Below the pieces are notes generated by a model, which saw nothing but the letters and a program-made list of their open reading frames with translations, was not told the origin of the DNA and did no database searches. Of a DNA stretch of 64,000 bases, positions 1 through 64,000 are shown in pieces. The translations under genes were made by a program, and so were the position numbers. Source of the stretch: an uncultured Actinomycetes bacterium. Its GTDB lineage: Bacteria > Actinomycetota > Thermoleophilia > RBG-16-64-13. Where the stretch lies: assembly GCA_963706025.1 (NCBI GenBank), contig CAVPLM010000020.1:1-64000 (forward strand), read 5' to 3'. Position 1 is the stretch's first letter, and every line of letters starts with the position of its first letter.

Positions 1-627
1 GCGCCTGGAATGGGAAGAATATTCCCACTTCGCCATGATTACACGGTTACAAGCCGGAGCGTCGGGCCTGCCATTCTTGCCCATGAATCCCACTGCGGCT
101 GACGACCTGGAAAAGGCCAATCCACTCTACCGTACGGTCACCGATCCGTATTCAGGCGGAGAGATCGTCGTTGTGCCGGCGCTCAAACCGGACGTAGCCA
201 TTGTACACGTGCAGCGCGCCGACGCACACGGCAATGCCCAAATTTGGGGCATCATCGGTGAGCAAAAAGAAGCCGCTTTCGCTGCCGAAGGGTGATCCTG
301 ACCGCCGAGGAAATCGTGGATGAAAGTGTCATCCGTTCCGATCCTAACCGGACCATGATACCCGGCTTCATCGTCGATGCAGTATGCCATGTGCCCTACT
401 GCAGCCACCCGTCGTACACCCAGGGCTATTACGACCGCGACAACGCCCTGTACCTGGACTGGGACAAGATCAGCGCTGACCCCCAGGCGGTAAAGCAGTG
501 GCTGGATGAATGGGTATATGGTGTGAAGGATCGCGCCGAGTATTGGGAAAAGCTCGGCGCACAGGTTCACGAGCGGCTAAAAATTGCCAGTCGCCCCAGC
601 CAGCCGGTCGATTACGGCCAATATTAG
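1..627 (+). CDS. CoA-transferase subunit A (glutaconate CoA-transferase GctA-like), 5'-partial, frameshifted near 20-30 and 292
   Basis: ORFs 35..295 (RLQAGASGLPF, DVAIVHVQRADAHGNAQIWG) and 292..627 (ILTAEEIV, IPGFIVDAV, HPSYTQGYYDRD) are consecutive pieces of one family-I CoA-transferase alpha subunit. Confidence 0.8.
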
Positions 628-699
628 GAATAGGGGGCGTGTACCAAGTGCTCGCATCGCCGTGAGCTCCCAAACGATCTCCCGTACCAGGACTCCGGC

Positions 700-1500
700 G
701 GCCATGGCCCGGTGATGCACTTCGCCCATGCTAACGGGTATCCGCCTTCGGCATACCGCCCTTTGCTTGAAGGGCTGGCAGCCTGTTTTCATATACTGGC
801 TATGCACATGAGGCCGTTGTGGCCATAAAATGCTCCAAAGAAATCAGCACCTGGCGTCCGCTGGCCGATGATCTGGAATGCTTTCTCGATCAACATGGGC
901 TAACTGGGATCATCGGCGTGGGTCATTCTTTTGGTGCAATAACGACATTACGCCTGGCGCTGCGCCAGCCGGATCGCTTTCACACCCTGGTGCTGATCGA
1001 TCCAGTCTTTCCCACCAAATGATCCTCGCCTGGGATGTGATCTACCGGCTGGGCCTGGGTTACCGTCTGCATCCGTTGGTCAAGGGCGCCCGGCGGCGGC
1101 GCAACAGCTTCGAAAGCCAGGAGGCGATGTTCGAAAATTATCGCCAAAAGACGGTATTCCGGTATGTCTGATACGGCTTTGCACGCATATACCGGGTCGT
1201 TGGCTTGCCCAAGCGCCAATGGCAGCGTCGAATTGTGTTACCCGGCAGAGTGGGAAGCGCGGATCTACGTTACCGGCGTGCGTGCGGATCTGGAGTTGTG
1301 GCGTGGCCTGCCGCGCTCAAAGAAGGCTTTGGTGATCCGCGGCGCCGAAACAGACACATTCCGTGAGACCACCAGCCGACTGGGAGGCGGTGCCTGCCAT
1401 CTGCTGAAGTAACACTGTCCCAAAAGCAACCCACCTGGTAGCTTTAGAATACCCACAAACGGTTACCAGAATGATATTCGATTTCTTACCCAATCCGTGA
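700..1500 (+). CDS. alpha/beta-fold hydrolase, multiply frameshifted; boundaries approximate
   Basis: HFAHANGYP at ~718-745, nucleophile elbow GVGHSFGA in ORF 819..1022, LVLIDP, and LVIRGAETDTF in ORF 1164..1412. Confidence 0.65.
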
Positions 1501-1809
1501 TCGGCAATCCTGTGTCCTGGCATCTGTTTTTTTTCCAATCGAAAAGATGGGTCTATTTTTTTTTTAAGTACCATGTGATAAATACCACAGCCAGGTCGCC
1601 GATCCCGACCAGCCTTGTCCAGGTTTACAAACCATTGCTAACCAAATCACTCCAAGGCAAACCGTTTTCCACCGCTAAAATCGATCATAATATAAGCGTA
1701 AGGAAAGCACCTAAATTCAGGGGTTGAGGTTGGAGCGCAATGATGATGATGCTGAATGCAGACCGTCATGGAGTACAATATAATGACTGCCCGATCTGCA
1801 AAAGAGGTT

Positions 1810-2627
1810 ATGCTATGAGATTATTCTTCTGCAGAATTGATGATTGTAAACGCCGCCCGGCTGCTCCGCGACGGCGACGTGGTATTCGTCGGGCGTAGGC
1901 CAGCCCAACCTGGCATGCAACCTGGCGCGCCGCACACATGCCCCGAATTTGCTGATGATTTATGAAGCCGGCGTGATCGGAGCACAACCGGCGCGTCTGC
2001 CGCTGTCAATCGGCGACCCAACCCTGGTCAGCGGCGCGACGGCCGTGTGCAGCATGTACGATATCTTCTCTCTTACTTGCAGCGTGGTAACGTAGACGTC
2101 GGTTTCATGGGCGGGGCGCAAATCGACCGTTATGGCAACATCAATGCCACGGTTATCGGCGAATACGAACACCCCAAGGTGCGCCTGCCGGGTTCCGGCG
2201 GCTCCAAAGAGATCGCCGCCTGGGCCAATCGCTGCTACATCATGACGCCCCACCAGAAGCGGCGTTTCCCCGAAAAGTGCGATTTCCGCACCTCCGCCGG
2301 TTTCCTGGGCGGGCGCGCGGAGCGCGAAGCCATGCGCCTGCGCGGCGGCGGTCCGCAGGCCGTAGTAACCGATATCGGCATCCTGGAGCCAGACGAGAAC
2401 GGCGAACTGATGCTCACCGCGCTGCACCCCGGCAAGACGGCCGAGGAGGCGGTAGCCAATACGGGCTGGCCGCTAAAAGTCTCCCCGCTTTGCGCTCAAC
2501 CGAGCCGCCGACAGACGAAGAACTGCGAATTCTGCGCGACGAGTTGGACCCGCAAGGGATTTATTCGGGTCGACCGCATGAACCGGTTTATGCAAAACAT
2601 CAAGACGAGATCGTAGAACGGCAGTAA
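1810..2627 (+). CDS. CoA-transferase subunit B (GctB-like), multiply frameshifted; 3' end uncertain
   Basis: ELMIVNAARLLRDGDVVFVG after RBS AGAGG at ~1803; IYEAGVIG; GFMGGAQIDRYGNIN and RLPGSGGS in ORF 2047..2616; LRILRDELDP in ORF 2277..2627. Confidence 0.8.
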
Positions 2628-2638
2628 AACGAGGCGCC

Positions 2639-3050
2639 ATGACCCAAGCCAGGATTACCATCGACCATAAAGGGAGCCTGCCCATCGACGAGAAAGTGCT
2701 TGCAGACTTGATCGCCTCGATTGGCGTCGATGCCATCGACGCCCAGATCGAGAACGTCTTCGATCTCTTTTTTGAAAGCGTTCCCAACTCGGATGGTGAA
2801 GGTGAGCCGGAATGTCACCCTGCGGCCCTGGGGATCAGGTGTGCTCGATCTGCACGCCTTGAAAGGAAGCTGTGAGCTTTTTGGCGCCACTCAGCTGGCC
2901 CAACACTGCAAGGCCCTGGAAAGAGCCATCGCCTCAGGCCAGATCGCGCCGAATGCCCTTGGCTCAGATCGCAGAAATTCAGGCTGAACTTGACCATGTG
3001 ATGAATTATCTCAGAGGCCAAACGCCCGGTGAGGGCCAACACGGTGATAA
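2639..3050 (+). CDS. Hpt (histidine phosphotransfer) domain protein, frameshifted
   Basis: LHALKGSCELFGATQLAQHCKALE in ORF 2721..2987 matches the Hpt HxLKGS...GA..L...C..LE motif; N- and C-terminal parts lie in other frames. Confidence 0.65.
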
Positions 3051-3102
3051 CCGGACCTTAGGTCTATGTGGAGCAGCCACCAGGTCTGATGGCAGAGGAG
3101 AA

Positions 3103-3820
3103 ATGATGGACCAGCCTACATTATCCATCCACCCGAAAAACCAGACCAAGGATCGACTGGTTTACCTGGTCACAACCGATCAGCGGTTCGGCGCGTTCAT
3201 CTCACAGCAAATCGGCCACTTTGGTTATTTCGTACAGATCATCAAAGACCTGAAGGGGCTGGAGAACGCCATTGCCAAACATATCTCCACCGCCATCCTG
3301 GTGGATATTCCGGCGCTGGAAAAGGAAATGAGCGATGTCGATTTGTTCGATGGGATCAAAGTATTTCGCCAGACTTCCATCCCGTTGATGTTCATTTCAA
3401 ACCAGGATGACCAAACCACCCGGCTGAAAGCGATCCGTGCCGGGGGCGTGGCATTTTTCTCCAAGCCAGTGGACACTGTCAGCCTGATCGATCAATTGGA
3501 TCAGCTGACATCGGCGGAATTGGCCGCTCCGTATCGTGGTACTGGTGGTGGAAGACCAGCCGCCGATCGCCAATTACTACAAAATGGTGCTCAATATGGC
3601 GGGGATGGACGCCCAAGCGACCACCAGGGCGACCAGGGTGATCCAACAAATGATCGAGTACCACCCCGACCTGATCCTGCTGGATTTGTATATGCCGGAC
3701 GTCAATGGCGCCGAGCTGGTGAAAGTGATCCGTCAAATGGAGGAGTTCGTCAGCATTCCCATCGTTTTCCTTTCCAGCGAGGACGACTTCGCCAAGCAGA
3801 TGGAAGCCATGAGCCTGGGC
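3103..3820 (+). pseudogene. response regulator with tandem receiver domains, frameshifted and truncated at the sequence junction
   Basis: RBS GAGGAG before ATG 3103; degenerate REC1 (AILVDI, FISNQDD, FFSKPVD); REC2 VLVVEDQ, PDLILLDLYMPDVNG, IPIVFLS. Homology ends abruptly after AMSLG at 3820. Confidence 0.75.
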
Positions 3821-3822
3821 TA

Positions 3823-4055
3823 CATACGGCGGCGCTCCACCATGAGGATCTCGGCCTTTTCGTCCAGCCGGCGCAGACGCGCAGCACATGACGCGCCACC
3901 GGCCACTCCACCCACGATGATGACCTTCATGATCACTTTTCATACGGGCCGCGCTCCACCATGAGGATCTCGGCCTTTTCGTCCAGCCGGCGCAGACGCG
4001 CAGCACATGACGCGCCACCGGCCACTCCACCCACGATGATGACCTTCATGATCAC
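3823..4055. repeat. tandem duplication of ~115 bp (copies 3823-3936 and 3941-4055)
   Basis: GCGCTCCACCATGAGGATCTCGGCC...GATGACCTTCATGATCAC occurs twice with a period of ~119 bp. Confidence 0.95.
3941..4049 (-). pseudogene. 5' fragment of an FAD-dependent CoA-disulfide reductase / NADH oxidase
   Basis: Strong RBS AAAGGAGGAG, then MKVIIVGGVAGGASCAARLRRLDEKAEILMVERGPY (Rossmann start of the Cdr/Nox family). The rest of the gene is missing. Confidence 0.85.
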
Positions 4056-4111
4056 TCCTCCTTTGATTGACTCGGTGTTCCAGGCGATCCCATTCGCCGG
4101 CCTTTTACGTT

Positions 4112-4756
4112 CTATTCTTCGATTTGGCGCACGAGCGCTCGGGCCGGTGCGCCGTCGCCCCCGGCGATCTTGAGAGGCAGACAGACCAGCTCTACTCGAC
4201 CCGGTAGCACGTGCTTCAGGTCCAGCCCCTCGATGATCCAGATGCCGGCATTGAGCAAAGCCTGGTGCGTCTCCTCTCCGTCCGCCTGGAAACCACCGAC
4301 GGAAAGGTAGTCGATCCCGACCAGCCGGACCCGCCGCTCGACGAGATACCGGGCGGCAGGTGCCGACAGGTAGACGAAGTCCTCCATGAAGCTGTCGGTA
4401 TCCCAGCAGCACTCAGAGTTGTAGGTCTTGAAGAGGATCCGCTCGCCTGGCTGGATGTGGTGCCCCGCCAGTTCTTCGACCTTGATGGACTCGCGGTCGC
4501 TGATGGGGATCACCCGCGCCGAACCGATGGCTGTGTCCACCGGCATGTCGTCGATGCCGATGCCGCCGCGCACGAAGTGCGCCGGCGCATCCATGTGCGT
4601 GCCCGTATGTGCGCCCATCTCCAGAAGCGACACCGTGCAGGGGTCGCCCCGCTCGATGCTCAGTGCGTGGCTGAAACGGATCGGCGGGTCGCCGGGCCAG
4701 CTCACCATTCCGGTTCGCAGTGTCACCGAAACGTCTATCCAGGGCGAATCCATCAT
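4112..4756 (-). CDS. cyclase-family metal hydrolase (kynurenine formamidase-like)
   Basis: HTGTHMDAPAHF motif, LVGIDYLSV, WIIEGLDL, LPLKIAGGDGAPAR; RBS AGGAGGAG. Confidence 0.9.
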   Translation of the reverse strand: MMDSPWIDVSVTLRTGMVSWPGDPPIRFSHALSIERGDPCTVSLLEMGAHTGTHMDAPAHFVRGGIGIDDMPVDTAIGSARVIPISDRESIKVEELAGHHIQPGERILFKTYNSECCWDTDSFMEDFVYLSAPAARYLVERRVRLVGIDYLSVGGFQADGEETHQALLNAGIWIIEGLDLKHVLPGRVELVCLPLKIAGGDGAPARALVRQIEE

Positions 4757-4791
4757 CTCCTCCTGTCAAGATTCTCGGGCCATCGCGGTAT

Positions 4792-5886
4792 TCACGCCAC
4801 CGTGACGACCGTCTTGATGCCGCCCCGCGCAAGAACCGCCTCGCGGGCTTCATCGAGAGGTAGGCGGGCCGTGATCATGGAGCGAACGGCTTCCGGGAAG
4901 CGCTGCATGAACGAGGCCAGGTCCTGCAGTCCGTCTTCGAAGGAGGCGCGACCCGCGTTGACCGTGCCGCACATGACCTGGTTGTTCAGCACCAGGTTTC
5001 GCATGATCTGCTGGGCGCTGATTTCGATCGGTTCCCCTATCGCCGGCACACCGGTGGCAAGGAAGACACCGTTGACCCCGAGCACGCTTAGGGCATCGAA
5101 GGCGACCTTCGCTATGCCGGTGGCCTCGTACATCAGGCTAATGTTGCCAATCAACCCCGCCAGCGCTGGGGGCCGGTGTTCCGCCGCGGAGATGAACCCA
5201 GCACCGATGGCGGACACGATCTGCACGTTCGGGCTGTCCGCCTGATCCATCGAGTAGACCCAGGTATTGACACCGGCATCCATCAGTTTCATCGCCCCCA
5301 ACAGTCCGATGGGGCCCGCCCCGAGGACAACTGCGTTGAGGTTACTCGGATCGTTCTTGAGGGCGCCGGGCAGTCTCTCCACCAGGACCCGCAGTTGCTC
5401 GCCGGCTTTCTCGGCCACAGTCAGTGGTTCCAGCAAGACCGCGACGTCGCGCAACTCCTTGGGCACCGTCACCATGTAGCGCTCGTCGTCGACCACGAAC
5501 TCGGTCATGTAGCCGTGCGCCCCTTTGATGCCCCGCTCGGTGAAATCGCCGGTGATACAGAAGTCCTGTCGCCCGTGGCGACAAGGGCCACACCAGTCGT
5601 CCGGGCAGGGGCGGCGCACCATCGGTACCGCCAGGTCGCCGGGCGCCAAGCCGGTGACACCGCTCCCGACTTCGATTACTTCGCCGAGCGCTTCGTGTCC
5701 GATGACGAGGTAGGGAGAATCGGCCGGCGGGGTGCCGTACTCGAACGAGGTGATCTCACGGTCGGTACCGCAGATCCCGGCTTCGAGCATCCGCAGCTTC
5801 ACTTCGGTCGGCCCCGCAAGTACCGGCTCGGGGTGGTCGATGAGTCGCACCTCGCGACTGGAAGGAAATGCCGCCAATGCCTTCAT
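4792..5886 (-). CDS. Zn-dependent (MDR) glucose 1-dehydrogenase, archaeal-type
   Basis: GICGTD, GHE, structural Zn cysteines (CPDDWCGPC...DFC), ERGIKGAHG, LLEP, GAGPIG, GTVNA. Confidence 0.85.
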   Translation of the reverse strand: MKALAAFPSSREVRLIDHPEPVLAGPTEVKLRMLEAGICGTDREITSFEYGTPPADSPYLVIGHEALGEVIEVGSGVTGLAPGDLAVPMVRRPCPDDWCGPCRHGRQDFCITGDFTERGIKGAHGYMTEFVVDDERYMVTVPKELRDVAVLLEPLTVAEKAGEQLRVLVERLPGALKNDPSNLNAVVLGAGPIGLLGAMKLMDAGVNTWVYSMDQADSPNVQIVSAIGAGFISAAEHRPPALAGLIGNISLMYEATGIAKVAFDALSVLGVNGVFLATGVPAIGEPIEISAQQIMRNLVLNNQVMCGTVNAGRASFEDGLQDLASFMQRFPEAVRSMITARLPLDEAREAVLARGGIKTVVTVA

Positions 5887-5905
5887 GAGAATCCCCCTTT
5901 TGCCT

Positions 5906-6160
5906 CTATGCCGCCTCTAGGGCCGTGACCGATAGCACGGTGGCGTTGATGCCGAACAGCGCGGCCAGGAGGCCGGCCTGCGCGGCCTGGTCGGGCACAT
6001 CCACGCGAAGCCCCGCCACCGGCTGGAGCTCGTCAAGCAAAACCTCCACTGTCATCCCTTCCATCAGGCCGCGCCACGTTTGGTCCATGGCGCCGCGGAT
6101 CCGGGATCTCGTAGAGAGCCGGAGCATCGCTCGGCGAATAGCGGGTAGGTCGATAGACAT
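5906..6160 (-). CDS. hypothetical protein
   Basis: 84-aa ORF co-directional with, and ending 20 bp above, the dehydrogenase; no motif recognised. Confidence 0.35.
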   Translation of the reverse strand: MSIDLPAIRRAMLRLSTRSRIRGAMDQTWRGLMEGMTVEVLLDELQPVAGLRVDVPDQAAQAGLLAALFGINATVLSVTALEAA

Positions 6161-6406
6161 GCGCGCTCTTCCCCGAGCGATGCCCGTCTGACAATTCTAT
6201 CCCAAGGTAGACCAGGGAGGTGCTTCCGCACAGCACCACAAGGGTGCAAGTATGGTCGCGTCCGGGTGGGTGCGGCCGCGGCGTTGGGGCCACCGGCAGG
6301 AGAAGCAATACGAGCGGCAGGGCATCCTCTCACCTGAAGATTTCGCAGCCGAAGGCGAAGCTGCTAGGATTGTAGGCAGTCAAAGTCCAAGAGAAAGGGT
6401 GGGGTT

Positions 6407-6859
6407 ATGAAGCAAGTCTTGAAGAGGTGGTTCTTCCCAGTTCTGCTGATCGGCATCCTGTTGCTCACCCTTACGGGGTGCGGCTCGCCGGTTAGTCAGT
6501 GGGGAACCGGCAGCGTTCTCTGGACCATGGCTGTGTTCTTCTTCTGGATGATCTACATCTGGATCTTCATCACGGTCTTCGCCGACATCTTTCGTCGGAA
6601 CGACATCGGCGGTGGGGCCAAAGCGGGCTGGGTCATTTTCTTGATCTTCATCCCGCTGATCGGCCTTCTGGTCTACATGATCGCCCGACCCAAGATGACC
6701 GAGCAGGACAAGCAGATGATCGAGCAGGCAGAGGCGCGGCAGAAGCGGGCGGCTGGGTACTCCGCGGCCGAGGAGATCGCCAAAGCCCAGGCGCTGAAAG
6801 ACAGCGGCGCCATCTCCGAGGAGGAGTTCCAGGAGCTGAAGCGCAAAGCCATGGTTTAG
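6407..6859 (+). CDS. membrane protein with PLDc N-terminal-like hairpin and C-terminal SHOCT domain
   Basis: Hydrophobic N-terminus; DIFRRNDIGGGAKAGW...IPLIGLLVYMIARP; EEIAKAQALKDSGAISEEEFQELKRK (SHOCT). Confidence 0.85.
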   Translation: MKQVLKRWFFPVLLIGILLLTLTGCGSPVSQWGTGSVLWTMAVFFFWMIYIWIFITVFADIFRRNDIGGGAKAGWVIFLIFIPLIGLLVYMIARPKMTEQDKQMIEQAEARQKRAAGYSAAEEIAKAQALKDSGAISEEEFQELKRKAMV

Positions 6860-7039
6860 GCGCGAGCCTGGAGCGCGAGCTGGGGGCGGCGAGCCTCGGC
6901 CACATAGTTGAGACCACGATAGGTCGGCCCATCGGGCCGGCCTATCGCCCTTTTTGGCGGAGAGCCGACGCATGGTTTCGCGGTGCATGGTCCGGGGAAG
7001 AGTGCAAGCGGACAACACTCATTGAGGAGAGCACCAGCC

Positions 7040-9799
<2,760 letters not shown>

Positions 9800-9803
<4 letters not shown>

Positions 9804-11413
9804 GCGCGTCCGGCGCCGAGCAGGTGCCCCGGCGGGGGTCCGAGCAGGCGCCGATGCCCCAGCAGGCGCCCCGGCAGGTGCCCAAGCCAAGTCACAACCC
9901 GCTTCTCTACCAGGTCAACACCCGGACGTGGCTATCGGCGCTTTCCGAGGATCTCGGCCGTACGGCCACTCTGGACGATGTGCCGGACACCAACCTCGAC
10001 GGTCTGGTCGAGGCGGGTGTCGACCTGGTCTACTTCCTGGGTGTCTGGCAGACGGGCGCCGCGGGACGGGCCGTATCGCGCAGCAACCCGGAGTGGCGCG
10101 ACGAGTTCGTCCGGGTCTTGCCCGACTTGAGCGAGGACGACATATGCGGATCGTGCTTCGCCATCACCGGCTACGAAGTCTCGGCGGCGCTCGGAGGCGA
10201 CGAGGCTCTCGGCCGCCTCCGTACTCGCCTGAACCAACGCGGCCTCAAGCTGATCCTCGACTTCGTCCCGAATCACACCGCGCCCGACCACCCCTGGGCG
10301 ACGGGGAATCCCGGGTACTACGTCCGCGGCAGCGAGGACGACCTCGCCCGCGCGCCTCAGAACTACTGCCGGGTGAGCGCCCCAGCCGCCCCCAGCGCGG
10401 CACCCGCGGGCGCCGGCGCCGGAGCCGGGCCCGGAGAGAGTGGAGCGGTGCTGGCCTATGGACGTGACCCCTACTTCGACGGCTGGCCGGATACCCTGCA
10501 GCTCGACTACGGGAACCCGGCGCTCCAGGCGGCCATGCTGGCCGAGCTCAGCCGAGTGGCGGACCGATGCGACGGGGTGCGCTGCGACATGGCCATGCTC
10601 GTCTTGCCCGAGGTGTTCGAGCGCACCTGGGGGATAACCGCGGAGCCCTTCTGGCCGGCCGCGATCGCGAAGATCAAAGAGGATCATCCCGGGTTTCTGT
10701 TCATGGCCGAGGTCTACTGGGACCTGGAGTGGGAGCTCCAGCGGCAGGGCTTCGACTTCACCTACGACAAGCGCCTCTACGACCGGCTGGTAGAGGGCGA
10801 CGTCGCGAAGATCCGCGATCACCTCCACGCCCACATGGACTTCCAGGAGCACTCCGCCCGTTTCCTCGAGAACCACGACGAACCCAGAGCAGCCTCTACC
10901 TTCGCTCCCGAGAAGCACCGCGCGGCCGCGGTCATCACCTTTCTCTGCCCGGGGCTGCGGTTCTTCCATCAGGGGCAACTGGAAGGGGCCAAGATCCGTC
11001 TGCCGGTGCACCTCTGCCGGCGTCCGGTCGAGCCCGTGGACGAGGAGTTGCGCGGCTTCTACCGCTCGCTCCTTGGATGCCTCCGCAGCCCCGCAGTGCG
11101 CGAGGGCATGTGGAACCTGCTCGATTGTTGGCCGGCGTGGGACGGGAACTGGACCCACGACTCCTTTGTAGCTCAGGGATGGCGAGGAGATAGGGGCGAT
11201 AGGTTGATAGTCGTCGTCAACTTCGCCGACCATCAGAGTCAGTGCTACGTCTCTCTGCCTTTCAGCGATCTGGCAGGTGAACGCTGGATCCTGCGCGACC
11301 TGCTGAGCGACATCACCTACAGGCGCGATGGCGGCGGACTGGTGGAGCCCGGACTCTACCTGGACATCCCGGCCTGGGGCTACCACGTGTTCGAAGTCGT
11401 CCCCTGCGCCTAG
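9800..11413 (+). CDS. GH13 alpha-amylase family protein
   Basis: LILDFVPNH, DGVRCDMAML, FMAEVYW, RFLENHDEPR (the four GH13 conserved regions); ATGA overlap with the upstream stop. Confidence 0.9.
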
Positions 11414-11533
11414 AGGGCGCCCAGAGGCGAGCCGTCCTCACGGGGGGCTGAGCGTACCGGCCTGTCCGCTTTTGCAGGGCGCCGAGCCGTGTTAGCCTCG
11501 ATGGCGATGGCTGGAAGCAAAGGAGGCACACTC

Positions 11534-12046
11534 ATGGAGCGGTTTCTTGACGAGCTTCTCGAAGCGCTGGGGAGCAACGACGGGGCGGCAAGGAAACGGG
11601 CGCGGGAGACACTCGTCCTCGTCGGCGACCCGGCCGTCGCTCCTGTGCGAGCCCTGCTCGACAGCCCGCAGAAGCGCGTTCGCTGGGAAGCCGCCAAGAC
11701 CCTGGCGGCGATGGTCGATCCCCCCTCGGTGGACGATTTCGTGCGGTCGCTGGACGATCCACAGTCGGATATCCGCTGGCTGGCCGGAGACGGCCTGATC
11801 AATCTGGGCCCGAGATCGGTAGAACCGGTGCTTGGGTCTCTGCTCGAAGGGCCCCTGTCCACAGGCCGTCGGGAGATGTCCCGGCGAGTCCTGCGGCAAC
11901 TGGCGTCCGAGAACCAGGTCCTTGCCGAGATCGTCGGACCGGTCGTGGAAGCGCTGGACGCGGCGAGCGTCGACTCCGGCGTCGTCGCTCCCAGGGCCAG
12001 CCGCGCGCTCAGCGATCTCGATAATCTCTTGAGGGAGTCGCGGTGA
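11534..12046 (+). CDS. HEAT-repeat protein
   Basis: Repeated L.S....R..A...L...G..AV units; RBS AGGAGG. Confidence 0.8.
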   Translation: MERFLDELLEALGSNDGAARKRARETLVLVGDPAVAPVRALLDSPQKRVRWEAAKTLAAMVDPPSVDDFVRSLDDPQSDIRWLAGDGLINLGPRSVEPVLGSLLEGPLSTGRREMSRRVLRQLASENQVLAEIVGPVVEALDAASVDSGVVAPRASRALSDLDNLLRESR

Positions 12047-14193
12047 CAGAACACCAGGATGGGCAGACCGTGGATGAGAGCGCAGCCGGTCAGACGACCG
12101 TCAAGACCACCTGCCAGCTCTGGTGCGGTGCCGGCTGCGGCATGCTCGTGCATCTGGAGGACGGCCGGCCTGTCAGGATCGAGGGCGATCCCGATCATCC
12201 GGTCAACCGTGGCATGCTCTGCATCAACGGGCAGGCTGCACTCGAGTACTTGGAGAGCCCCTATCGCCTCACGCACCCGCTGAAGCGGGCTGGGGCCCGG
12301 GGCGCGGGCCGGTGGGAGCGGATCGGCTGGGACGAGGCCCTCGACACCGTCGCCCGGGGACTGAACGAGACCAAGGAGAGGTATTCCGCCGATTCCGTAG
12401 CCTTCATGCAGGGGTGCGCCAAAGGATACGGGGACAGCTACCTCTCTCGTCTCGCCAACGCCTTCGGCACTCCCAACATCGCCTCCATGTCCTATATCTG
12501 CTTCCATCCGCGGCTGCGGGGCCAGTTGGCCACCTACGGCTTCCTTTCTCACCCGGACATCGACCATCCACCCCGCACGATCGTCTTGTGGGGTGCCAAC
12601 CTGACCGCCACCTCCTACCCCGAGGGCTCCCTGATCATCGCGGCCAAAGAACAGGGATCCAGGTTGATCGTTATAGATCCGGCCAAGACCGCCCTGGCCG
12701 AGCGGGCCGACCTCTGGATCAGGCCTCGCCCGTCCTCGGACTTGGCGCTTGCTCTGGCGATGCTGAACGTGATCGTGAACGAGGATCTCTACGACAAGGA
12801 CTTTGTTGCCGAATGGACGGTGGGGTTCGACGAGCTGAAGCGGCACGTGCAGGATTACCGGCCCGAGCAGGTCGCCGACATCACCTGGGTGCCGGCGGAG
12901 TCGATCCGAGAACTGGCGCGGAGCCTCGCCACCGGCGGACCGGCCGTCATCTACTCCGGCAACGGGCAAGACAACAACATCAACAACTACCAGTTCAACC
13001 GAGCTGCCGCCATCTTGCGAGCTGTCACCGGCAACCTCGGCATACCAGGCGGTGAGGTCGACTTCACTCCTCCCGCGGTGGAGTTCGGTGGCTCGGCCGA
13101 GCTCCACCTGCGCGATCTCGTCCCACTGGAGAAGCGTTATCGGCGGATAGGAGCGGAAGAGGGGGTGCTCCCCAACTACTTCTCCGCCCTCCCGCAGAAG
13201 CTGATCAAGGCCATGCTGACCTCCGAGCCGTACCCGGTGCGGGCCGCCTTCATCCAGGGGGGCAGCTTCCTCCACACGTATAGCAACGTCCAGGAAGTCA
13301 GAAAGGCTTTGGAAAGCCTCGATTTCCTGGCGGTCAGCGACTACTTCATGACTCCGACCTCCGAGCTCGCCGATATCGTGCTGCCGGTGTCGATGTTCCT
13401 GGAGATCGACAGCATCAACAACGCCGAGAATGCGCCGGTGACCAGCATCGTCCAGAAGGTGGCACAGGTGGGCGAGTGCCGGTCGGACCTGAGCATCCTG
13501 AGCGAGCTGGGTAAGAGACTGGGACTGGAGGAGCACTTCTGGGAGACAGAGGAGGAGGTGCTCGACTACCTGCTGAAGCCCTCGGGTCTGACGTTTGCCG
13601 AGTTCCGCGAGGTCGGCGTCCTCAGCGGCGCGAAAGCGTACGGCGCCCATCTGGATAACGGCTTCGACACTCCGTCGGGCAAGGTCGAGTTGTACTCGCG
13701 GCAACTGGAGGAATGGGGCTTCGATCCCCTTCCCGTCTATCGAGAGCCACCGGAGTCCCCCCTCAGCTCCCCCGAGCTGGCCGAGGAGTTCCCTCTGGTG
13801 CTCACCAACTCCAAGATCGCGGGATACGTCCATTCCGGAGGTCGGCAGATCGCGTCGCTCCGGCAAACCCATCCGGAGCCCCTCGTGACCATCCACAGCG
13901 ACACCGCGGCCCGGTACGGGATCGAGCCGGGCGACTGGGTGGAGATCAGCACCGCGAGGGGTCGGATCAAGCAACGCGCGGCCCTATCGGACGAGATCGA
14001 CCCCCGGGTCGTCATCGCCGAGCACGGTTGGTACTTCCCGGAGAGAGAGGGCGGCATGCACGGCTGGGCCGAGTCCAATCTGAACGTCCTCACCAGCAAC
14101 GGCCCACCCTATGGGCGCGAACTGGGCTCGGTGACTTTGCGGGGGATCCTCTGCCGGATCGCCAAGGCCGACCAAAGACCGGAGGCCGACTGA
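12043..14193 (+). CDS. Mo/W-bis-MGD oxidoreductase, acetylene-hydratase-like subfamily
   Basis: N-terminal 4Fe-4S motif CQLWCGAGC...LCING, RLTHPLKR, putative metal-ligand SYIC, DYFMTPTSELADIVLP, TPSGKVEL, C-terminal molydop-binding region (HSGGR, AEHGWYFPE); no signal peptide. Confidence 0.9.
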   Translation: MTEHQDGQTVDESAAGQTTVKTTCQLWCGAGCGMLVHLEDGRPVRIEGDPDHPVNRGMLCINGQAALEYLESPYRLTHPLKRAGARGAGRWERIGWDEALDTVARGLNETKERYSADSVAFMQGCAKGYGDSYLSRLANAFGTPNIASMSYICFHPRLRGQLATYGFLSHPDIDHPPRTIVLWGANLTATSYPEGSLIIAAKEQGSRLIVIDPAKTALAERADLWIRPRPSSDLALALAMLNVIVNEDLYDKDFVAEWTVGFDELKRHVQDYRPEQVADITWVPAESIRELARSLATGGPAVIYSGNGQDNNINNYQFNRAAAILRAVTGNLGIPGGEVDFTPPAVEFGGSAELHLRDLVPLEKRYRRIGAEEGVLPNYFSALPQKLIKAMLTSEPYPVRAAFIQGGSFLHTYSNVQEVRKALESLDFLAVSDYFMTPTSELADIVLPVSMFLEIDSINNAENAPVTSIVQKVAQVGECRSDLSILSELGKRLGLEEHFWETEEEVLDYLLKPSGLTFAEFREVGVLSGAKAYGAHLDNGFDTPSGKVELYSRQLEEWGFDPLPVYREPPESPLSSPELAEEFPLVLTNSKIAGYVHSGGRQIASLRQTHPEPLVTIHSDTAARYGIEPGDWVEISTARGRIKQRAALSDEIDPRVVIAEHGWYFPEREGGMHGWAESNLNVLTSNGPPYGRELGSVTLRGILCRIAKADQRPEAD

Positions 14194-14220
14194 AACCTCC
14201 CCGCCGGTTCGCGCAGCGTC

Positions 14221-14646
14221 CTACGCGCAGTACACTCGGACGTTGTCCCCGTTGACCGCGTCCACGTTGACCTCCATCTCGCGCAGAGCCTCGATCAGCT
14301 CTTCCAGGTCCTCGGCCTTGAAGTTCAGGAGATCCACGGACATCCCGTGGTCGCCCATGGACTTGTTGATCTGTTCCATGGCCGGCTGCGGAATGAACGA
14401 GGTCAGCTTGAGCCCGGCCCGCACCAGGCCGAGCGGTACCTTGACGTTCACGTTGTCACCCTTGGCGCTCAGGACCTTCACGTAGATGTACTTGGGAGTC
14501 TCCGTCGATCTGACTTCCGGAGACGTCGCCGCGGTGGCCGGCTGCGAGGAGCGCGACTCCAGGGCATCCAGCAGGCGCCCGGCTTCCTCCGCGGTTATCT
14601 TCCCCGAGACCAGCAGATCCAGTATGCGTTCACGCTCTTGACCCAT
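14221..14646 (-). CDS. SHOCT-like / YvlB-type N-terminal domain protein
   Basis: ERERILDLLVSGKITAEEAGRLLDAL followed by VNVKVPLGLVRAGLK; RBS GGAAAGGAG. Confidence 0.8.
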   Translation of the reverse strand: MGQERERILDLLVSGKITAEEAGRLLDALESRSSQPATAATSPEVRSTETPKYIYVKVLSAKGDNVNVKVPLGLVRAGLKLTSFIPQPAMEQINKSMGDHGMSVDLLNFKAEDLEELIEALREMEVNVDAVNGDNVRVYCA

Positions 14647-14663
14647 CGTGCTCTCCTTTCCTA

Positions 14664-14945
14664 TCAGCGGACCGTCACAGCGACTGTCCGTTCCTTGTCC
14701 TCTATGAACACTTCCGTCCCCCGCGTCTCCCCGACGACCCCCACGCACTCGACGACCAGACGGGTATAGGTCCGTCGCCCGCCCGCGATGAGCCGGGCCG
14801 CGTCGACGATGAGGGTGGCTATCAGCGTCAGCAGCAGAAAGACGAGCAGGAGGGGCCACAGCAAGAAGACGGGGAACCAGATCCGGAACTTGGTGCGCTC
14901 CCGCTCGACGATACGCACCGCGACGGCATAGGGAGGTACTCTCAT
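14664..14945 (-). CDS. small membrane protein of the DUF2089 operon
   Basis: FRIWFPVFLLWPLLL transmembrane segment; ATGA-coupled to the upstream gene. Confidence 0.7.
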   Translation of the reverse strand: MRVPPYAVAVRIVERERTKFRIWFPVFLLWPLLLVFLLLTLIATLIVDAARLIAGGRRTYTRLVVECVGVVGETRGTEVFIEDKERTVAVTVR

Positions 14946-15301
14946 CGCTCCAGCCTTTCCGCGGCTTCCTGGACCGAGATCTCCCCCCGCTCGAGGAGGT
15001 CGAAGACCTCGTCGTGCTCGGTTATCTGCTCCACCTCGACCAGTCGAAGCTGCTGCGTGATGCGGTTCAACCGGTTCTTGACGGTGGGGTAACTGACGCC
15101 GAAAGCCTTCTCCATGTGCTTGATCGATCCGTGGCTACGCACGAACTCGCTCACGAACACCTGATCCTCGTACCGAAGGCCGGCCAAGGGCGGCAACTCG
15201 AATTCGCCACTGATGGCGATGCCGCTCTCCCCGAGCCGTACCTGCGTGATCACGAAAGGGCGATCTCCTGTCAGATCGGTCAGATCCTGCCATTGGCTCA
15301 T
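14942..15301 (-). CDS. DUF2089-family HTH protein
   Basis: ISGEFELP, FVRSHGSIKHMEKAFGVSYPTVKNRLNRI, C-terminal LERGEISVQEA. Confidence 0.88.
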   Translation of the reverse strand: MSQWQDLTDLTGDRPFVITQVRLGESGIAISGEFELPPLAGLRYEDQVFVSEFVRSHGSIKHMEKAFGVSYPTVKNRLNRITQQLRLVEVEQITEHDEVFDLLERGEISVQEAAERLER

Positions 15302-15334
15302 GCATGCACCCCCTTTGATTGAATATCCTGAGCT

Positions 15335-15379
15335 ATTGTAGGATGAGATATTAATAAAGTCAAGTCTTATCTTAATAAA
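15335..15379 (-). promoter_or_regulatory. sigmaA-type promoter (TTGACT-17-TACAAT) with two TTTATTAA direct repeats
   Basis: -35 at 15363-15358, -10 at 15340-15335; TTAATAAA (+ strand) at 15351-15358 and 15372-15379, 21 bp apart. Confidence 0.75.
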
Positions 15380-15457
15380 CTGTATTCGGTCGCCCCAAGG
15401 ACCCCGTGGTTGCGTTCCATTCAGGCGTGTGGCGTCCTGACGGGGGCTCCCTGACAC

Positions 15458-15501
15458 TTGACAGCCTCAGCCCCCGAGCATAAGATATATCGTGATATAT
15501 C
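15458..15501 (+). promoter_or_regulatory. sigmaA-type promoter (TTGACA-17-TAAGAT) overlapped by a GATATATC-GT-GATATATC inverted repeat (probable PadR operator)
   Basis: TTGACA 15458-15463, TAAGAT 15481-15486, palindrome 15484-15501, directly upstream of the padR-family gene. Confidence 0.75.
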
Positions 15502-15591
15502 ATCGACAGTACCAACGCCGCGCGGCGGATGACGAGCATCGTCGCCACGCTTTCATCTACACACCGTTTCGACGTCAAGGAGGAGACAACC

Positions 15592-16104
15592 ATGCATCCC
15601 GGATACGGACCAGAGAGATTCATGCGTCACATGCACGGGCCGGGGTCCCACTTCTTCGAAAGAGGCGGTATCAGATTCGCCATCCTTGAACTCCTGCGAG
15701 ACAAGCCGCGGCACGGCTACGAGATCATCCGAGAGATGGAAGAGCGCTCGGGAGGCTTCTATAGCCCCAGTCCAGGGGCGGTCTATCCCACTCTGCAGGC
15801 ACTCGAGGACCAGGACTTCGTCAGCTCGACGACCGAAGGGGGCAAGCGGGTCTACTCCGTGACCGAGGAGGGTCTCGCCTACCTGGAGACCCACAAGGAA
15901 CAGGCCCGGGGCCACCGCGAGCGATGGGAGGCCCATTGCGGTGCGCACAGTGAAGGTCGAGACGCGATGAGAGAGATGAAGGAAACTCTCGCCGACGTCA
16001 TGCGGGCGGTGCGCGGGAGCGCCTGTGACCCTGCAAAGATGAAAGAGATAAACGAGGTGCTGCTGGAGGCGGCCAAGAAGGTCAGAGAGATCTCCAGGCG
16101 CTGA
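15592..16104 (+). CDS. PadR-family transcriptional regulator (YqjI-like)
   Basis: ILELLRDKPRHGYEII...YSPSPGAVYPTLQALED...KRVYSVTEEG; His-rich N-terminus; RBS AAGGAGGAG. Confidence 0.92.
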   Translation: MHPGYGPERFMRHMHGPGSHFFERGGIRFAILELLRDKPRHGYEIIREMEERSGGFYSPSPGAVYPTLQALEDQDFVSSTTEGGKRVYSVTEEGLAYLETHKEQARGHRERWEAHCGAHSEGRDAMREMKETLADVMRAVRGSACDPAKMKEINEVLLEAAKKVREISRR

Positions 16105-16174
16105 CGCAGCCTGCTCGACCTATCCCTTTCGCGCTGAAGAGCGGCGGCTCTTGAGTGTATGCTGTCCCTGCCTA

Positions 16175-16192
16175 AGAACTCGTTTCAGAATG
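16175..16192 (+). repeat. dispersed 18-bp motif AGAACTCGTTTCAGAATG, copy 1
   Basis: Identical copy at 33481-33498; 16/18 copy at 34242-34259. Confidence 0.8.
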
Positions 16193-16254
16193 GAGCTCCG
16201 CCGTCAGGGACGCCCTGGGCGAGCGCGAGCCGCGCGGACACTAAGGGGGATCGT

Positions 16255-17079
16255 ATGCCGGACGCATCGCCGTGGATCACCGTTGGGGAGTTGGCTCATG
16301 CCTTCGCCCCCGACAACAACTCACCTCCCGCGACGGAAGATTTGGCCGGCAAGACGCTCACCTTCGCTTTGGAGAACGGCCAGGCCATCGAGCACCGGTT
16401 CGAGACCGGTAACAACCTTACCTGGGAGATCACACAAGGTACGGGCAAAGGACGACGCGACGACGAGACCTACCTCGCCGTGAAGATACGGGACGGGATC
16501 TACTTCGTCGACTACGTCAAGCACCAGGAACGAGCGACGAGCGTCACCCTGCTGGTCGACCTGGACCTAGCCATCTTGACCGCTTTGATCGGCCGGTTGC
16601 CGGAACCGTCGGAGACCAAGCTCACGCTGATGGAGCGGATCGCGGGGGGTAGGGAGCTGACGAGCGTGCATGCGCTCTTCCTGAGTGGCGCCGTGAACGC
16701 GCCGTTCACGGCGGAGACGCCCCGTCACGGCACCACCGACGACCTCGTGGGGAGGCGAGTGGAGTACACCTACAGCCCTACAGAGCGCTACGAACACGTC
16801 TACCTCAACGAGCGCTTCTATACGTGGCACTGCCTTCTCGGCTCAGAGAAAGGACTCGGAGACACCGACCGTTGCCACTACTACAAGCTGGCGAAAGATC
16901 TCTACCTGTTCGTGTGGAGGGAGAAGATCGTGCCCACCCTCGGGGTGGTGGTCGTCGACTTCGACAAGATGAGGACCGCGGGCAAGATCTTCGGTTACGA
17001 CGGCGGCGATCCCGGCAAGTTGTCCAATTTCCCCGTCGGCGCGCATGCGCGGCTGCTGAACGTGACCAAGCGAGACTGA
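16255..17079 (+). CDS. MoaF-like protein (tandem beta-barrel)
   Basis: WITVGELAHAF, IRDGIYFVDY, DLVGRRVEYTYSPTERYEHVYLN, WHCLLGSEKGLGDTDRC, LYLFVWREKIVPTLG. Confidence 0.8.
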   Translation: MPDASPWITVGELAHAFAPDNNSPPATEDLAGKTLTFALENGQAIEHRFETGNNLTWEITQGTGKGRRDDETYLAVKIRDGIYFVDYVKHQERATSVTLLVDLDLAILTALIGRLPEPSETKLTLMERIAGGRELTSVHALFLSGAVNAPFTAETPRHGTTDDLVGRRVEYTYSPTERYEHVYLNERFYTWHCLLGSEKGLGDTDRCHYYKLAKDLYLFVWREKIVPTLGVVVVDFDKMRTAGKIFGYDGGDPGKLSNFPVGAHARLLNVTKRD

Positions 17080-17124
17080 GCCAAGACCGAGGGCGGATCG
17101 GGCGCGACTGAGACCGGCCGCGGC

Positions 17125-17871
17125 CTACCTCGTCCCCTTTGTCGCGGCTGCCTGCGCAAGTGACCCTCCGCGAGCGCGTATCAGATCGTCGAGAAACTTG
17201 GCGTGCAGTGAGCTTCTCGGGTCGTCCGCCCAGCGGCACAGCAGTTCGAACATGGGCCGGGTCACCGTGAAGGCGAGCATCCACGGCTCGAGGTAGGTCC
17301 GCATGGCGTGATCGACGGCCCCGACCAGGGCCTGGGGCGCCTCGAGGTCATCGAAGAGCGTGGTCAGCTGCATGCAACCGGATCCGAACCGGCTGAGCAC
17401 CGGCGGCAGGTCGTCGGGACGGCTGTAGTAGGTCGCCCCCACGCTGAGCACGGAGAGCTGGTCCGGGTTCACGTAGAAGGTCACCGTGCGCAGATACTGG
17501 TACTGATCGGGGCGCAGGGGACCGACCAGCACGTGATCGTGGACGGGCTCGTAGTGCGTAGCGGAATCCAACCAGAGATCCATGAGCTCGTGCGATGACC
17601 GGAGACCTTCCTCATCGCAGAGGAACTCCACCATCTCCTGGCGCGGGCGCACGTCGACCCCCAAGAGATGACCGGCCCCGCAGCCGTGCTTCTCCCGGGT
17701 GATGTGAAGGGTCTTGCCCTGACGCCAGGACTTGAAGGAGGCGAAGACGCATTGACGAGCCCCAGGGACCACCAGCGGCTCGAAGGGGGCCGGGTCGGGC
17801 GCATCATAGAAACCTATCAGTGGGACCGCTATCGAAAGCCGCTCGAGTATCTGCGAAGGGTCAGGCTGCAT
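17125..17871 (-). CDS. DUF169-like protein
   Basis: CVF...GKTL...[34 protein letters not shown]; RBS GAAAGGAG. Confidence 0.7.
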
Positions 17872-17972
17872 GGTCGCTCCTTTCCTCACACGCGGCGTGC
17901 GCGCGATGCCTATCAGCATGCCCTATTCTAGAGGCAGTCCTCCTGGTGAGGGAAACGAACGAAGGAGGAGCC

Positions 17973-18278
17973 ATGCTCGTGGTCAACGTGCATGTCTGGG
18001 TCAAGCCGGACTACGTGGAGCAGTTCAAACTGGCGACCGGCGAGAACGCCCGCCAGAGCATCCGAGAGCCGGGAGTGGCGCGATTCGATGTCCTGCAGCG
18101 CCAGGACGATCCCACTCGCTTCCTCCTGGTGGAGGTGTACCGCACGGCCGACGCGCCTGCAGCCCACAAAGATACCGAGCACTATCAGACCTGGAGAGAC
18201 GTGGTGGAGCCGATGATGGCCGAGCCACGTACCGGCGAGAAGTACACGAACGTGTTTCCCGAGGATAAGGATTGGTGA
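17973..18278 (+). CDS. antibiotic-biosynthesis-monooxygenase (LsrG-like) protein
   Basis: [44 protein letters not shown]; RBS GGAGGAG. Confidence 0.88.
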
Positions 18279-18279
18279 G

Positions 18280-19434
18280 GTGCGCTTCGAGTTCGCGACC
18301 GCCGCCAGGATCGTCTTCGGTGCGGGCACGCTGAGAGAGGCCGCCCCGCTCGCCCGGAGCTTCGGCGAACGCGCTCTGGTGGTGACGGGTAGCGCGCCGG
18401 CCCGTGCCGAACCCTTGCTTCGCCTGCTGGAGGAACAAGGGGTGGATGCGGTGGTCTACCCGGTTGCCGGCGAGCCGGAGATCGACACGATCCGTAGCGG
18501 CGTGGAGCTGGCGAGGGCCGACCGCTGTGACCAGGTCATCGGCTTCGGCGGCGGTGCTGCCATAGATGCCGGGAAAGCCATCGCGGCAATGCTCGCGAAC
18601 CCAGGTGAGCTCCTGGATTACCTGGAGGTCGTCGGACGGGGACAGGAACTGACCAGGCCTCCAGCGCCATTCATCGCCATACCGACCACCGCCGGCACGG
18701 GTACGGAGGTCACGCGCAACGCCGTGCTCGCGGCACCGGAGCATCGCGTCAAAGTCAGCCTGCGCAGCCCCCTCATGCTGCCGAGGGTGGCCCTCGTCGA
18801 CCCGGAGCTGACGTACGACCTCCCCCCGACCCTCACCGCGACCACCGGAATGGATGCCCTGGCGCAGTTGATCGAGCCGTTCGTGAGTACCCGCGCCAAC
18901 CCCATGACCGACGCGCTGTGCGTGGAGGGGATCGAGCGGGTGGCGCGGTCGCTGCGGCGGGCTTTCTTGAACGGGCGCGATGCCGGGGCGCGCGAAGACA
19001 TGGCGGTCGCCGGCCTTTTCGGGGGGCTGGCCCTCGCGAACGCGGGGCTGGGCGCGGTCCACGGGCTCGCCGGGCCTCTGGGGGGTATGTTCCCGGTGCC
19101 TCATGGCGCCGTCTGCGCGGCCCTACTGCCCCATGTTGCGGCGGCCAACCTGCGCGCGCTCCGCGAGCGCGCGCCGCAGAGTGAGGCGCTGGACCGCTAC
19201 CAAAGGGTCGCGGCGATCGTCACCGGGCGCGCCGGCGCCGCGGCCGAGGAGGGCGTGCAGTGGCTGAGCGATCTGGTCGCCGACCTCAAGATCCCGCCAC
19301 TCTCCGGCTACGGCATAGGGCGCAACGCCGCCGACGAACTGGTCGAGAAGGCCGCGCGGTCCAGCAGCATGAAGGGCAACCCCATCACACTGACCCCCGA
19401 AGAGCTGGCCGACATCTTCGAAGCAGCGTTATGA
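18280..19434 (+). CDS. iron-containing alcohol dehydrogenase
   Basis: GFGGGAAIDAGK, IPTTAGTGTEVT, VDPELT, GMDALAQ, GLGAVHGLA, PHGAVC. Confidence 0.92.
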   Translation: MRFEFATAARIVFGAGTLREAAPLARSFGERALVVTGSAPARAEPLLRLLEEQGVDAVVYPVAGEPEIDTIRSGVELARADRCDQVIGFGGGAAIDAGKAIAAMLANPGELLDYLEVVGRGQELTRPPAPFIAIPTTAGTGTEVTRNAVLAAPEHRVKVSLRSPLMLPRVALVDPELTYDLPPTLTATTGMDALAQLIEPFVSTRANPMTDALCVEGIERVARSLRRAFLNGRDAGAREDMAVAGLFGGLALANAGLGAVHGLAGPLGGMFPVPHGAVCAALLPHVAAANLRALRERAPQSEALDRYQRVAAIVTGRAGAAAEEGVQWLSDLVADLKIPPLSGYGIGRNAADELVEKAARSSSMKGNPITLTPEELADIFEAAL

Positions 19435-20592
19435 GCCCCCGAGAGACTCGGGGCAGACGTGAACGGCCTGGGGAGGGATCCACAGCCCCACTCGTGAGCC
19501 CACGGTGAGCCCCATCCGCTGAACGTCGGGGCGCAGCACGTGCACGACGAAAAGAGGGGGCACGTCCACCTCCACTGCAGCGTGAACACTCCGGATTTGG
19601 ACGTCCCGCACCGTCCCTTCCAGCCGATTCATGGTTCTCGTGAGGCCCTGCGGGACACGTGCGGCAAGAGGCTCATCTGGATCGAGGAGGACGATCTCCT
19701 CGGCTCGAACTACCGCCACCGAGTCGTGGCCGATAGACTCATCGTACTCCGTGTCGATCCCGATCTCGATATGGCCTCCAGAACCGTCGCCCTTGGGACC
19801 GCCGACGGAGCTTTCCCGTAGTCGGATCCGCGTGCCCCCGTCCTCACGGGTGACAGAAAGGATCGGGAACACGTTGGTCATCCCGAGCAGTCGAGCAGTC
19901 TCCGCATCGATGGGCCGCTGGATCACGTCGGAGGGAATGCCGACCTGCCTTAGGTCCCCATCGATGAGGACCGCGATACGGTCACCCAGAGCGAGCGCTT
20001 CATCCAGGTCGTGGGTCACGTGCAGGACGGTCGTGCCCAATTCTCGATGCAGGCGCCTCAGCTCGATCCTCAGTTCTCGACGCGTCTTCCGATCGAGGGC
20101 GGACAGAGGCTCATCCAGCAGAAGGACGTCGGGTTCGATGGCTAGAGCTCGGGCCAGAGCGACCCTCTGCTGCTCCCCTCCCGAAAGCGTGTCCGGGTAC
20201 CGCTCGAGGAGCTGCTCGATGCCGAGGAGCGAGGCCAGCGCGACAACTCTTTCCTGGTCCACCCCGTTCCGGCCGGCGCGGGTGCGGGGCCCCCTCATGC
20301 TCAGTCCGAAGGCGATGTTCTTTGCCACGGGCAGATGCGGGAACAGGGCGTAGTCCTGGTAGACGAAACCGACGCGACGCCGCTCCGGCGGCTCTTCGGT
20401 CACATCACGATCGCCGAACCAGATGCGCCCGTCTCTTGGCTGTCGTAGCCCGGCCAGGGTCTCAAGGAGCACGGTCTTGCCCGATCCGGTGGGACCGAGA
20501 AAGACCAGGAACTCGCCTTTCTCCACCGACAGTTCTTCGATACGGAGCGAGAAGTCACCCGCGGCCACGTGGAGTCCCTCGAGCCGGATCAT
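19429..20592 (-). CDS. wtpC: tungstate/molybdate ABC transporter ATPase with C-terminal TOBE-like domain
   Basis: Walker A GPTGSGKT, FVYQDYALFPH, LSGGEQQR, LLLDEP, HVTHD; ATGA-coupled to the permease. Confidence 0.85.
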   Translation of the reverse strand: MIRLEGLHVAAGDFSLRIEELSVEKGEFLVFLGPTGSGKTVLLETLAGLRQPRDGRIWFGDRDVTEEPPERRRVGFVYQDYALFPHLPVAKNIAFGLSMRGPRTRAGRNGVDQERVVALASLLGIEQLLERYPDTLSGGEQQRVALARALAIEPDVLLLDEPLSALDRKTRRELRIELRRLHRELGTTVLHVTHDLDEALALGDRIAVLIDGDLRQVGIPSDVIQRPIDAETARLLGMTNVFPILSVTREDGGTRIRLRESSVGGPKGDGSGGHIEIGIDTEYDESIGHDSVAVVRAEEIVLLDPDEPLAARVPQGLTRTMNRLEGTVRDVQIRSVHAAVEVDVPPLFVVHVLRPDVQRMGLTVGSRVGLWIPPQAVHVCPESLGGS

Positions 20593-21392
20593 CTCCCCCC
20601 GTTCTTCTTCCGCCGAGGCAATAGGAAGATCCGGGTGACCACGAAGATCACAAGAGCCAAGACCAGCAGCAGCGCCGTTATCGGGAGCGCAGCCGACAGG
20701 CCAAAGCCGGCGAAGCGCTCGTAGACCAGCACCGAGATGACCTTGGGGTTGTAGGCGAGGATCACCACCGCGCCGAACTCGCTGATGCCCCGCGCCCACA
20801 TCAGCACCGACCCTCCGACGATCCCGCGCCAGGCAAGCGGCAGAGTCACCCGACGGAAGGCCGTCAGGGGGCTCGCCCCCAGAGTGCGGGCCACCCGCTC
20901 CAGGCGCTCGTCCACCAGGGCGATCGACTCCCGGGCCGTGTCGATCAGGATGGGGACGCTCACGAAGAGCATGGCGATGACGATACCGGCCATGTTCTCG
21001 GTGAAATACACGCCCACCGATTCCAGCGGTTCCCCGAGAAGACCCCGGCGGCCGAAAACCATGAGCAGCGCGATCCCCGCCGCCGTGTGCGGGATGATGA
21101 TGGGCAGATCGATCAGGCCCTGAAGCAGGCTCTTACCCGGGAATTCCCGGCGGGCGAGGAGGTAGGCCAGCGGCACCCCCAGCACGAGGGCGATGAGCGT
21201 CGCGATGAACGCCGCTACGAAGGTGATCCAGAGGGAGGTGAGCACGCTCCTGTCGCTCAGACCCGAGACCACCTCTCCCGGGGAAGTGCCGAGGAAAGTG
21301 GCCAGCAAGGGGAGCACAAGAAAGAGGACGACGAGAAGCCCCGCGAACGAGAAGACCCAGTCGAGTCGACTGAGGGCACGGACCCGGTTCAT
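20589..21392 (-). CDS. wtpB: tungstate/molybdate ABC transporter permease
   Basis: GVPLAYLLAR, DLPIIIPHTAAGIALL, LERVARTLGAS, WARGISEFGAVVILAY. Confidence 0.88.
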   Translation of the reverse strand: MNRVRALSRLDWVFSFAGLLVVLFLVLPLLATFLGTSPGEVVSGLSDRSVLTSLWITFVAAFIATLIALVLGVPLAYLLARREFPGKSLLQGLIDLPIIIPHTAAGIALLMVFGRRGLLGEPLESVGVYFTENMAGIVIAMLFVSVPILIDTARESIALVDERLERVARTLGASPLTAFRRVTLPLAWRGIVGGSVLMWARGISEFGAVVILAYNPKVISVLVYERFAGFGLSAALPITALLLVLALVIFVVTRIFLLPRRKKNGGR

Positions 21393-21405
21393 CCAGAGGA
21401 CCTCG

Positions 21406-22516
21406 TCAGTCGCCGGAGGTGCAGAGCGCCTTGATCGCCTCCGGCAGGGCGTCGAAGTTGTCGGCTAGGGCCGGAACGATCATGGGTTGGTAATTCTCCG
21501 CCATGATGCGTTGCCCTTCGGGACCGAGCAGGTAGGCAAGGAAGGTGGCAGCAGCCTCCGGCTCGCGGGCATTGCTGGGAATGGTGGCCCCGTAGCGTAT
21601 CGACTCTCCCGGGAACTCCGGCTTCACGCTGGCGAAGCGCTGGAAGTCGAGCTTGACCATCACCTTGGAGTACTCGTCGTTCAGTGACTCGTCGGCCAGA
21701 TTGACCGCCGCGGGAAGGGACACGTACTCCATCCCGTGCTGCTTGACCACGCTCGTGTACTCGAAGCAATAATCGATGTCGCCCGACTCGAGGAGGGGCA
21801 GCAACTGCACGCTGTAGGGCCGCATGACCAGGCTTGAGCCGCTCTTGGTCTCAAGCACTTCGGGGACCTTGATGACCGTCACTCCCTCGCTCTCGCTCAC
21901 CCGGATGGGCACCCGGAACTTGCCGCCGAAGATCTGGGCGAACAGACTTCGGCTGGTCGTAGAAGTCCTCGGCCAACTGCACCATCATCAGCGCCCGGTA
22001 CCCGTTGGCGTCCAGGCGCGGATCGGCGCAGCCGATCCGCACGTCCGGCCTCGTGATGATATCGGTCCAGTTGTCGGGGCTCATCTCCGCCGCGTAGGCG
22101 CTTTCGGGCGTGTAGGCAAGGGTCATCTCGTTGGTGGCGAAGACCGTGTACCAATCGGCGTAGGGCTTGCCGGAATCGGGATCATTCACCTCGTAGAGCA
22201 GCATCGGGATCAGCTTGTAATCGGCCGTGACCACCACGTCGGCCTGCTCGTGGAGATCACTCACCAGCCGGATGGCCTGGATGCTACCGTGCCCTTCCAT
22301 CTCGACATCGATGTCGGGATAGGCGGCCTCGAACTCCTGCTCCAGTTGTGCGAACGGGATGATGAGGCTACCGGCGAAGAGTACGCGGATGCTGGCCTTG
22401 TCCGCCCCGCCGGACGGATCGTCCGAGCAGCCCGGCGCGATCACGATCGTCGCAAGCAGAAGGGCCGCGAGAACGAGCCGACTGCGGTAACCGTACGACC
22501 CGTGCGAGGCCATCAC
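21406..22516 (-). CDS. wtpA: tungstate ABC substrate-binding lipoprotein, one frameshift near 21945
   Basis: Lipobox-like APGC, FAGSL, EGHGSIQ, ADYKLI, FATN, DPRLDANGYR (ORF 21851..22516), then RPYSVQLLPLLESGDIDY, LDFQRFA, IRYGATIP (ORF 21406..21912). Confidence 0.88.
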
Positions 22517-22533
22517 CAGGTGCCCCGATACCT

Positions 22534-23596
22534 CTACTGGGTCGGGACCAGCGCCTTGATCTCGACCACTCCGCCTATCATGTCCGTATCAGCGATCCCC
22601 TCTCCCACGAGACGAAGGGGCCAGTACTCCTCGGGAAGAGCCTCCCCGTTCATCTTGTAGGCAACGATCAGATCCTTGTTGTAATACATGGCCGCGCTGT
22701 TGACGCGTCACCGAACTCCCATCGGCAGTGAGAAGCTCGACATCGTAGCCGGCCTGGGCCAGTTCCCGGTTGTATGCCGGTCCTTCGTGCACGTTGTCGT
22801 CGTCACAACGCCCTACAAGGAGGTAGAGGGGGATACCCGTCCAGGTATTCCCTTCAGCGTCCGACCAGTCCGTGCCGTGGCAACCCTCGGCGGCCCCCGT
22901 CTCGAAGGTCGGCCGGTCCATCTCCTCGGTCACCGCTCCAGAGAGCGTCAGGGTCCACTCCTCTTCGATAGGTTTCACCTGGAGCTTCGTCACCCACTTG
23001 ACCCACCAGTGGCCGTCGGTCACCTGGTCCTTCTTCGGGCTGACGATGGCAAGCCGCAGCGTTCCCTCACCCTCGGGGTCCAACGGTTGCCCGTCTCTCT
23101 CGTAGGCGATGATCACCGTGAGCGGCCCCTCCGGATCGTTCTCGGCCCCGGTGACCATGTCGTAGGTGAGGAAATCGCCCGAGCTCAGCTGAGTGTACGA
23201 GACCGTCATCTCGTAGCCATCCTTGGCGACGATACTCACGGCCATGTCCTCGGGGAAGCCACCCACGGACGCGAAGAGATCCTCCAGCAGGACGCCCGTC
23301 ATGAGACCGGGCGGATAGATACGCCCGGTCGAGCTCTTCATGCCCCCATAGCCCTCCGTGGCCTGCATGGCCTTGATGTCATCGAGCGTGTACGAAGCCG
23401 TGCCGTCCGGGCCGACGACCTCCAGTGCAGCCTCACCCCCGTTGCCGCCAGTCGAACTCACCGATGAGCCGGAGCCGCCGGAAGTAGACGTCGTACTCTC
23501 GTCCGCTCCCCCGCAGGCAACGGCGAAGACCATAGCCATGACAAGCACGAGTGCCAAAACGCCTAGCCACCGACGGTCCGCATCCGACTTCCACAT
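22534..23596 (-). CDS. lipoprotein with two sulfite-oxidase-like (molybdopterin-binding fold) domains, one frameshift near 22706
   Basis: Lipobox AVAC, Ser/Gly linker; domain 1 TGVLLEDL...AKDGY...IIAYERDG..L...GTLRL...WVKWV; domain 2 WTGIPL...TADG, continuing in another frame as LIVAYKMNGEALPEEYWPLRLVG...TQ* (TAG 22534-22536). Confidence 0.75.
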
Positions 23597-23742
23597 GCTC
23601 CAGCTCCTTGACGCGTGCAGTAAGGTGTGAGACGGTTACTTATACCATTGTATGGCCTCAAATGCCACATAACCGGGAATAGGCTGCCGAACTCGTGGGC
23701 AGGATAGCCGGTCGCAAGGAGAGGGAGAGCGCATGGGGGTCT

Positions 23743-24595
23743 TTGTCGAAGAACCACGTGAGATTCGGGCCTGTCTTGGCTCTGCTCATGGTCGTCTCGC
23801 TGATCGTGACACTGAGCGCATGCGGGGGAACCGACGAATCCGCTTCCACCTCCCGCTCAAGCGCCGCGTCCGAGCGACAGCGGCCAGACGAGCAGCACGA
23901 TCGCCGAGTCCACAACCGCAAGCACGCTCTCCCTGCATGACAGGATCCAGCAAGAGCAGGCCGGCAGCACCACTATCCCTTCCGTGACTACGACGGCCGA
24001 GGAATCTGCCACGACGACGGTCGGCGCGACTACCACCACGGTGCATGGCGCCACTACCACTGCCCAGCCCACCAGCACCACGGGCACCACGGCCAGGAGC
24101 ACAACGACCACCGTCAAGCCCACTACCACCACGGCCAAGGGCCCAGTCGTCCTGAGGGTGACCGGGCCCTCGGGGACGGTGGAACTCAGCATGGCCGAAC
24201 TCAAGGCCATGTGGGCGACCTCAGGCTACGGCGGCTGGAAGAACCAATTGGGCAACATCACCGCTCCCGTTTCCTGGAAGGGCGTGGCTCTGGCCAATCT
24301 CATGGACCTCGTGGGTGGAGGGAGCTCGGTCCTGGTGCTCGCCTCCGATGGCTACGAGCAGCCGCTCTCTGCCGGCGAGCTGGGTGGTGCAGTGACCACG
24401 TACGACCCTGCCACCGGCGCGGAGATATCCAGTATCAGCGGCAGCATCACCGTCATTGTCGCCTACGCCAAGGGCGGAGGCGCTATCACCGGTGAAGAGG
24501 GCCCGCTCCGGATCGCGTTTGTGAGCCCTGAGAAGGACCAGGTCACCGACAGCGCCATGTGGGTGCGGATGGTGACCCGGATCACGGTGAGATGA
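23743..24595 (+). CDS. lipoprotein with Thr-rich stalk and one molybdopterin-binding-like domain; frameshifts at ~23860-23980, start uncertain
   Basis: Signal and lipobox LIVTLSAC in frame 23695; TTTT repeats and GYGGWKN...WKGV.L...ASDGY...YDPATG...VAY...GPLRIAFV...DQVT...WV in ORF 23984..24595. Confidence 0.7.
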
Positions 24596-24612
24596 GAGTG
24601 AAAGGAATGCCG

Positions 24613-25754
24613 ATGAAAACAAGGACACTGCTTGTGACACTGTTGCTCGCTGCTCTGGTTGTCTTCGCCGTCGCGGTACCCGCCCTTGCCGCTTGGTTCC
24701 CAGACACCGACGGGCACCCGTATGAAGCGAGCATCCTCACTCTGGCCGACAGGGAAATCATCGGGGGCTACACCAACGGCAACTTCGGTCCCGACGACCC
24801 GGTCATCCGCCAGCAGTTTGCCAAGATGATAGTGCTCACCCTGGATCTGCCTGTGACAGAGAGCGACTGGCCGAACCCTGCCGTGCCTTTTGTCGACCTG
24901 GACTCCGACGATCTCACCAAGCTCTATCCTCACGAGTATGTCGCAGTCTGCGCGCTCAACAACATCACCAGAGGAACGGACGCCACCCATTTCTCGCCTT
25001 TGCGCAAGATCACCCGGCAGCAGGTCATCACCATGGTGGTGCGGGCGGCCGACAACCTGACCCCCGGCACCCTCACTGCCGTGCCCGCGGGCTGGAATGA
25101 CGGGGTGCTGAACTATTCCGACCCTGATCACGGGGCCAACATCAGGAAGGCCGAGTACAACGGTCTCTTAGACGGCATCTGGGCCTCGACCACCATCCCT
25201 ACTCCCGGACTGGCCGGCTGGGACACCACCAAGAACGCTACTCGCGGTGAAGTTGCCGAGATTCTTGCCCAACTCCTCTACCGTGCCGGGACTGTGCTCA
25301 CCGTCACCGGATCGACGGGTGCCCAGGAGTTCACCATGGACGACATCAAGGCCCTTCCCGCCGTGGAGGGCTACGGGGGCTGGAAGAACAGACTGGGCAA
25401 CGTCACCGGGCCCCTCATCTGGAAGGGGGTGTCCGATCCAGACCCTCATGGGCATGGTCGGGGGAGGGACCACGGTGACCGTGGTCGCCTCCGACGGATG
25501 GAGCTGGAATTCGACGCGAGCTACCTATTCCGATCGAAGTCTACGGCGCATTCGAGATGTACGACCCGGCCACCGGTGCGACCATCACCGAGATCGAAGG
25601 AGAGATCACCATGATCCTGGCTTACGCCATGGACGGAGGGCCGCTGCCGTCCGAGGATGGTGCTTTGCGTATCGCCTTCGTCAGTCCCAACGACGATCAG
25701 GTGACCTGGAGCGGCAGGTGGGTGAGCCAGGTGGCTCGCATCGAGGTGGAATAG
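24613..25754 (+). CDS. SLH-domain surface protein with C-terminal molybdopterin-binding-like domain; frameshifts near 25432 and 25530
   Basis: Signal peptide, SLH motifs (IIGGYTNGNFGPDDPVIRQQFA, FSPLRKITRQQV, ATRGEVA), then GYGGWKNRLG...WKGV / ASDG / YDPATG...LAYAMDG...GALRIAFV...WVSQV. Confidence 0.8.
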
Positions 25755-25799
25755 CGGAACCGTCCGGACCAAAGGCAAACGTGGAGCGAAAGGAACAAG

Positions 25800-26796
25800 A
25801 TGAAGAAGCGTCTGGTTGTTGGGGCTGCTGATCGCAATGGCGCTGTTGTTGGCGCTGGCGGTGCCGGCCTCGGCCGCGTCACAGTTCACGGACGTCGATG
25901 GACCCTACGCGGCCGACATCGATAACCTGGCTTGGTGGGGCATCGTCAGCGGGTATCCGGACCATACCTTCAAGCCCGACAACCTACTGTTGCGCCAGCA
26001 GTTCGCCAAGATGGCCGATCTCACTGCAGGTTATCCCGTGACCACCGCCGACGTCTGCACCTTCAAAGATGCGCCGGCCATCGACCCGGCCAATCCTCTG
26101 TATCCCGGCAGTTACGTGGCCGTCGCCGCCGAGAACGGCATCATTCTGGGGTATCCGGACAACACCTTCGGCTTCCTCGACAATGTCACCCGCCAGCAGG
26201 TGATCAGCGTGGTGGTACGCGCGGCAGGAGCGACGCTGAGGGAAGCACCCGCCGGCTGGCAGGGCATCTTCGACTACTCCGATCCGACCCACGGCCAGAA
26301 CATCAAGAAGGCTGAGTACAACGGCCTGCTGGCCGGCATCGAGGATATCTACAATTGGGACCCCGCCCTCAAGGCCACTCGTGGCGAGGCGTCCTACCTG
26401 CTGAATCAACTGCTCGGCAAGATCGGCAACCCGGCCGAGGGGGCCAGCGGGTCGATCAAGGTGAGCGGCATGGTGGACCACCCCATGGGACTGACCGCCG
26501 GTCGACTCCAGAACATGGGGCCGGTGACCCTGACGCTCGAACACCCCAAGAACGGGCCCACGGAGTACACAGGGGTGCGATTCAGCGTGCTCTTTGAGAA
26601 ACTAGGGGTGCAGGCCGGGGCCGTCGACATGGTCGCCGTCGCAAGCGACGGCTACAAGTTCACCATCAAGGTGGCCGACATCAAAGCCTCCGCCGACGCG
26701 ATGCTCGCCATCGATGGCAGCAAGCTCAATCTGGCGATACCCGGGCAATCGAGCAAGGCCTGGGTCAAGGACGTGGCGTCGCTCGAATTCAAGTAG
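25800..26796 (+). CDS. SLH-domain surface protein with a short C-terminal molybdopterin-binding-like domain; frameshift in a G run near 25822
   Basis: ATG 25800 MKKRLVV after AAAGGA; SLH motifs (GIVSGYPDHTFKP, GIILGYPDNTF, ATRGEA); IKVSGMV...YTGVRF...ASDGY...WVKDV. Confidence 0.8.
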
Positions 26797-26817
26797 CAGC
26801 CGACAGGCGCAGCCTAG

Positions 26818-26864
26818 AACGCGAGGGGCGCCCCGAGCAAGCTCGGGGCGCCCCTCGCGTTTTT
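26818..26864 (+). terminator. intrinsic terminator
   Basis: Perfect 21-bp inverted repeat 26818-26838 / 26841-26861 running into TTTTT, just after the SLH gene stop. Confidence 0.85.
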
Positions 26865-26961
26865 CCCGCAGACCGAAGCTCTCCGCGTCGGGCCGATTGG
26901 GCACCCCCTTCTGTGGGAATAATCCAGCCACCATCGCTCACCGAAAGGAGATCTCGCGAAC

Positions 26962-27534
26962 ATGAGCATCAAGGGGACCAGGACCGAACAGAACCTGCTG
27001 AAAGCATTCGCGGGCGAAAGCCAGGCCCGCAACCGCTACACCTTCTTTGCCAGCAAAGCCAGGAAGGAAGGATTCGAGCAGATCGCCGCGATCTTCCTCG
27101 AGACGGCCGACAATGAGAAGGAGCACGCCCAGGTGTTCTTCGACTATCTAGAGGGCGGGCCGACGGAGATCACGGCTACCTATCCGGCCGGCAAGACCGC
27201 TACGACCGCCGAGAACCTTCTCGCTGCCGCCAACGGCGAGAAGGAGGAGTGGGGCGAGCTGTATCCGGGCTTCGCCACGGTGGCCGAGGAGGAGGGCTTC
27301 GCCGACGTAGCCACCTCGTTCCGAGAGCTTGCCGAGGTCGAGGAACAGCACGAGCTTCGCTACCGCAAGCTACTCGCCAACGTCAAGAACGATCGTGTCT
27401 TCTCGCGGGACACCGTGGTCAAGTGGCATTGCCGCAACTGCGGCTACGTCCACGAAGGCATATCGGCTCCCGAGGTCTGCCCCGCCTGCAAGCACGCCCA
27501 GGCATACTTCGAGCTCTGGGCCGAGACCTACTGA
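26962..27534 (+). CDS. rbr: rubrerythrin
   Basis: NLLKAFAGESQARNRY, ETADNEKEHA, GEKEE, EEQHE, C-terminal rubredoxin-like CRNC...CPAC. Confidence 0.96.
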   Translation: MSIKGTRTEQNLLKAFAGESQARNRYTFFASKARKEGFEQIAAIFLETADNEKEHAQVFFDYLEGGPTEITATYPAGKTATTAENLLAAANGEKEEWGELYPGFATVAEEEGFADVATSFRELAEVEEQHELRYRKLLANVKNDRVFSRDTVVKWHCRNCGYVHEGISAPEVCPACKHAQAYFELWAETY

Positions 27535-27559
27535 TCGGCGCTCCCGGCAGGGCTCGCCG

Positions 27560-27610
27560 GCTTGAGGGGCGCCCGGCTGCCGCGGCGTGGCCGCCGGGCG
27601 CCCCTCAAGC
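27560..27610. repeat. intergenic stem-loop (18-bp perfect inverted repeat)
   Basis: GCTTGAGGGGCGCCCGGC 27560-27577 / GCCGGGCGCCCCTCAAGC 27593-27610. Confidence 0.8.
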
Positions 27611-27631
27611 TTGCATTCTAAGGAGAGACCA

Positions 27632-28126
27632 GTGAAGGCCGTCGTCGTCTACGAATCGCACTGGGGCAACACCGCGGCGATAGCCCGCGCCATCGCGGAA
27701 GGTCTGGGACCCGAGGCGCAGGCGCTCTCCACCGCCGAGGCTACCTCCGACGCGCTGGCCGAGGCCGATCTGCTTGTGGCCGGAGCGCCCGTCATCGCCT
27801 TCGGGCTTGCCACCGAGAAGACCCTGGAAGGCATCAGGGTCAACCCCGGCAAGGCACCGGCGCCGCCGGATCTATCTCACCCGGCGATGCGGACGTGGCT
27901 GGAAGCGCTGCCGACCGGAGAGGGCCGGTTCGCGGCTTTCGAGACGCGCGTGCGTGGTCCGTTCGGACATGCCACGTCGGCCATCGCCGAAAGGCTGGAG
28001 CGAGCGGGATACCGTTCGGCCGCCAAACCGGCCGGTTTCATCGTCAAGGGCCGGTACGGACCGCTTCGCGACGGGGAGCTGGAACGAGCCCGCTCGTGGG
28101 GCGCCGAACTGGCCGCCGCCGACTAG
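27632..28126 (+). CDS. flavodoxin-family protein
   Basis: VVYESHWGNTAAIA, LLVAGAP, AAFETR, GPLRDGELERARSWG; GTG start after AAGGAG. Confidence 0.88.
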   Translation: MKAVVVYESHWGNTAAIARAIAEGLGPEAQALSTAEATSDALAEADLLVAGAPVIAFGLATEKTLEGIRVNPGKAPAPPDLSHPAMRTWLEALPTGEGRFAAFETRVRGPFGHATSAIAERLERAGYRSAAKPAGFIVKGRYGPLRDGELERARSWGAELAAAD

Positions 28127-28243
28127 CGCGACCCCGACCCCGGTAGAGCAAGGGGACCCACCCCACAGTGGTCGCCGCACCGCGACTGGTCGCATCACCA
28201 TCGCTGCTACAGGCACGGCAGGAGGACGGCGACGGGTCGGGTG

Positions 28244-31057
28244 TCAGTTTGATGGAATGCGGCCGGCGGCACTGGGTAGAGGCGATGCGCCCGCTCCGCC
28301 CGAGAGACAGCTGACGAACACCCTCACGACGTCCGGGTCGAACTGCGCGCCGCTCCCCTTGATGAGCTCTGAGATGGCCTCCCGGCCTCCGAGAGCCGCG
28401 CGATACGGGCGATCGGTGGTCATGGCCGAGTAGGCGTCGGCTACCCCGAGAATCCTTCCAAGCAGGGGGATACCCACGCCGCGCAGCTGCGCAGGATACC
28501 CCGAGCCGTCCCATCGTTCGTGATGCGAGACGACCGCTTCGCGCACCTCGGTCAGATCGGGTAGGTGCTGGGCGATCATCATGCTGCCGGTAAGCGAGTG
28601 CTGGTTCATGAATTCGACTTCTTCGCGGGTGAGCGCCCCGGGCTTGCGCAGAATGCGGTCGGGCACGCCGATCTTCCCCACGTCGTGCAGGAGAGCTGCC
28701 ACCCGCAGCATCTCCTGCCGCTCCTTGGCGAAGCCGAGAGAGCGCGCGACAGCACCGCTCAGCTCTGCCACCTGGGCGGAGTGCCGCCGCGTGTAGTGGT
28801 CCTTGTTGTCCACGGCGCTGACCAGTGCGTCCAGCGTGCTGAAGGCTCGGGAGTCCACGGCCTCGCCGCCGACCGGCTCGCTTCGCACGGTGACGGTGTC
28901 GCCCCCCCAACGCTTGGACTCGTAGAGGTTGGCGTCGGCTATGGCGATGAGTGACGCCGCGTCCTGCCCATCCTCTGGGAAGGAAGCGGCGCCGAAGCTC
29001 ATGCGCAAGGGGATCGAGGCGCCATCGGGAGCGACGTAGGGCAGGGAGTTCAAGGCGACCCGCAGGTGGTCGGCCAAGGTACGCGCACCGGCCCGATAGG
29101 TCTCCGGCAGGATCAGGACGAACTCGTCGCCACCGAAGCGGCCGACGAAGTCGGAGACGCGGCTCCGGTGCTGGAGGAGACCGGCTACCCGTTTGATGAT
29201 CTCGTCGCCAACGGGGTGCCCGTAGGTGTCGTTGAAGAGCTTGAAGTTGTCGATGTCGGTGATGAGGATCGAGAAGGTCCCCTGATAGCGTCTTGCCCGC
29301 CCGACCTCGATCTCGAGTTGCTCGAGAGACCTGCGCCGGTTGTAGAGCCCACTGAGGGAGTCGATCTCGCCCAGGGCCTTGATCTCTTCGTACAGGCGCG
29401 TGTTCTTGAGAGCCTGAGCGACCTGGCTGGCGAAGAGCAAGATGGTCGACCTTCTGTCGCTGGAGAACTTGCTGGTTCTCACAGATGCCGAGATGATGAG
29501 ACCGACCGGAGCGTCATCAGAGTACAGCGGAACCAGCGCAAGCGAGTGGAAACCACCCAGATCGGGCGAAGATCGGCCGAAGAGACGTTCTTGCTCGCTC
29601 GGCGCCAGTTCAGAGACGGACTCGATGAATATGGCGGGAGAGCCACTGAAGACGGCCCTTAGAAGCCCGTTCGCCTCCTGATCGAGCACTCCGTCCGCCT
29701 GGTCGCAACCGAACAGTTTGGGCAAAGTGGCGTAGCCGGGCTTCTGGCGGAAGAACGCCCGCAGCCCCTGTAGCTGACCTTCATCAGTATGCAGCCGGAG
29801 CAACCACATCTCGTCCGCCTCGAATATGTCCAGGGCGACGTGCTCCAGCTGAGCCAGCGCATCCGCTATCTCCAAGCTGCCCCCGAGTGAGGCGCTCGCT
29901 TCTTGGAGGTGCTGAAGATGGCGGTGGGCCTTCTCCAGATCGCGGTGCCTGCCTTGCAGTTCGTCCAGGGTCTCGGACAGGCTCCGGGCTTGTTTCTCCT
30001 GCTGGGTGCGGATGTTTTCGAGCTGGGAGAAGCTCGAGTTGATCGTACGAGCCAGAACCGCCAGTTCGTCCTTTCCTTCGACTGCGAGAGGAGCGAACTC
30101 GCCCTCGCCCGGCTTGACGTGCTTGACTTGCGCGGTCAGTTGCGCGAGCCTTCGAAACAGCGACCTTTCCAGGAGTCTATTGGCAGCCACACCGAACAGT
30201 GCCGCCACCCCGATCAGAGCCAGCATGAAGTAGCGCACGCTCTTGGTGCCCTGCTCGTAGACGATCCTTGGCGTCTCCACCTTCAGCGCCAGCGTGGGCT
30301 CCCCAAACACGTCGTCTAGCAGTGAGTAACCTGCCACCATACCGGTGCCGAGTGGGGTCACGATTGCTTCGGCCACCGGGGCGTCCGAAGAAGCTGCCCG
30401 CTGGAATTCGGCAGGAAGATCCTCAGCAGACAGAGGGAGAAATGCCAGCGACAGCCTTGTCTGGCTCGAGAGCTCGGCTACTCGCGCGGCGTCCAGCCAC
30501 CTGCCCATGATGAAGGCTCCGCGGATTGGGCCTTCGCTCTGGCTGGTAAGTATCGGTTGGGAGTCGATGAGCATCGGGCCTTCGGGCAGCATCAAGATAC
30601 CCGAGAGTCTGCTATCCACCCCGCTGTGACGGACGAGAGGGCTTTCCGCCGTCAGAAGCGCGGTGAAGCCCGCCGGCAGTGGAGTCGCTCGTGAGCCTTC
30701 TAGATCGAAGCCTCGACCCCAGACGATGGTCCCATCGTTCCGGACGAAAGCCGCCAGATTGGCCTTGAAACCGGTGAACAGCGAGTCCGCCAGATTAACC
30801 TGGACATAGGTCTCGTTCTTGTCCTTCACAAAGGCGACCGTGTCGTCCCAGGAGGAGTAACTGTAAACTGCGGCGCTCAGCTCCCCCAGGTTCTGCGCCA
30901 CTGCCGCCCGCGCGCGCTTCACCTGATCCTGCATCTCCGCCGTCTCCACGCTGGCAAAGCCGCGCATGAAGACGGTCTGAGAGACGGCGAAGATCACCGC
31001 CACCGCGATGATCAGGGTGCATCCCATGAGCAGGTAGGTCTTCCGGCGTAGCGACAA
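28244..31057 (-). CDS. membrane sensor: CHASE4-HAMP-GAF-GGDEF-HD-GYP (diguanylate cyclase / phosphodiesterase)
   Basis: Two TM segments around YSSWDDT (CHASE4); GKDELAVLARTIN (HAMP); LALVPL...LFASQVA (GAF); DIDNFK..ND..GH, RFGGDEF; LLHDVGKIG, HHERWDGSGYP. Confidence 0.92.
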   Translation of the reverse strand: MSLRRKTYLLMGCTLIIAVAVIFAVSQTVFMRGFASVETAEMQDQVKRARAAVAQNLGELSAAVYSYSSWDDTVAFVKDKNETYVQVNLADSLFTGFKANLAAFVRNDGTIVWGRGFDLEGSRATPLPAGFTALLTAESPLVRHSGVDSRLSGILMLPEGPMLIDSQPILTSQSEGPIRGAFIMGRWLDAARVAELSSQTRLSLAFLPLSAEDLPAEFQRAASSDAPVAEAIVTPLGTGMVAGYSLLDDVFGEPTLALKVETPRIVYEQGTKSVRYFMLALIGVAALFGVAANRLLERSLFRRLAQLTAQVKHVKPGEGEFAPLAVEGKDELAVLARTINSSFSQLENIRTQQEKQARSLSETLDELQGRHRDLEKAHRHLQHLQEASASLGGSLEIADALAQLEHVALDIFEADEMWLLRLHTDEGQLQGLRAFFRQKPGYATLPKLFGCDQADGVLDQEANGLLRAVFSGSPAIFIESVSELAPSEQERLFGRSSPDLGGFHSLALVPLYSDDAPVGLIISASVRTSKFSSDRRSTILLFASQVAQALKNTRLYEEIKALGEIDSLSGLYNRRRSLEQLEIEVGRARRYQGTFSILITDIDNFKLFNDTYGHPVGDEIIKRVAGLLQHRSRVSDFVGRFGGDEFVLILPETYRAGARTLADHLRVALNSLPYVAPDGASIPLRMSFGAASFPEDGQDAASLIAIADANLYESKRWGGDTVTVRSEPVGGEAVDSRAFSTLDALVSAVDNKDHYTRRHSAQVAELSGAVARSLGFAKERQEMLRVAALLHDVGKIGVPDRILRKPGALTREEVEFMNQHSLTGSMMIAQHLPDLTEVREAVVSHHERWDGSGYPAQLRGVGIPLLGRILGVADAYSAMTTDRPYRAALGGREAISELIKGSGAQFDPDVVRVFVSCLSGGAGASPLPSAAGRIPSN

Positions 31058-31106
31058 GAGGACTCCAATGAGGAACAGCCAATGACCGATGCTTCGCTCA
31101 CAAGCG

Positions 31107-31146
31107 ATATCGGCCTCAGATCACCCCCACTTGAACCCCCACTTGA
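31107..31146 (-). promoter_or_regulatory. sigma28 (FliA/SigD/WhiG)-like promoter TCAAG-N15-GCCGATAT, with a 12-bp tandem duplication covering the -35
   Basis: Minus strand reads TCAAGTGGGGGT TCAAGTGGGGGT GATCTGAG GCCGATAT, ~50 bp upstream of the GGDEF/HD-GYP start. Confidence 0.6.
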
Positions 31147-31184
31147 GATTGGCATGAGCAGCCATCCCCGCCATAATGAGCAAA

Positions 31185-32444
31185 ATGAGCGCCTACGAAG
31201 ACATCAGGCTCGAAGGGCACATCATCGACTCGCTTCTCTTGCCCCGGGTCCTCGACGACATCCTGGAGCGAGGCGGCGAGTACCGCATCCTCCGGTTCCG
31301 CATGGGGCGCGAGAAGGACGACCATTCCCTCGCTGTCCTTAGGGTCACCGCACCGACCCAGGAGCACCTGGACGCCATCTTGCGCGATCTGCAGCAACAC
31401 GGGGTGGAGATCATCGAGCAGGAAGATGTGCGTCTGGAACCGGCTCCCTCGGAGGGCGTCTTTCCGGAGGACTTCTACTCCACCACCAACCTCGAGACCT
31501 TCGTACGTCTGGACGGGCGCTGGATCCCGGTGCAATGGCCGGAGATGGACTGCGGCATCGTGGTCGATGCGGTCGCGGGTGCGGCTCGAACGGTGCCCTT
31601 GATCCAGGTTCGAGCCGGGGACTCGATCGTGGTCGGGACCCGCGGCATCCGGGCAGTGCCCCTGGGGCGCGATCGCGCCTCCCGGGCCTTCGAGTTCATG
31701 GGCTCGGCAATATCGTCGGAGAAACCGAAGCGCCTGGTGGTGGCCAGAGTAGCCCGGCTGATGCGGGATATCCGAGCCGAGGGCAAGAAGACGATCGCCG
31801 TGCTGGGACCGGCTGTGGTGCACACTGGGGCCGCCCCGGCCTTCGCCCGACTGGTGGCCGAAGGTTGGATCGACGTGGTCTTCGGGGGCAACGCCATCGC
31901 TGTGCACGACATCGAGTCGGCGTTCTTCAACACCTCACTCGGCATCAACCTGGCCGAGGGCGAATCGGTCGAAGGCGGCCACGAACATCATCTGCGCGCC
32001 ATCAACAGCATCCGCCGTTGCGGCGGCATCCGGCAGGCCGTGGAACAGGGTGTGCTCACCTCCGGCCTTTTCTACGAGATCGTCAAACAGGGCGTGCCCT
32101 ACGTCCTGGCTGGGTCCATCCGCGATGACGGCCCTCTGCCGGATGTCATCACCGATGCCATGGAGGCGCAGCAGCGCATGCGCGAGCATGTGCGCGACGC
32201 CGGGTTCTGTCTGATGCTCTGCAGCATGCTCCACTCCATCGCTACCGGCAATCTGCTGCCCGCGTCGGTCCACACCGTGTGCGTGGACATCAACCCGGCG
32301 GTGGCCACCAAGCTTTCGGATCGGGGAAGCTTTCAAACAATCGGGATCGTGACCGATGTGGGGCTCTTCCTGGACGAACTGGCCGCCCAGTTGAACGCTA
32401 CACCGAAGACCACGGGAGGCGACAAGCGTGAGACGGATGGCTGA
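31185..32444 (+). CDS. TIGR00300-family protein (ornithine cyclodeaminase-like; resembles the C-terminal part of ArgZ/AgrE)
   Basis: LEGHIIDS, GVFPEDFYSTTN, EMDC, FEFMGSAISSEKP, GPAVVHTG, GNAIAVHDIE, LAGSIRDDGPLP, MLHSIATGN, KLSDRGS; probable leaderless start after TTGGCA-17-CATAAT. Confidence 0.92.
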   Translation: MSAYEDIRLEGHIIDSLLLPRVLDDILERGGEYRILRFRMGREKDDHSLAVLRVTAPTQEHLDAILRDLQQHGVEIIEQEDVRLEPAPSEGVFPEDFYSTTNLETFVRLDGRWIPVQWPEMDCGIVVDAVAGAARTVPLIQVRAGDSIVVGTRGIRAVPLGRDRASRAFEFMGSAISSEKPKRLVVARVARLMRDIRAEGKKTIAVLGPAVVHTGAAPAFARLVAEGWIDVVFGGNAIAVHDIESAFFNTSLGINLAEGESVEGGHEHHLRAINSIRRCGGIRQAVEQGVLTSGLFYEIVKQGVPYVLAGSIRDDGPLPDVITDAMEAQQRMREHVRDAGFCLMLCSMLHSIATGNLLPASVHTVCVDINPAVATKLSDRGSFQTIGIVTDVGLFLDELAAQLNATPKTTGGDKRETDG

Positions 32445-32574
32445 CAGGATCGGGGAAGATGGCACCGGCCAAGAGGGCGCCAGATCGAAGCGTGGGATCA
32501 TCTTGATCCTGGCCGGACTAGCTCTGACCGGGCTTGTCGCGGGCTATAGCTGGTTGCGCGGTCTGCCCAGATAG
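32437..32574 (+). CDS. small single-TM protein (45 aa), not in the ORF track
   Basis: MADRIGEDGTGQEGARSKRGIILILAGLALTGLVAGYSWLRGLPR*, overlapping the upstream stop; basic residues precede the hydrophobic helix. Confidence 0.45.
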   Translation: MADRIGEDGTGQEGARSKRGIILILAGLALTGLVAGYSWLRGLPR

Positions 32575-32682
32575 GCGAAGGTCACCGACTCGACACCGGG
32601 TGGACCAGCAGCTGCAAGCTGCCGGGCGGGGCACCGCTGGTCGACGCTTTGCGGCCCCGCGGCGGCCGGCAGGGCGCGGTCG

Positions 32683-33468
32683 CTACCCTTCCTTGCGCAA
32701 CTTCCAGATCTGCTCTCCCGGCCAGCGCCTGTACCACTCCCGATCGGAGTCGTCACGGAAACTGCTGACGGCATCCGGGGTGGGCCGCAACTCGATGAGG
32801 TCTTCGACCACGAAACCGTGAGCCCGAAAGAGCCGGATCCACGCCCCGTAAGGGAGCATGAAGTCCACATAGCCCTCGAAAGGCAAGGCCCACATCCCGA
32901 AGTAGTTCATGAGCAGCCGATCTCCGGCATGATCGCTGTCCTCCGGGTAGCACATCTGGATGATCGGAGTCGCCCCGGAGAAGGCGAGCAACCCGCCCGG
33001 CCGTAGCAGACGGGCCGCCTCGGGCACGGTCGCGTAAGGGTCGGCGAAAGTCATGGCCCCGTAGTCGCAGAAAACGATGTCGAAGCTTTCGTCGGGAAGG
33101 GGCACGGCCTCAGCGCTCGCGTGCACCAGAGGGAAGTCCACTCCTGCCTCCACCATGAGACGGCGGGCATGGGCCAGTTGATTCTCGGACAAGTCCAACC
33201 CCACGGGCTTGGCACCCGCCCTGGCCAACGCGATCGACCACTGGGCGGCGCCACACCCCAGCTCCAGGATGTCGCGACCTGGCAGCTCTCCCAGTACCTG
33301 CAGCTGGCTTTCGGGGATCTGCCAAACTCCCCAGGCCAGACCACCGGAAGCCGCGAGCTGCGGACCGTGATCGGCCTGGTAGGTGTCGCTGTCGGCGTTC
33401 CAGCTCTCGCGATTGCCGGCCGCGTGGTCGGAGAGTGAACCAGGGTCGAGGTCCGGGATCTCCAGCAT
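32683..33468 (-). CDS. class I SAM-dependent methyltransferase
   Basis: ILELGCGAAQ, GLDLSENQL, FDIVFC, LLRPGG; RBS AAGGAG. Confidence 0.9.
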   Translation of the reverse strand: MLEIPDLDPGSLSDHAAGNRESWNADSDTYQADHGPQLAASGGLAWGVWQIPESQLQVLGELPGRDILELGCGAAQWSIALARAGAKPVGLDLSENQLAHARRLMVEAGVDFPLVHASAEAVPLPDESFDIVFCDYGAMTFADPYATVPEAARLLRPGGLLAFSGATPIIQMCYPEDSDHAGDRLLMNYFGMWALPFEGYVDFMLPYGAWIRLFRAHGFVVEDLIELRPTPDAVSSFRDDSDREWYRRWPGEQIWKLRKEG

Positions 33469-33480
33469 GTTCCACTCCTT

Positions 33481-33498
33481 AGAACTCGTTTCAGAATG
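33481..33498 (+). repeat. dispersed 18-bp motif, copy 2
   Basis: AGAACTCGTTTCAGAATG, identical to 16175-16192. Confidence 0.8.
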
Positions 33499-33613
33499 AA
33501 GTCCTGGCGCCGCTTCATGCATCCTACCCCGGGCGAGTGCCGAACGTGAGAAGATTGCACACGCAACTGGCAGACCTACTCGACCTCCGGCACAGCGGGG
33601 AAAGGCGAGACCG

Positions 33614-34129
33614 ATGCAAGAACAGGTGAACCCCCGAGTACTCCTCGGCACCTCACACGGAGATATCACTCTTGAGCTCGACCAGGAGAGGGCTCCCGTC
33701 ACCAGCGAGAACTTCCTCGCCTATGTGGCCTCCGGCCACTTCGATGGGACCGTGTTCCACCGGGTGATCCCGGGCTTCATGATCCAGGGGGGTGGGTTCA
33801 CGGCGGACATGCTGCAGAAGCCCACGAAACCTCCCATCACGAATGAAGCCGATAACGGGCTCAAGAACGGCCGGGGGACCATAGCCATGGCTCGGACCTC
33901 CGACCCGCACAGCGCCGGCAGCCAGTTCTTCATCAATCTCAAGGACAACGACTTCCTCGACCACAAGGCCAAGACTCCGCAGGGGTGGGGATACGCAGTG
34001 TTCGGAGAGGTGGTAGAGGGTATGGATGTAGTGGACGCCATAGCCCAGGTGCAGACCGGAACATCTGGGCCCCACTCGGACGTCCCCAAGGAACCGGTGG
34101 TCATACACAGGGCGAGCCTGCTGGAGTAG
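33614..34129 (+). CDS. ppiB: cyclophilin-type peptidyl-prolyl cis-trans isomerase
   Basis: [43 protein letters not shown]. Confidence 0.95.
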
Positions 34130-34190
34130 CGACGCCTCAGTCTCTGCCGGTACCATTAGCAGGGTAAGGAGAACGGGAGAAAGCGCTGCC

Positions 34191-35507
34191 ATGAAGTCCC
34201 CGCCGACCAGAGGCCGAGCGACGGCTCCTTCGTGGGCGCCTAGGGCTCGTTTCAGAATGACGCTTTGCCGACAGGGTGCGATCGGCACGACCGGGTCCCT
34301 GCTCGCGGCGGTGCTGCTCGCTTTGGTCGTGCTTCTCGGTCCGGTGGCGCCGGCGTCGGCCTCGACCCAGGTGGCCAGAGAGAGGATCACGGCCGCGGTC
34401 CGGGAGGAGCCCAGCCCTCCGGCTATTACCGCGACCGCGGCGATCGTGGTCGATATGGACTCCGGGCGCATAGTCTACTCGCACAACGCCAACGCCCGCC
34501 TACCGATGGCCTCTACCACCAAGATCATGACAGCGGTCGTGGTGCTGGAGTCGCTACCGCTGGACACCAAGGTCACCATATCCGGAGAGGCCGCGTCGAC
34601 CGCGGGGTCGTCGCTGGGACTCCAAAGAGGCGAAGTGCTCACCGCAGAGCAACTCATGTACTGCTTGTTGGTTCCCAGCGCCAACGACGCCGCGGTCGCG
34701 CTGGCGCAGGCGACCGCCGGAAGCATCAAAGGATTCGTCGATATGATGAACGCGAAGGCCAAGTCCCTGGACCTCTCCAACACCCGCTTCGTCAATCCCA
34801 GCGGGTTGCATGCCGAGAAGCACTTCTCGTCCGCGAAGGATCTGGCCGCGCTGACTCAGTACGCGATGCAGGACCCGGTGTTCCGCCGCATCGTGGCCAC
34901 CCACGCGTACGATCTGCCGCGGCCGGGCCAGGAGGCTCCGCGAAAGCTGAAGAACCACAACGCGCTGCTCGGTTGGCACGCGTGGGTGACGGGAGTGAAG
35001 ACGGGGTCCACCCCCTATGCTGACTACTGCCTGGTCGCCTCGGGCACGAAGGACGGAGTCTCTCTTGTCAGCGTGCTTCTGGGCGCGAAGGATGACGACA
35101 CGCGCTGGAGCGAGAGCAAGGCGCTGCTCGAATACGGTTATGCCCGCTACTCTCGGACGGTCCTCGCCGACCAGGGCCGGCTGGTGACCGAACTCGACGC
35201 CCCCCACAGCCTGGGCCGGAAGGTCCGGCTGGTCGCCGGGCAGACCCTTGTCGCCAGTCTGTTCGAGGGTGACGTCGTCACCAGTACCGCGACGGTGGAC
35301 CGGGACGTAGCGCTCCCGGTGGAAGTGGGAGACGTCTACGGGACCATCGAGTTCACTCTGGAGGGCGAGAAGATAGGCTCGGTGGACTTGGTCGCCGCCC
35401 AGCCGATCGAGAGGGTCACCCTGGCAATGCTCCTGAGCCAATGGCAGGAGCAGCTGCCATGGGGACTGCGCCTCGATGGTCTGTTCGGAGCTGCTTCCGT
35501 CCAGTGA
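34191..35507 (+). CDS. D-alanyl-D-alanine carboxypeptidase (peptidase S11); true start may be 34257 or later
   Basis: SxxK ASTTK, SxN SAND, KTG (GVKTGST), NPSGL, signal peptide, PBP5-like C-terminal domain. Confidence 0.93.
   Translation: MKSPPTRGRATAPSWAPRARFRMTLCRQGAIGTTGSLLAAVLLALVVLLGPVAPASASTQVARERITAAVREEPSPPAITATAAIVVDMDSGRIVYSHNANARLPMASTTKIMTAVVVLESLPLDTKVTISGEAASTAGSSLGLQRGEVLTAEQLMYCLLVPSANDAAVALAQATAGSIKGFVDMMNAKAKSLDLSNTRFVNPSGLHAEKHFSSAKDLAALTQYAMQDPVFRRIVATHAYDLPRPGQEAPRKLKNHNALLGWHAWVTGVKTGSTPYADYCLVASGTKDGVSLVSVLLGAKDDDTRWSESKALLEYGYARYSRTVLADQGRLVTELDAPHSLGRKVRLVAGQTLVASLFEGDVVTSTATVDRDVALPVEVGDVYGTIEFTLEGEKIGSVDLVAAQPIERVTLAMLLSQWQEQLPWGLRLDGLFGAASVQ
34242..34259 (+). repeat. 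dispersed 18-bp motif, copy 3 (16/18)
   Basis: AGGGCTCGTTTCAGAATG, preceded by T. Confidence 0.65.
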
Positions 35508-35539
35508 CGACGCCGGCAGAGCCGCCCGCCCCGCGTCTC

Positions 35540-36508
35540 TTACAGGCCCTGCTTCATCCAGCGAGTGTAGGTCCTCCGGACCGACATGCCCACGTGTTCG
35601 TACAGACCCAGAGCGCCCGTCCGAGAGTCGGTCGAGACTCCGCACTGCCGTCGGCCAAGGGCCCAGTAACGCCGGAAGCTCTCCTCCAGAAGCGCCCTGC
35701 CGAGGCCCTGTCCACGGTGCGCCCTTTCCACCGCGATCTCATCGATCCAGCCCTCGACATCCGCCCCGTAGTCATATCCGATCGCCGCTCCCACTATGCA
35801 GGTACCGTCGTCGACAAGAACCACCAGTTCGGGCGGCACCTTGTAGAGGATGGCGGCGACCCAGTTATCGAATCCCATGGATTCACTCGATAGCCCGCGC
35901 CACTCCTCGAAGGCCGCGTCGATGAGCGTGAAGATCTCACGGTCGTCCTCCCCGGGGCGATAGGGCCGGAAGCGGTAGCCCGCGGGCAGCACGGTCGGGG
36001 GTGGTGGATCGGATAGGTCGATGCGAAGGATCCAGGAGGTATGGCCGTACTCATAGCCGTTGGCCCGGAACAAAGCCTCTGCAGCCTTCTCGTTCTCCGA
36101 TATCGTCTGACCCACGCGTACCCGACCCTCGCCGCGCGCGACCTCCCATGTCCAGCACATCAAGGCGCTGCCGATCCCTCGCTCCCGATGCTCGGGATGG
36201 ACGAGTGCTTCAGCCCGGCCCCGAAAGACCTGAGCGTAGCCCACCAACTGATCACCCAGAAAGACCCCGATCGACATGATGGCCGGGTCGAAATCGGGCT
36301 GCCGCCATTCGGCTTCCAGGTCGGAGAGATCGACTTCGACGACGCCGTCATCATAGGCCTCTCCCACCGCTTCCAGCTCCCAGACGGCGATGATGTCGCC
36401 CGCCGTCAGCGGGCGCGAGACGTAACCCAGAGGCAGGGCGCCGAGCAACGGCGGGCCGGCGACCGCACTCCTCTCGGGGGAGCTTCTGGGATCATCCCGG
36501 TTCGGCAT
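35540..36508 (-). CDS. tandem GNAT acetyltransferase (MshD-like architecture)
   Basis: Two acetyl-CoA motifs: VHPEHRERGIGSAL and VERAHRGQGLGRALL; ALGLYEHVGM. Confidence 0.88.
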   Translation of the reverse strand: MPNRDDPRSSPERSAVAGPPLLGALPLGYVSRPLTAGDIIAVWELEAVGEAYDDGVVEVDLSDLEAEWRQPDFDPAIMSIGVFLGDQLVGYAQVFRGRAEALVHPEHRERGIGSALMCWTWEVARGEGRVRVGQTISENEKAAEALFRANGYEYGHTSWILRIDLSDPPPPTVLPAGYRFRPYRPGEDDREIFTLIDAAFEEWRGLSSESMGFDNWVAAILYKVPPELVVLVDDGTCIVGAAIGYDYGADVEGWIDEIAVERAHRGQGLGRALLEESFRRYWALGRRQCGVSTDSRTGALGLYEHVGMSVRRTYTRWMKQGL

Positions 36509-36626
36509 CGGTGCTCACCTCCTTACACGCACCGGACCATTCTGCCAGAACCCTTTGAGTCGGGGCAGACTCCAGGCAAGTCCCCGCCTCTTACGGCCCG
36601 GCCGCGCGACCTGATAGCCTGGGAGC

Positions 36627-37646
36627 ATGCTACCGCCGCTTCTGATCGTCAATCCCGCTTGTGGCGCGCGCAGCACGGCGCGCGGCCTACCCCAGATCCT
36701 GGCCGGAGTGGAGCAAGTGCTTGGCGACGTGGTCATCCGGTACACGTCCCGGCGGGGGCACGCCCGCGAGCTGGCTCTGGAGGGCGCCCGCGAGGGCTAT
36801 CCGCTCATCGTGGCCGTTGGAGGCGACGGCACCTTCAGCGAGGTGGCGAACGGCGTGTTGACAATGGCGGATCAGTCACCCGTAGCCGGCGTCGCAACCG
36901 TTGCGACCAGTGGTCTGGCGGTCGGCCCGGCGGTCGGCCCGGCGGTGGGCCCGGCGGTGGGCCCGGCGGTCGGCCTCATAAACGTGGGCACAGGCGGTGA
37001 TTTCCGTCGCAGCCTGGGGATCGAGGCCGGGGTCGAGCGCTGTCTGGAGGCGCTGGCCTCGGGACGAGAGCGCATGGTGGACGTTGGTCGAGCGTCCTTC
37101 CGGGGGATGGATGGCAGGCCCGTGGAGCAGTACTTCGTGAACGTGTTGTCGGCAGGCTTGGGCGGTCTGGTCGACCGCTACATCGACCGAATGCCGTCTT
37201 TCATCGGAGGGCGCGTCGGCTACTATTTGGCCGCCCTGGGAGCGGTGATCGTCAGTAAGGAACAGCCGCTCAGGGCACGGATCACATGGCAGGGAGAGAC
37301 GCGGGAGGAGATCATCCCCGCTTACTTGGTCGCGGTCTGCAACGGCCGCTGGTTCGGCGGCGGCATGGACGTCGCCCCCATGGCCCTTCCGGACGATGGG
37401 CGCCTGGAAGTGGTGACCGTCACGGCGCGCAGCAAGCCCTACTTGGCCGACCGGGTCCGTGGGGTCTACACCGGACGCCATCTGGAAGAACCCACCGTGC
37501 ATCATTTCCCCTGTGAAGGGTTGGAGCTGCGGCTGGAGCAGGAAGCGGCCGAGCGCCGCTTCCTGCTCGATGTCGATGGAGAGGCGCTCGGCTCGCTCCC
37601 GCTCCGCATAGAAGTGATGCCGAGACGGTTGCGGGTGCGGGCGTGA
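36627..37646 (+). CDS. diacylglycerol-kinase-family (YegS/DAGK) lipid kinase
   Basis: IVNP, VGGDGTFSEV, GTGGDF, NGRWFGGGM, DDGRL, DVDGE. Confidence 0.92.
   Translation: MLPPLLIVNPACGARSTARGLPQILAGVEQVLGDVVIRYTSRRGHARELALEGAREGYPLIVAVGGDGTFSEVANGVLTMADQSPVAGVATVATSGLAVGPAVGPAVGPAVGPAVGLINVGTGGDFRRSLGIEAGVERCLEALASGRERMVDVGRASFRGMDGRPVEQYFVNVLSAGLGGLVDRYIDRMPSFIGGRVGYYLAALGAVIVSKEQPLRARITWQGETREEIIPAYLVAVCNGRWFGGGMDVAPMALPDDGRLEVVTVTARSKPYLADRVRGVYTGRHLEEPTVHHFPCEGLELRLEQEAAERRFLLDVDGEALGSLPLRIEVMPRRLRVRA
36917..36975 (+). repeat. coding 12-bp tandem repeat GGCGGTSGGCCC, ~4.9 copies (AVGP repeats)
   Basis: Units start at 36917, 36929, 36941, 36953 and 36965. Confidence 0.95.
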
Positions 37647-37690
37647 CCTCCCGCGTGTGACCGCGTGCACGTGACCCCTGGGACTTGACC

Positions 37691-38551
37691 ATGCGCCCCG
37701 ATGTGGCCGAACTGCTCATCTGTCCTCACTGCGGAGGTGGCCTTTCCTTGGCCGGTCCTGCTCTACGCTGCGCCGGTGGCCACTCGTTCGATATCGCCCG
37801 CCAGGGCTACGTGAACCTTCTTCCCGGTGGCCACCGCCCAGGGACCGGAGACACCGCCTCCATGGTGCGCGCCCGCGACACCTTCCTCAGAGCGGGTCAC
37901 TTCGCGGGGCTCCGGCACGCTACCGTCGAGACCGCGGCGCGCGCCCTCCTCGAAGTGCCCAAGCAGACGGACCCGGCCCAGGGCTGCATCATCGACGTGG
38001 GCGCCGGGACCGGCTACTACCTGGCTGGAGTGCTCGACCGGCTGCCTGGCCGCGTCGGCCTGGCCCTCGATATATCCAAGTTCGCCCTGCGAACGGCGGC
38101 CCGCGCCCACGAGCGTATGGGCGCGGTCGCCTGTGACACCTGGCAGCGACTTCCGGTCCGCGACCACTGTGCAGTCCTCATCCTCGACGTCTTCGCGCCG
38201 CGCAACCCGCCCGAGTTCAGGCGGCTCCTCGAACCACGGGGCCGACTGGTCGTGGTCACTCCCACCGATCGCCACCTTTGTGAGCTTGTCCCGGCCCTCG
38301 GCCTGCTCACAGTGGACACGCGGAAGCAGGAGCGCCTGGACGCCAGACTGGCCGACGACTTCGCGCAGACGGAGTCGATCCACCACGAAGAGCTGCTGGT
38401 GCTCGATCCTGAGGAGATCGCCGCACTGGCCGGCATGGGACCGAGTGCCTATCACATCCCGGCCGAAGAGCTCGTCCAGAAGGCCGCCCTACTACCCGAT
38501 AAGGTGACGCTCACCGTGTCGGTCACCATATCCGTCTATCGACCCGCGTGA
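37691..38551 (+). CDS. RlmA-like 23S rRNA m1G methyltransferase
   Basis: Zn ribbon CPHC...C..GHSFDIARQGYVNLL, GDTASMVRAR..FL, DVGAGTGYY, LDISK, FAPRN. Confidence 0.85.
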   Translation: MRPDVAELLICPHCGGGLSLAGPALRCAGGHSFDIARQGYVNLLPGGHRPGTGDTASMVRARDTFLRAGHFAGLRHATVETAARALLEVPKQTDPAQGCIIDVGAGTGYYLAGVLDRLPGRVGLALDISKFALRTAARAHERMGAVACDTWQRLPVRDHCAVLILDVFAPRNPPEFRRLLEPRGRLVVVTPTDRHLCELVPALGLLTVDTRKQERLDARLADDFAQTESIHHEELLVLDPEEIAALAGMGPSAYHIPAEELVQKAALLPDKVTLTVSVTISVYRPA

Positions 38552-38580
38552 TGCTTCCCGTACCCGCCTGCGACCAGGCG

Positions 38581-39513
38581 CTAGCCCACTCTGGTGTTCA
38601 GGTAGTGCATGGCATGGTAGACGGCGAACGCTCCCCGGGCGCAGGCGGTCACGACCTGCTTCAACTCGTAGTCGGACACGTCGCCTGCCGCGTAGAGACC
38701 CGTGGTTGAGGTCAGGCCGTTCCGGTCGACCTTGACGAAGCCGAGCGCGTCCAGTTCACACAGATCGGCGACCAAAGCACTCTGCGCGTCGATACCCACG
38801 TACTCGAACACCCCGTCCACCGGCAGGATCTCCACACTATCGTCTTCTTTGGAACGCAGCCGCAGGCCGGTGAGCTTGCCCCCTTCGCCCATTATCTCGT
38901 CGATCACGCACGAGAGGTGCATGATGATCTTGGGGTTGAAGAAGCACTGTTCCTGGAGGCAGGGAGTGGCTCGGAACTCCTCCCGTCGATGGATCAGGTG
39001 CACCTCGGTGGCGAGCTTGCTCAGGTAGAGCGCCTCTTGAGTGGCCGAGTCTCCTCCGCCGATCACGGCCACCACTTTGTCACGGTAGAGGGGCCCGTCG
39101 CAGGTCGCACACCACGACACGCCACGACCGGTGAACTCCGCCTCCCCCGGCACGCCCAGTTTCTTGGGGATGGCTCCAGTAGCCAATATGACCGCGCGGG
39201 CCTCGACCTCCTCACCATTGACCGTGAGCACGAAATCGGATCCGTCGGGACGGATCGCCTCCACCGGGGAGATGGTACGAAACTCGGCGCCCGCGGTCTG
39301 GGCCTGTTTGAGCATGAGCTCGGCCAGGTCGTATCCGGAGACGCCGTCCGGAAAACCGGGATAGTTCTCCACCCAGGAGGCGGATACGATCTGACCACCC
39401 GTCAGCCCGGTCTCGAAGACCACGGTACGAGCACGGCCCCTCGCGCCGTAGATGGCTGCCGTGAGCCCGGCCGGTCCGCCACCCACGATCGCGATGTCTA
39501 TCTTGTCCGCCAC
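38581..39513 (-). CDS. trxB: thioredoxin-disulfide reductase
   Basis: GGGPAGLTAA, VENYPGF, GRGVSWCATCDG, GGGDSA, HRR, GLYAAGD; GTG start after GGGAGG. Confidence 0.93.
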   Translation of the reverse strand: MADKIDIAIVGGGPAGLTAAIYGARGRARTVVFETGLTGGQIVSASWVENYPGFPDGVSGYDLAELMLKQAQTAGAEFRTISPVEAIRPDGSDFVLTVNGEEVEARAVILATGAIPKKLGVPGEAEFTGRGVSWCATCDGPLYRDKVVAVIGGGDSATQEALYLSKLATEVHLIHRREEFRATPCLQEQCFFNPKIIMHLSCVIDEIMGEGGKLTGLRLRSKEDDSVEILPVDGVFEYVGIDAQSALVADLCELDALGFVKVDRNGLTSTTGLYAAGDVSDYELKQVVTACARGAFAVYHAMHYLNTRVG

Positions 39514-39666
39514 GCTTGCCCTCCCTGTGCGCTTCGGCTGGTGTGCGTGCCTATTATGCCCGGCTGTAGCCAAGTCTACCCCTGCTGCCGCGCGGGCGCG
39601 CGAGCACGTTCCGGCCGGCCTGCTAACATCTGTGCCACGCGCAACCCTCTCAAGTAGGAGCACTCC

Positions 39667-40026
39667 ATGGCCGACGGACCGTTTCGCATGATCGTGCGCC
39701 AAGGCATCAAGCCCGGGAAGCTGGACGAATTCAAGAAGATGGCAGAGGGATTGACGGCAGGCGCCGAGGCCAATGAGCCCACCACGCTTGCTTATGAGTG
39801 GTTCATCGACGAGGACGGCTCCAGTTGCTACCTGATCGAGTCCTACGGCAATGCGGAAGCGTTCCTGCTCCACTTCCAGGGCTTGGGGTCGAAACTCGAC
39901 GCCCTGCTCGAGCTCTCGCCGCTCGAAGAGATGGTCGTGCTCGGTGATCCCAGCCCTGAGGTCAAAGAGATGCTTGCCGGCCTCGGGGCCAAGTTCTACT
40001 CTCTACACGTCGGTTTCGCACGATAG
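39667..40026 (+). CDS. ABM-like (putative quinol monooxygenase) protein
   Basis: IKPGKLDEFK, EPTTLAYEWF, ESY.NAEAFLLH; RBS AGGAG. Confidence 0.8.
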   Translation: MADGPFRMIVRQGIKPGKLDEFKKMAEGLTAGAEANEPTTLAYEWFIDEDGSSCYLIESYGNAEAFLLHFQGLGSKLDALLELSPLEEMVVLGDPSPEVKEMLAGLGAKFYSLHVGFAR

Positions 40027-40065
40027 GGCGTTGCGAGCCCACGCTGACGCCACCGGGCTCGGGGC

Positions 40066-40788
40066 CTATCGGGCGGTGATCGTGACGCCCCGCAGTTCGA
40101 CAGCCTTGTCGCCGATGTAGATCGTCAGCACGAAGGGCCCACGGGTGATGCCGTTGGCGATGATGGCGCTGGTCGAGCCGTCTGTCTCTTTCAGACGGGC
40201 CCAGTAGCCTAGTTCGCCGTCGACCACCCCGTCGTACGTGCCGGGGGCGATGTCCTCACCTACCAGATATACCCCATCCCGGTACACACCGCCCGGCCGA
40301 ACGGGACCGGGAGCAGTCGTCGAAGTCGAGCTCTGGCCGTTCGCCAGCGCCGCCTCGAGTTCCTCCCGCAGAGCCTGATTCGCTCGATAGTAGGCCCAAT
40401 TCCGGTCCTCCACGAGGGACAGGGCCTTCTGCAGTTGGCCCAGCTGGTCCCGGGTCTCCGCGAGGAGCGCCTCGTCGCCTGAAGTCTGCGAGCGGGCGAC
40501 GAAGAAACCGATCATCACGCCCGCGAGCAGGATGACAAGGGCAACAGCCACCCGCGGCGCGAGGGAACGTGCTCCTCGGAGCCGGTTACCTTCGCGCGTG
40601 GAGAGGTCGCTCTGAGAACGCACCGGCGGTTCCCCGGAGGTGACCGGCTGCGCGGAGGTGACCGGCTGCACTGGTGCCGCCGGGGGGGTCGCCGCCGGGG
40701 AGTCGCCGCCGGGGGAGCTGCCCGGCGACCCCGGCTCGGAGGTCGACCCTCGCTTTTCCTCGGGGGTATCCAGTTCCCACTCGTCCAT
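40066..40788 (-). CDS. hypothetical membrane-anchored protein (Pro/Ser-rich N-terminus, TM, coiled coil, DGVYLVGEDIAPGTY domain)
   Basis: One TM helix; C-terminal DG.Y.VG.DI.PGTY...YWARL motif seen in actinobacterial surface proteins. Confidence 0.7.
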   Translation of the reverse strand: MDEWELDTPEEKRGSTSEPGSPGSSPGGDSPAATPPAAPVQPVTSAQPVTSGEPPVRSQSDLSTREGNRLRGARSLAPRVAVALVILLAGVMIGFFVARSQTSGDEALLAETRDQLGQLQKALSLVEDRNWAYYRANQALREELEAALANGQSSTSTTAPGPVRPGGVYRDGVYLVGEDIAPGTYDGVVDGELGYWARLKETDGSTSAIIANGITRGPFVLTIYIGDKAVELRGVTITAR

Positions 40789-40809
40789 TACAGCAGCTAT
40801 CCTATCAGC

Positions 40810-41316
40810 ATGACGCGCAAGAATCGGGCATGGATCTTCATCCCGGCCGTGATCGTGGGCCTGGCAGTGATCGGCCTGGTGATATCGAGCTTCCAAAGGG
40901 AAGCCGGCCTCATCAAGCCGGGCGAGAACGGGCGCGCCACCGTTGCCGCCGCCGCCCAGGCGCGGGAGGCCCTATCCGCGACCTCCGGTCCGGCCGGCTA
41001 CGCAGAGTTCAGCGCAGCCCTCTTGGCGGCAGCGGTGGCGCACGAGAACATGCCGATCACCAATGCGGCCGACACCCGACTCGACGATCTGCTCGGCAGC
41101 ATCCTCGATCACCTCACCGCCGCCCGGGAAGCCTGGCAGGCTGAGTTGGACGGTGCCTGGGACCCCGAGACCCACGGACGATCCGCGTACTGGAACGCCC
41201 TGCACCCTGCCTTGAGCCTCTCCGCCAATGACACTCTGACCGCCGCCGACGTGCGCGCTATCTGCGAAGCCGAGGCCGCCAAGCTACTCGAGAAAGCGAT
41301 CGATCTGGCCGGTTGA
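40810..41316 (+). CDS. hypothetical protein with N-terminal TM/signal segment
   Basis: Basic N-terminus plus hydrophobic helix; typical codon usage. Confidence 0.6.
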   Translation: MTRKNRAWIFIPAVIVGLAVIGLVISSFQREAGLIKPGENGRATVAAAAQAREALSATSGPAGYAEFSAALLAAAVAHENMPITNAADTRLDDLLGSILDHLTAAREAWQAELDGAWDPETHGRSAYWNALHPALSLSANDTLTAADVRAICEAEAAKLLEKAIDLAG

Positions 41317-41334
41317 GCGAGGGCAGGTCCGCGA

Positions 41335-42120
41335 TCAGGCAACCCGGGAGATGAAGGCCAGGAGCGCCTGGTTGAAGGCCTCCGATTGCTCAAGGTTGGA
41401 GAGGTGAGCGGCCGACTCAAGCGTCACCAGTTCCGACCCGGATATCCGCTCGTGTATAGCTTCTGCCGCGCCGACACCTGGATCCTGTTCTCCCACGATG
41501 ATCAGCGTGGGGATCGCGATCTCCGGCAGCCTCTCCAATGCGTCGTGAGTCTTCGCAGCGTGCGCGCAGCCGATGTAGCCCCGAGGGTCGGTGTCCCGGA
41601 TAATGGCCCGCACTGAGTCCACGATGTCTGGGCGATCCCTCACAAAAGCCGGAGTGAACCAGCGGTCGATGGTGGGGTCTACATGCGCTGCCATCCCCTC
41701 CCGGGCCGCGACGGCAATACGCTCGTCCAAGATGTCCCCCGCCTCGGATGTAATGCGAGCCGACGTGTCGCACAGCACCAGGCTGAGTAGTCGTTCTGGA
41801 TGGGTGAGGGCGAGCCACTGCCCGACCATGCCGCCCATGGAAAGACCCACGAAATGGGTGCGCTGCACGCCGACACCGTCCATGAGGGCGCTGACGTCCT
41901 CCACCATCTCCATGAACCTGTAGGGCCCGTCGGGTACCTCGCTCCCGCCGTGACCGCGGGTGTCGTAGCGGAGCACGCGATAACGACCCTCCAGGGCCGC
42001 CGCTTGAGGCGCCCACATGGTCAGATCGGCCGCCAGCGCATGGCTGAAGGTCACCACGGGCGCATCCGCAGGACCGGTGAACTCGTATTCAACGGCGAGG
42101 CTGTTCGCGATGATTCTCAT
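41335..42120 (-). CDS. 3-oxoadipate enol-lactonase-like alpha/beta hydrolase
   Basis: LRYDTRGHG, GLSMGG, RWFTP, IVGEQD, AAHLSNLEQ; no other pca genes in the window. Confidence 0.85.
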   Translation of the reverse strand: MRIIANSLAVEYEFTGPADAPVVTFSHALAADLTMWAPQAAALEGRYRVLRYDTRGHGGSEVPDGPYRFMEMVEDVSALMDGVGVQRTHFVGLSMGGMVGQWLALTHPERLLSLVLCDTSARITSEAGDILDERIAVAAREGMAAHVDPTIDRWFTPAFVRDRPDIVDSVRAIIRDTDPRGYIGCAHAAKTHDALERLPEIAIPTLIIVGEQDPGVGAAEAIHERISGSELVTLESAAHLSNLEQSEAFNQALLAFISRVA

Positions 42121-42197
42121 CCCGGGAGATTCTACCTCTCCTCCGGTCTGCTACAATGCCCGCGCCTGCGCGAACCCGCACATGGGAGGGTCCTTCC

Positions 42198-42650
42198 GTG
42201 CTGGCGACCGAGACAGCCGAACTAGTCCCCGTATTGCAGACGGCCATCGGGCCGGTCGTAATGATATCGGGCGTAGGTCTGCTCCTGCTGACCATGACCA
42301 ACCGGCTGGCCCGAGTGGTCGACCGCTCCCGAATGCTGGCTCGTCAGGTGAGGGAGACCCGCGATGAGGCCAAGGAGCCCATACGGGCACAACTGCGCAT
42401 CTTGAAACATCGAGCGGGGCTCATACGCCGGGCCATCGCCCTGGCTACGTTCTGCGTCCTCTTCGCCGCCATCTTGATCATCGCCCTTTTTGTCACCGCG
42501 CTGTTCAGCGTGGACATCCCCTGGCTGGTCGCAGTGCTCTTCATTCTCAGCATGGGCAGTCTCATCGCCTCGATCGTGTACTTCATCCGGGACGTCAACT
42601 ACTCGCTCGCGGCCATCAAGCTCGAAGTGGGCGAAGACTGGGAGGACTGA
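42198..42650 (+). CDS. DUF2721-family membrane protein
   Basis: LQTAIGPVVMISGVGLLLLTMTNRLARVVDRSR, three TM segments; GTG after GGGAGG. Confidence 0.85.
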   Translation: MLATETAELVPVLQTAIGPVVMISGVGLLLLTMTNRLARVVDRSRMLARQVRETRDEAKEPIRAQLRILKHRAGLIRRAIALATFCVLFAAILIIALFVTALFSVDIPWLVAVLFILSMGSLIASIVYFIRDVNYSLAAIKLEVGEDWED

Positions 42651-42677
42651 TCGGGTGGTACCGGCCCGCTGATTGAT

Positions 42678-43229
42678 ATGGATCTCTCCCGTTTCGATAG
42701 CATGGACGCCTCCGATCTCCGGAGCTATCTCGCCTTCCTCCTCTGGCATTACCGGGTGATGGACAGCTTCTGGTTCCTGTGCGTGGCAGAAGAGAGTAGT
42801 CAGCCCGTCGCCGAGCGGTTGAACGAGCAAGTGTGGGCACGGGTATCCGGTCTGGCCGCCCGCGATCTCATCACCCGTTTCGCGATCACCGAACAGGGTC
42901 TCGAGGGGTTCGTCAAAGTCCTGCGCCTCTATCCCTGGGCCGCTTTGATCGGGTATCAGATAGAGGAGTCGCCAGATGAGGTGGTTCTGACGGTGCCTTG
43001 CTGCGCGACTCAAGAAGCGCGGCGGCGGCGGGGTCTCGAGGAGTATCTCTGCTCGGACATGCACCGCCGGGAATTCCTGGGCATAGCCGCCGAGATCGAC
43101 TCCCGGATCCAGGTGCGCTGCGACTACGCACCTCCCGGAGCGCGGCCGACCGGCTCGGACTGCCGCTGGCGCTTCACGCTGGGCGCCTCACCGGCTGAGA
43201 CCGGACCGCTCACAAGCGATATCCCGTGA
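42678..43229 (+). CDS. conserved hypothetical protein (DUF6125-like, Cys-containing)
   Basis: DSFWFL..E, A..LNEQVW, C..Q.AR...GL....C, F....D.RI.V.C..PP...C.W.F pattern. Confidence 0.7.
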   Translation: MDLSRFDSMDASDLRSYLAFLLWHYRVMDSFWFLCVAEESSQPVAERLNEQVWARVSGLAARDLITRFAITEQGLEGFVKVLRLYPWAALIGYQIEESPDEVVLTVPCCATQEARRRRGLEEYLCSDMHRREFLGIAAEIDSRIQVRCDYAPPGARPTGSDCRWRFTLGASPAETGPLTSDIP

Positions 43230-43618
43230 GATCGCGGTCTCTATGGTTATTGGCGGTCGCCGTGGCCTGGTCGCTGGTGTTCGCGTTGGTGGCTGTCGCT
43301 TGCGAGGACACCGTGACCGATAGCGGGGTCAGAGGCGAAGTGCGCATCGGTCCGGTGAATCCCGTCGAACAGCCCGGGGTCGACAACACCGCTCCCTACG
43401 CCTCCAAGCTGGTGGTCAGGAGCGTCCCCGACGGGGAGGCGGTCGCCGAGACCGTCTCTGGAAAGGACGGACTGTTCGTCATCCTTCTGGCGCCGGGGGA
43501 ATACATCCTGGTGCCGGAGAACGGTGATCCCCTGCCGGTCGCCACACCGCAGGCCTTCACGGTCGTCGCGGGCCGATTCACGACGGTGAACGTGGCTTAC
43601 GACTCGGGGATACGCTGA
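43226..43618 (+). CDS. lipoprotein with carboxypeptidase-regulatory-like beta domain
   Basis: Lipobox AVAC; SGVRG.V.IGP, DG.F...L.PG.Y, YDSGIR. Confidence 0.75.
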   Translation: MRSRSLWLLAVAVAWSLVFALVAVACEDTVTDSGVRGEVRIGPVNPVEQPGVDNTAPYASKLVVRSVPDGEAVAETVSGKDGLFVILLAPGEYILVPENGDPLPVATPQAFTVVAGRFTTVNVAYDSGIR

Positions 43619-44022
43619 TCGTTTCGACCCTTCAGAGTGACGATGTGCACGGTCACCCCCACGGCTACCAGAAACAGAAGGGCTCGCGCCCACCACTGCG
43701 ACACGAACAGCACGGCGCTCAACGTGATCACTCCCCAGAGCAGGACGAGAGCAGGGGTCTTGACCTTCCAGGAGATCCCCCGACCTTGCAGATAGTCGGA
43801 GAGGTATCGCCCGAACAGGCGGTTGGTGGTCAGCCACCGATAGCTTCGCTCGGAGCTTCGCCCGTAGCAGATCGCCGCCAGCAGCAAGAAAGGCGTGGTG
43901 GGAAGTACCGGGATCACGACGCCCACCATTCCCAGGGCCAGAAAGAGCGAGCCGGCCACGAACAGCGCCACGCGGCGCCCGCGACGAGGCCGAACACGAG
44001 CGGATGGGGGGCTGGTATCCAC
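43597..44022 (-). CDS. YbaN (DUF454) family membrane protein
   Basis: LGMVGVVIPVLPTTPFLLLAA.CY.RSS.R...WL...FG. Confidence 0.92.
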   Translation of the reverse strand: MDTSPPSARVRPRRGRRVALFVAGSLFLALGMVGVVIPVLPTTPFLLLAAICYGRSSERSYRWLTTNRLFGRYLSDYLQGRGISWKVKTPALVLLWGVITLSAVLFVSQWWARALLFLVAVGVTVHIVTLKGRNDQRIPES

Positions 44023-44154
44023 CCCTCTAGCTTACCAATGCCGTTCCGTATCGGTGGCAAAGAGCACGTAACGGCCTCGAGCAGACCTGATGCCGAGGCG
44101 GCCCGGCGGGTAGAATCAACAGCGACGCTGAAACCGCAATAGAAAGGGACCAGT

Positions 44155-44616
44155 GTGTTGACGGAGGTAGAACAGCTGCGCGAGTTCAAGATCTTCGAAG
44201 AGCTGAACGAGCGTGAGTTGGAGTCGATAGCCAAGATCGCGAAGACCGAGGAGCTGGGCCCAGGAGCCCACCTCACCGAGGCGGGGTCGGTGGCCTCCAA
44301 CCTGTACCTGGTCAAGAAAGGCCGGGTCGCCATCTTGGCCAGAGGTCCAAAGGGCAAAGAGGTGCCGGTCGATGAGGTCGGCCCAGGAGATATCGTGGGG
44401 TGGTCGACCGTCACAGGCCCGTATCTCTATACGGCGTCGACGGTGACTACGGAGAAGTCGACGCTGATCGTGATCAACGGTAACAAGCTCAGGCAGATCT
44501 TCGAGGTGAACAATCACGTGGGCTACCGGGTGCTGAAAGGCATAGGCAGCGTCGTCGCCCGCAGGATCACCGCTTTCGAGAAGAAATGCGCCCACTACAC
44601 CGGAGAGAACGGTTGA
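44155..44616 (+). CDS. stand-alone cyclic-nucleotide-binding domain protein
   Basis: IFEEL...EL..IA, LYLVKKGRV, GPGDIVGWS, YTAS. Confidence 0.85.
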   Translation: MLTEVEQLREFKIFEELNERELESIAKIAKTEELGPGAHLTEAGSVASNLYLVKKGRVAILARGPKGKEVPVDEVGPGDIVGWSTVTGPYLYTASTVTTEKSTLIVINGNKLRQIFEVNNHVGYRVLKGIGSVVARRITAFEKKCAHYTGENG

Positions 44617-44655
44617 CCAGGAACCGGTAGGCGCGGGGCCGGCTGAACCGTCACT

Positions 44656-45867
44656 CTAGCCGGAGTTCTCGGTCTCTCCCGAAACCCGGTGAAGGTACAG
44701 CGACAGGAGAGAGAGGGCGGCCGCGAGCACGAAGGCCAGCCCGATAGCCACCCGGAAGCCAAGCGACTCGGCGATCGGCCCGATCAGATAGGGAAAGATG
44801 ATCCGTCCCAGAGCTCCGGCCATGATGACCCCCGAGAACACCACCCCTGCGTGCCATTTCGGAAACCGAGCGGAGAAGCTCAGGATCAGGGGAAAAGCCG
44901 CCGATGCTCCCAGCCCCGAGAGGAACGACATGACCATCGACATCGCCGGAGTGGTGGAGAGCGCCACTCCTAGGGCGAATACGGCCATGACCGCACTGCC
45001 GGCCATGAGCAGCCTCGAGGCGAGGTAGCGTCGAGTCAGGGGCACGATGATGATCCTGCCGATTATGAGGCCGGCCCAGAACAACGTGACCGCCAGGCTG
45101 GCCACCGTCTTGCTGACGGCAAAGACGTCGATCTCGAACTTCGCCAGCCACACGTTGAGGATGAACTCGGAGCCTATGTAGAGGACCGACGCACCCAGGA
45201 CGGCCCAGAACAGACGGGAATTGAACCCGATCACCTCCCGGAGCTTGCGCATGCGCAGGTTTTCCCGGCCCTTGATGTCCGAAACCGGCATGAGGGTGAG
45301 CAGCACGGCCAAGCCCAGGGAGAGGACGGCTTCGGCGATGAGCACCCACCTCCAAGAGGCTCCCAGCCCCAGCGCGGCCCCGATCGCCAGAGGCGTCACC
45401 ATCATCCCCGCCGCGAAGAACAGCAGGAGGACGACCATGGCGCGCGCGGTCGCCACTTTGTTGTGCGAGGTGACCCACATCCCGGGCAGGCTGTTCAGAA
45501 AGACGCAGCCGGCGCCCACCACCACGTAGGCTCCGAACAGCGACCACAACCCAGTGGCCAGAAGACCTGCGGCCGCGAGCCCCAGGGTCTGCAGCCATGC
45601 AGCCCCGATAAGCGTCCACTGCACCGGGACGCGCGCCAGCGCCAGGTTCAGGGCCAGAACCCCGGCCAGCATACCGAGGGCGTAGCCCACCGAGGTGAGC
45701 CCCGCTTGTGACAGGGGTATGCCAAGATCCTTGACCGTGGGATCGAGAATGGGACCCAGGGAGATCATGACCACGCCCACTATGAACGTGGTGGCGTAGA
45801 GCGATGCGGGAGTAGCGGGAGTGTATGAGTTCGGTTCGGGAGTCACCGGCCCAGTATGAACGGGCAT
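44656..45867 (-). CDS. MFS transporter (FucP/TsgA-like)
   Basis: About 12 hydrophobic segments; SLGPILD, LYIGSE, FWAGLIIGR; start approximate. Confidence 0.85.
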   Translation of the reverse strand: MPVHTGPVTPEPNSYTPATPASLYATTFIVGVVMISLGPILDPTVKDLGIPLSQAGLTSVGYALGMLAGVLALNLALARVPVQWTLIGAAWLQTLGLAAAGLLATGLWSLFGAYVVVGAGCVFLNSLPGMWVTSHNKVATARAMVVLLLFFAAGMMVTPLAIGAALGLGASWRWVLIAEAVLSLGLAVLLTLMPVSDIKGRENLRMRKLREVIGFNSRLFWAVLGASVLYIGSEFILNVWLAKFEIDVFAVSKTVASLAVTLFWAGLIIGRIIIVPLTRRYLASRLLMAGSAVMAVFALGVALSTTPAMSMVMSFLSGLGASAAFPLILSFSARFPKWHAGVVFSGVIMAGALGRIIFPYLIGPIAESLGFRVAIGLAFVLAAALSLLSLYLHRVSGETENSG

Positions 45868-45987
45868 AAGTCCTGGCACAAGCGCTGGTCCCGGGCGGAG
45901 AACGGGTGATGGAGGCTGAGGGCGCGGGCGTTGGGGCCGCGTGACGGTCGGGCTGCCGGCTCGCTTTCGTTGATACCCTGATAAGCC

Positions 45988-47403
45988 ATGAAGCCACTGA
46001 GCAGAGCTGATCCCCGCCTGGCCCGTGGCGACCAGACCATGGTGCTCATCGTAACGACGATGGCCGGGTTCCTGGCGGCCTTCATGGGATCGGCCATCAA
46101 CATCGCCCTGCCGCTCATCGGGTTGGAATTCCAGGCCTCGGCGGTGACCCTGAGCTGGATCTCTCTCGCCTATATTCTCGCGGCCGGCGCGGTGCTCATG
46201 CCTGTGGGTCGGATCGCCGACCTCTACGGCCGCAAGCGGATCTTCGTGTGGGGCATGCTGGTGTTCGCCCTGGTAGCGTTCGCTTCGGCCCTGGCTCCGT
46301 CGGAGACGGTGCTCATCGCGCTGCGGGTCGTCCAGGGCCTGGGGGCGGCGCTGGTGTTCGCCACCGGCACCGCCATGGTCACCCTGGCTTATCCACCCCA
46401 GGCCCGGGGACGAGCTCTGGGACTCAATGTGGCCGGCGTCTACCTGGGCCTCACCCTGGGCCCGGTGATCGGGGGCGTCATCATCCACAACCTCGGCTGG
46501 CGCGCCCTCTTCTACGTAGTGGGAGGCCTCGCTCTGATCAACTGGCTCCTACCCGTGTGGACACTGCGCGCAGTGGAATGGCGGGAACCCAAGCAGGCCC
46601 CCTTCGACATCCTCGGCTCAGTCATCTACGCTCTGGCTCTACCGGCCTTCCTCCTGGGATTCACGTGGCTCCCCGACTTGCTCGGGCTACTGCTCATCGT
46701 GGTGGGCGCGATCGGACTGGCAGTCTTCCTATGGTGGGAGACTCGAGCGGCCGATCCGGTGCTGAATGTCAGCCTGCTGCGTCGCAACCGGGTCTTCGCC
46801 TATTCGAACGCGGCTGCGGCCATCAACTACGCCGCCACCTTCGCGATGACGTTCCTCATGAGCCTCTACCTGCAGTACACCAGGGGACTCGATCCCCAGA
46901 CCGCCGGCTTCATCCTGGTGGCCGGTACCTTCGTGCAGACGGCCTTCTCCCCAGTGGCCGGCAGGCTCTCGGACCGCGTACAGGCGCGCTGGGTGGCCTC
47001 CGCTGGCATGGCTGTGTGCGCTTTGGGACTGCTGGCTTTCGTCTTCCTCGGTGAGGAGACCCCTTACTGGTACATCGTCACCATGCTGTGCATACTAGGT
47101 CTGGGCTTCGCGTTCTTCTCCTCCCCCATAGCACACACGATCATGGGGAGCGTGGAAAAGCGCTACTTTGGCGTCGCCTCGGCGACGTTGGGGACGATGC
47201 GCCTGGCCGGGCAGAACATCAGCCTTGGCATAGCCACCCTGGTGTTGGCTCTCGTGGTCGGCCGGCACGTCATCGAGCCCGGGGACTATTCGAGTCTGCT
47301 CACCAGCGTGCGGATCTGCTTCGCCATCTTCACGGTGCTTTGTGCGGTGGGAGTAGCGGCCTCGCTCGTTGGACCGCGGCGCGATGAGCTGGAGCACGCC
47401 TGA
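45988..47403 (+). CDS. MFS transporter, DHA2 (14-TMS) family
   Basis: INIALP, GRIADLYGRKR, RVVQGLG, RGRALG...GPVIGG, LGWR, GRLSDR. Confidence 0.92.
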   Translation: MKPLSRADPRLARGDQTMVLIVTTMAGFLAAFMGSAINIALPLIGLEFQASAVTLSWISLAYILAAGAVLMPVGRIADLYGRKRIFVWGMLVFALVAFASALAPSETVLIALRVVQGLGAALVFATGTAMVTLAYPPQARGRALGLNVAGVYLGLTLGPVIGGVIIHNLGWRALFYVVGGLALINWLLPVWTLRAVEWREPKQAPFDILGSVIYALALPAFLLGFTWLPDLLGLLLIVVGAIGLAVFLWWETRAADPVLNVSLLRRNRVFAYSNAAAAINYAATFAMTFLMSLYLQYTRGLDPQTAGFILVAGTFVQTAFSPVAGRLSDRVQARWVASAGMAVCALGLLAFVFLGEETPYWYIVTMLCILGLGFAFFSSPIAHTIMGSVEKRYFGVASATLGTMRLAGQNISLGIATLVLALVVGRHVIEPGDYSSLLTSVRICFAIFTVLCAVGVAASLVGPRRDELEHA

Positions 47404-48671
47404 TCCACTGGATGGAGCGCGTCAAGCCGGGCCGCTGCGGCACAGTGCAGCCGGCAGCCAGGGGACCAGCCTAATCCGCGCGACGAAGCACTCTCCCCCG
47501 AGATCCGGCCCAGTACGAGCGCGAGCCCCATCACAACGGCAGGAAGTATCGCCGTGAGGCCGATGGCCACCCGCAGACCGAGAGCTTCGGCCACCGGCCC
47601 CGTCAGATAGGAGAACACCGCGCTTCCCAGAGTGCCGGTCAGCATGATCCCTGAGTAGGCCACCCCAGCGTACCAGCGGGGGAAGCGGTTCGTGTATCCC
47701 CCGATGAGGGGAAAGATCACCGAGGCACCCAGACCGGCAACGAACACACTGGCAAGAGACAGCAGGAGGGTGGGCGAAAGCACGGTGGCCAGGATGAACA
47801 GGGTCTCAACGGCAGCGAACACCATCAGCAGGCGGAAGGGCTGCACCCAGCGAGTCAGGGGCACGGTCAGGTACCGGCCGATGGTGATGCCCGCCCAAAG
47901 CAGGGTCACGCTGATCGCCGCCGCCGACTGACTGGCTCCATGAGTATCTATCTCGAACTTAGGCAGCCACACGCCGAGAATGGCTTCGGATCCCACGTAG
48001 AGGAACACGATGGTCAACATGAGCGCGAGGAGCCGCGGGGCGAAGCCGGCCATCTCTTTCAAGTGGCGGGCGCGGAGATTCTCCCTGCCCTTGACATCCG
48101 GCAACCGTGAGGCCATCAGAGCGACCGCCATGAGCGCCGAGAAGACCGCTTCGCCTACGAACACCCATCTCCAGGTGGCGCCGAGACTGAGGGCCGCTCC
48201 TATGGCCAGCGGTGCGACGACCACCCCCAGTGCGAAGAAGGCCAGCACCAGGAGCATCGCCCTATGCGCACCCTCGCGCAGGTGCGCCCCTACCCACACG
48301 CCGGCAATCGCATTGGGGATCACAGCGGTCAGCCCGGCGACGAGAAGGGCACCGAAGAGGGGCCAGAGGCTGGAGGCCAAGAGACCCGCCACAGCAAGCG
48401 CCCCAGCCTGGACCCAGGCGGCACCGACCAGGGTCCACTTGAGCGGCACCCGCGCCAACACGAAGCTGAGCAACAGCACTCCCAGCACCCGGCCCAGGAA
48501 GAAACCGAGCGAGAGTATCCCCCCCTTCGCGAGGGGGATGTTCAGGTCACGGAGGATCGGATCCAGCAACGGACCCAGCGAGATGAGCATCACCCCAGCA
48601 AAGAGCTGGGTCGGATAGAGAAGCGCAAGGGAATGGGAAGATCTGTTGGTCTGAGTATCTTGCGAGATCAC
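47286..48671 (-). CDS. MFS transporter, paralog of 44656..45867; true stop probably near 47470
   Basis: MLISLGPLLDPILRDL.IPL, KGRENLR, LYVGSE, KFEID. The C-terminal extension overlaps the convergent gene, suggesting a late frameshift. Confidence 0.85.
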   Translation of the reverse strand: MISQDTQTNRSSHSLALLYPTQLFAGVMLISLGPLLDPILRDLNIPLAKGGILSLGFFLGRVLGVLLLSFVLARVPLKWTLVGAAWVQAGALAVAGLLASSLWPLFGALLVAGLTAVIPNAIAGVWVGAHLREGAHRAMLLVLAFFALGVVVAPLAIGAALSLGATWRWVFVGEAVFSALMAVALMASRLPDVKGRENLRARHLKEMAGFAPRLLALMLTIVFLYVGSEAILGVWLPKFEIDTHGASQSAAAISVTLLWAGITIGRYLTVPLTRWVQPFRLLMVFAAVETLFILATVLSPTLLLSLASVFVAGLGASVIFPLIGGYTNRFPRWYAGVAYSGIMLTGTLGSAVFSYLTGPVAEALGLRVAIGLTAILPAVVMGLALVLGRISGESASSRGLGWSPGCRLHCAAAARLDALHPVDQACSSSSRRGPTSEAATPTAQSTVKMAKQIRTLVSRLE

Positions 48672-48736
48672 GGGAGTACTATGGACTCGAGCCTTGCTCC
48701 CGTCAATCGCCGATCGACCGACGTCAGGACCTGCCC

Positions 48737-49882
48737 ATGCGCCCCAAACCGTTCGCTCTCGAGCGCTATTTCGCCCGGCATGAGTTCAGCGCCCGCTGTC
48801 TCCTGTCGACCTCGGACTGTCAAGGCTTGGCGATGGCCGATCTTGTTGCCGGCGCCGATACCGACCTGAAAAAGCGCTGGGAGGCGCTGCGCCTGGGTTA
48901 TACCGAGTCACAGGGTCTGCCGGAGCTGCGTGGGGAAATAGCCGGGCTCTATCAAGGGGCGAACCCTGAAGAGATCCTGGTCACTGCCCCGGAAGAGGCG
49001 GTCTTTCTGGTCATGAACGCCCTCCTCGAACCGGGGGACCACGTCATCTGCACCTTTCCCGGGTATCAGTCCCTGTACGAGCTTGCGGTCTCGATAGGCT
49101 GCGAGGTGACGTTCTGGGAACCTTCGGAGGCCGACGGATGGTGGTTCGACCCGGACCGGCTCAAAGGGTGGCTGCGCCCCGACACCAAGTTGGTGGTCTG
49201 GAACTTCCCTCACAACCCCACGGGAGCACTTCCGTCGATGGAGGACTTCGCCGGCATGGTGGCTGCTGCCGAGTCGGTCGGGGCATGGGTGCTGTCCGAC
49301 GAGATGTATCGATTGCTGGAACCGACGGCGGAGATGCGTCTGCCTGCCGCCGCCGACGTGTACGAGAAGGCCGTCTCCCTATCGGGGATGTCCAAGGCGT
49401 TCGGGCTGGCTGGGTTGCGCATCGGCTGGGTAGCCACCCACGACCCTCTGCTCCTCGAGAGGATGAGTCTGCTCAAGGACTACACCACCATCTGCAGCAG
49501 CGCGCCCAGCGAGCTGCTGGCGCTGATGGCTCTCCGGCAGCAGGAGAGCATCCTCGGCGCCCATCGCGAGCGCGTGCGCCGCAACGTCGAGGCCGCGGGC
49601 GAGTTCTTCGTCCGTCACGGCACTAGGTTCCGGTGGGTGCCCCCGCGCGGCGGCACCGTCTGCCTCCCCCGCCTGCTAACTCAGAGCGCGGGAGCGCCGA
49701 CGACCGCGGTCGAGGGGACCGAGGCCTTCTGCGCGCGCGTGCTCCGGGACACCGGGGTACTACTGCTGCCCTCGATCGTTTACGACTACGGCGACGAGCA
49801 CTTCCGCCTGGGACTGGGCAGGGAGGACTTCGCCGAGGGCCTGGATGTTCTGGACGCCTATCTGACGAGCCGCCGCAGCTGA
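48737..49882 (+). CDS. PLP-dependent aminotransferase class I/II-fold enzyme
   Basis: LGYTESQG.PELR, NFPHNPTG, SDEMY, SGMSKAFGLAGLRIGW. Confidence 0.9.
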   Translation: MRPKPFALERYFARHEFSARCLLSTSDCQGLAMADLVAGADTDLKKRWEALRLGYTESQGLPELRGEIAGLYQGANPEEILVTAPEEAVFLVMNALLEPGDHVICTFPGYQSLYELAVSIGCEVTFWEPSEADGWWFDPDRLKGWLRPDTKLVVWNFPHNPTGALPSMEDFAGMVAAAESVGAWVLSDEMYRLLEPTAEMRLPAAADVYEKAVSLSGMSKAFGLAGLRIGWVATHDPLLLERMSLLKDYTTICSSAPSELLALMALRQQESILGAHRERVRRNVEAAGEFFVRHGTRFRWVPPRGGTVCLPRLLTQSAGAPTTAVEGTEAFCARVLRDTGVLLLPSIVYDYGDEHFRLGLGREDFAEGLDVLDAYLTSRRS

Positions 49883-49917
49883 ACTCCTAAGCGACCGCAC
49901 GGACCGGGCCGATGGGG

Positions 49918-49946
49918 GGGCGGGCCCGCGTCCCGCGGGCCCGCCC
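49918..49946. terminator. GC-rich hairpin between convergent genes
   Basis: GGGCGGGCCCGCG-TCC-CGCGGGCCCGCCC, a 13-bp perfect stem. Confidence 0.65.
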
Positions 49947-49961
49947 ATACGAACCGTGGAC

Positions 49962-50960
49962 CTAGAACCCCAGAGCCCGGGCGTTCGCCTCGTACAACGC
50001 GCTCTTCTCGTCGTCGGCCAAGGGCAAGCTCCTGAGGAAGTCCATGCAGTCGCTCATATCCTCGTACGGGAAGTCGGTGCCCACGAGGATCCTGTCCATC
50101 CCCAAGCCATCCCGCGTACAGACAAAGGCCGCCGGCAGATAGTTGCCGCTCGTGGTGACCCAGAGATTCTTCTTCACGTAGTGGCTGGCCCACTCCTTGC
50201 TCCCGGGACCGATCTCGGGATTGGGAATGGAGTGCTTCTGCATGTAGGCCCGGTCGACTCGGTCCACGAGGAAGGGCATCGCCTCACCGTAGTGACCCAT
50301 GATGATCTTGAGATCGGGGAACTCGTCGAACACTCCGCGGACGATCATGCGCATGAACGCGTACATCACCTCGACGCCGAAGCCGAAGGTGGGACCGCCG
50401 AGCACCATCCCGAACGAGCGCAACTCGGGGATCATCGGTACGGCCGGATGGAGATAGATGGGGACGTCCAATTCCTGAGCCTTGGCCAAGAGAGGCCAGT
50501 ACTTCTGCTCGTCGATGCAGGAGTCGCCGTAGTTGGAATGCGTGTTCCAGCCCGAGAACCCCAGTTCCTTGACGCAGCGCTCCAGTTCCTGGGCCGACCA
50601 TTCGGGGTCTTTGGGGGCTAGGGAAGCGAAGCCGCCGAACCGGTCCGGGTACTTCTTCGTCACCTCGGCGAGGATGTCGTTCGACTCCCGGGCCACTTTC
50701 TTGCCCACCTCGACTTCGAACTGCTCCGCTCCCGGCGAAGTGACCGACAGAACGGCGTAGTCGACTCCGGCGGCGTCCATGAGCCTGATGCGCCCCTCGC
50801 CCAGGTCGCGCAACTTGGGCTCGACCGCCATGGGCATCCATGCATCAGGGGCAAAGCCAAGGCCCTTCTTCTCGTCCAGGGTGGGATAGCCCTTGTTGTT
50901 GCGCAGTGCTTCCACCCAAATGTCGGTGATGAAGTGGTTCTCGAGATCGATGGTCTTCAC
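49962..50960 (-). CDS. amidohydrolase-2 family non-oxidative aromatic-acid decarboxylase homolog (gamma-resorcylate/LigW class)
   Basis: IDLENHF, RIRLMD..G, YLHP, GHYGEAMPF...R.D, TTSGN, GTDFPYE; RBS AAAGGAG. Confidence 0.88.
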   Translation of the reverse strand: MKTIDLENHFITDIWVEALRNNKGYPTLDEKKGLGFAPDAWMPMAVEPKLRDLGEGRIRLMDAAGVDYAVLSVTSPGAEQFEVEVGKKVARESNDILAEVTKKYPDRFGGFASLAPKDPEWSAQELERCVKELGFSGWNTHSNYGDSCIDEQKYWPLLAKAQELDVPIYLHPAVPMIPELRSFGMVLGGPTFGFGVEVMYAFMRMIVRGVFDEFPDLKIIMGHYGEAMPFLVDRVDRAYMQKHSIPNPEIGPGSKEWASHYVKKNLWVTTSGNYLPAAFVCTRDGLGMDRILVGTDFPYEDMSDCMDFLRSLPLADDEKSALYEANARALGF

Positions 50961-50995
50961 GTGGGAGACTCCTTTCGATGACTTACTCGTTCAAG

Positions 50996-51721
50996 CTACG
51001 GCAGGTACTGCTCAGCGATGCTCACTACCTTGCCACCGTCCCGTTCTATCCACCAGGGCACCAAGTGCAGATGTTCAGCGCCGGCCGGCGGCGAGTCGCC
51101 CCAGAAGCTCATGAACTCGGCCCACGTAACAGGCTGAGGCTCGTCCGGACCGCTCCCTCCGAAAGTGACAGTGGTGATCGGAGCCGAGGACGCCACCGTG
51201 AACTCCCGCAACTGGGTATTGATGTTGCGGATGTAGTAGTCGTTGGGCAGGTCTTCGCCCGGCGCTATTTCGCCGGCCTCGATGGCCGCCGCTACGGCCT
51301 CGTCTCCGGTGAGCATCTCGGCGTAGTCGATGCTTATGTAGCGGACGCCCCCCGACTCCCACGCCTCGTCGATGAAGCCCATGGCCCGGATATTGCCGCT
51401 CGGCAGAAGGGTTTCGGCACTGGAAAGGGCTTCTGTGGTGGTGGTACTGGAAGAGGTAGTAGTGTCCGGGCGATCAGGCGGGGAGGGAATCGTGGAGGTG
51501 GCCGAGCCAGAGGTGCTCCCCGAGGTCGACGTAGTGCTGGCGACCGTTATGCTGGTGGCTACAGTGACAGTTGTGGACGTCTCCTCGTCGGAGCCACAGC
51601 CGATCACCCCCGAGAGGGCTACCACAAATACGACCGCAGCAGCCAGTGCCATGACGGTCACCGCCCGCGGCATCCGTCGGCGCCGCCACCTCCCAACGCC
51701 GTACTCAAGCTTCTGCCTCAT
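50996..51721 (-). CDS. hypothetical lipoprotein with Ser/Thr-rich stalk
   Basis: Lipobox VIGC, Thr/Ser linker, IDYAEMLTGDEA..AA...NDYYIRN...EQYLP. Confidence 0.75.
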   Translation of the reverse strand: MRQKLEYGVGRWRRRRMPRAVTVMALAAAVVFVVALSGVIGCGSDEETSTTVTVATSITVASTTSTSGSTSGSATSTIPSPPDRPDTTTSSSTTTTEALSSAETLLPSGNIRAMGFIDEAWESGGVRYISIDYAEMLTGDEAVAAAIEAGEIAPGEDLPNDYYIRNINTQLREFTVASSAPITTVTFGGSGPDEPQPVTWAEFMSFWGDSPPAGAEHLHLVPWWIERDGGKVVSIAEQYLP

Positions 51722-52206
51722 GATCCCTCCCTCCTGGCCGAACGTCTTTCCCTGCTCGGATCGCTTCGCTGATGAACGACACGGTATCAGAGCTTGCCTC
51801 CGCGCATCCTGGTCGCCGATGCGAAGGCGTCAGTCGCGGCCATCTTACACCGGACTCCCGACCCGCCATTCTCGTTCCGTCTGCCGAGCCAATCTCCATC
51901 AGTGGACGCGGTAGACTAATATTAGGGGAAGAAACCGATCAACACCGATGGGAAAGCCTCTGGTCCGGGATTGTCGACGCACGGTACGGCTATCTTGTGG
52001 GAGAGCGGAGGCCAATCAAGGAGTCGAACCGGATCCTAGATGTCGCCCGTCGTGACCATCGCTGCAGTCGCTTCCTCGCTTCCGGGAACGAGCAAGCCGG
52101 CAACGATGAGCATCGACTTCGACGAGAGCACGGGCTTGAAGACTACCGTCCTCCAGACCCGTGAGTACCCGGCCCCGTGGGATAGCAGGCAGAAGGAGGT
52201 TCAGAG

Positions 52207-53010
52207 GTGAACCCGACCAGAGTCGCCCTTCTGGACGGAGGGTCGCTGGCCATCGATGGCCACAAGATCTATTGGAACCGGGGGCCGGCCGGCGACATAC
52301 GCTTCCCGGTCTACACGGCCCTTGTCGAGCACAACGACGGCCTGTTCCTGTACGACGCCGGATTCGGCCTGGAGCACATGCAGCAGTTCGTGCCCCAGGA
52401 CCATCCTATCCAATCGGCCGAACAGACGCTCCCGGCCCAGCTCGCCAAGGTGGGCTACAAGCCTGAAGACGTGACCCACCTTGTCCTGTCTCACCTGCAC
52501 ATCGACCATTGCGGAGAGGCGAACCTCTTCCCGCGAGCCACGGTGGTCTGTCACCAGATGGAGTACGAGCAGGCTCAGCATCCCGAGCTGTTCGAACGGG
52601 GCAGCTATGGAGCGGTCAGGTACTTCGCCCCCTGGCTGGTGAGAGACTGGCAGGAACTCCCTCCAGAGGTGGACACCGAGTTCTTGCCCGAGTTCCAGCT
52701 TCTGAGAGGCGACGTGGAGTTCGCCCCCGGCGTGTGGCTCTACGAGACCTTGGGCCATTCCGCCGGCCACTACAGCATGCTGGTCGAGCTCGCCGGGCGG
52801 CGACCGATGCTCTTCACCGGCGATGCGGCCATGACCCCCAAGAATCTGGAGATGATGGTGGTCGGCGGCTTCCATCTCGACCCGGTGGCAGGCACTCGCT
52901 CGCTCCAGCGCTTGAAGGACCTGGCTGCCGAGCACGATGCCGAGCTGTTCTTCTCACACAGCATGCCCGAGTTCGAAAGCTGGAGGAAGGCGCCGGAATG
53001 GTACGAATAG
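52207..53010 (+). CDS. metallo-beta-lactamase-fold lactonase, 4-pyridoxolactonase-like (AHL-lactonase family)
   Basis: SHLHIDHCG, GHSAGHYS, TGDAA. The segments LLDGGSL.IDG...WNRGP.G.IRFPVY and FHLDPVAG..S...K.LA..H.AEL..SH match my recollection of Mesorhizobium 4-pyridoxolactonase. Confidence 0.8.
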   Translation: MNPTRVALLDGGSLAIDGHKIYWNRGPAGDIRFPVYTALVEHNDGLFLYDAGFGLEHMQQFVPQDHPIQSAEQTLPAQLAKVGYKPEDVTHLVLSHLHIDHCGEANLFPRATVVCHQMEYEQAQHPELFERGSYGAVRYFAPWLVRDWQELPPEVDTEFLPEFQLLRGDVEFAPGVWLYETLGHSAGHYSMLVELAGRRPMLFTGDAAMTPKNLEMMVVGGFHLDPVAGTRSLQRLKDLAAEHDAELFFSHSMPEFESWRKAPEWYE

Positions 53011-53181
53011 GCCGATGCCCACCTGTATTGGGAGGACAGACGCCGAACTCCTGCACGGTGCGGATAGAACGATGGGATCGGACCGTGTAACGCTGTAGAA
53101 TGCTGCTAGACCTCAAGAGAGGAGGGGGCAGACGAGTAGACAGGGTAGAGGAGAACGGACCAAGCAAAGAAGAAGGGGGAT

Positions 53182-54616
53182 ATGATGCTCGAGAAAGAGG
53201 ATAAGACCTACAGTCGCCGCGACTTCCTGAAGATCGCCGGCGTTGCCGGGGCGGCCGTGGGCATGGGCGCCGGCCTGGGCGGCGTGCTGGCGGCCTGCGG
53301 CGAGGAAGAAGAGACCACCACCACGGCCGCGCCCGAGACCACCACCACAGCCGGGCCCACCACCACCGCAGCAGAGAGCACCACCACCGTGAGCGCCGGC
53401 CCCGAGGAGGGCCGGGCCATCAAGCTCGGATTGGTGTCGCCGCAGACCGGGAACTTCGCCGTCTTCGCCATCGCCGACGAGTGGTGGCTGGCCCACACCG
53501 AGGCGGCCCTCAAAGACGGGATCCTCACCGGCGACGGCAAGAAGCGCATGGTCGAGATCATCGTCAAAGACAGCCAATCCGACTCGAACCGGGCCGCGAC
53601 TGTGGCGGCCGACCTGGTGCAGATAGACAACGTCGACATGCTGCTCGCCTCGGGCACCCCGGACACCTGCAACCCGGTCGCCGACCAGGGCGAGGCCCTC
53701 GGATGCCCGGTGCTGATGAGTTTCAGCCCCGTGGCAGGCCCTCTATCATCCGCCAAGGCGAGCCGGTTGAGTTCAAGTGGGCCTGGGGCAACATGCTGGG
53801 CTCGGAACAGACCATCGCCTCCTTCACCGACGCCTTCGAGACCAGCGGCGTCCAGACCAACAAGAAGGTGGGGATGCTCTTCCAGAACGACGCCGACTAC
53901 CAGGGCTGGATGGACCCCTCGGCCGCGCCCAAGGTGTTCGCCGAGAAGGGCTACACCCTGGTGGTGCCCGAGCCCTACTCGGTCCCGGCCGAAGACTTCA
54001 CCCAGCAGATCTCCATGTTCAAGAACGAGGGCTGCGAGATCATCTGCGGCACCAACGACCCGCCCTGGTTCTCCAACTTCCTCACCCAGAGCCTGCAACA
54101 GGGCTTCCAGCCCAAGTTCATCAGCTCCGGCAAGGCCCTCATCTTCCCCCAGGCGGTCCTCAGCTATCCCAACCAGGGTCTGGGCCTGATCGGCGAGGCC
54201 GCCTGGCATCCCGAGCTGGAAGATTAAAGACACACTCTCCGACCTCGATTCCGAAAGCCTGGCCGCCGACTACGAGGCCAAGACGGGCGAGCAGTGGACG
54301 GCGGCCATCGGCTGCTACGGCAAGGTGGAATGGGCCATCGACGTGTACAAGCGGGCCGCGAACCCCGAGGACAAAGAATCGGTGGTCGAGGCCATCAAGA
54401 CCACCAAAGGGACGTTCCAGCAGGGCTACATCGACTACACCGAGCCGGTCGACCCCAACGGCGTTCCATCCCCATCCCAATGTCTACAAGCCCTTCATCG
54501 GCGCCCAGCAGTGGATAAAGGGCACCAAGAATCCCGTGGAGGCCGTGGTGGTCAGCAATGCCACCGCCCCGGGAACCACGGTGCAGGCCAAGGCTACGCC
54601 GATGGTCTATTCGTAG
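53182..54616 (+). CDS. Tat-exported lipoprotein, branched-chain-type (LivJ-like) ABC substrate-binding protein; frameshifts near 53735, 54222 and 54458
   Basis: SRRDFLK twin-Arg motif, lipobox LAAC, Thr-rich linker, IKLGLVSPQTG, DSQSDSNRA, NDAD, DFTQQISMFK, KALIFP across three or four frames. Confidence 0.8.
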
Positions 54617-54639
54617 ATCCTCCGGTCAAGCAGTGAGCC

Positions 54640-54721
54640 CGCCGCCCGGGCCGCCCGGGCGGCGACTGGAACGGAAGTGAGGGGGCCGGCGGTCGCCGCG
54701 ACAGCGCGGACCGCCGGCCCC
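54640..54721. repeat. two adjacent intercistronic stem-loops
   Basis: 11-bp stem 54640-54650 / 54654-54664 and 13-bp stem 54682-54694 / 54709-54721. Confidence 0.75.
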
Positions 54722-54763
54722 GCCTGTTGTCGGCAAACGTAGACCGAACTCAGGAGGTCGCCC

Positions 54764-56506
54764 GTGTATTCGAAGACGCTCAAGCCGGAGATCATGTCCA
54801 CCATGCTCCCCAAGGACTTCCCGGCCGACGAGCTGAGCAAGCCTGAGTACAAGATGGTCGTCGAGAGAGACATCATGGTCACCATGCGCGACGGCGTGCA
54901 GGTGGCGGTGAACATCTACCGGCCCGACGCGGCCGGCCCCTTCCCCGCCCTCCTGGCGGCGGATTCCTATCAGAAGGATCTGGACGATCTGCCCCTGCTC
55001 CCCATCTTCCACATGCGGGAGACCAACGACATCGAGTACTTCGTGTCCCGCGGCTACATCTTCGTCCATTCGGACTCCCGCGGCACCGGCCACTCCCCCA
55101 TCGGGCAGTTCGACCTCTTCGGCCGGGAGATGCAGAACGACCTCTACGACCTGGTGGAGTGGATCGCCGCCCAGTCCTGGTGTACCGGCAAGGTGGGCAT
55201 GTTGGGCGAGTCGCTGCTCGCCTGGTCGCAGTGGTTCGCGGCCGTCCAGCAGCCGCCCCACCTCACCTGCATCCTCCCCTGGGACGCGGGCGCCGACCTG
55301 TACCGGGATGTGGCCTGGCACGGGGGCATGATGGCCGTGGGGTTCCCCACCGCCTGGCACATGTGGGAGATCCGGGGCCACTACCGGCTGGGATGGGCGG
55401 CCCGCGACCCGGGCTTCGTGCCTCCCAACCCCGAGATGGGCAAGTGGGACATGGTCTGGAACGTGATCAACCATCCCACCTACGACGACTTCTGGAAGCT
55501 CCGCAACCCCGACTTCTCCAAGATCCAGTGCCCGGTATTCGTGGTGGGCGCCCTGCACAAGGTGGGGCTCCACCTGCGCGGGGTGGTCCGCGGCTACGAG
55601 GAGTTGAAGACGCCAAAGAAGATGATGCTCGTCCACGGCGTCCTCGACGGCGACGAGATGGCCATCTTCAACTCGCCGGAGATGCAGCTCCTCATGCTGC
55701 GCTGGTACGACCATTGGCTCAAGGGCAATGACACCGGCTTCATGGAAGAGCCGCCGGTGACCATCTTCGTGCGGGGCGCCGACGTGTACCGGCCGGAGAG
55801 GCGAGTGGCCGCTGGCCCGCACCGAGTATCGCAAGCTCTATCTGCACCCGGGCCCCAGCGGCGCCGTGGAGTCGCTGAACGACGGGCGGCTCTCCTGGGA
55901 TCCGCCGACGAGGCTGAAAGCTCCTTCACCTATTCCTATCCCGACCAGGACTGGACCCACTTCTCGGGCGGCGGCACCGCCGTCATCGAGGAGAACGGGG
56001 TGGTCTACGGGCAGCGGCGCATACCCACCTTCACCAGCGCCCCGCTGGAAGAGGACCTGGAGGTCTCGGGCAGCATCGTGCTGGTGCTGTACGCTTCGAC
56101 CGACCAGAAGAACACCGACTTTTTCTGCCGCCTCGTGGACCAGTTCCCCGACTCCGAGCAGATTCCGGGGCTGCCGCCCGCGGGCAGGATCCTCACCCGG
56201 GGTTGGCTGAAGGCCTCCCACGCCTGCACGAAGAGCGAGGAGCTCTCCAAGCCCTATCGACCCTACTACATGCACGACGATCCCAAGCCCATCGAACCGG
56301 GCAAGATCTACAAGTACGAGATAGAGATCTGGCCGACCTGCAACGTGTTCAAGAAGGGGCACCGCATCCGCATCGACGTGGCCTGCGGCGACTCGCCGGC
56401 GCTGGACTTCGGCGGCCACTACTACGGCATCAAGGTGGGCACCGACACCTACTACCACGACAAGGACCATCCGTCCCACGTCATCCTGCCGGTGATCCCC
56501 GCGTAG
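54764..56506 (+). CDS. CocE/NonD-family hydrolase, copy 1 (compensating frameshifts near 55797 and 55905)
   Basis: MRDGV...IYRP, DSRGTGHS.G, WCTGKVGMLGES, RWYDHWLKG, TRGWLKASH, FKKGHRIR, SHVILP. Confidence 0.9.
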   Translation: MYSKTLKPEIMSTMLPKDFPADELSKPEYKMVVERDIMVTMRDGVQVAVNIYRPDAAGPFPALLAADSYQKDLDDLPLLPIFHMRETNDIEYFVSRGYIFVHSDSRGTGHSPIGQFDLFGREMQNDLYDLVEWIAAQSWCTGKVGMLGESLLAWSQWFAAVQQPPHLTCILPWDAGADLYRDVAWHGGMMAVGFPTAWHMWEIRGHYRLGWAARDPGFVPPNPEMGKWDMVWNVINHPTYDDFWKLRNPDFSKIQCPVFVVGALHKVGLHLRGVVRGYEELKTPKKMMLVHGVLDGDEMAIFNSPEMQLLMLRWYDHWLKGNDTGFMEEPPVTIFVRGADVYRPERRVAAGPHRVSQALSAPGPQRRRGVAERRAALLGSADEAESSFTYSYPDQDWTHFSGGGTAVIEENGVVYGQRRIPTFTSAPLEEDLEVSGSIVLVLYASTDQKNTDFFCRLVDQFPDSEQIPGLPPAGRILTRGWLKASHACTKSEELSKPYRPYYMHDDPKPIEPGKIYKYEIEIWPTCNVFKKGHRIRIDVACGDSPALDFGGHYYGIKVGTDTYYHDKDHPSHVILPVIPA

Positions 56507-56582
56507 CGCCTCACGGGGCGAGCGCGGCGCAGCCCCTATGAGCTAGGATGCAAGCAGCGACCGTAGGTAGTCGCGATACTGA

Positions 56583-57281
56583 ATGGAAGGAGCTACGACG
56601 GACGCTGACTGGGAGGCGGGAAAGGGAGCAAGACCAGTCCTGGTGCCACTGCCCGACCCAGGACCGGGCAAGGCCGGCCGGTTGAGAGCCGCCGAGCGCA
56701 AGAGGCAGATCGTCGAAGTGACCATGGGCGTCGTGGCCAAGTACGGCGTCCAGGGAACCACCACTTCCCGGATCGCCGCGGCGGCGGGGGTGTCCGAGGC
56801 CACCTTGTACCGGCATTTCTCCAGCCGGACCGATATGTTGCTGGCCGCGCTCGATCTGGTGTACGAGCGCGTGTTCAAAGTGATCAACGCCGCCGACCAA
56901 GAGAACGCGCTCGACCGCCTGCGGGCGATCGGGAGATTGCATTCCGTCGTGGTCTCCTCAGAGATAGAGGGCTACGTCTATCCCCTGTTCGAGTTCGTGG
57001 CTGCGCCGCCCGAGGTCGGGCTCCGAGACGCTCTGGCCGAGAGGGAACGCTCGTCCATCCATGCCCTCGCGGCCATACTGGAGGAGGGGAAAGCCCAGGG
57101 CGTAGTGCGACCGGAGACCGACACGGACCAGTTGGCCTGGGAACTCGTGGGCGTCTACTGGGCCCAGGACATCTCCTATCTCATGGGGCTCAGCGAATAC
57201 GTCACCGCCGACCGGGCCCAGCGCATGCTGGAGCGCCTCCTGGAGAGCATCTCGGTGACCACCCGACCCGCGCCGGCTTGA
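56583..57281 (+). CDS. TetR/AcrR-family transcriptional regulator
   Basis: RKRQIV...GTTTSRIAAAAGVSEATLYRHFSSR. Confidence 0.93.
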   Translation: MEGATTDADWEAGKGARPVLVPLPDPGPGKAGRLRAAERKRQIVEVTMGVVAKYGVQGTTTSRIAAAAGVSEATLYRHFSSRTDMLLAALDLVYERVFKVINAADQENALDRLRAIGRLHSVVVSSEIEGYVYPLFEFVAAPPEVGLRDALAERERSSIHALAAILEEGKAQGVVRPETDTDQLAWELVGVYWAQDISYLMGLSEYVTADRAQRMLERLLESISVTTRPAPA

Positions 57282-57326
57282 CAACACGGGGAGGCCCGGT
57301 ATTGTAGCCGCAGTGAGCGCTTACTG
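57278..57326 (+). promoter_or_regulatory. promoter TTGACA-16-TATTGT followed by the palindrome CAGTGAGCGCTTACTG (candidate TetR operator)
   Basis: TTGACA 57278-57283, TATTGT 57300-57305, near-perfect 16-bp palindrome 57311-57326 at the expected +1. Confidence 0.6.
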
Positions 57327-57478
57327 ATATCAGCCGCGCAGGCTGAAGCCGGGAGCGCGCATCCCCTTTCTGGACCCGCGGGCCAAGACCGGTGTGAACG
57401 GCCCGCGGGTCCGCAAGATGAACCTTGTCAAGGCAGTTGATGCCAAAGCAGTCAACGGGAACACGGGGGAGCCACACC

Positions 57479-58504
57479 TTGAAGAAGATCGACACCGAGA
57501 ACCACTTCGCCACAGAAGCCTATGTGGACGCCTTGTACAAGAACCCGGGCTATCCCCGCTTCGTAGACGACGAGGAGACCGGAGAGCGCCACGTGTACCA
57601 CTCGGCCGACTACTGGCAGCCGTTCGGTGACGCGTTGGTCGACCGGCTCCTCGATCTCGACGACATGCGCCTCCAGGCGATGGACGCAATAGGCATAGAC
57701 GTGGCGGTGCTCTCACACACCGCGCCCGCGCTGGAGCAGTTGGAGCCCAAAGTGGCAACTGCCCTGGCCAGGGACGCGAACGACCGGCTGGCCGAGGCCA
57801 TCGACCGCCACCCAGACCGGTATCTCGGATTCGCCACCCTAGGTCCCAGGGAGCCTGACGAGGCGGTCAAGGAATTGGAGCGGGCTGTCAAGGACCTGGA
57901 CTTCAAAGGTTGGAACACCCACTCCAACTTCGGCGACTCCTATTTGGACGACAAGCGCTATTGGCCCATCCTGGCCAAAGCCGAGGAATTGGGTGTGCCG
58001 GTCTACCTGCACCCGACGTTCCCCATCATCCGTCAGTTGACAGAGTACGGGCTGGCCCTGGCCGGTCCCGGTTTTGGTTTCGGCATCGAGACCTCCACGG
58101 TTATGATGCGACTCATTCTGAGCGGGTTATTCGACGCCTGTCCCAGATTGACGATCATTCTCGGCCACTACGGCGAAGCCCTCCCCTTCTTGCTCAAGCG
58201 GGTGGACCGCTCGTTCCTCCAGTACCACGTGCCCAAGGGGTCCGGCTCCATGCCGGCCATCGACAAGCGACCCAGCGAATATTTGCTTGGAAACATGTAC
58301 GCCACCACCAGCGGCAACTTCCTGGCGGCCGCTTTCGAGTGCACCCGCGCAACTCTGGGGGTCGAAAGGATCATGCTGGGGACCGACTACCCCTACGAGA
58401 CCACTCAGGAAAGCGGGGCGTTCCTCGACGGGCTGGGCCTGTCCGAGGGCGAACAGAGCAAGATCTACGAGGAGAACCCGGCCAGATTGGGGTTCACGTT
58501 GTGA
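57479..58504 (+). CDS. amidohydrolase-2 family decarboxylase homolog, paralog of 49962..50960
   Basis: KIDTENHF, GWNTHSN, YLHP, GHYGEALPF, TTSGN, GTDYPYE; TTG start after GGGGGAG. Confidence 0.88.
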   Translation: MKKIDTENHFATEAYVDALYKNPGYPRFVDDEETGERHVYHSADYWQPFGDALVDRLLDLDDMRLQAMDAIGIDVAVLSHTAPALEQLEPKVATALARDANDRLAEAIDRHPDRYLGFATLGPREPDEAVKELERAVKDLDFKGWNTHSNFGDSYLDDKRYWPILAKAEELGVPVYLHPTFPIIRQLTEYGLALAGPGFGFGIETSTVMMRLILSGLFDACPRLTIILGHYGEALPFLLKRVDRSFLQYHVPKGSGSMPAIDKRPSEYLLGNMYATTSGNFLAAAFECTRATLGVERIMLGTDYPYETTQESGAFLDGLGLSEGEQSKIYEENPARLGFTL

Positions 58505-58572
58505 GCTGGAGACCACGGGCCTAGGGGCCGGGTGCCCCTGGGATCCGTTGCCGAAGCACAAGGAGGTAGCAG

Positions 58573-60414
58573 ATGTATACCAAGATCCTCAAACCCGAGA
58601 TCATGTCCACCCTGCTCCCCAAAGGCTTCCCGGCCGACAAGCTGAGCAAGCCCCAGTACAAGACGGTCGTGGAGAGAGACGTCATGGTCACCATGCGCGA
58701 CGGAGTGCGGGTGGCCTGCGACATCTTCCGCCCCGAGGCGCCGGGGGAGTTTCCGGCGCTCTACGCCACCAGCGCCTACCAGAAAGACCTCGAGTATCTG
58801 CCCCAGTGGCCCGTCTATCATTTCCGCGAGACCAACGACATCGAGTGGTTCGTCTCCCGGGGCTACGTCTACGTGCATCAGGACATCAGGGGCAGCGGCA
58901 AGTCGGTGGAGGGCGAGTTCCAGCTCTTCAGCCGGGAGGAACAGAACGACCTCTACGACATGGTGGAATGGATCGCGGGTCGGCCCTGGTGTACCGGTAA
59001 GGTGGGGATGATAGGGGAATCGCTGCTCGCGTGGGTGCAGTGGTTCACCGCCGCAATGCAGCCACCTCACCTTTGCTGCATAGCCCCTTTCGACGCCGGG
59101 GCCGACATGTACCGCGACGTGGCCTTCCACGGCGGCATCATGGCCCTGGGCTTCCCCGCCAACTGGTGGACGGCGGAGATCCGGGCCAACTACCGGCTGG
59201 GTAAGTACGGCCCGTCTCCGGACGTGGGTCGCTGGGACCTTCCCTGGAACGTCATCCACCATCCCACCTGCGACGACTTCTGGAAGGTCAGGAATCCCGA
59301 CTTCACGAAGATCCAGGTGCCGGTCTACAGCATCGGCATCCTGCACAAAGTGGGCATCCACCTCCGGGGCAACATCCGGGGCTACGAGATGGTGACGACC
59401 CCCAAGAAGCTGCTCCTCTGCCACGGGGACTTCGAGGGCGACGAGATGGCCATCTTCAACTCCCGGGAGATGCAGTTGCTGCACCTGCGCTGGTACGACC
59501 ACTGGCTCAAGGGCAACGACACCGGATTCATGGAGGAAGACCCGGTCACGGTGTTCGTGCGCAACCGCGAGGTCTACCGGCCGGAGAAAGAGTGGCCGCT
59601 CCCGCAGACCCGGTACCGGAACCTGTACCTGGCGCCGGGGCCGAGCGGCGCCGTGGGATCGTTGAACGACGGAGCCTTGAGTTGGGCGGCGCCCACGGCC
59701 GCGGCCGCAGGGGGTCCACCCCCGGCTCCGGCCGGCCCTGCAGTCGATGCTGCCGGCAGGCCTCGAACCGCGTGGGCGCCCGAAGACATCATGGCCGCCG
59801 GAGAGACCAAAGCCACAGTGACCCCCGGCTCGACCAGCTACGACTATCCCGACCCCGACTGGTCGCACTTCTCCGGTCTGGGGACGGCGGTCATGGAGGA
59901 TGGGGTGCCGAACCCGGTGCGAAAGATCCTCACCTTCGCCACCGAGCCCCTTACCGAGGACGTGGAGGTGATCGGCAGCATCGTCCTCAACCTCTGGGCC
60001 TCGTCGGATCAGACCGACACCGACTTCTTCGTGCGCCTGACCGACCAGCTGCCCGATGCCGAGCAGATACCGGGCATGGCTCCGCGAGGCCGGATGCTGA
60101 CCCGGGGCTGGCTAAGGGCATCGCACGCCTGCACCAAGGACGAGGCGAAGAGTCTCCCCTATCGGCCCTACTACCGGCACGACGAGCCCAAACCCCTCGA
60201 GCCGAACGAGATCCACGAGTTCCAGATCGAAGTCTGGGCCACCTCATGCTGCTTTCCGAAGGAGCACCGTATCAGGGTGGATCTGGCCTGCTACGACTCG
60301 AACGCCTTCGACTTCGGCGGCCACTACTACGGCCTCAAAGTGGGGCGGGATACCATCTACCACGACCAGGACCATCCGTCGCACCTCGTGCTGCCGGTGA
60401 TCCCGGAGGGGTAG
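58573..60414 (+). CDS. CocE/NonD-family hydrolase, copy 2, with an Ala/Pro-rich insertion
   Basis: Collinear with copy 1 from the first residues (MYTKILKPEIMST); GMIGESLLAW; RBS AAGGAGG. Confidence 0.9.
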   Translation: MYTKILKPEIMSTLLPKGFPADKLSKPQYKTVVERDVMVTMRDGVRVACDIFRPEAPGEFPALYATSAYQKDLEYLPQWPVYHFRETNDIEWFVSRGYVYVHQDIRGSGKSVEGEFQLFSREEQNDLYDMVEWIAGRPWCTGKVGMIGESLLAWVQWFTAAMQPPHLCCIAPFDAGADMYRDVAFHGGIMALGFPANWWTAEIRANYRLGKYGPSPDVGRWDLPWNVIHHPTCDDFWKVRNPDFTKIQVPVYSIGILHKVGIHLRGNIRGYEMVTTPKKLLLCHGDFEGDEMAIFNSREMQLLHLRWYDHWLKGNDTGFMEEDPVTVFVRNREVYRPEKEWPLPQTRYRNLYLAPGPSGAVGSLNDGALSWAAPTAAAAGGPPPAPAGPAVDAAGRPRTAWAPEDIMAAGETKATVTPGSTSYDYPDPDWSHFSGLGTAVMEDGVPNPVRKILTFATEPLTEDVEVIGSIVLNLWASSDQTDTDFFVRLTDQLPDAEQIPGMAPRGRMLTRGWLRASHACTKDEAKSLPYRPYYRHDEPKPLEPNEIHEFQIEVWATSCCFPKEHRIRVDLACYDSNAFDFGGHYYGLKVGRDTIYHDQDHPSHLVLPVIPEG

Positions 60415-60715
60415 CGGTACCGGGGGATCGGGCGGCCGTTCAAGGGCCGACGCCCGCCGGCCGATCCCGTCGGATGGCAGGAGCAGGGCCGCTCGGCGCT
60501 TTGAGCGCAGAGCGGCCCCAACCACTCAGTGGCCGCCCAAGATCAGCGACTGCAAGAGATGGAAGCGCCCCATCACAGCGAAATAGGCTATACTGTCGCA
60601 ACACTATTACAGACTCGGTTGTCCCCCGCGCTCTTTTCCAAGGAATCGATCGGATCAACTGCGTCTACAACCGCAGTGCATCCATCGAGACGCACGGCAA
60701 GGAGCCAAGAACTAC

Positions 60716-61987
60716 ATGAGTTTTGCTGAACTAGGCCTGGAACCAGGTCTTCTGAAGGCTGTACAGAACCTCGGCTACACCGAACCCACCCCCATCCAAG
60801 AGCAGGCCATCCCCCTTGCCCTCGCTGGCCGCGACCTGCTCGGCTGCGCCCAGACCGGCACGGGCAAGACGGCCGCCTTCATCCTCCCCGCCCTACAGCT
60901 GATGGGCAGCCGGTCGCCCGGCGGCGCAGCGGCAGGTAACGATGGTCGCGCCGGCAGCCCCGGTCGCGACGCCGCCCGCCATCCGTCCATCGGCACCTTG
61001 GTGGTCACTCCCACCCGGGAGCTGGCGGGCCAGATCGAAGAGGTGGCCCGTGAATGCGCCAAGTTCACCGGTCAGCGCACCACCGCAGTCTATGGGGGCG
61101 TCGGGTACGAGCCTCAGCTCAAGAAGCTGCGCCGTGGCGTCGACCTTCTGGTGGCCACTCCCGGCCGCCTGCTCGACCTGCAGCAGCGCGGAGATGTCGA
61201 CCTCTCTCAGGTGGAGATCCTGGTCCTCGACGAGGCCGATCGTATGCTCGACATGGGCTTCTGGCCCGATGTGCGCCGCATCATGAACCTGCTGCCGGCC
61301 AAGCGCCAGAACATGCTGTTCTCTGCCACTCTCAACCGGGACGTGATGCGAGTAGCGGGGCCGACGCTTCACGACCCCGCTCGGGTCGAGGTGGCCCCTA
61401 GCGCAACGACTGTCGATACCGTCACCCAGACGATCTACCCGGTAGCCGAGGTCCAGAAGACCGACCTGCTGGTTAGGCTCCTGGAGAAGCACCAGCTCGA
61501 TCGCGTGCTGGTGTTCACCCGCACTAAGCACCGGGCCGACCGGGTATGCCGCCATCTGGAGCGAAGCCGCATCAAGGGCGCAGCCATCCACTCCAACCGC
61601 ACACAATCCCAACGGCAGCGGGCCCTCGACGGCTTCAAGGATGGCACCTATCGGGTGCTGGTGGCCACCGATATCGTGGCCCGGGGCATCGACGTCGACC
61701 GCATCTCGCATGTGATCAACTACGACCTGCCGGCCGTAGCCCAGGACTACGTGCATCGCATCGGCCGCACGGCCAGGGCGGGCGCATCGGGCACCGCCAT
61801 CAGCTTCCTGGCCGCGGAACAGGCCAACGAGCTGCGGGAGATCGAGGTCATGCTCGGCGAGACCCTGCCCTGCATGGACCTGGACGATTTCGCCTACATG
61901 CAGAGACTGGTCCCCAATCCCGAGCGCACGGCCAAGAAGCCCAAACCCAGGCTGGTCTACAACGGCAGCGCCCGGAGACGGCGGTAG
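60716..61987 (+). CDS. DEAD-box RNA helicase (RhlE-like)
   Basis: Q motif [44 protein letters not shown]. Confidence 0.96.
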
Positions 61988-62072
61988 GAGCCCGGGGGTA
62001 GGAGCCCAGCTGTAGCAGCAGCCTGCTGCAGGCCGTTCCGCAACAAGCGCCCCTTGCCAGGAGAGGAACGCT

Positions 62073-62984
62073 CTAGGTGGTCAGGCGCCGCAAGGCCTCC
62101 TGGTATTTCTCCCGCGTCTTCTCGACCACGTCGTCGGGCAGCTCGGGAGCGGGAGCTTCCTTGTTCCACCGGATAGCTTCGAGGTAGTCGCGCACGAACT
62201 GCTTGTCGAAGCTGGCCTGGGGCCGGCCGGGCTCATACGACTCGGCAGGCCAGAACCGGGAAGAATCGGGAGTCAAGACCTCGTCGATCAAGATGAGTTC
62301 CCCGTCCGCGGCGCTCCCATCATGCACCAGCCCGAACTCGAACTTGGTGTCGGCGATGATGATACCCCGCTCCAAAGCGTGTTCCGCCGCGAAGCGATAG
62401 AGGGCGAGGCTGGTCTCGCGCACTTTCTCGGCGATGTCCCCGCCCACGAGCGAGGCCGCTTGTTCGAACGATATGTTCTCGTCGTGGCCGGACTGGGCCT
62501 TGGTAGACGGGGTGAAGATCGCCTCCGGCAGCCTGGCGGACTCCTGGAGACCGTCCGGCAGGCGGATACCACACACCGTTCCCAAGTTCTGGTACTCCTT
62601 CCAGCCCGAACCGGAGAGGTATCCGCGCACGATCGCCTCGATGGTCAGGGGTGTGGCGTTACGCACCAGGACCGTCCGCCCTCTCAGTTCCTCGTAGAAC
62701 CAATCCAGTTCCGGGTACCATTGCGGGCCCGGGTCGCCGTCGACGATATGGTTGGCGATAAGGTGCTCCGTCTTCCGGAACCAGAAGTTGGACATCTGGG
62801 TGAGGATCCGGCCCTTGTCCGGCACCGGAGTGGGGAGCACGTGGTCGAAGGCGGAGATGCGATCGCAGGCGACGATGAGCAGGTGCTTTTCGCTGGGCTT
62901 GTAGACATCGCGCACCTTGCCTCGCCTGTAGAGGGGCAGGCCTCGTTCCTGGGATGCGAACATCGCGGTCGGCGTCATGGCCAT
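62073..62984 (-). CDS. purC: phosphoribosylaminoimidazolesuccinocarboxamide (SAICAR) synthase
   Basis: RGKVRDVY, DRISAFD, VRGYLSGSGW, IIADTKFEFG, DEVLTPDSSRFW, FDKQFVRD; RBS GGAGGAGG. Confidence 0.97.
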   Translation of the reverse strand: MAMTPTAMFASQERGLPLYRRGKVRDVYKPSEKHLLIVACDRISAFDHVLPTPVPDKGRILTQMSNFWFRKTEHLIANHIVDGDPGPQWYPELDWFYEELRGRTVLVRNATPLTIEAIVRGYLSGSGWKEYQNLGTVCGIRLPDGLQESARLPEAIFTPSTKAQSGHDENISFEQAASLVGGDIAEKVRETSLALYRFAAEHALERGIIIADTKFEFGLVHDGSAADGELILIDEVLTPDSSRFWPAESYEPGRPQASFDKQFVRDYLEAIRWNKEAPAPELPDDVVEKTREKYQEALRRLTT

Positions 62985-63048
62985 TCCTCCTCCAGGCGTA
63001 CGGCATCGATGGCGGTCATGGTGCCGGCTATTGTAGCCTGGTGTTAGG

Positions 63049-63990
63049 ATGACCGCCATGCACCGCGATGACACCCACCCCGAGGCCACCCCCGAGAAGC
63101 AGGCCGGCGACGAGACCATCGCCGCCCTTCGCGCCAACCGCGACCTCTGGGACGCCTGGACCGAGCTCCACGTCGCCAGCGAGTTCTACGACGTGGAGGG
63201 CTTCAAGGCCGGCCGGGAGACGCTGGACGCCGTCGAGCTCGAAGGGGTGGGCGACGTGCGCGGGAAGTCACTGCTCCACCTGCAGTGCCACTTCGGGCTC
63301 GACACCCTGTCGTGGGCGCGCCGCGGCGCCCGGGTGACCGGGGTCGACTTCTCAGAAAAGGCGGTCGCTCACGCCCGGCGCCTGGCGCGGGAGCTGGCCA
63401 TCGATGCGCGCTTCGTGCAGGCCGACGTCACCGACACTGCCGCTGTGGTCGCGCACCTTGGAAGCGGGCAGTTCGACGTGGTCTTCACCTCGCACGGGAC
63501 CATCTCCTGGCTGCCGGACCTCGCTCCCTGGGCCCGTACCGTGGCGCAGACGCTTCGACCGGGCGGCACGTTCTTCATCGCCGATTCGCATCCCTTCGCC
63601 TGGATGTTCGACGAGACCGCCGAACCCGAGCTCCGCTTCCGCTTCCCCTATTTCGACCAGAGGGCGCTCCGCTGGGAGGAGAAGGGCTCGTACGCCGTCC
63701 CCGACGCCGATCTCGAGAGCGTCTCCTACTCCTGGCAACACACCTTCGAGGAGATCGTAGGCTCGCTGACCGCGGCAGGCCTGTCCATCACGTCGCTCAG
63801 CGAATACCCGTATCTGTTCTGGCGATGGTTCCCGTGGATGGTCAAGGACGATCTGGGAGCCTACCGGCTGCCCGAGGATATTCCGCAGATCCCGCTCATG
63901 TTCTCGTTGACCGCGACCAGAACCGCCGACCCTACAGTGGCTCCCGTTGAGTGCGACGATACGCCGCCCGAGGTCGCTTCGCAGCCATGA
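63049..63990 (+). CDS. class I SAM-dependent methyltransferase
   Basis: LLHLQCHFGLDTLS, VTGVDFS, FDVVFTS.G...WLPDL, LRPGG. Confidence 0.9.
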   Translation: MTAMHRDDTHPEATPEKQAGDETIAALRANRDLWDAWTELHVASEFYDVEGFKAGRETLDAVELEGVGDVRGKSLLHLQCHFGLDTLSWARRGARVTGVDFSEKAVAHARRLARELAIDARFVQADVTDTAAVVAHLGSGQFDVVFTSHGTISWLPDLAPWARTVAQTLRPGGTFFIADSHPFAWMFDETAEPELRFRFPYFDQRALRWEEKGSYAVPDADLESVSYSWQHTFEEIVGSLTAAGLSITSLSEYPYLFWRWFPWMVKDDLGAYRLPEDIPQIPLMFSLTATRTADPTVAPVECDDTPPEVASQP

Positions 63991-64000
63991 CGATCGCGAT

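What the first reader, a model, noticed from the sequence alone, without database searches (positions are those of the whole stretch)
19429..26864. wtpABC with an array of surface-displayed, Cys-less molybdopterin-binding-like domains: candidate W/Mo or metallopterin scavenging system
Seen: four exported proteins are arranged divergently around 23597-23740, and the first is co-oriented 17 bp upstream of wtpA-wtpB-wtpC. Two are lipoproteins with Ser/Thr stalks and two are signal peptide + 3xSLH proteins. Together they carry five copies of one domain: (W/Y)xGVxL...A(S/K)DGY...IxAY..(D/N)G..L...GxLR...WVxxV. Established: this pattern is the skeleton of the sulfite-oxidase/MsrP molybdopterin-binding fold, whose enzymes use a Cys in the N-terminal part as Mo ligand and need a Tat signal to export cofactor-loaded protein. 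Seen: four copies have no Cys at all, three of them showing GYGGxKxxxG in that region, and the signal peptides look Sec/lipoprotein-type, with no SRRxFLK. Inference: these are apo, non-catalytic capture proteins placed at two depths of the envelope (membrane and wall). They may bind tungstate/molybdate or released pterin cofactor and hand it to the ABC transporter, like a NEAT/Isd relay for W/Mo. I know of no characterised system like this.
Basis: partly seen in the sequence, partly recalled or inferred. Interest (0 to 1): 0.82.

Follow-up and report, generated by a model that had tools for sequence, protein, structure and literature searches.

The report
Surface sulfite-oxidase-like partners of tungstate transporter
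A tungstate/molybdate uptake operon is always accompanied by exported, probably non-enzymatic proteins built from a degenerate sulfite-oxidase fold, which points to an undescribed helper for acquiring tungsten or molybdenum.

Summary
wtpC-wtpB-wtpA (19429-22516, minus strand) is preceded, 17 bp upstream, by a lipoprotein with two sulfite-oxidase (SUOX)-like domains. A divergent operon encodes a stalked lipoprotein and two SLH proteins with one such domain each. Independent contigs lack four of them, so they are probably assembly errors.

An AlphaFold model (pLDDT 96.6) matches PruR, a Cys-less periplasmic pterin binder, ahead of the sulfite oxidases. Four domains have no Cys. The fifth (d2) keeps a Cys-His on the canonical Mo-ligand column. 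Signals are lipoprotein/Sec type.

The link to WtpABC is strong:
- In 301 genomes of the class, 48 have both, 6 the domain only, 1 WtpA only.
- The two lie within 5 kb in 46 of those 48.
- d1-d2 sits directly upstream of wtpA in 26 of 26 wtpA-bearing loci from two phyla.
- A d1-like gene sits upstream of wtpA in 18 of 19 further metagenome loci.
- One natural WtpA-d1-d2 fusion exists.

Best reading: a non-catalytic binding partner of WtpA. The ligand (oxyanion or pterin-type) is unresolved. My searches found no paper describing this.

The parts
19429..20595 (-). wtpC, the ABC ATPase with a TOBE domain
   Evidence: NCBIfam WtpC is the best hit at 305.2 bits (below the 440 cut-off). Pfam finds ABC_tran and TOBE. 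It gives a single HSP against L007, so no frameshift.
20589..21392 (-). wtpB, the permease
   Evidence: NCBIfam WtpB is the best hit at 293.5 bits (cut-off 340). It is 94-97% identical to L006 and L007.
21406..22516 (-). wtpA, the substrate-binding lipoprotein, broken by a 1-nt insertion at 21945
   Evidence: TIGR03730 scores 182 and 108.1 bits on the two halves (cut-off 242.75). The two HSPs are in different frames. X1 contigs leave out 1 base at 21945.
22534..23596 (-). lipo1, a lipoprotein with domains d1 (22976-23437, Cys-less, GYGGMKSSTG) and d2 (22537-22975, GCHG Cys-His). It has a frameshift at 22704.
   Evidence: X1 contigs leave out 1 base at 22704. The intact homolog P0116 scores 42.7 bits on PF00174.
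23604..23670 (.). Conserved block in the divergent intergenic region. It includes TGGTATAAG on the minus strand (23639-23647), which resembles an extended -10.
   Evidence: The block recurs in 10 of 13 related loci. The core pattern is unique in the genome. No Rfam family matches it.
23733..24595 (+). lipo2, a lipoprotein with a Thr/Ser stalk of about 110 aa and one Cys-less domain (24131-24592). It has frameshifts at 23747 and 23873.
   Evidence: P0001 is an intact 286-aa copy, 98% identical. X1 contigs leave out 1 base at both sites. The AF2 model has pLDDT 96.6.
24592..25754 (+). SLH1, with a signal peptide, SLH repeats and one Cys-less domain (25291-25751). It has at least 2 frameshifts in 25435-25540.
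   Evidence: Pfam SLH scores 61.6 bits. The pieces lie in three frames.
25800..26796 (+). SLH2, with a signal peptide (probable frameshift near 25820), SLH repeats and a short divergent domain (26440-26793, EHPK motif, Cys-less)
   Evidence: Pfam SLH scores 51.9 bits and PF00174 22.2 bits. hhalign to canonical SUOX gives 99.1%, E 7.5e-19.
26844..26857 (+). Terminator-like hairpin with a T run after SLH2
   Evidence: This is a consensus scan only.

Best explanation
The SUOX-like proteins are non-catalytic ligand-binding proteins on the outer face of the membrane that act as accessory partners of the WtpABC tungstate/molybdate importer.

The core is a membrane-anchored d1 domain. In bacteria it is d1 plus a Cys-His-bearing d2. 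It is encoded directly upstream of wtpA and works beside the WtpA binding lipoprotein.

I think it most likely captures or conditions a W/Mo species (tungstate, molybdate or a thio form) in the pocket inherited from the oxyanion-handling SUOX active site, and passes it to WtpA. In this lineage a stalked lipoprotein and two SLH wall-anchored proteins add three more copies further out in the envelope.

Shown: the fold, the loss of enzyme hallmarks, Sec/lipoprotein export, and the genetic coupling to wtpABC, including one fusion. Inferred: binding of a W/Mo species, contact with WtpA, and hand-over.
For: Fold.
- The AF2 model of the lipo2 domain has pLDDT 96.6.
- Its top Foldseek hits are PruR entries (7kom, 7kos, 7rkb; E 3e-7 to 2e-6; TM normalised to the target 0.65-0.71), followed by sulfite oxidases.
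- The two-domain homolog P0116 gives the same ranking.

Loss of enzyme hallmarks.
- Four of five domains have no Cys.
- The canonical PGY..K..KW segment is replaced.
- 0 of 31 family members have a strict Tat motif and 28 of 31 have a lipobox.
- The genome's true SUOX proteins score 85-148 bits on PF00174, against about 20 bits here.

Coupling to WtpABC.
- 26 of 30 loci found with the domain carry wtpA. In all 26, d1-d2 is upstream of wtpA and co-oriented with it, in both Actinomycetota and Chloroflexota.
- Class survey of 301 genomes: both 48, domain only 6, WtpA only 1, neither 246. The two lie within 5 kb in 46 of the 48.
- A Chloroflexota class: 6 of 6 d1-d2 genomes have WtpA, adjacent in 5.
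- Of 80 metagenome loci found with a stretch of a large surface protein named from a Methanomicrobiales MAG, 19 hold WtpA. In 18 of those 19 a d1-like gene lies 60-207 bp upstream on the same strand.
- Only wtpABC is conserved in the neighbourhood.

Fusion. P0244 has one lipoprotein signal, then WtpA (293.5 bits, cut-off 242.75), then d1, then d2.

Complex prediction, WtpA with d1-d2: weak support.
- Score 0.55, best of 3 controls 0.00.
- The mark was reached by 58 of 80 solved complexes and 2 of 110 mismatched pairs.
- At 0.60 or under it was reached by only 7 of the 80 solved complexes and by both mismatches that passed.
- The runs agree in at least 88% of contacts, and the partner's pLDDT is at least 84.

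Demand for W/Mo. The genome holds about 17 full AOR loci and more than 30 Mo/W-bisPGD loci. MoaC and MoeA are present, so metal rather than pterin is the likelier need.
Against: - No ligand was or could be tested.
- The nearest solved relative binds pterins, not oxyanions. d1 keeps counterparts of PruR's pterin-contact residues: ASDGY aligns to ALNDY.
- 22 of 28 WtpA-bearing genomes of the Chloroflexota class lack d1-d2 at the thresholds used. Only 10 candidates per genome were scored there. So WtpABC works without the partner.
- Six genomes have the domain without a WtpA hit.
- The fusion is one cluster, seen on 2 short contigs.
- The complex score is only a weak pass.
- Related genomes are not independent, and the cassette may travel as a unit.
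Confidence: 0.5

Rival explanations
1. The domains bind a pterin-type ligand, as PruR does. Either they salvage released molybdopterin or W/Mo cofactor, so that the metal ends up with WtpABC, or they sense a pterin and modulate WtpA or WtpB.
For: - PruR entries are the top structural hits and the top profile hits (E 0.038 and 0.1).
- The ASDGY motif aligns to PruR's ALNDY, that is N102 and Y104.
- An Asn-to-Asp change at position 102 occurs in PruR groups C and D (passage read in PMC13259868).
- d1 keeps the aromatic residues while d2 keeps the Mo-ligand Cys column, like two halves of a Moco site.
- The hairpin is long rather than truncated as in PruR, which leaves room for a larger pterin.
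Against: - The conserved partner is an oxyanion importer with an equivalog-level WtpA. No DcpA-type partner is present. The nearby GGDEF/HD-GYP gene is conserved only in L006, L007 and L025.
- The genome makes its own molybdopterin: MoaC and MoeA are present.
- The Tyr and Trp are general SUOX-fold residues, so their conservation may be structural.
Confidence: 0.25
2. At least d2 is a real extracytoplasmic Mo/W enzyme of the MsrP or sulfite-dehydrogenase type, whose gene simply rides with the transporter of its metal.
For: - The invariant Cys of d2 (C239 in P0116) aligns on the canonical Mo-ligand Cys column (hhalign 98.0%, E 1e-12).
- PF00174 scores above threshold in intact homologs: 42.7 bits for P0116 and 86.6 bits for P0218.
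- Automatic annotation calls these proteins molybdopterin-dependent oxidoreductases.
Against: - None of 31 members has a strict Tat motif, and 28 of 31 are lipoproteins. As far as I recall, every known exported Moco enzyme uses Tat.
- d2 lacks the DGY Tyr and the C-terminal Trp.
- The archaeal-type loci have d1 only, with no d2, next to wtpA.
- No electron-transfer partner gene is conserved nearby.
Confidence: 0.1
3. The locus is decaying in this organism. The frameshifts are real and the genes are pseudogenes.
For: At least six frameshifts lie within 21.9-25.8 kb. There are none in about 15 kb of flanking syntenic genes. The four laid sites are not in homopolymer runs.
Against: - Contigs of run X1 leave out exactly one base at 21945, 22704, 23747 and 23873.
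- Intact lipo2 proteins of 286 aa, clustering at 90% identity or more, come from two other assemblies.
- Apart from the indels, the pieces keep 73-96% identity to relatives.
- Other patches with several frameshifts occur elsewhere in this MAG.
- X1 may be the source sample, so it is not fully independent.
Confidence: 0.1

Closest known systems
PruR, the periplasmic pterin-binding protein of Agrobacterium tumefaciens and other Proteobacteria (PDB 7kos, 7kou, 7kom, 7rkb, 7kp2)
   Same: - A small domain with a degenerate SUOX fold.
- Sec-exported, with no Mo-ligating Cys and no predicted catalysis.
- Encoded directly upstream of the membrane protein it serves.
- Best structural match, with the DGY/NDY motif aligned.
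   Different: - PruR pairs with the DcpA diguanylate cyclase-phosphodiesterase, whereas this family pairs with wtpABC.
- PruR has a PW motif on a truncated hairpin (residues 66-74). Here the hairpin is a long, invariant GYGGWKNxLGN.
- This family carries an extra YDPxTG insert.
- It comes as lipoprotein, SLH and multi-repeat forms, and occurs in Actinomycetota, Chloroflexota and archaeal-type loci.
SUOX-family Moco enzymes: sulfite oxidase, SorA/SorT, SoxC, MsrP/YedY (Pfam PF00174)
   Same: The fold and profile match. d2 keeps a Cys on the Mo-ligand column.
   Different: - No Cys in 4 of 5 copies.
- The active-site PGY..K..KW segment is replaced.
- No Tat signal.
- No dimerisation or heme partner.
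- Pfam scores are about 20 bits, against 85-148 bits for the genome's true members.
Surface capture relays that feed ABC importers, such as the Isd NEAT heme relay of Gram-positives (recalled, not tested here)
   Same: Several copies of one binding domain sit on lipoprotein and wall-anchored proteins next to an ABC importer operon. This is likeness in layout only.
   Different: The fold and the cargo are different. No transfer between copies is shown. The wall-anchored copies are lineage-specific.
WtpABC of Pyrococcus furiosus and other archaea
   Same: The transporter genes here belong to this family.
   Different: No accessory SUOX-like protein is mentioned in the passages I read of PMC6147048, nor in the listings.

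Membership tests
SUOX / Oxidored_molyb (PF00174) Moco enzymes | Fold and profile similarity to the Moco-binding domain | tested here: met
   hhalign to a canonical profile built from 27 ORFs of relatives gives 97.7-99.1%. Foldseek matches sulfite oxidases at E 1e-5 to 1e-3. The window copies score only 19.5-23.4 bits on Pfam (cut-off 24), while intact P0116 scores 42.7 bits.
SUOX / Oxidored_molyb (PF00174) Moco enzymes | Conserved Mo-ligating Cys on the beta-hairpin | tested here: not met
   There is no Cys at all in lipo1-d1, lipo2, the SLH1 pieces or the SLH2 domain. Only d2 has a Cys aligned on that column.
SUOX / Oxidored_molyb (PF00174) Moco enzymes | Tat signal on exported members (established knowledge, recalled) | tested here: not met
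   0 of 31 d1-d2 members have a strict Tat motif and 2 of 31 a loose one. 28 of 31 have a lipobox.
SUOX / Oxidored_molyb (PF00174) Moco enzymes | Bound Moco and oxidoreductase activity | not testable with these tools
   Needs purified protein.
PruR-type pterin-binding proteins | Small exported SUOX-like domain without the Mo-ligating Cys | tested here: met
PruR-type pterin-binding proteins | PW motif on a truncated hairpin (from PMC11194511 passages) | tested here: not met
   The hairpin is about 16 residues with an invariant GYGGWKNxLGN and has no PW.
PruR-type pterin-binding proteins | Pterin-contact residues N102, Y104 and W160 | tested here: inconclusive
   D73 and Y75 align to N102 and Y104. 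W144 sits where the canonical KW Trp lies, and its equivalence to W160 is inferred. No model coordinates were available for a superposition.
PruR-type pterin-binding proteins | Two-gene operon with a DcpA-type GGDEF/EAL protein | tested here: not met
   The conserved neighbour is wtpABC. The GGDEF/HD-GYP gene at 28244-31057 is full length only in L006 and L007 and partial in L025.
WtpABC tungstate/molybdate ABC transporter | WtpA equivalog model TIGR03730 (cut-off 242.75 bits) | tested here: met
   The window's two halves score 182 and 108.1 bits across the frameshift. 40 of the 49 WtpA-positive genomes of the class exceed the cut-off.
WtpABC tungstate/molybdate ABC transporter | WtpB and WtpC equivalog models | tested here: inconclusive
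   They are the best hits but fall below the cut-offs: WtpB 293.5 of 340 and WtpC 305.2 of 440.

The most novel reading that the evidence does not exclude
This is the first dedicated extracytoplasmic receptor system for tungsten/molybdenum acquisition, shared by methanogen-type archaea, Chloroflexota and Actinomycetota. d1 keeps the pterin-contact half of a Moco site and d2 keeps the metal-ligating Cys-His half. Together the pair may seize released W/Mo-pterin cofactor, or thio- or oxo-tungstate, outside the cell and feed the metal to WtpA. The stalked and SLH-anchored copies would form an outward relay.
Probability: 0.22. Interest if true: 0.9.

Novelty: new variant of a known kind. Interest (0 to 1): 0.74.

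Why it matters
Uptake of tungsten and molybdenum is described as needing only three components: a binding protein, a permease and an ATPase. A conserved fourth, surface-exposed partner would change that picture for WtpABC. In the passages of PMC6147048 that I read, WtpABC is the most common Mo/W transporter in archaea.

The partner is built from the very fold that normally holds the Mo cofactor. It would be a second example, after PruR, of the SUOX fold being reused as a non-catalytic binder.

It could also explain how anaerobes with very large W/Mo enzyme sets obtain scarce metal. This genome has about 17 AOR and more than 30 bisPGD loci.

A homolog is on record for a named species, Longilinea arvoryzae (WP_075072338.1), so the idea can be tested directly.

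Tried and rejected
- Riboswitch. An Rfam scan of the whole window at gathering thresholds and of 23400-23900 at E up to 1 found nothing, so there is no Moco riboswitch.
- Regulon. The conserved intergenic core TTATAYCAT(N0-1)TGTA occurs only at this locus in the genome.
- PruR-DcpA analogy. The GGDEF/HD-GYP gene downstream is not conserved beyond close relatives, so I rejected it.
- More WtpA fusions. None of 10 long representatives tested carries WtpA. The 729-aa d1-d2-WtpA open frame in L026 keeps an internal WtpA signal peptide. I treat it as a doubtful read-through, not a fusion.
- Mapping the Cys by sequence search of the PDB. The alignments covered only the C-terminal part. I used hhalign against relatives' canonical proteins instead.
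- A first attempt to pick canonical ORFs by length chose the wrong frames. It was redone, where 2 of 29 loci were dropped because no matching ORF was found.
- Alignment A1 was too diverse for the search for related loci, so I used A2.
- No model coordinates reached the script box, so no residue-level superposition was possible.
- Read laying: no near-identical contig covers 25435-25711, so the SLH1 and SLH2 frameshifts remain unchecked. Run X2 added little.
- The ESM Atlas only repeated the PF00174 label.
- Supplements of the papers were closed. PruR residue tables there may bear on the residue mapping.

Full report
**What is in the window.**
On the minus strand lie wtpC (19429-20595), wtpB (20589-21392) and wtpA (21406-22516). 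NCBIfam names WtpC, WtpB and WtpA as the best families: 305.2 bits, 293.5 bits, and 182 plus 108.1 bits on two halves. Seventeen bp upstream of wtpA, on the same strand, a lipoprotein gene (lipo1, 22534-23596) encodes two domains, d1 and d2.

Across a 136-bp divergent spacer sits a second operon:
- lipo2 (23733-24595), a lipoprotein with a Thr/Ser stalk of about 110 residues and one domain;
- SLH1 (about 24592-25754), with one domain;
- SLH2 (about 25800-26796), with one domain.

Pfam SLH scores 61.6 and 51.9 bits for the two SLH proteins. A terminator-like hairpin follows at 26844-26857. The window is G000:C20:1-64000 in a 3.66-Mb, 30-contig assembly that is 92% complete with 7% contamination.

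The reading frames are interrupted at these places:
- wtpA at 21945;
- lipo1 at 22704;
- lipo2 at 23747 and 23873;
- SLH1 at least twice between 25435 and 25540;
- probably the SLH2 signal peptide near 25820.

Genes that are syntenic with relatives L006 and L007 on both sides give single HSPs, so the breaks are clustered. These genes are 16255-19431, wtpC, wtpB and 26962-35195.

Contigs of public run X1 hold 0.59 of the sampled words. X1 may be the source sample. Its contigs leave out exactly one base at 21945, 22704, 23747 and 23873. Intact 286-aa lipo2 proteins, clustering at 90% identity or more, come from two other assemblies.

The four sites are not in homopolymer runs. Other patches with several frameshifts exist elsewhere in this assembly, for example an AOR gene at C25:32063-32662. 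I read the breaks as local assembly errors, with about a 10% chance that they are real. The SLH1 and SLH2 sites were not covered by near-identical contigs.

**The five domains are one family with a sulfite-oxidase-like fold.**
lipo2's domain finds lipo1-d1 at E 2.7e-31 and the SLH1 pieces at E 1.6e-19 and 1.9e-13. It finds nothing else in the genome.

An AlphaFold2 model of the lipo2 domain, built on a 59-row alignment, has pLDDT 96.6. Foldseek against the PDB ranks the PruR 'putative pterin binding proteins' first. The entries are 7kom, 7kos, 7rkb, 7kou and 7kp2, at E 2.9e-7 to 4.3e-5 and TM normalised to the target of 0.65-0.71. Next come chicken and plant sulfite oxidase, SoxCD, SorT and the Thermus enzyme. 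A model of the intact two-domain homolog P0116 (pLDDT 86.1) gives the same order, and E. coli YedY is also listed.

I built a canonical SUOX profile from 27 PF00174 ORFs of related genomes. Against it, hhalign gives:
- d1: 99.1%, E 1e-17;
- d2: 98.0%, E 1e-12;
- lipo2 type: 97.7%, E 7e-12;
- SLH2 type: 99.1%, E 7.5e-19.

The window's copies reach only 19.5-23.4 bits on PF00174 (cut-off 24). The genome's four ordinary SUOX proteins reach 85-148 bits.

**Enzyme hallmarks are missing.**
- lipo1-d1, lipo2, the SLH2 domain and the readable SLH1 pieces contain no Cys.
- Three copies carry GYGGxKxxxG on the hairpin where enzymes carry the Mo-ligating Cys.
- The canonical PGY..K..KW segment is replaced by QVTDxxxWVK.
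- A family-specific insert with an invariant YDPxTG is present.
- d2 differs. An invariant Cys-His (GCHG) falls on the canonical Cys column, and Asp-Asp and His are also invariant. It lacks the DGY Tyr and the C-terminal Trp.
- Of 31 d1-d2 family members, 28 have a lipobox, none has a strict Tat motif and 2 have a loose twin-arginine core.

As far as I recall, exported Moco enzymes fold around their cofactor in the cytoplasm and use Tat. These proteins are therefore unlikely to be loaded enzymes.

In PMC11194511 I read passages. They describe PruR as follows:
- it is a periplasmic, Sec-exported protein with a degenerate SUOX fold;
- the Mo-ligating Cys is replaced by Trp on a truncated hairpin;
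- a pterin ring is sandwiched between Y104 and W160 and hydrogen-bonded to N102;
- PruR controls the diguanylate cyclase-phosphodiesterase DcpA, which is encoded next to it.

A profile of the lipo2-type domain hits PruR chains first in the PDB (E 0.038 and 0.1). It aligns ASDGY to PruR's ALNDY, so D73 and Y75 stand at the places of N102 and Y104. A 2026 review says that N102 is Asp in PruR groups C and D (passages read, PMC13259868). The hairpin here is long and invariant rather than truncated. These proteins are therefore relatives in kind of PruR, not members of its family.

**The link to WtpABC is the strongest result.**
- *Loci from genome contigs.* A search of species-representative genomes with the domain returned 30 loci from Actinomycetota and Chloroflexota MAGs. 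The titles name Thermoleophilia and Gaiellales on one side, and Anaerolineae, Dehalococcoidia and 'Chloroflexia' on the other. wtpA lies within the fetched flanks in 26 of the 30. The four exceptions are L009, L011, L017 and L022. L011 is cut 72 bp from the match, and L009 and L017 are parts of one contig. In all 26, a d1-d2 gene lies directly upstream of wtpA on the same strand. In seven Chloroflexota-type loci a third domain sits between d2 and wtpA. Of seven neighbouring genes of the window that I tested, none is conserved beyond five loci.
- *Survey of the class.* In 301 genomes of the window's class, the domain (E up to 1e-5) is in 54 and WtpA (TIGR03730, E up to 1e-20) in 49. Both are in 48, the domain alone in 6, WtpA alone in 1, and neither in 246. 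All carriers fall in two of twelve families. In 46 of the 48 the two lie within 5 kb on one contig. The other two have them on different short contigs.
- *A Chloroflexota class.* In 201 genomes, d1-d2 is in 6 and WtpA in 28. All 6 have WtpA and it is adjacent in 5. The other 22 WtpA genomes lack d1-d2 at these thresholds, and only 10 candidates per genome were scored. So the partner is not obligatory for WtpABC.
- *Archaeal-type loci.* A stretch of a large PKD-bearing surface protein, named by its source as from a Methanomicrobiales MAG, found 80 metagenome loci. Nineteen hold WtpA. In 18 of the 19, a d1-like gene lies 60-207 bp upstream on the same strand. It encodes a protein of about 190-200 aa with a signal, lipobox or TM anchor and one d1-like domain.
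- *Minimal unit.* The minimal conserved unit is therefore an anchored d1 plus WtpABC. d2, lipo2 and the SLH proteins are additions.

**Fusion and predicted contact.**
P0244 (670 aa, seen on two metagenome contigs) has a single lipoprotein signal. It is followed by a WtpA that passes the equivalog cut-off (293.5 against 242.75 bits), then d1, then d2. Ten other long family members carry no WtpA.

A complex prediction of WtpA (from L007) with d1-d2 (P0116) gave weak support:
- score 0.55, best of 3 controls 0.00;
- the mark was reached by 58 of 80 solved complexes and 2 of 110 mismatched pairs;
- at 0.60 or under it was reached by only 7 of the 80 solved complexes and by both mismatches that passed;
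- the runs agree in at least 88% of contacts, and the partner's pLDDT is at least 84.

**Context in the genome.**
The assembly holds about 17 full-length AOR-type loci and more than 30 Mo/W-bisPGD loci, one of them in the window at 12043-14193. MoaC and MoeA are present. ModA-type binding proteins exist elsewhere. The SUOX-like proteins go with WtpABC, not with ModABC. The organism can make its own pterin and needs much metal.

**Family size.**
A profile of d1-d2 finds 1540 representatives at E up to 0.001, 902 at 1e-10 and 408 at 1e-30, among 1.84 billion. Many are very long multi-repeat proteins of up to 3139 aa.

**Interpretation.**
- Shown: the fold, the loss of catalytic hallmarks, Sec/lipoprotein and SLH display, and tight genetic coupling to wtpABC across distant lineages, including one fusion.
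- Inferred: the proteins bind a ligand and cooperate physically with WtpA.
- Oxyanion reading (about 0.5): the ligand is a W/Mo oxyanion or thio form. The arguments are the partner transporter, the metal demand, the presence of pterin synthesis, and the oxyanion-handling ancestry of the SUOX pocket.
- Pterin-type reading (about 0.25): this includes salvage of released cofactor. It is kept alive by the PruR likeness, the conserved DGY and Trp, and the complementary features of d1 and d2.
- Enzyme reading (about 0.1): a true enzyme role for d2.

**Literature.**
Searches for 'wtpA' with 'sulfite oxidase' (6 papers), for 'tungstate' with 'ABC transporter' and 'SUOX' (1 paper), for 'wtpABC' (21 papers) and for 'PruR' with 'pterin' (32 papers) listed no title on such a partner. 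The passages I read in PMC6147048 name only ModABC, WtpABC and TupABC. Supplements were closed.

**Verdict.**
This is a new variant of the non-catalytic SUOX-fold binders, coupled to a tungstate/molybdate importer, and its ligand is still unknown.

Noticed in passing
window 21900-25830: At least six single-base insertions cluster in wtpA and the four surface-protein genes, while about 15 kb of flanking syntenic genes are intact. The four sites that could be laid are not in homopolymer runs. Similar patches with several frameshifts occur elsewhere in the assembly, for example at C25:32063-32662.
   Followed up: partly
window 23604-23670: A block of about 70 bp in the divergent spacer is conserved in 10 of 13 related loci. 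It runs CTCCTTGACG ... TGTGAGACGG ... CTTATACCAT(A)TGTA ... CAAAT..CACAT, with TGGTATAAG on the minus strand. It may hold overlapping promoters or an operator. The core pattern is unique in the genome.
   Followed up: partly
whole genome G000: The W/Mo enzyme load is very large for a 3.7-Mb assembly: about 17 full AOR-type loci and more than 30 Mo/W-bisPGD oxidoreductase loci.
   Followed up: no
window 28244-31057 (minus): A 937-aa CHASE4-GAF-GGDEF-HD-GYP protein lies 1.5 kb from SLH2. It recalls the PruR-DcpA pairing but is conserved only in L006, L007 and L025.
   Followed up: yes
window 12043-14193 and 16159-17919: A Mo/W-bisPGD oxidoreductase (Fe4S4, Molybdopterin and Molydop_binding domains), a MoaF-family protein and a DUF169 protein lie upstream of the locus. 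MoaF and DUF169 are syntenic only in close relatives.
   Followed up: partly
L026:9884-12070: A 729-aa open frame runs through d1-d2 into WtpA but keeps WtpA's own signal peptide and lipobox inside it. It is either a read-through caused by an assembly error or an odd fusion.
   Followed up: partly
P0240, P0243 and P0247-P0330: d2-like repeats with C-x3-GH in place of GCHG are strung 3-9 times in surface proteins of 1000-3139 aa. Some carry PKD domains. Two are named by their sources as from Methanomicrobiales and Alkaliphilus MAGs.
   Followed up: partly
L066, L080, L107, L118, L131 and others: Small anchored proteins of 186-202 aa with a single d1-like domain sit directly upstream of wtpA in archaeal-type metagenome loci. 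Their motifs include GYGGFFSTVG, APDGY, YEQDG and TEGxxWVKWV.
   Followed up: partly
lipo1 residues 67-138; P0246, P0362, P0272: There are weak NCBIfam hits (23-51 bits, cut-off 300) to NF041762, 'GEGP motif-containing diheme protein', over the d1 region. That family may contain a related domain.
   Followed up: no
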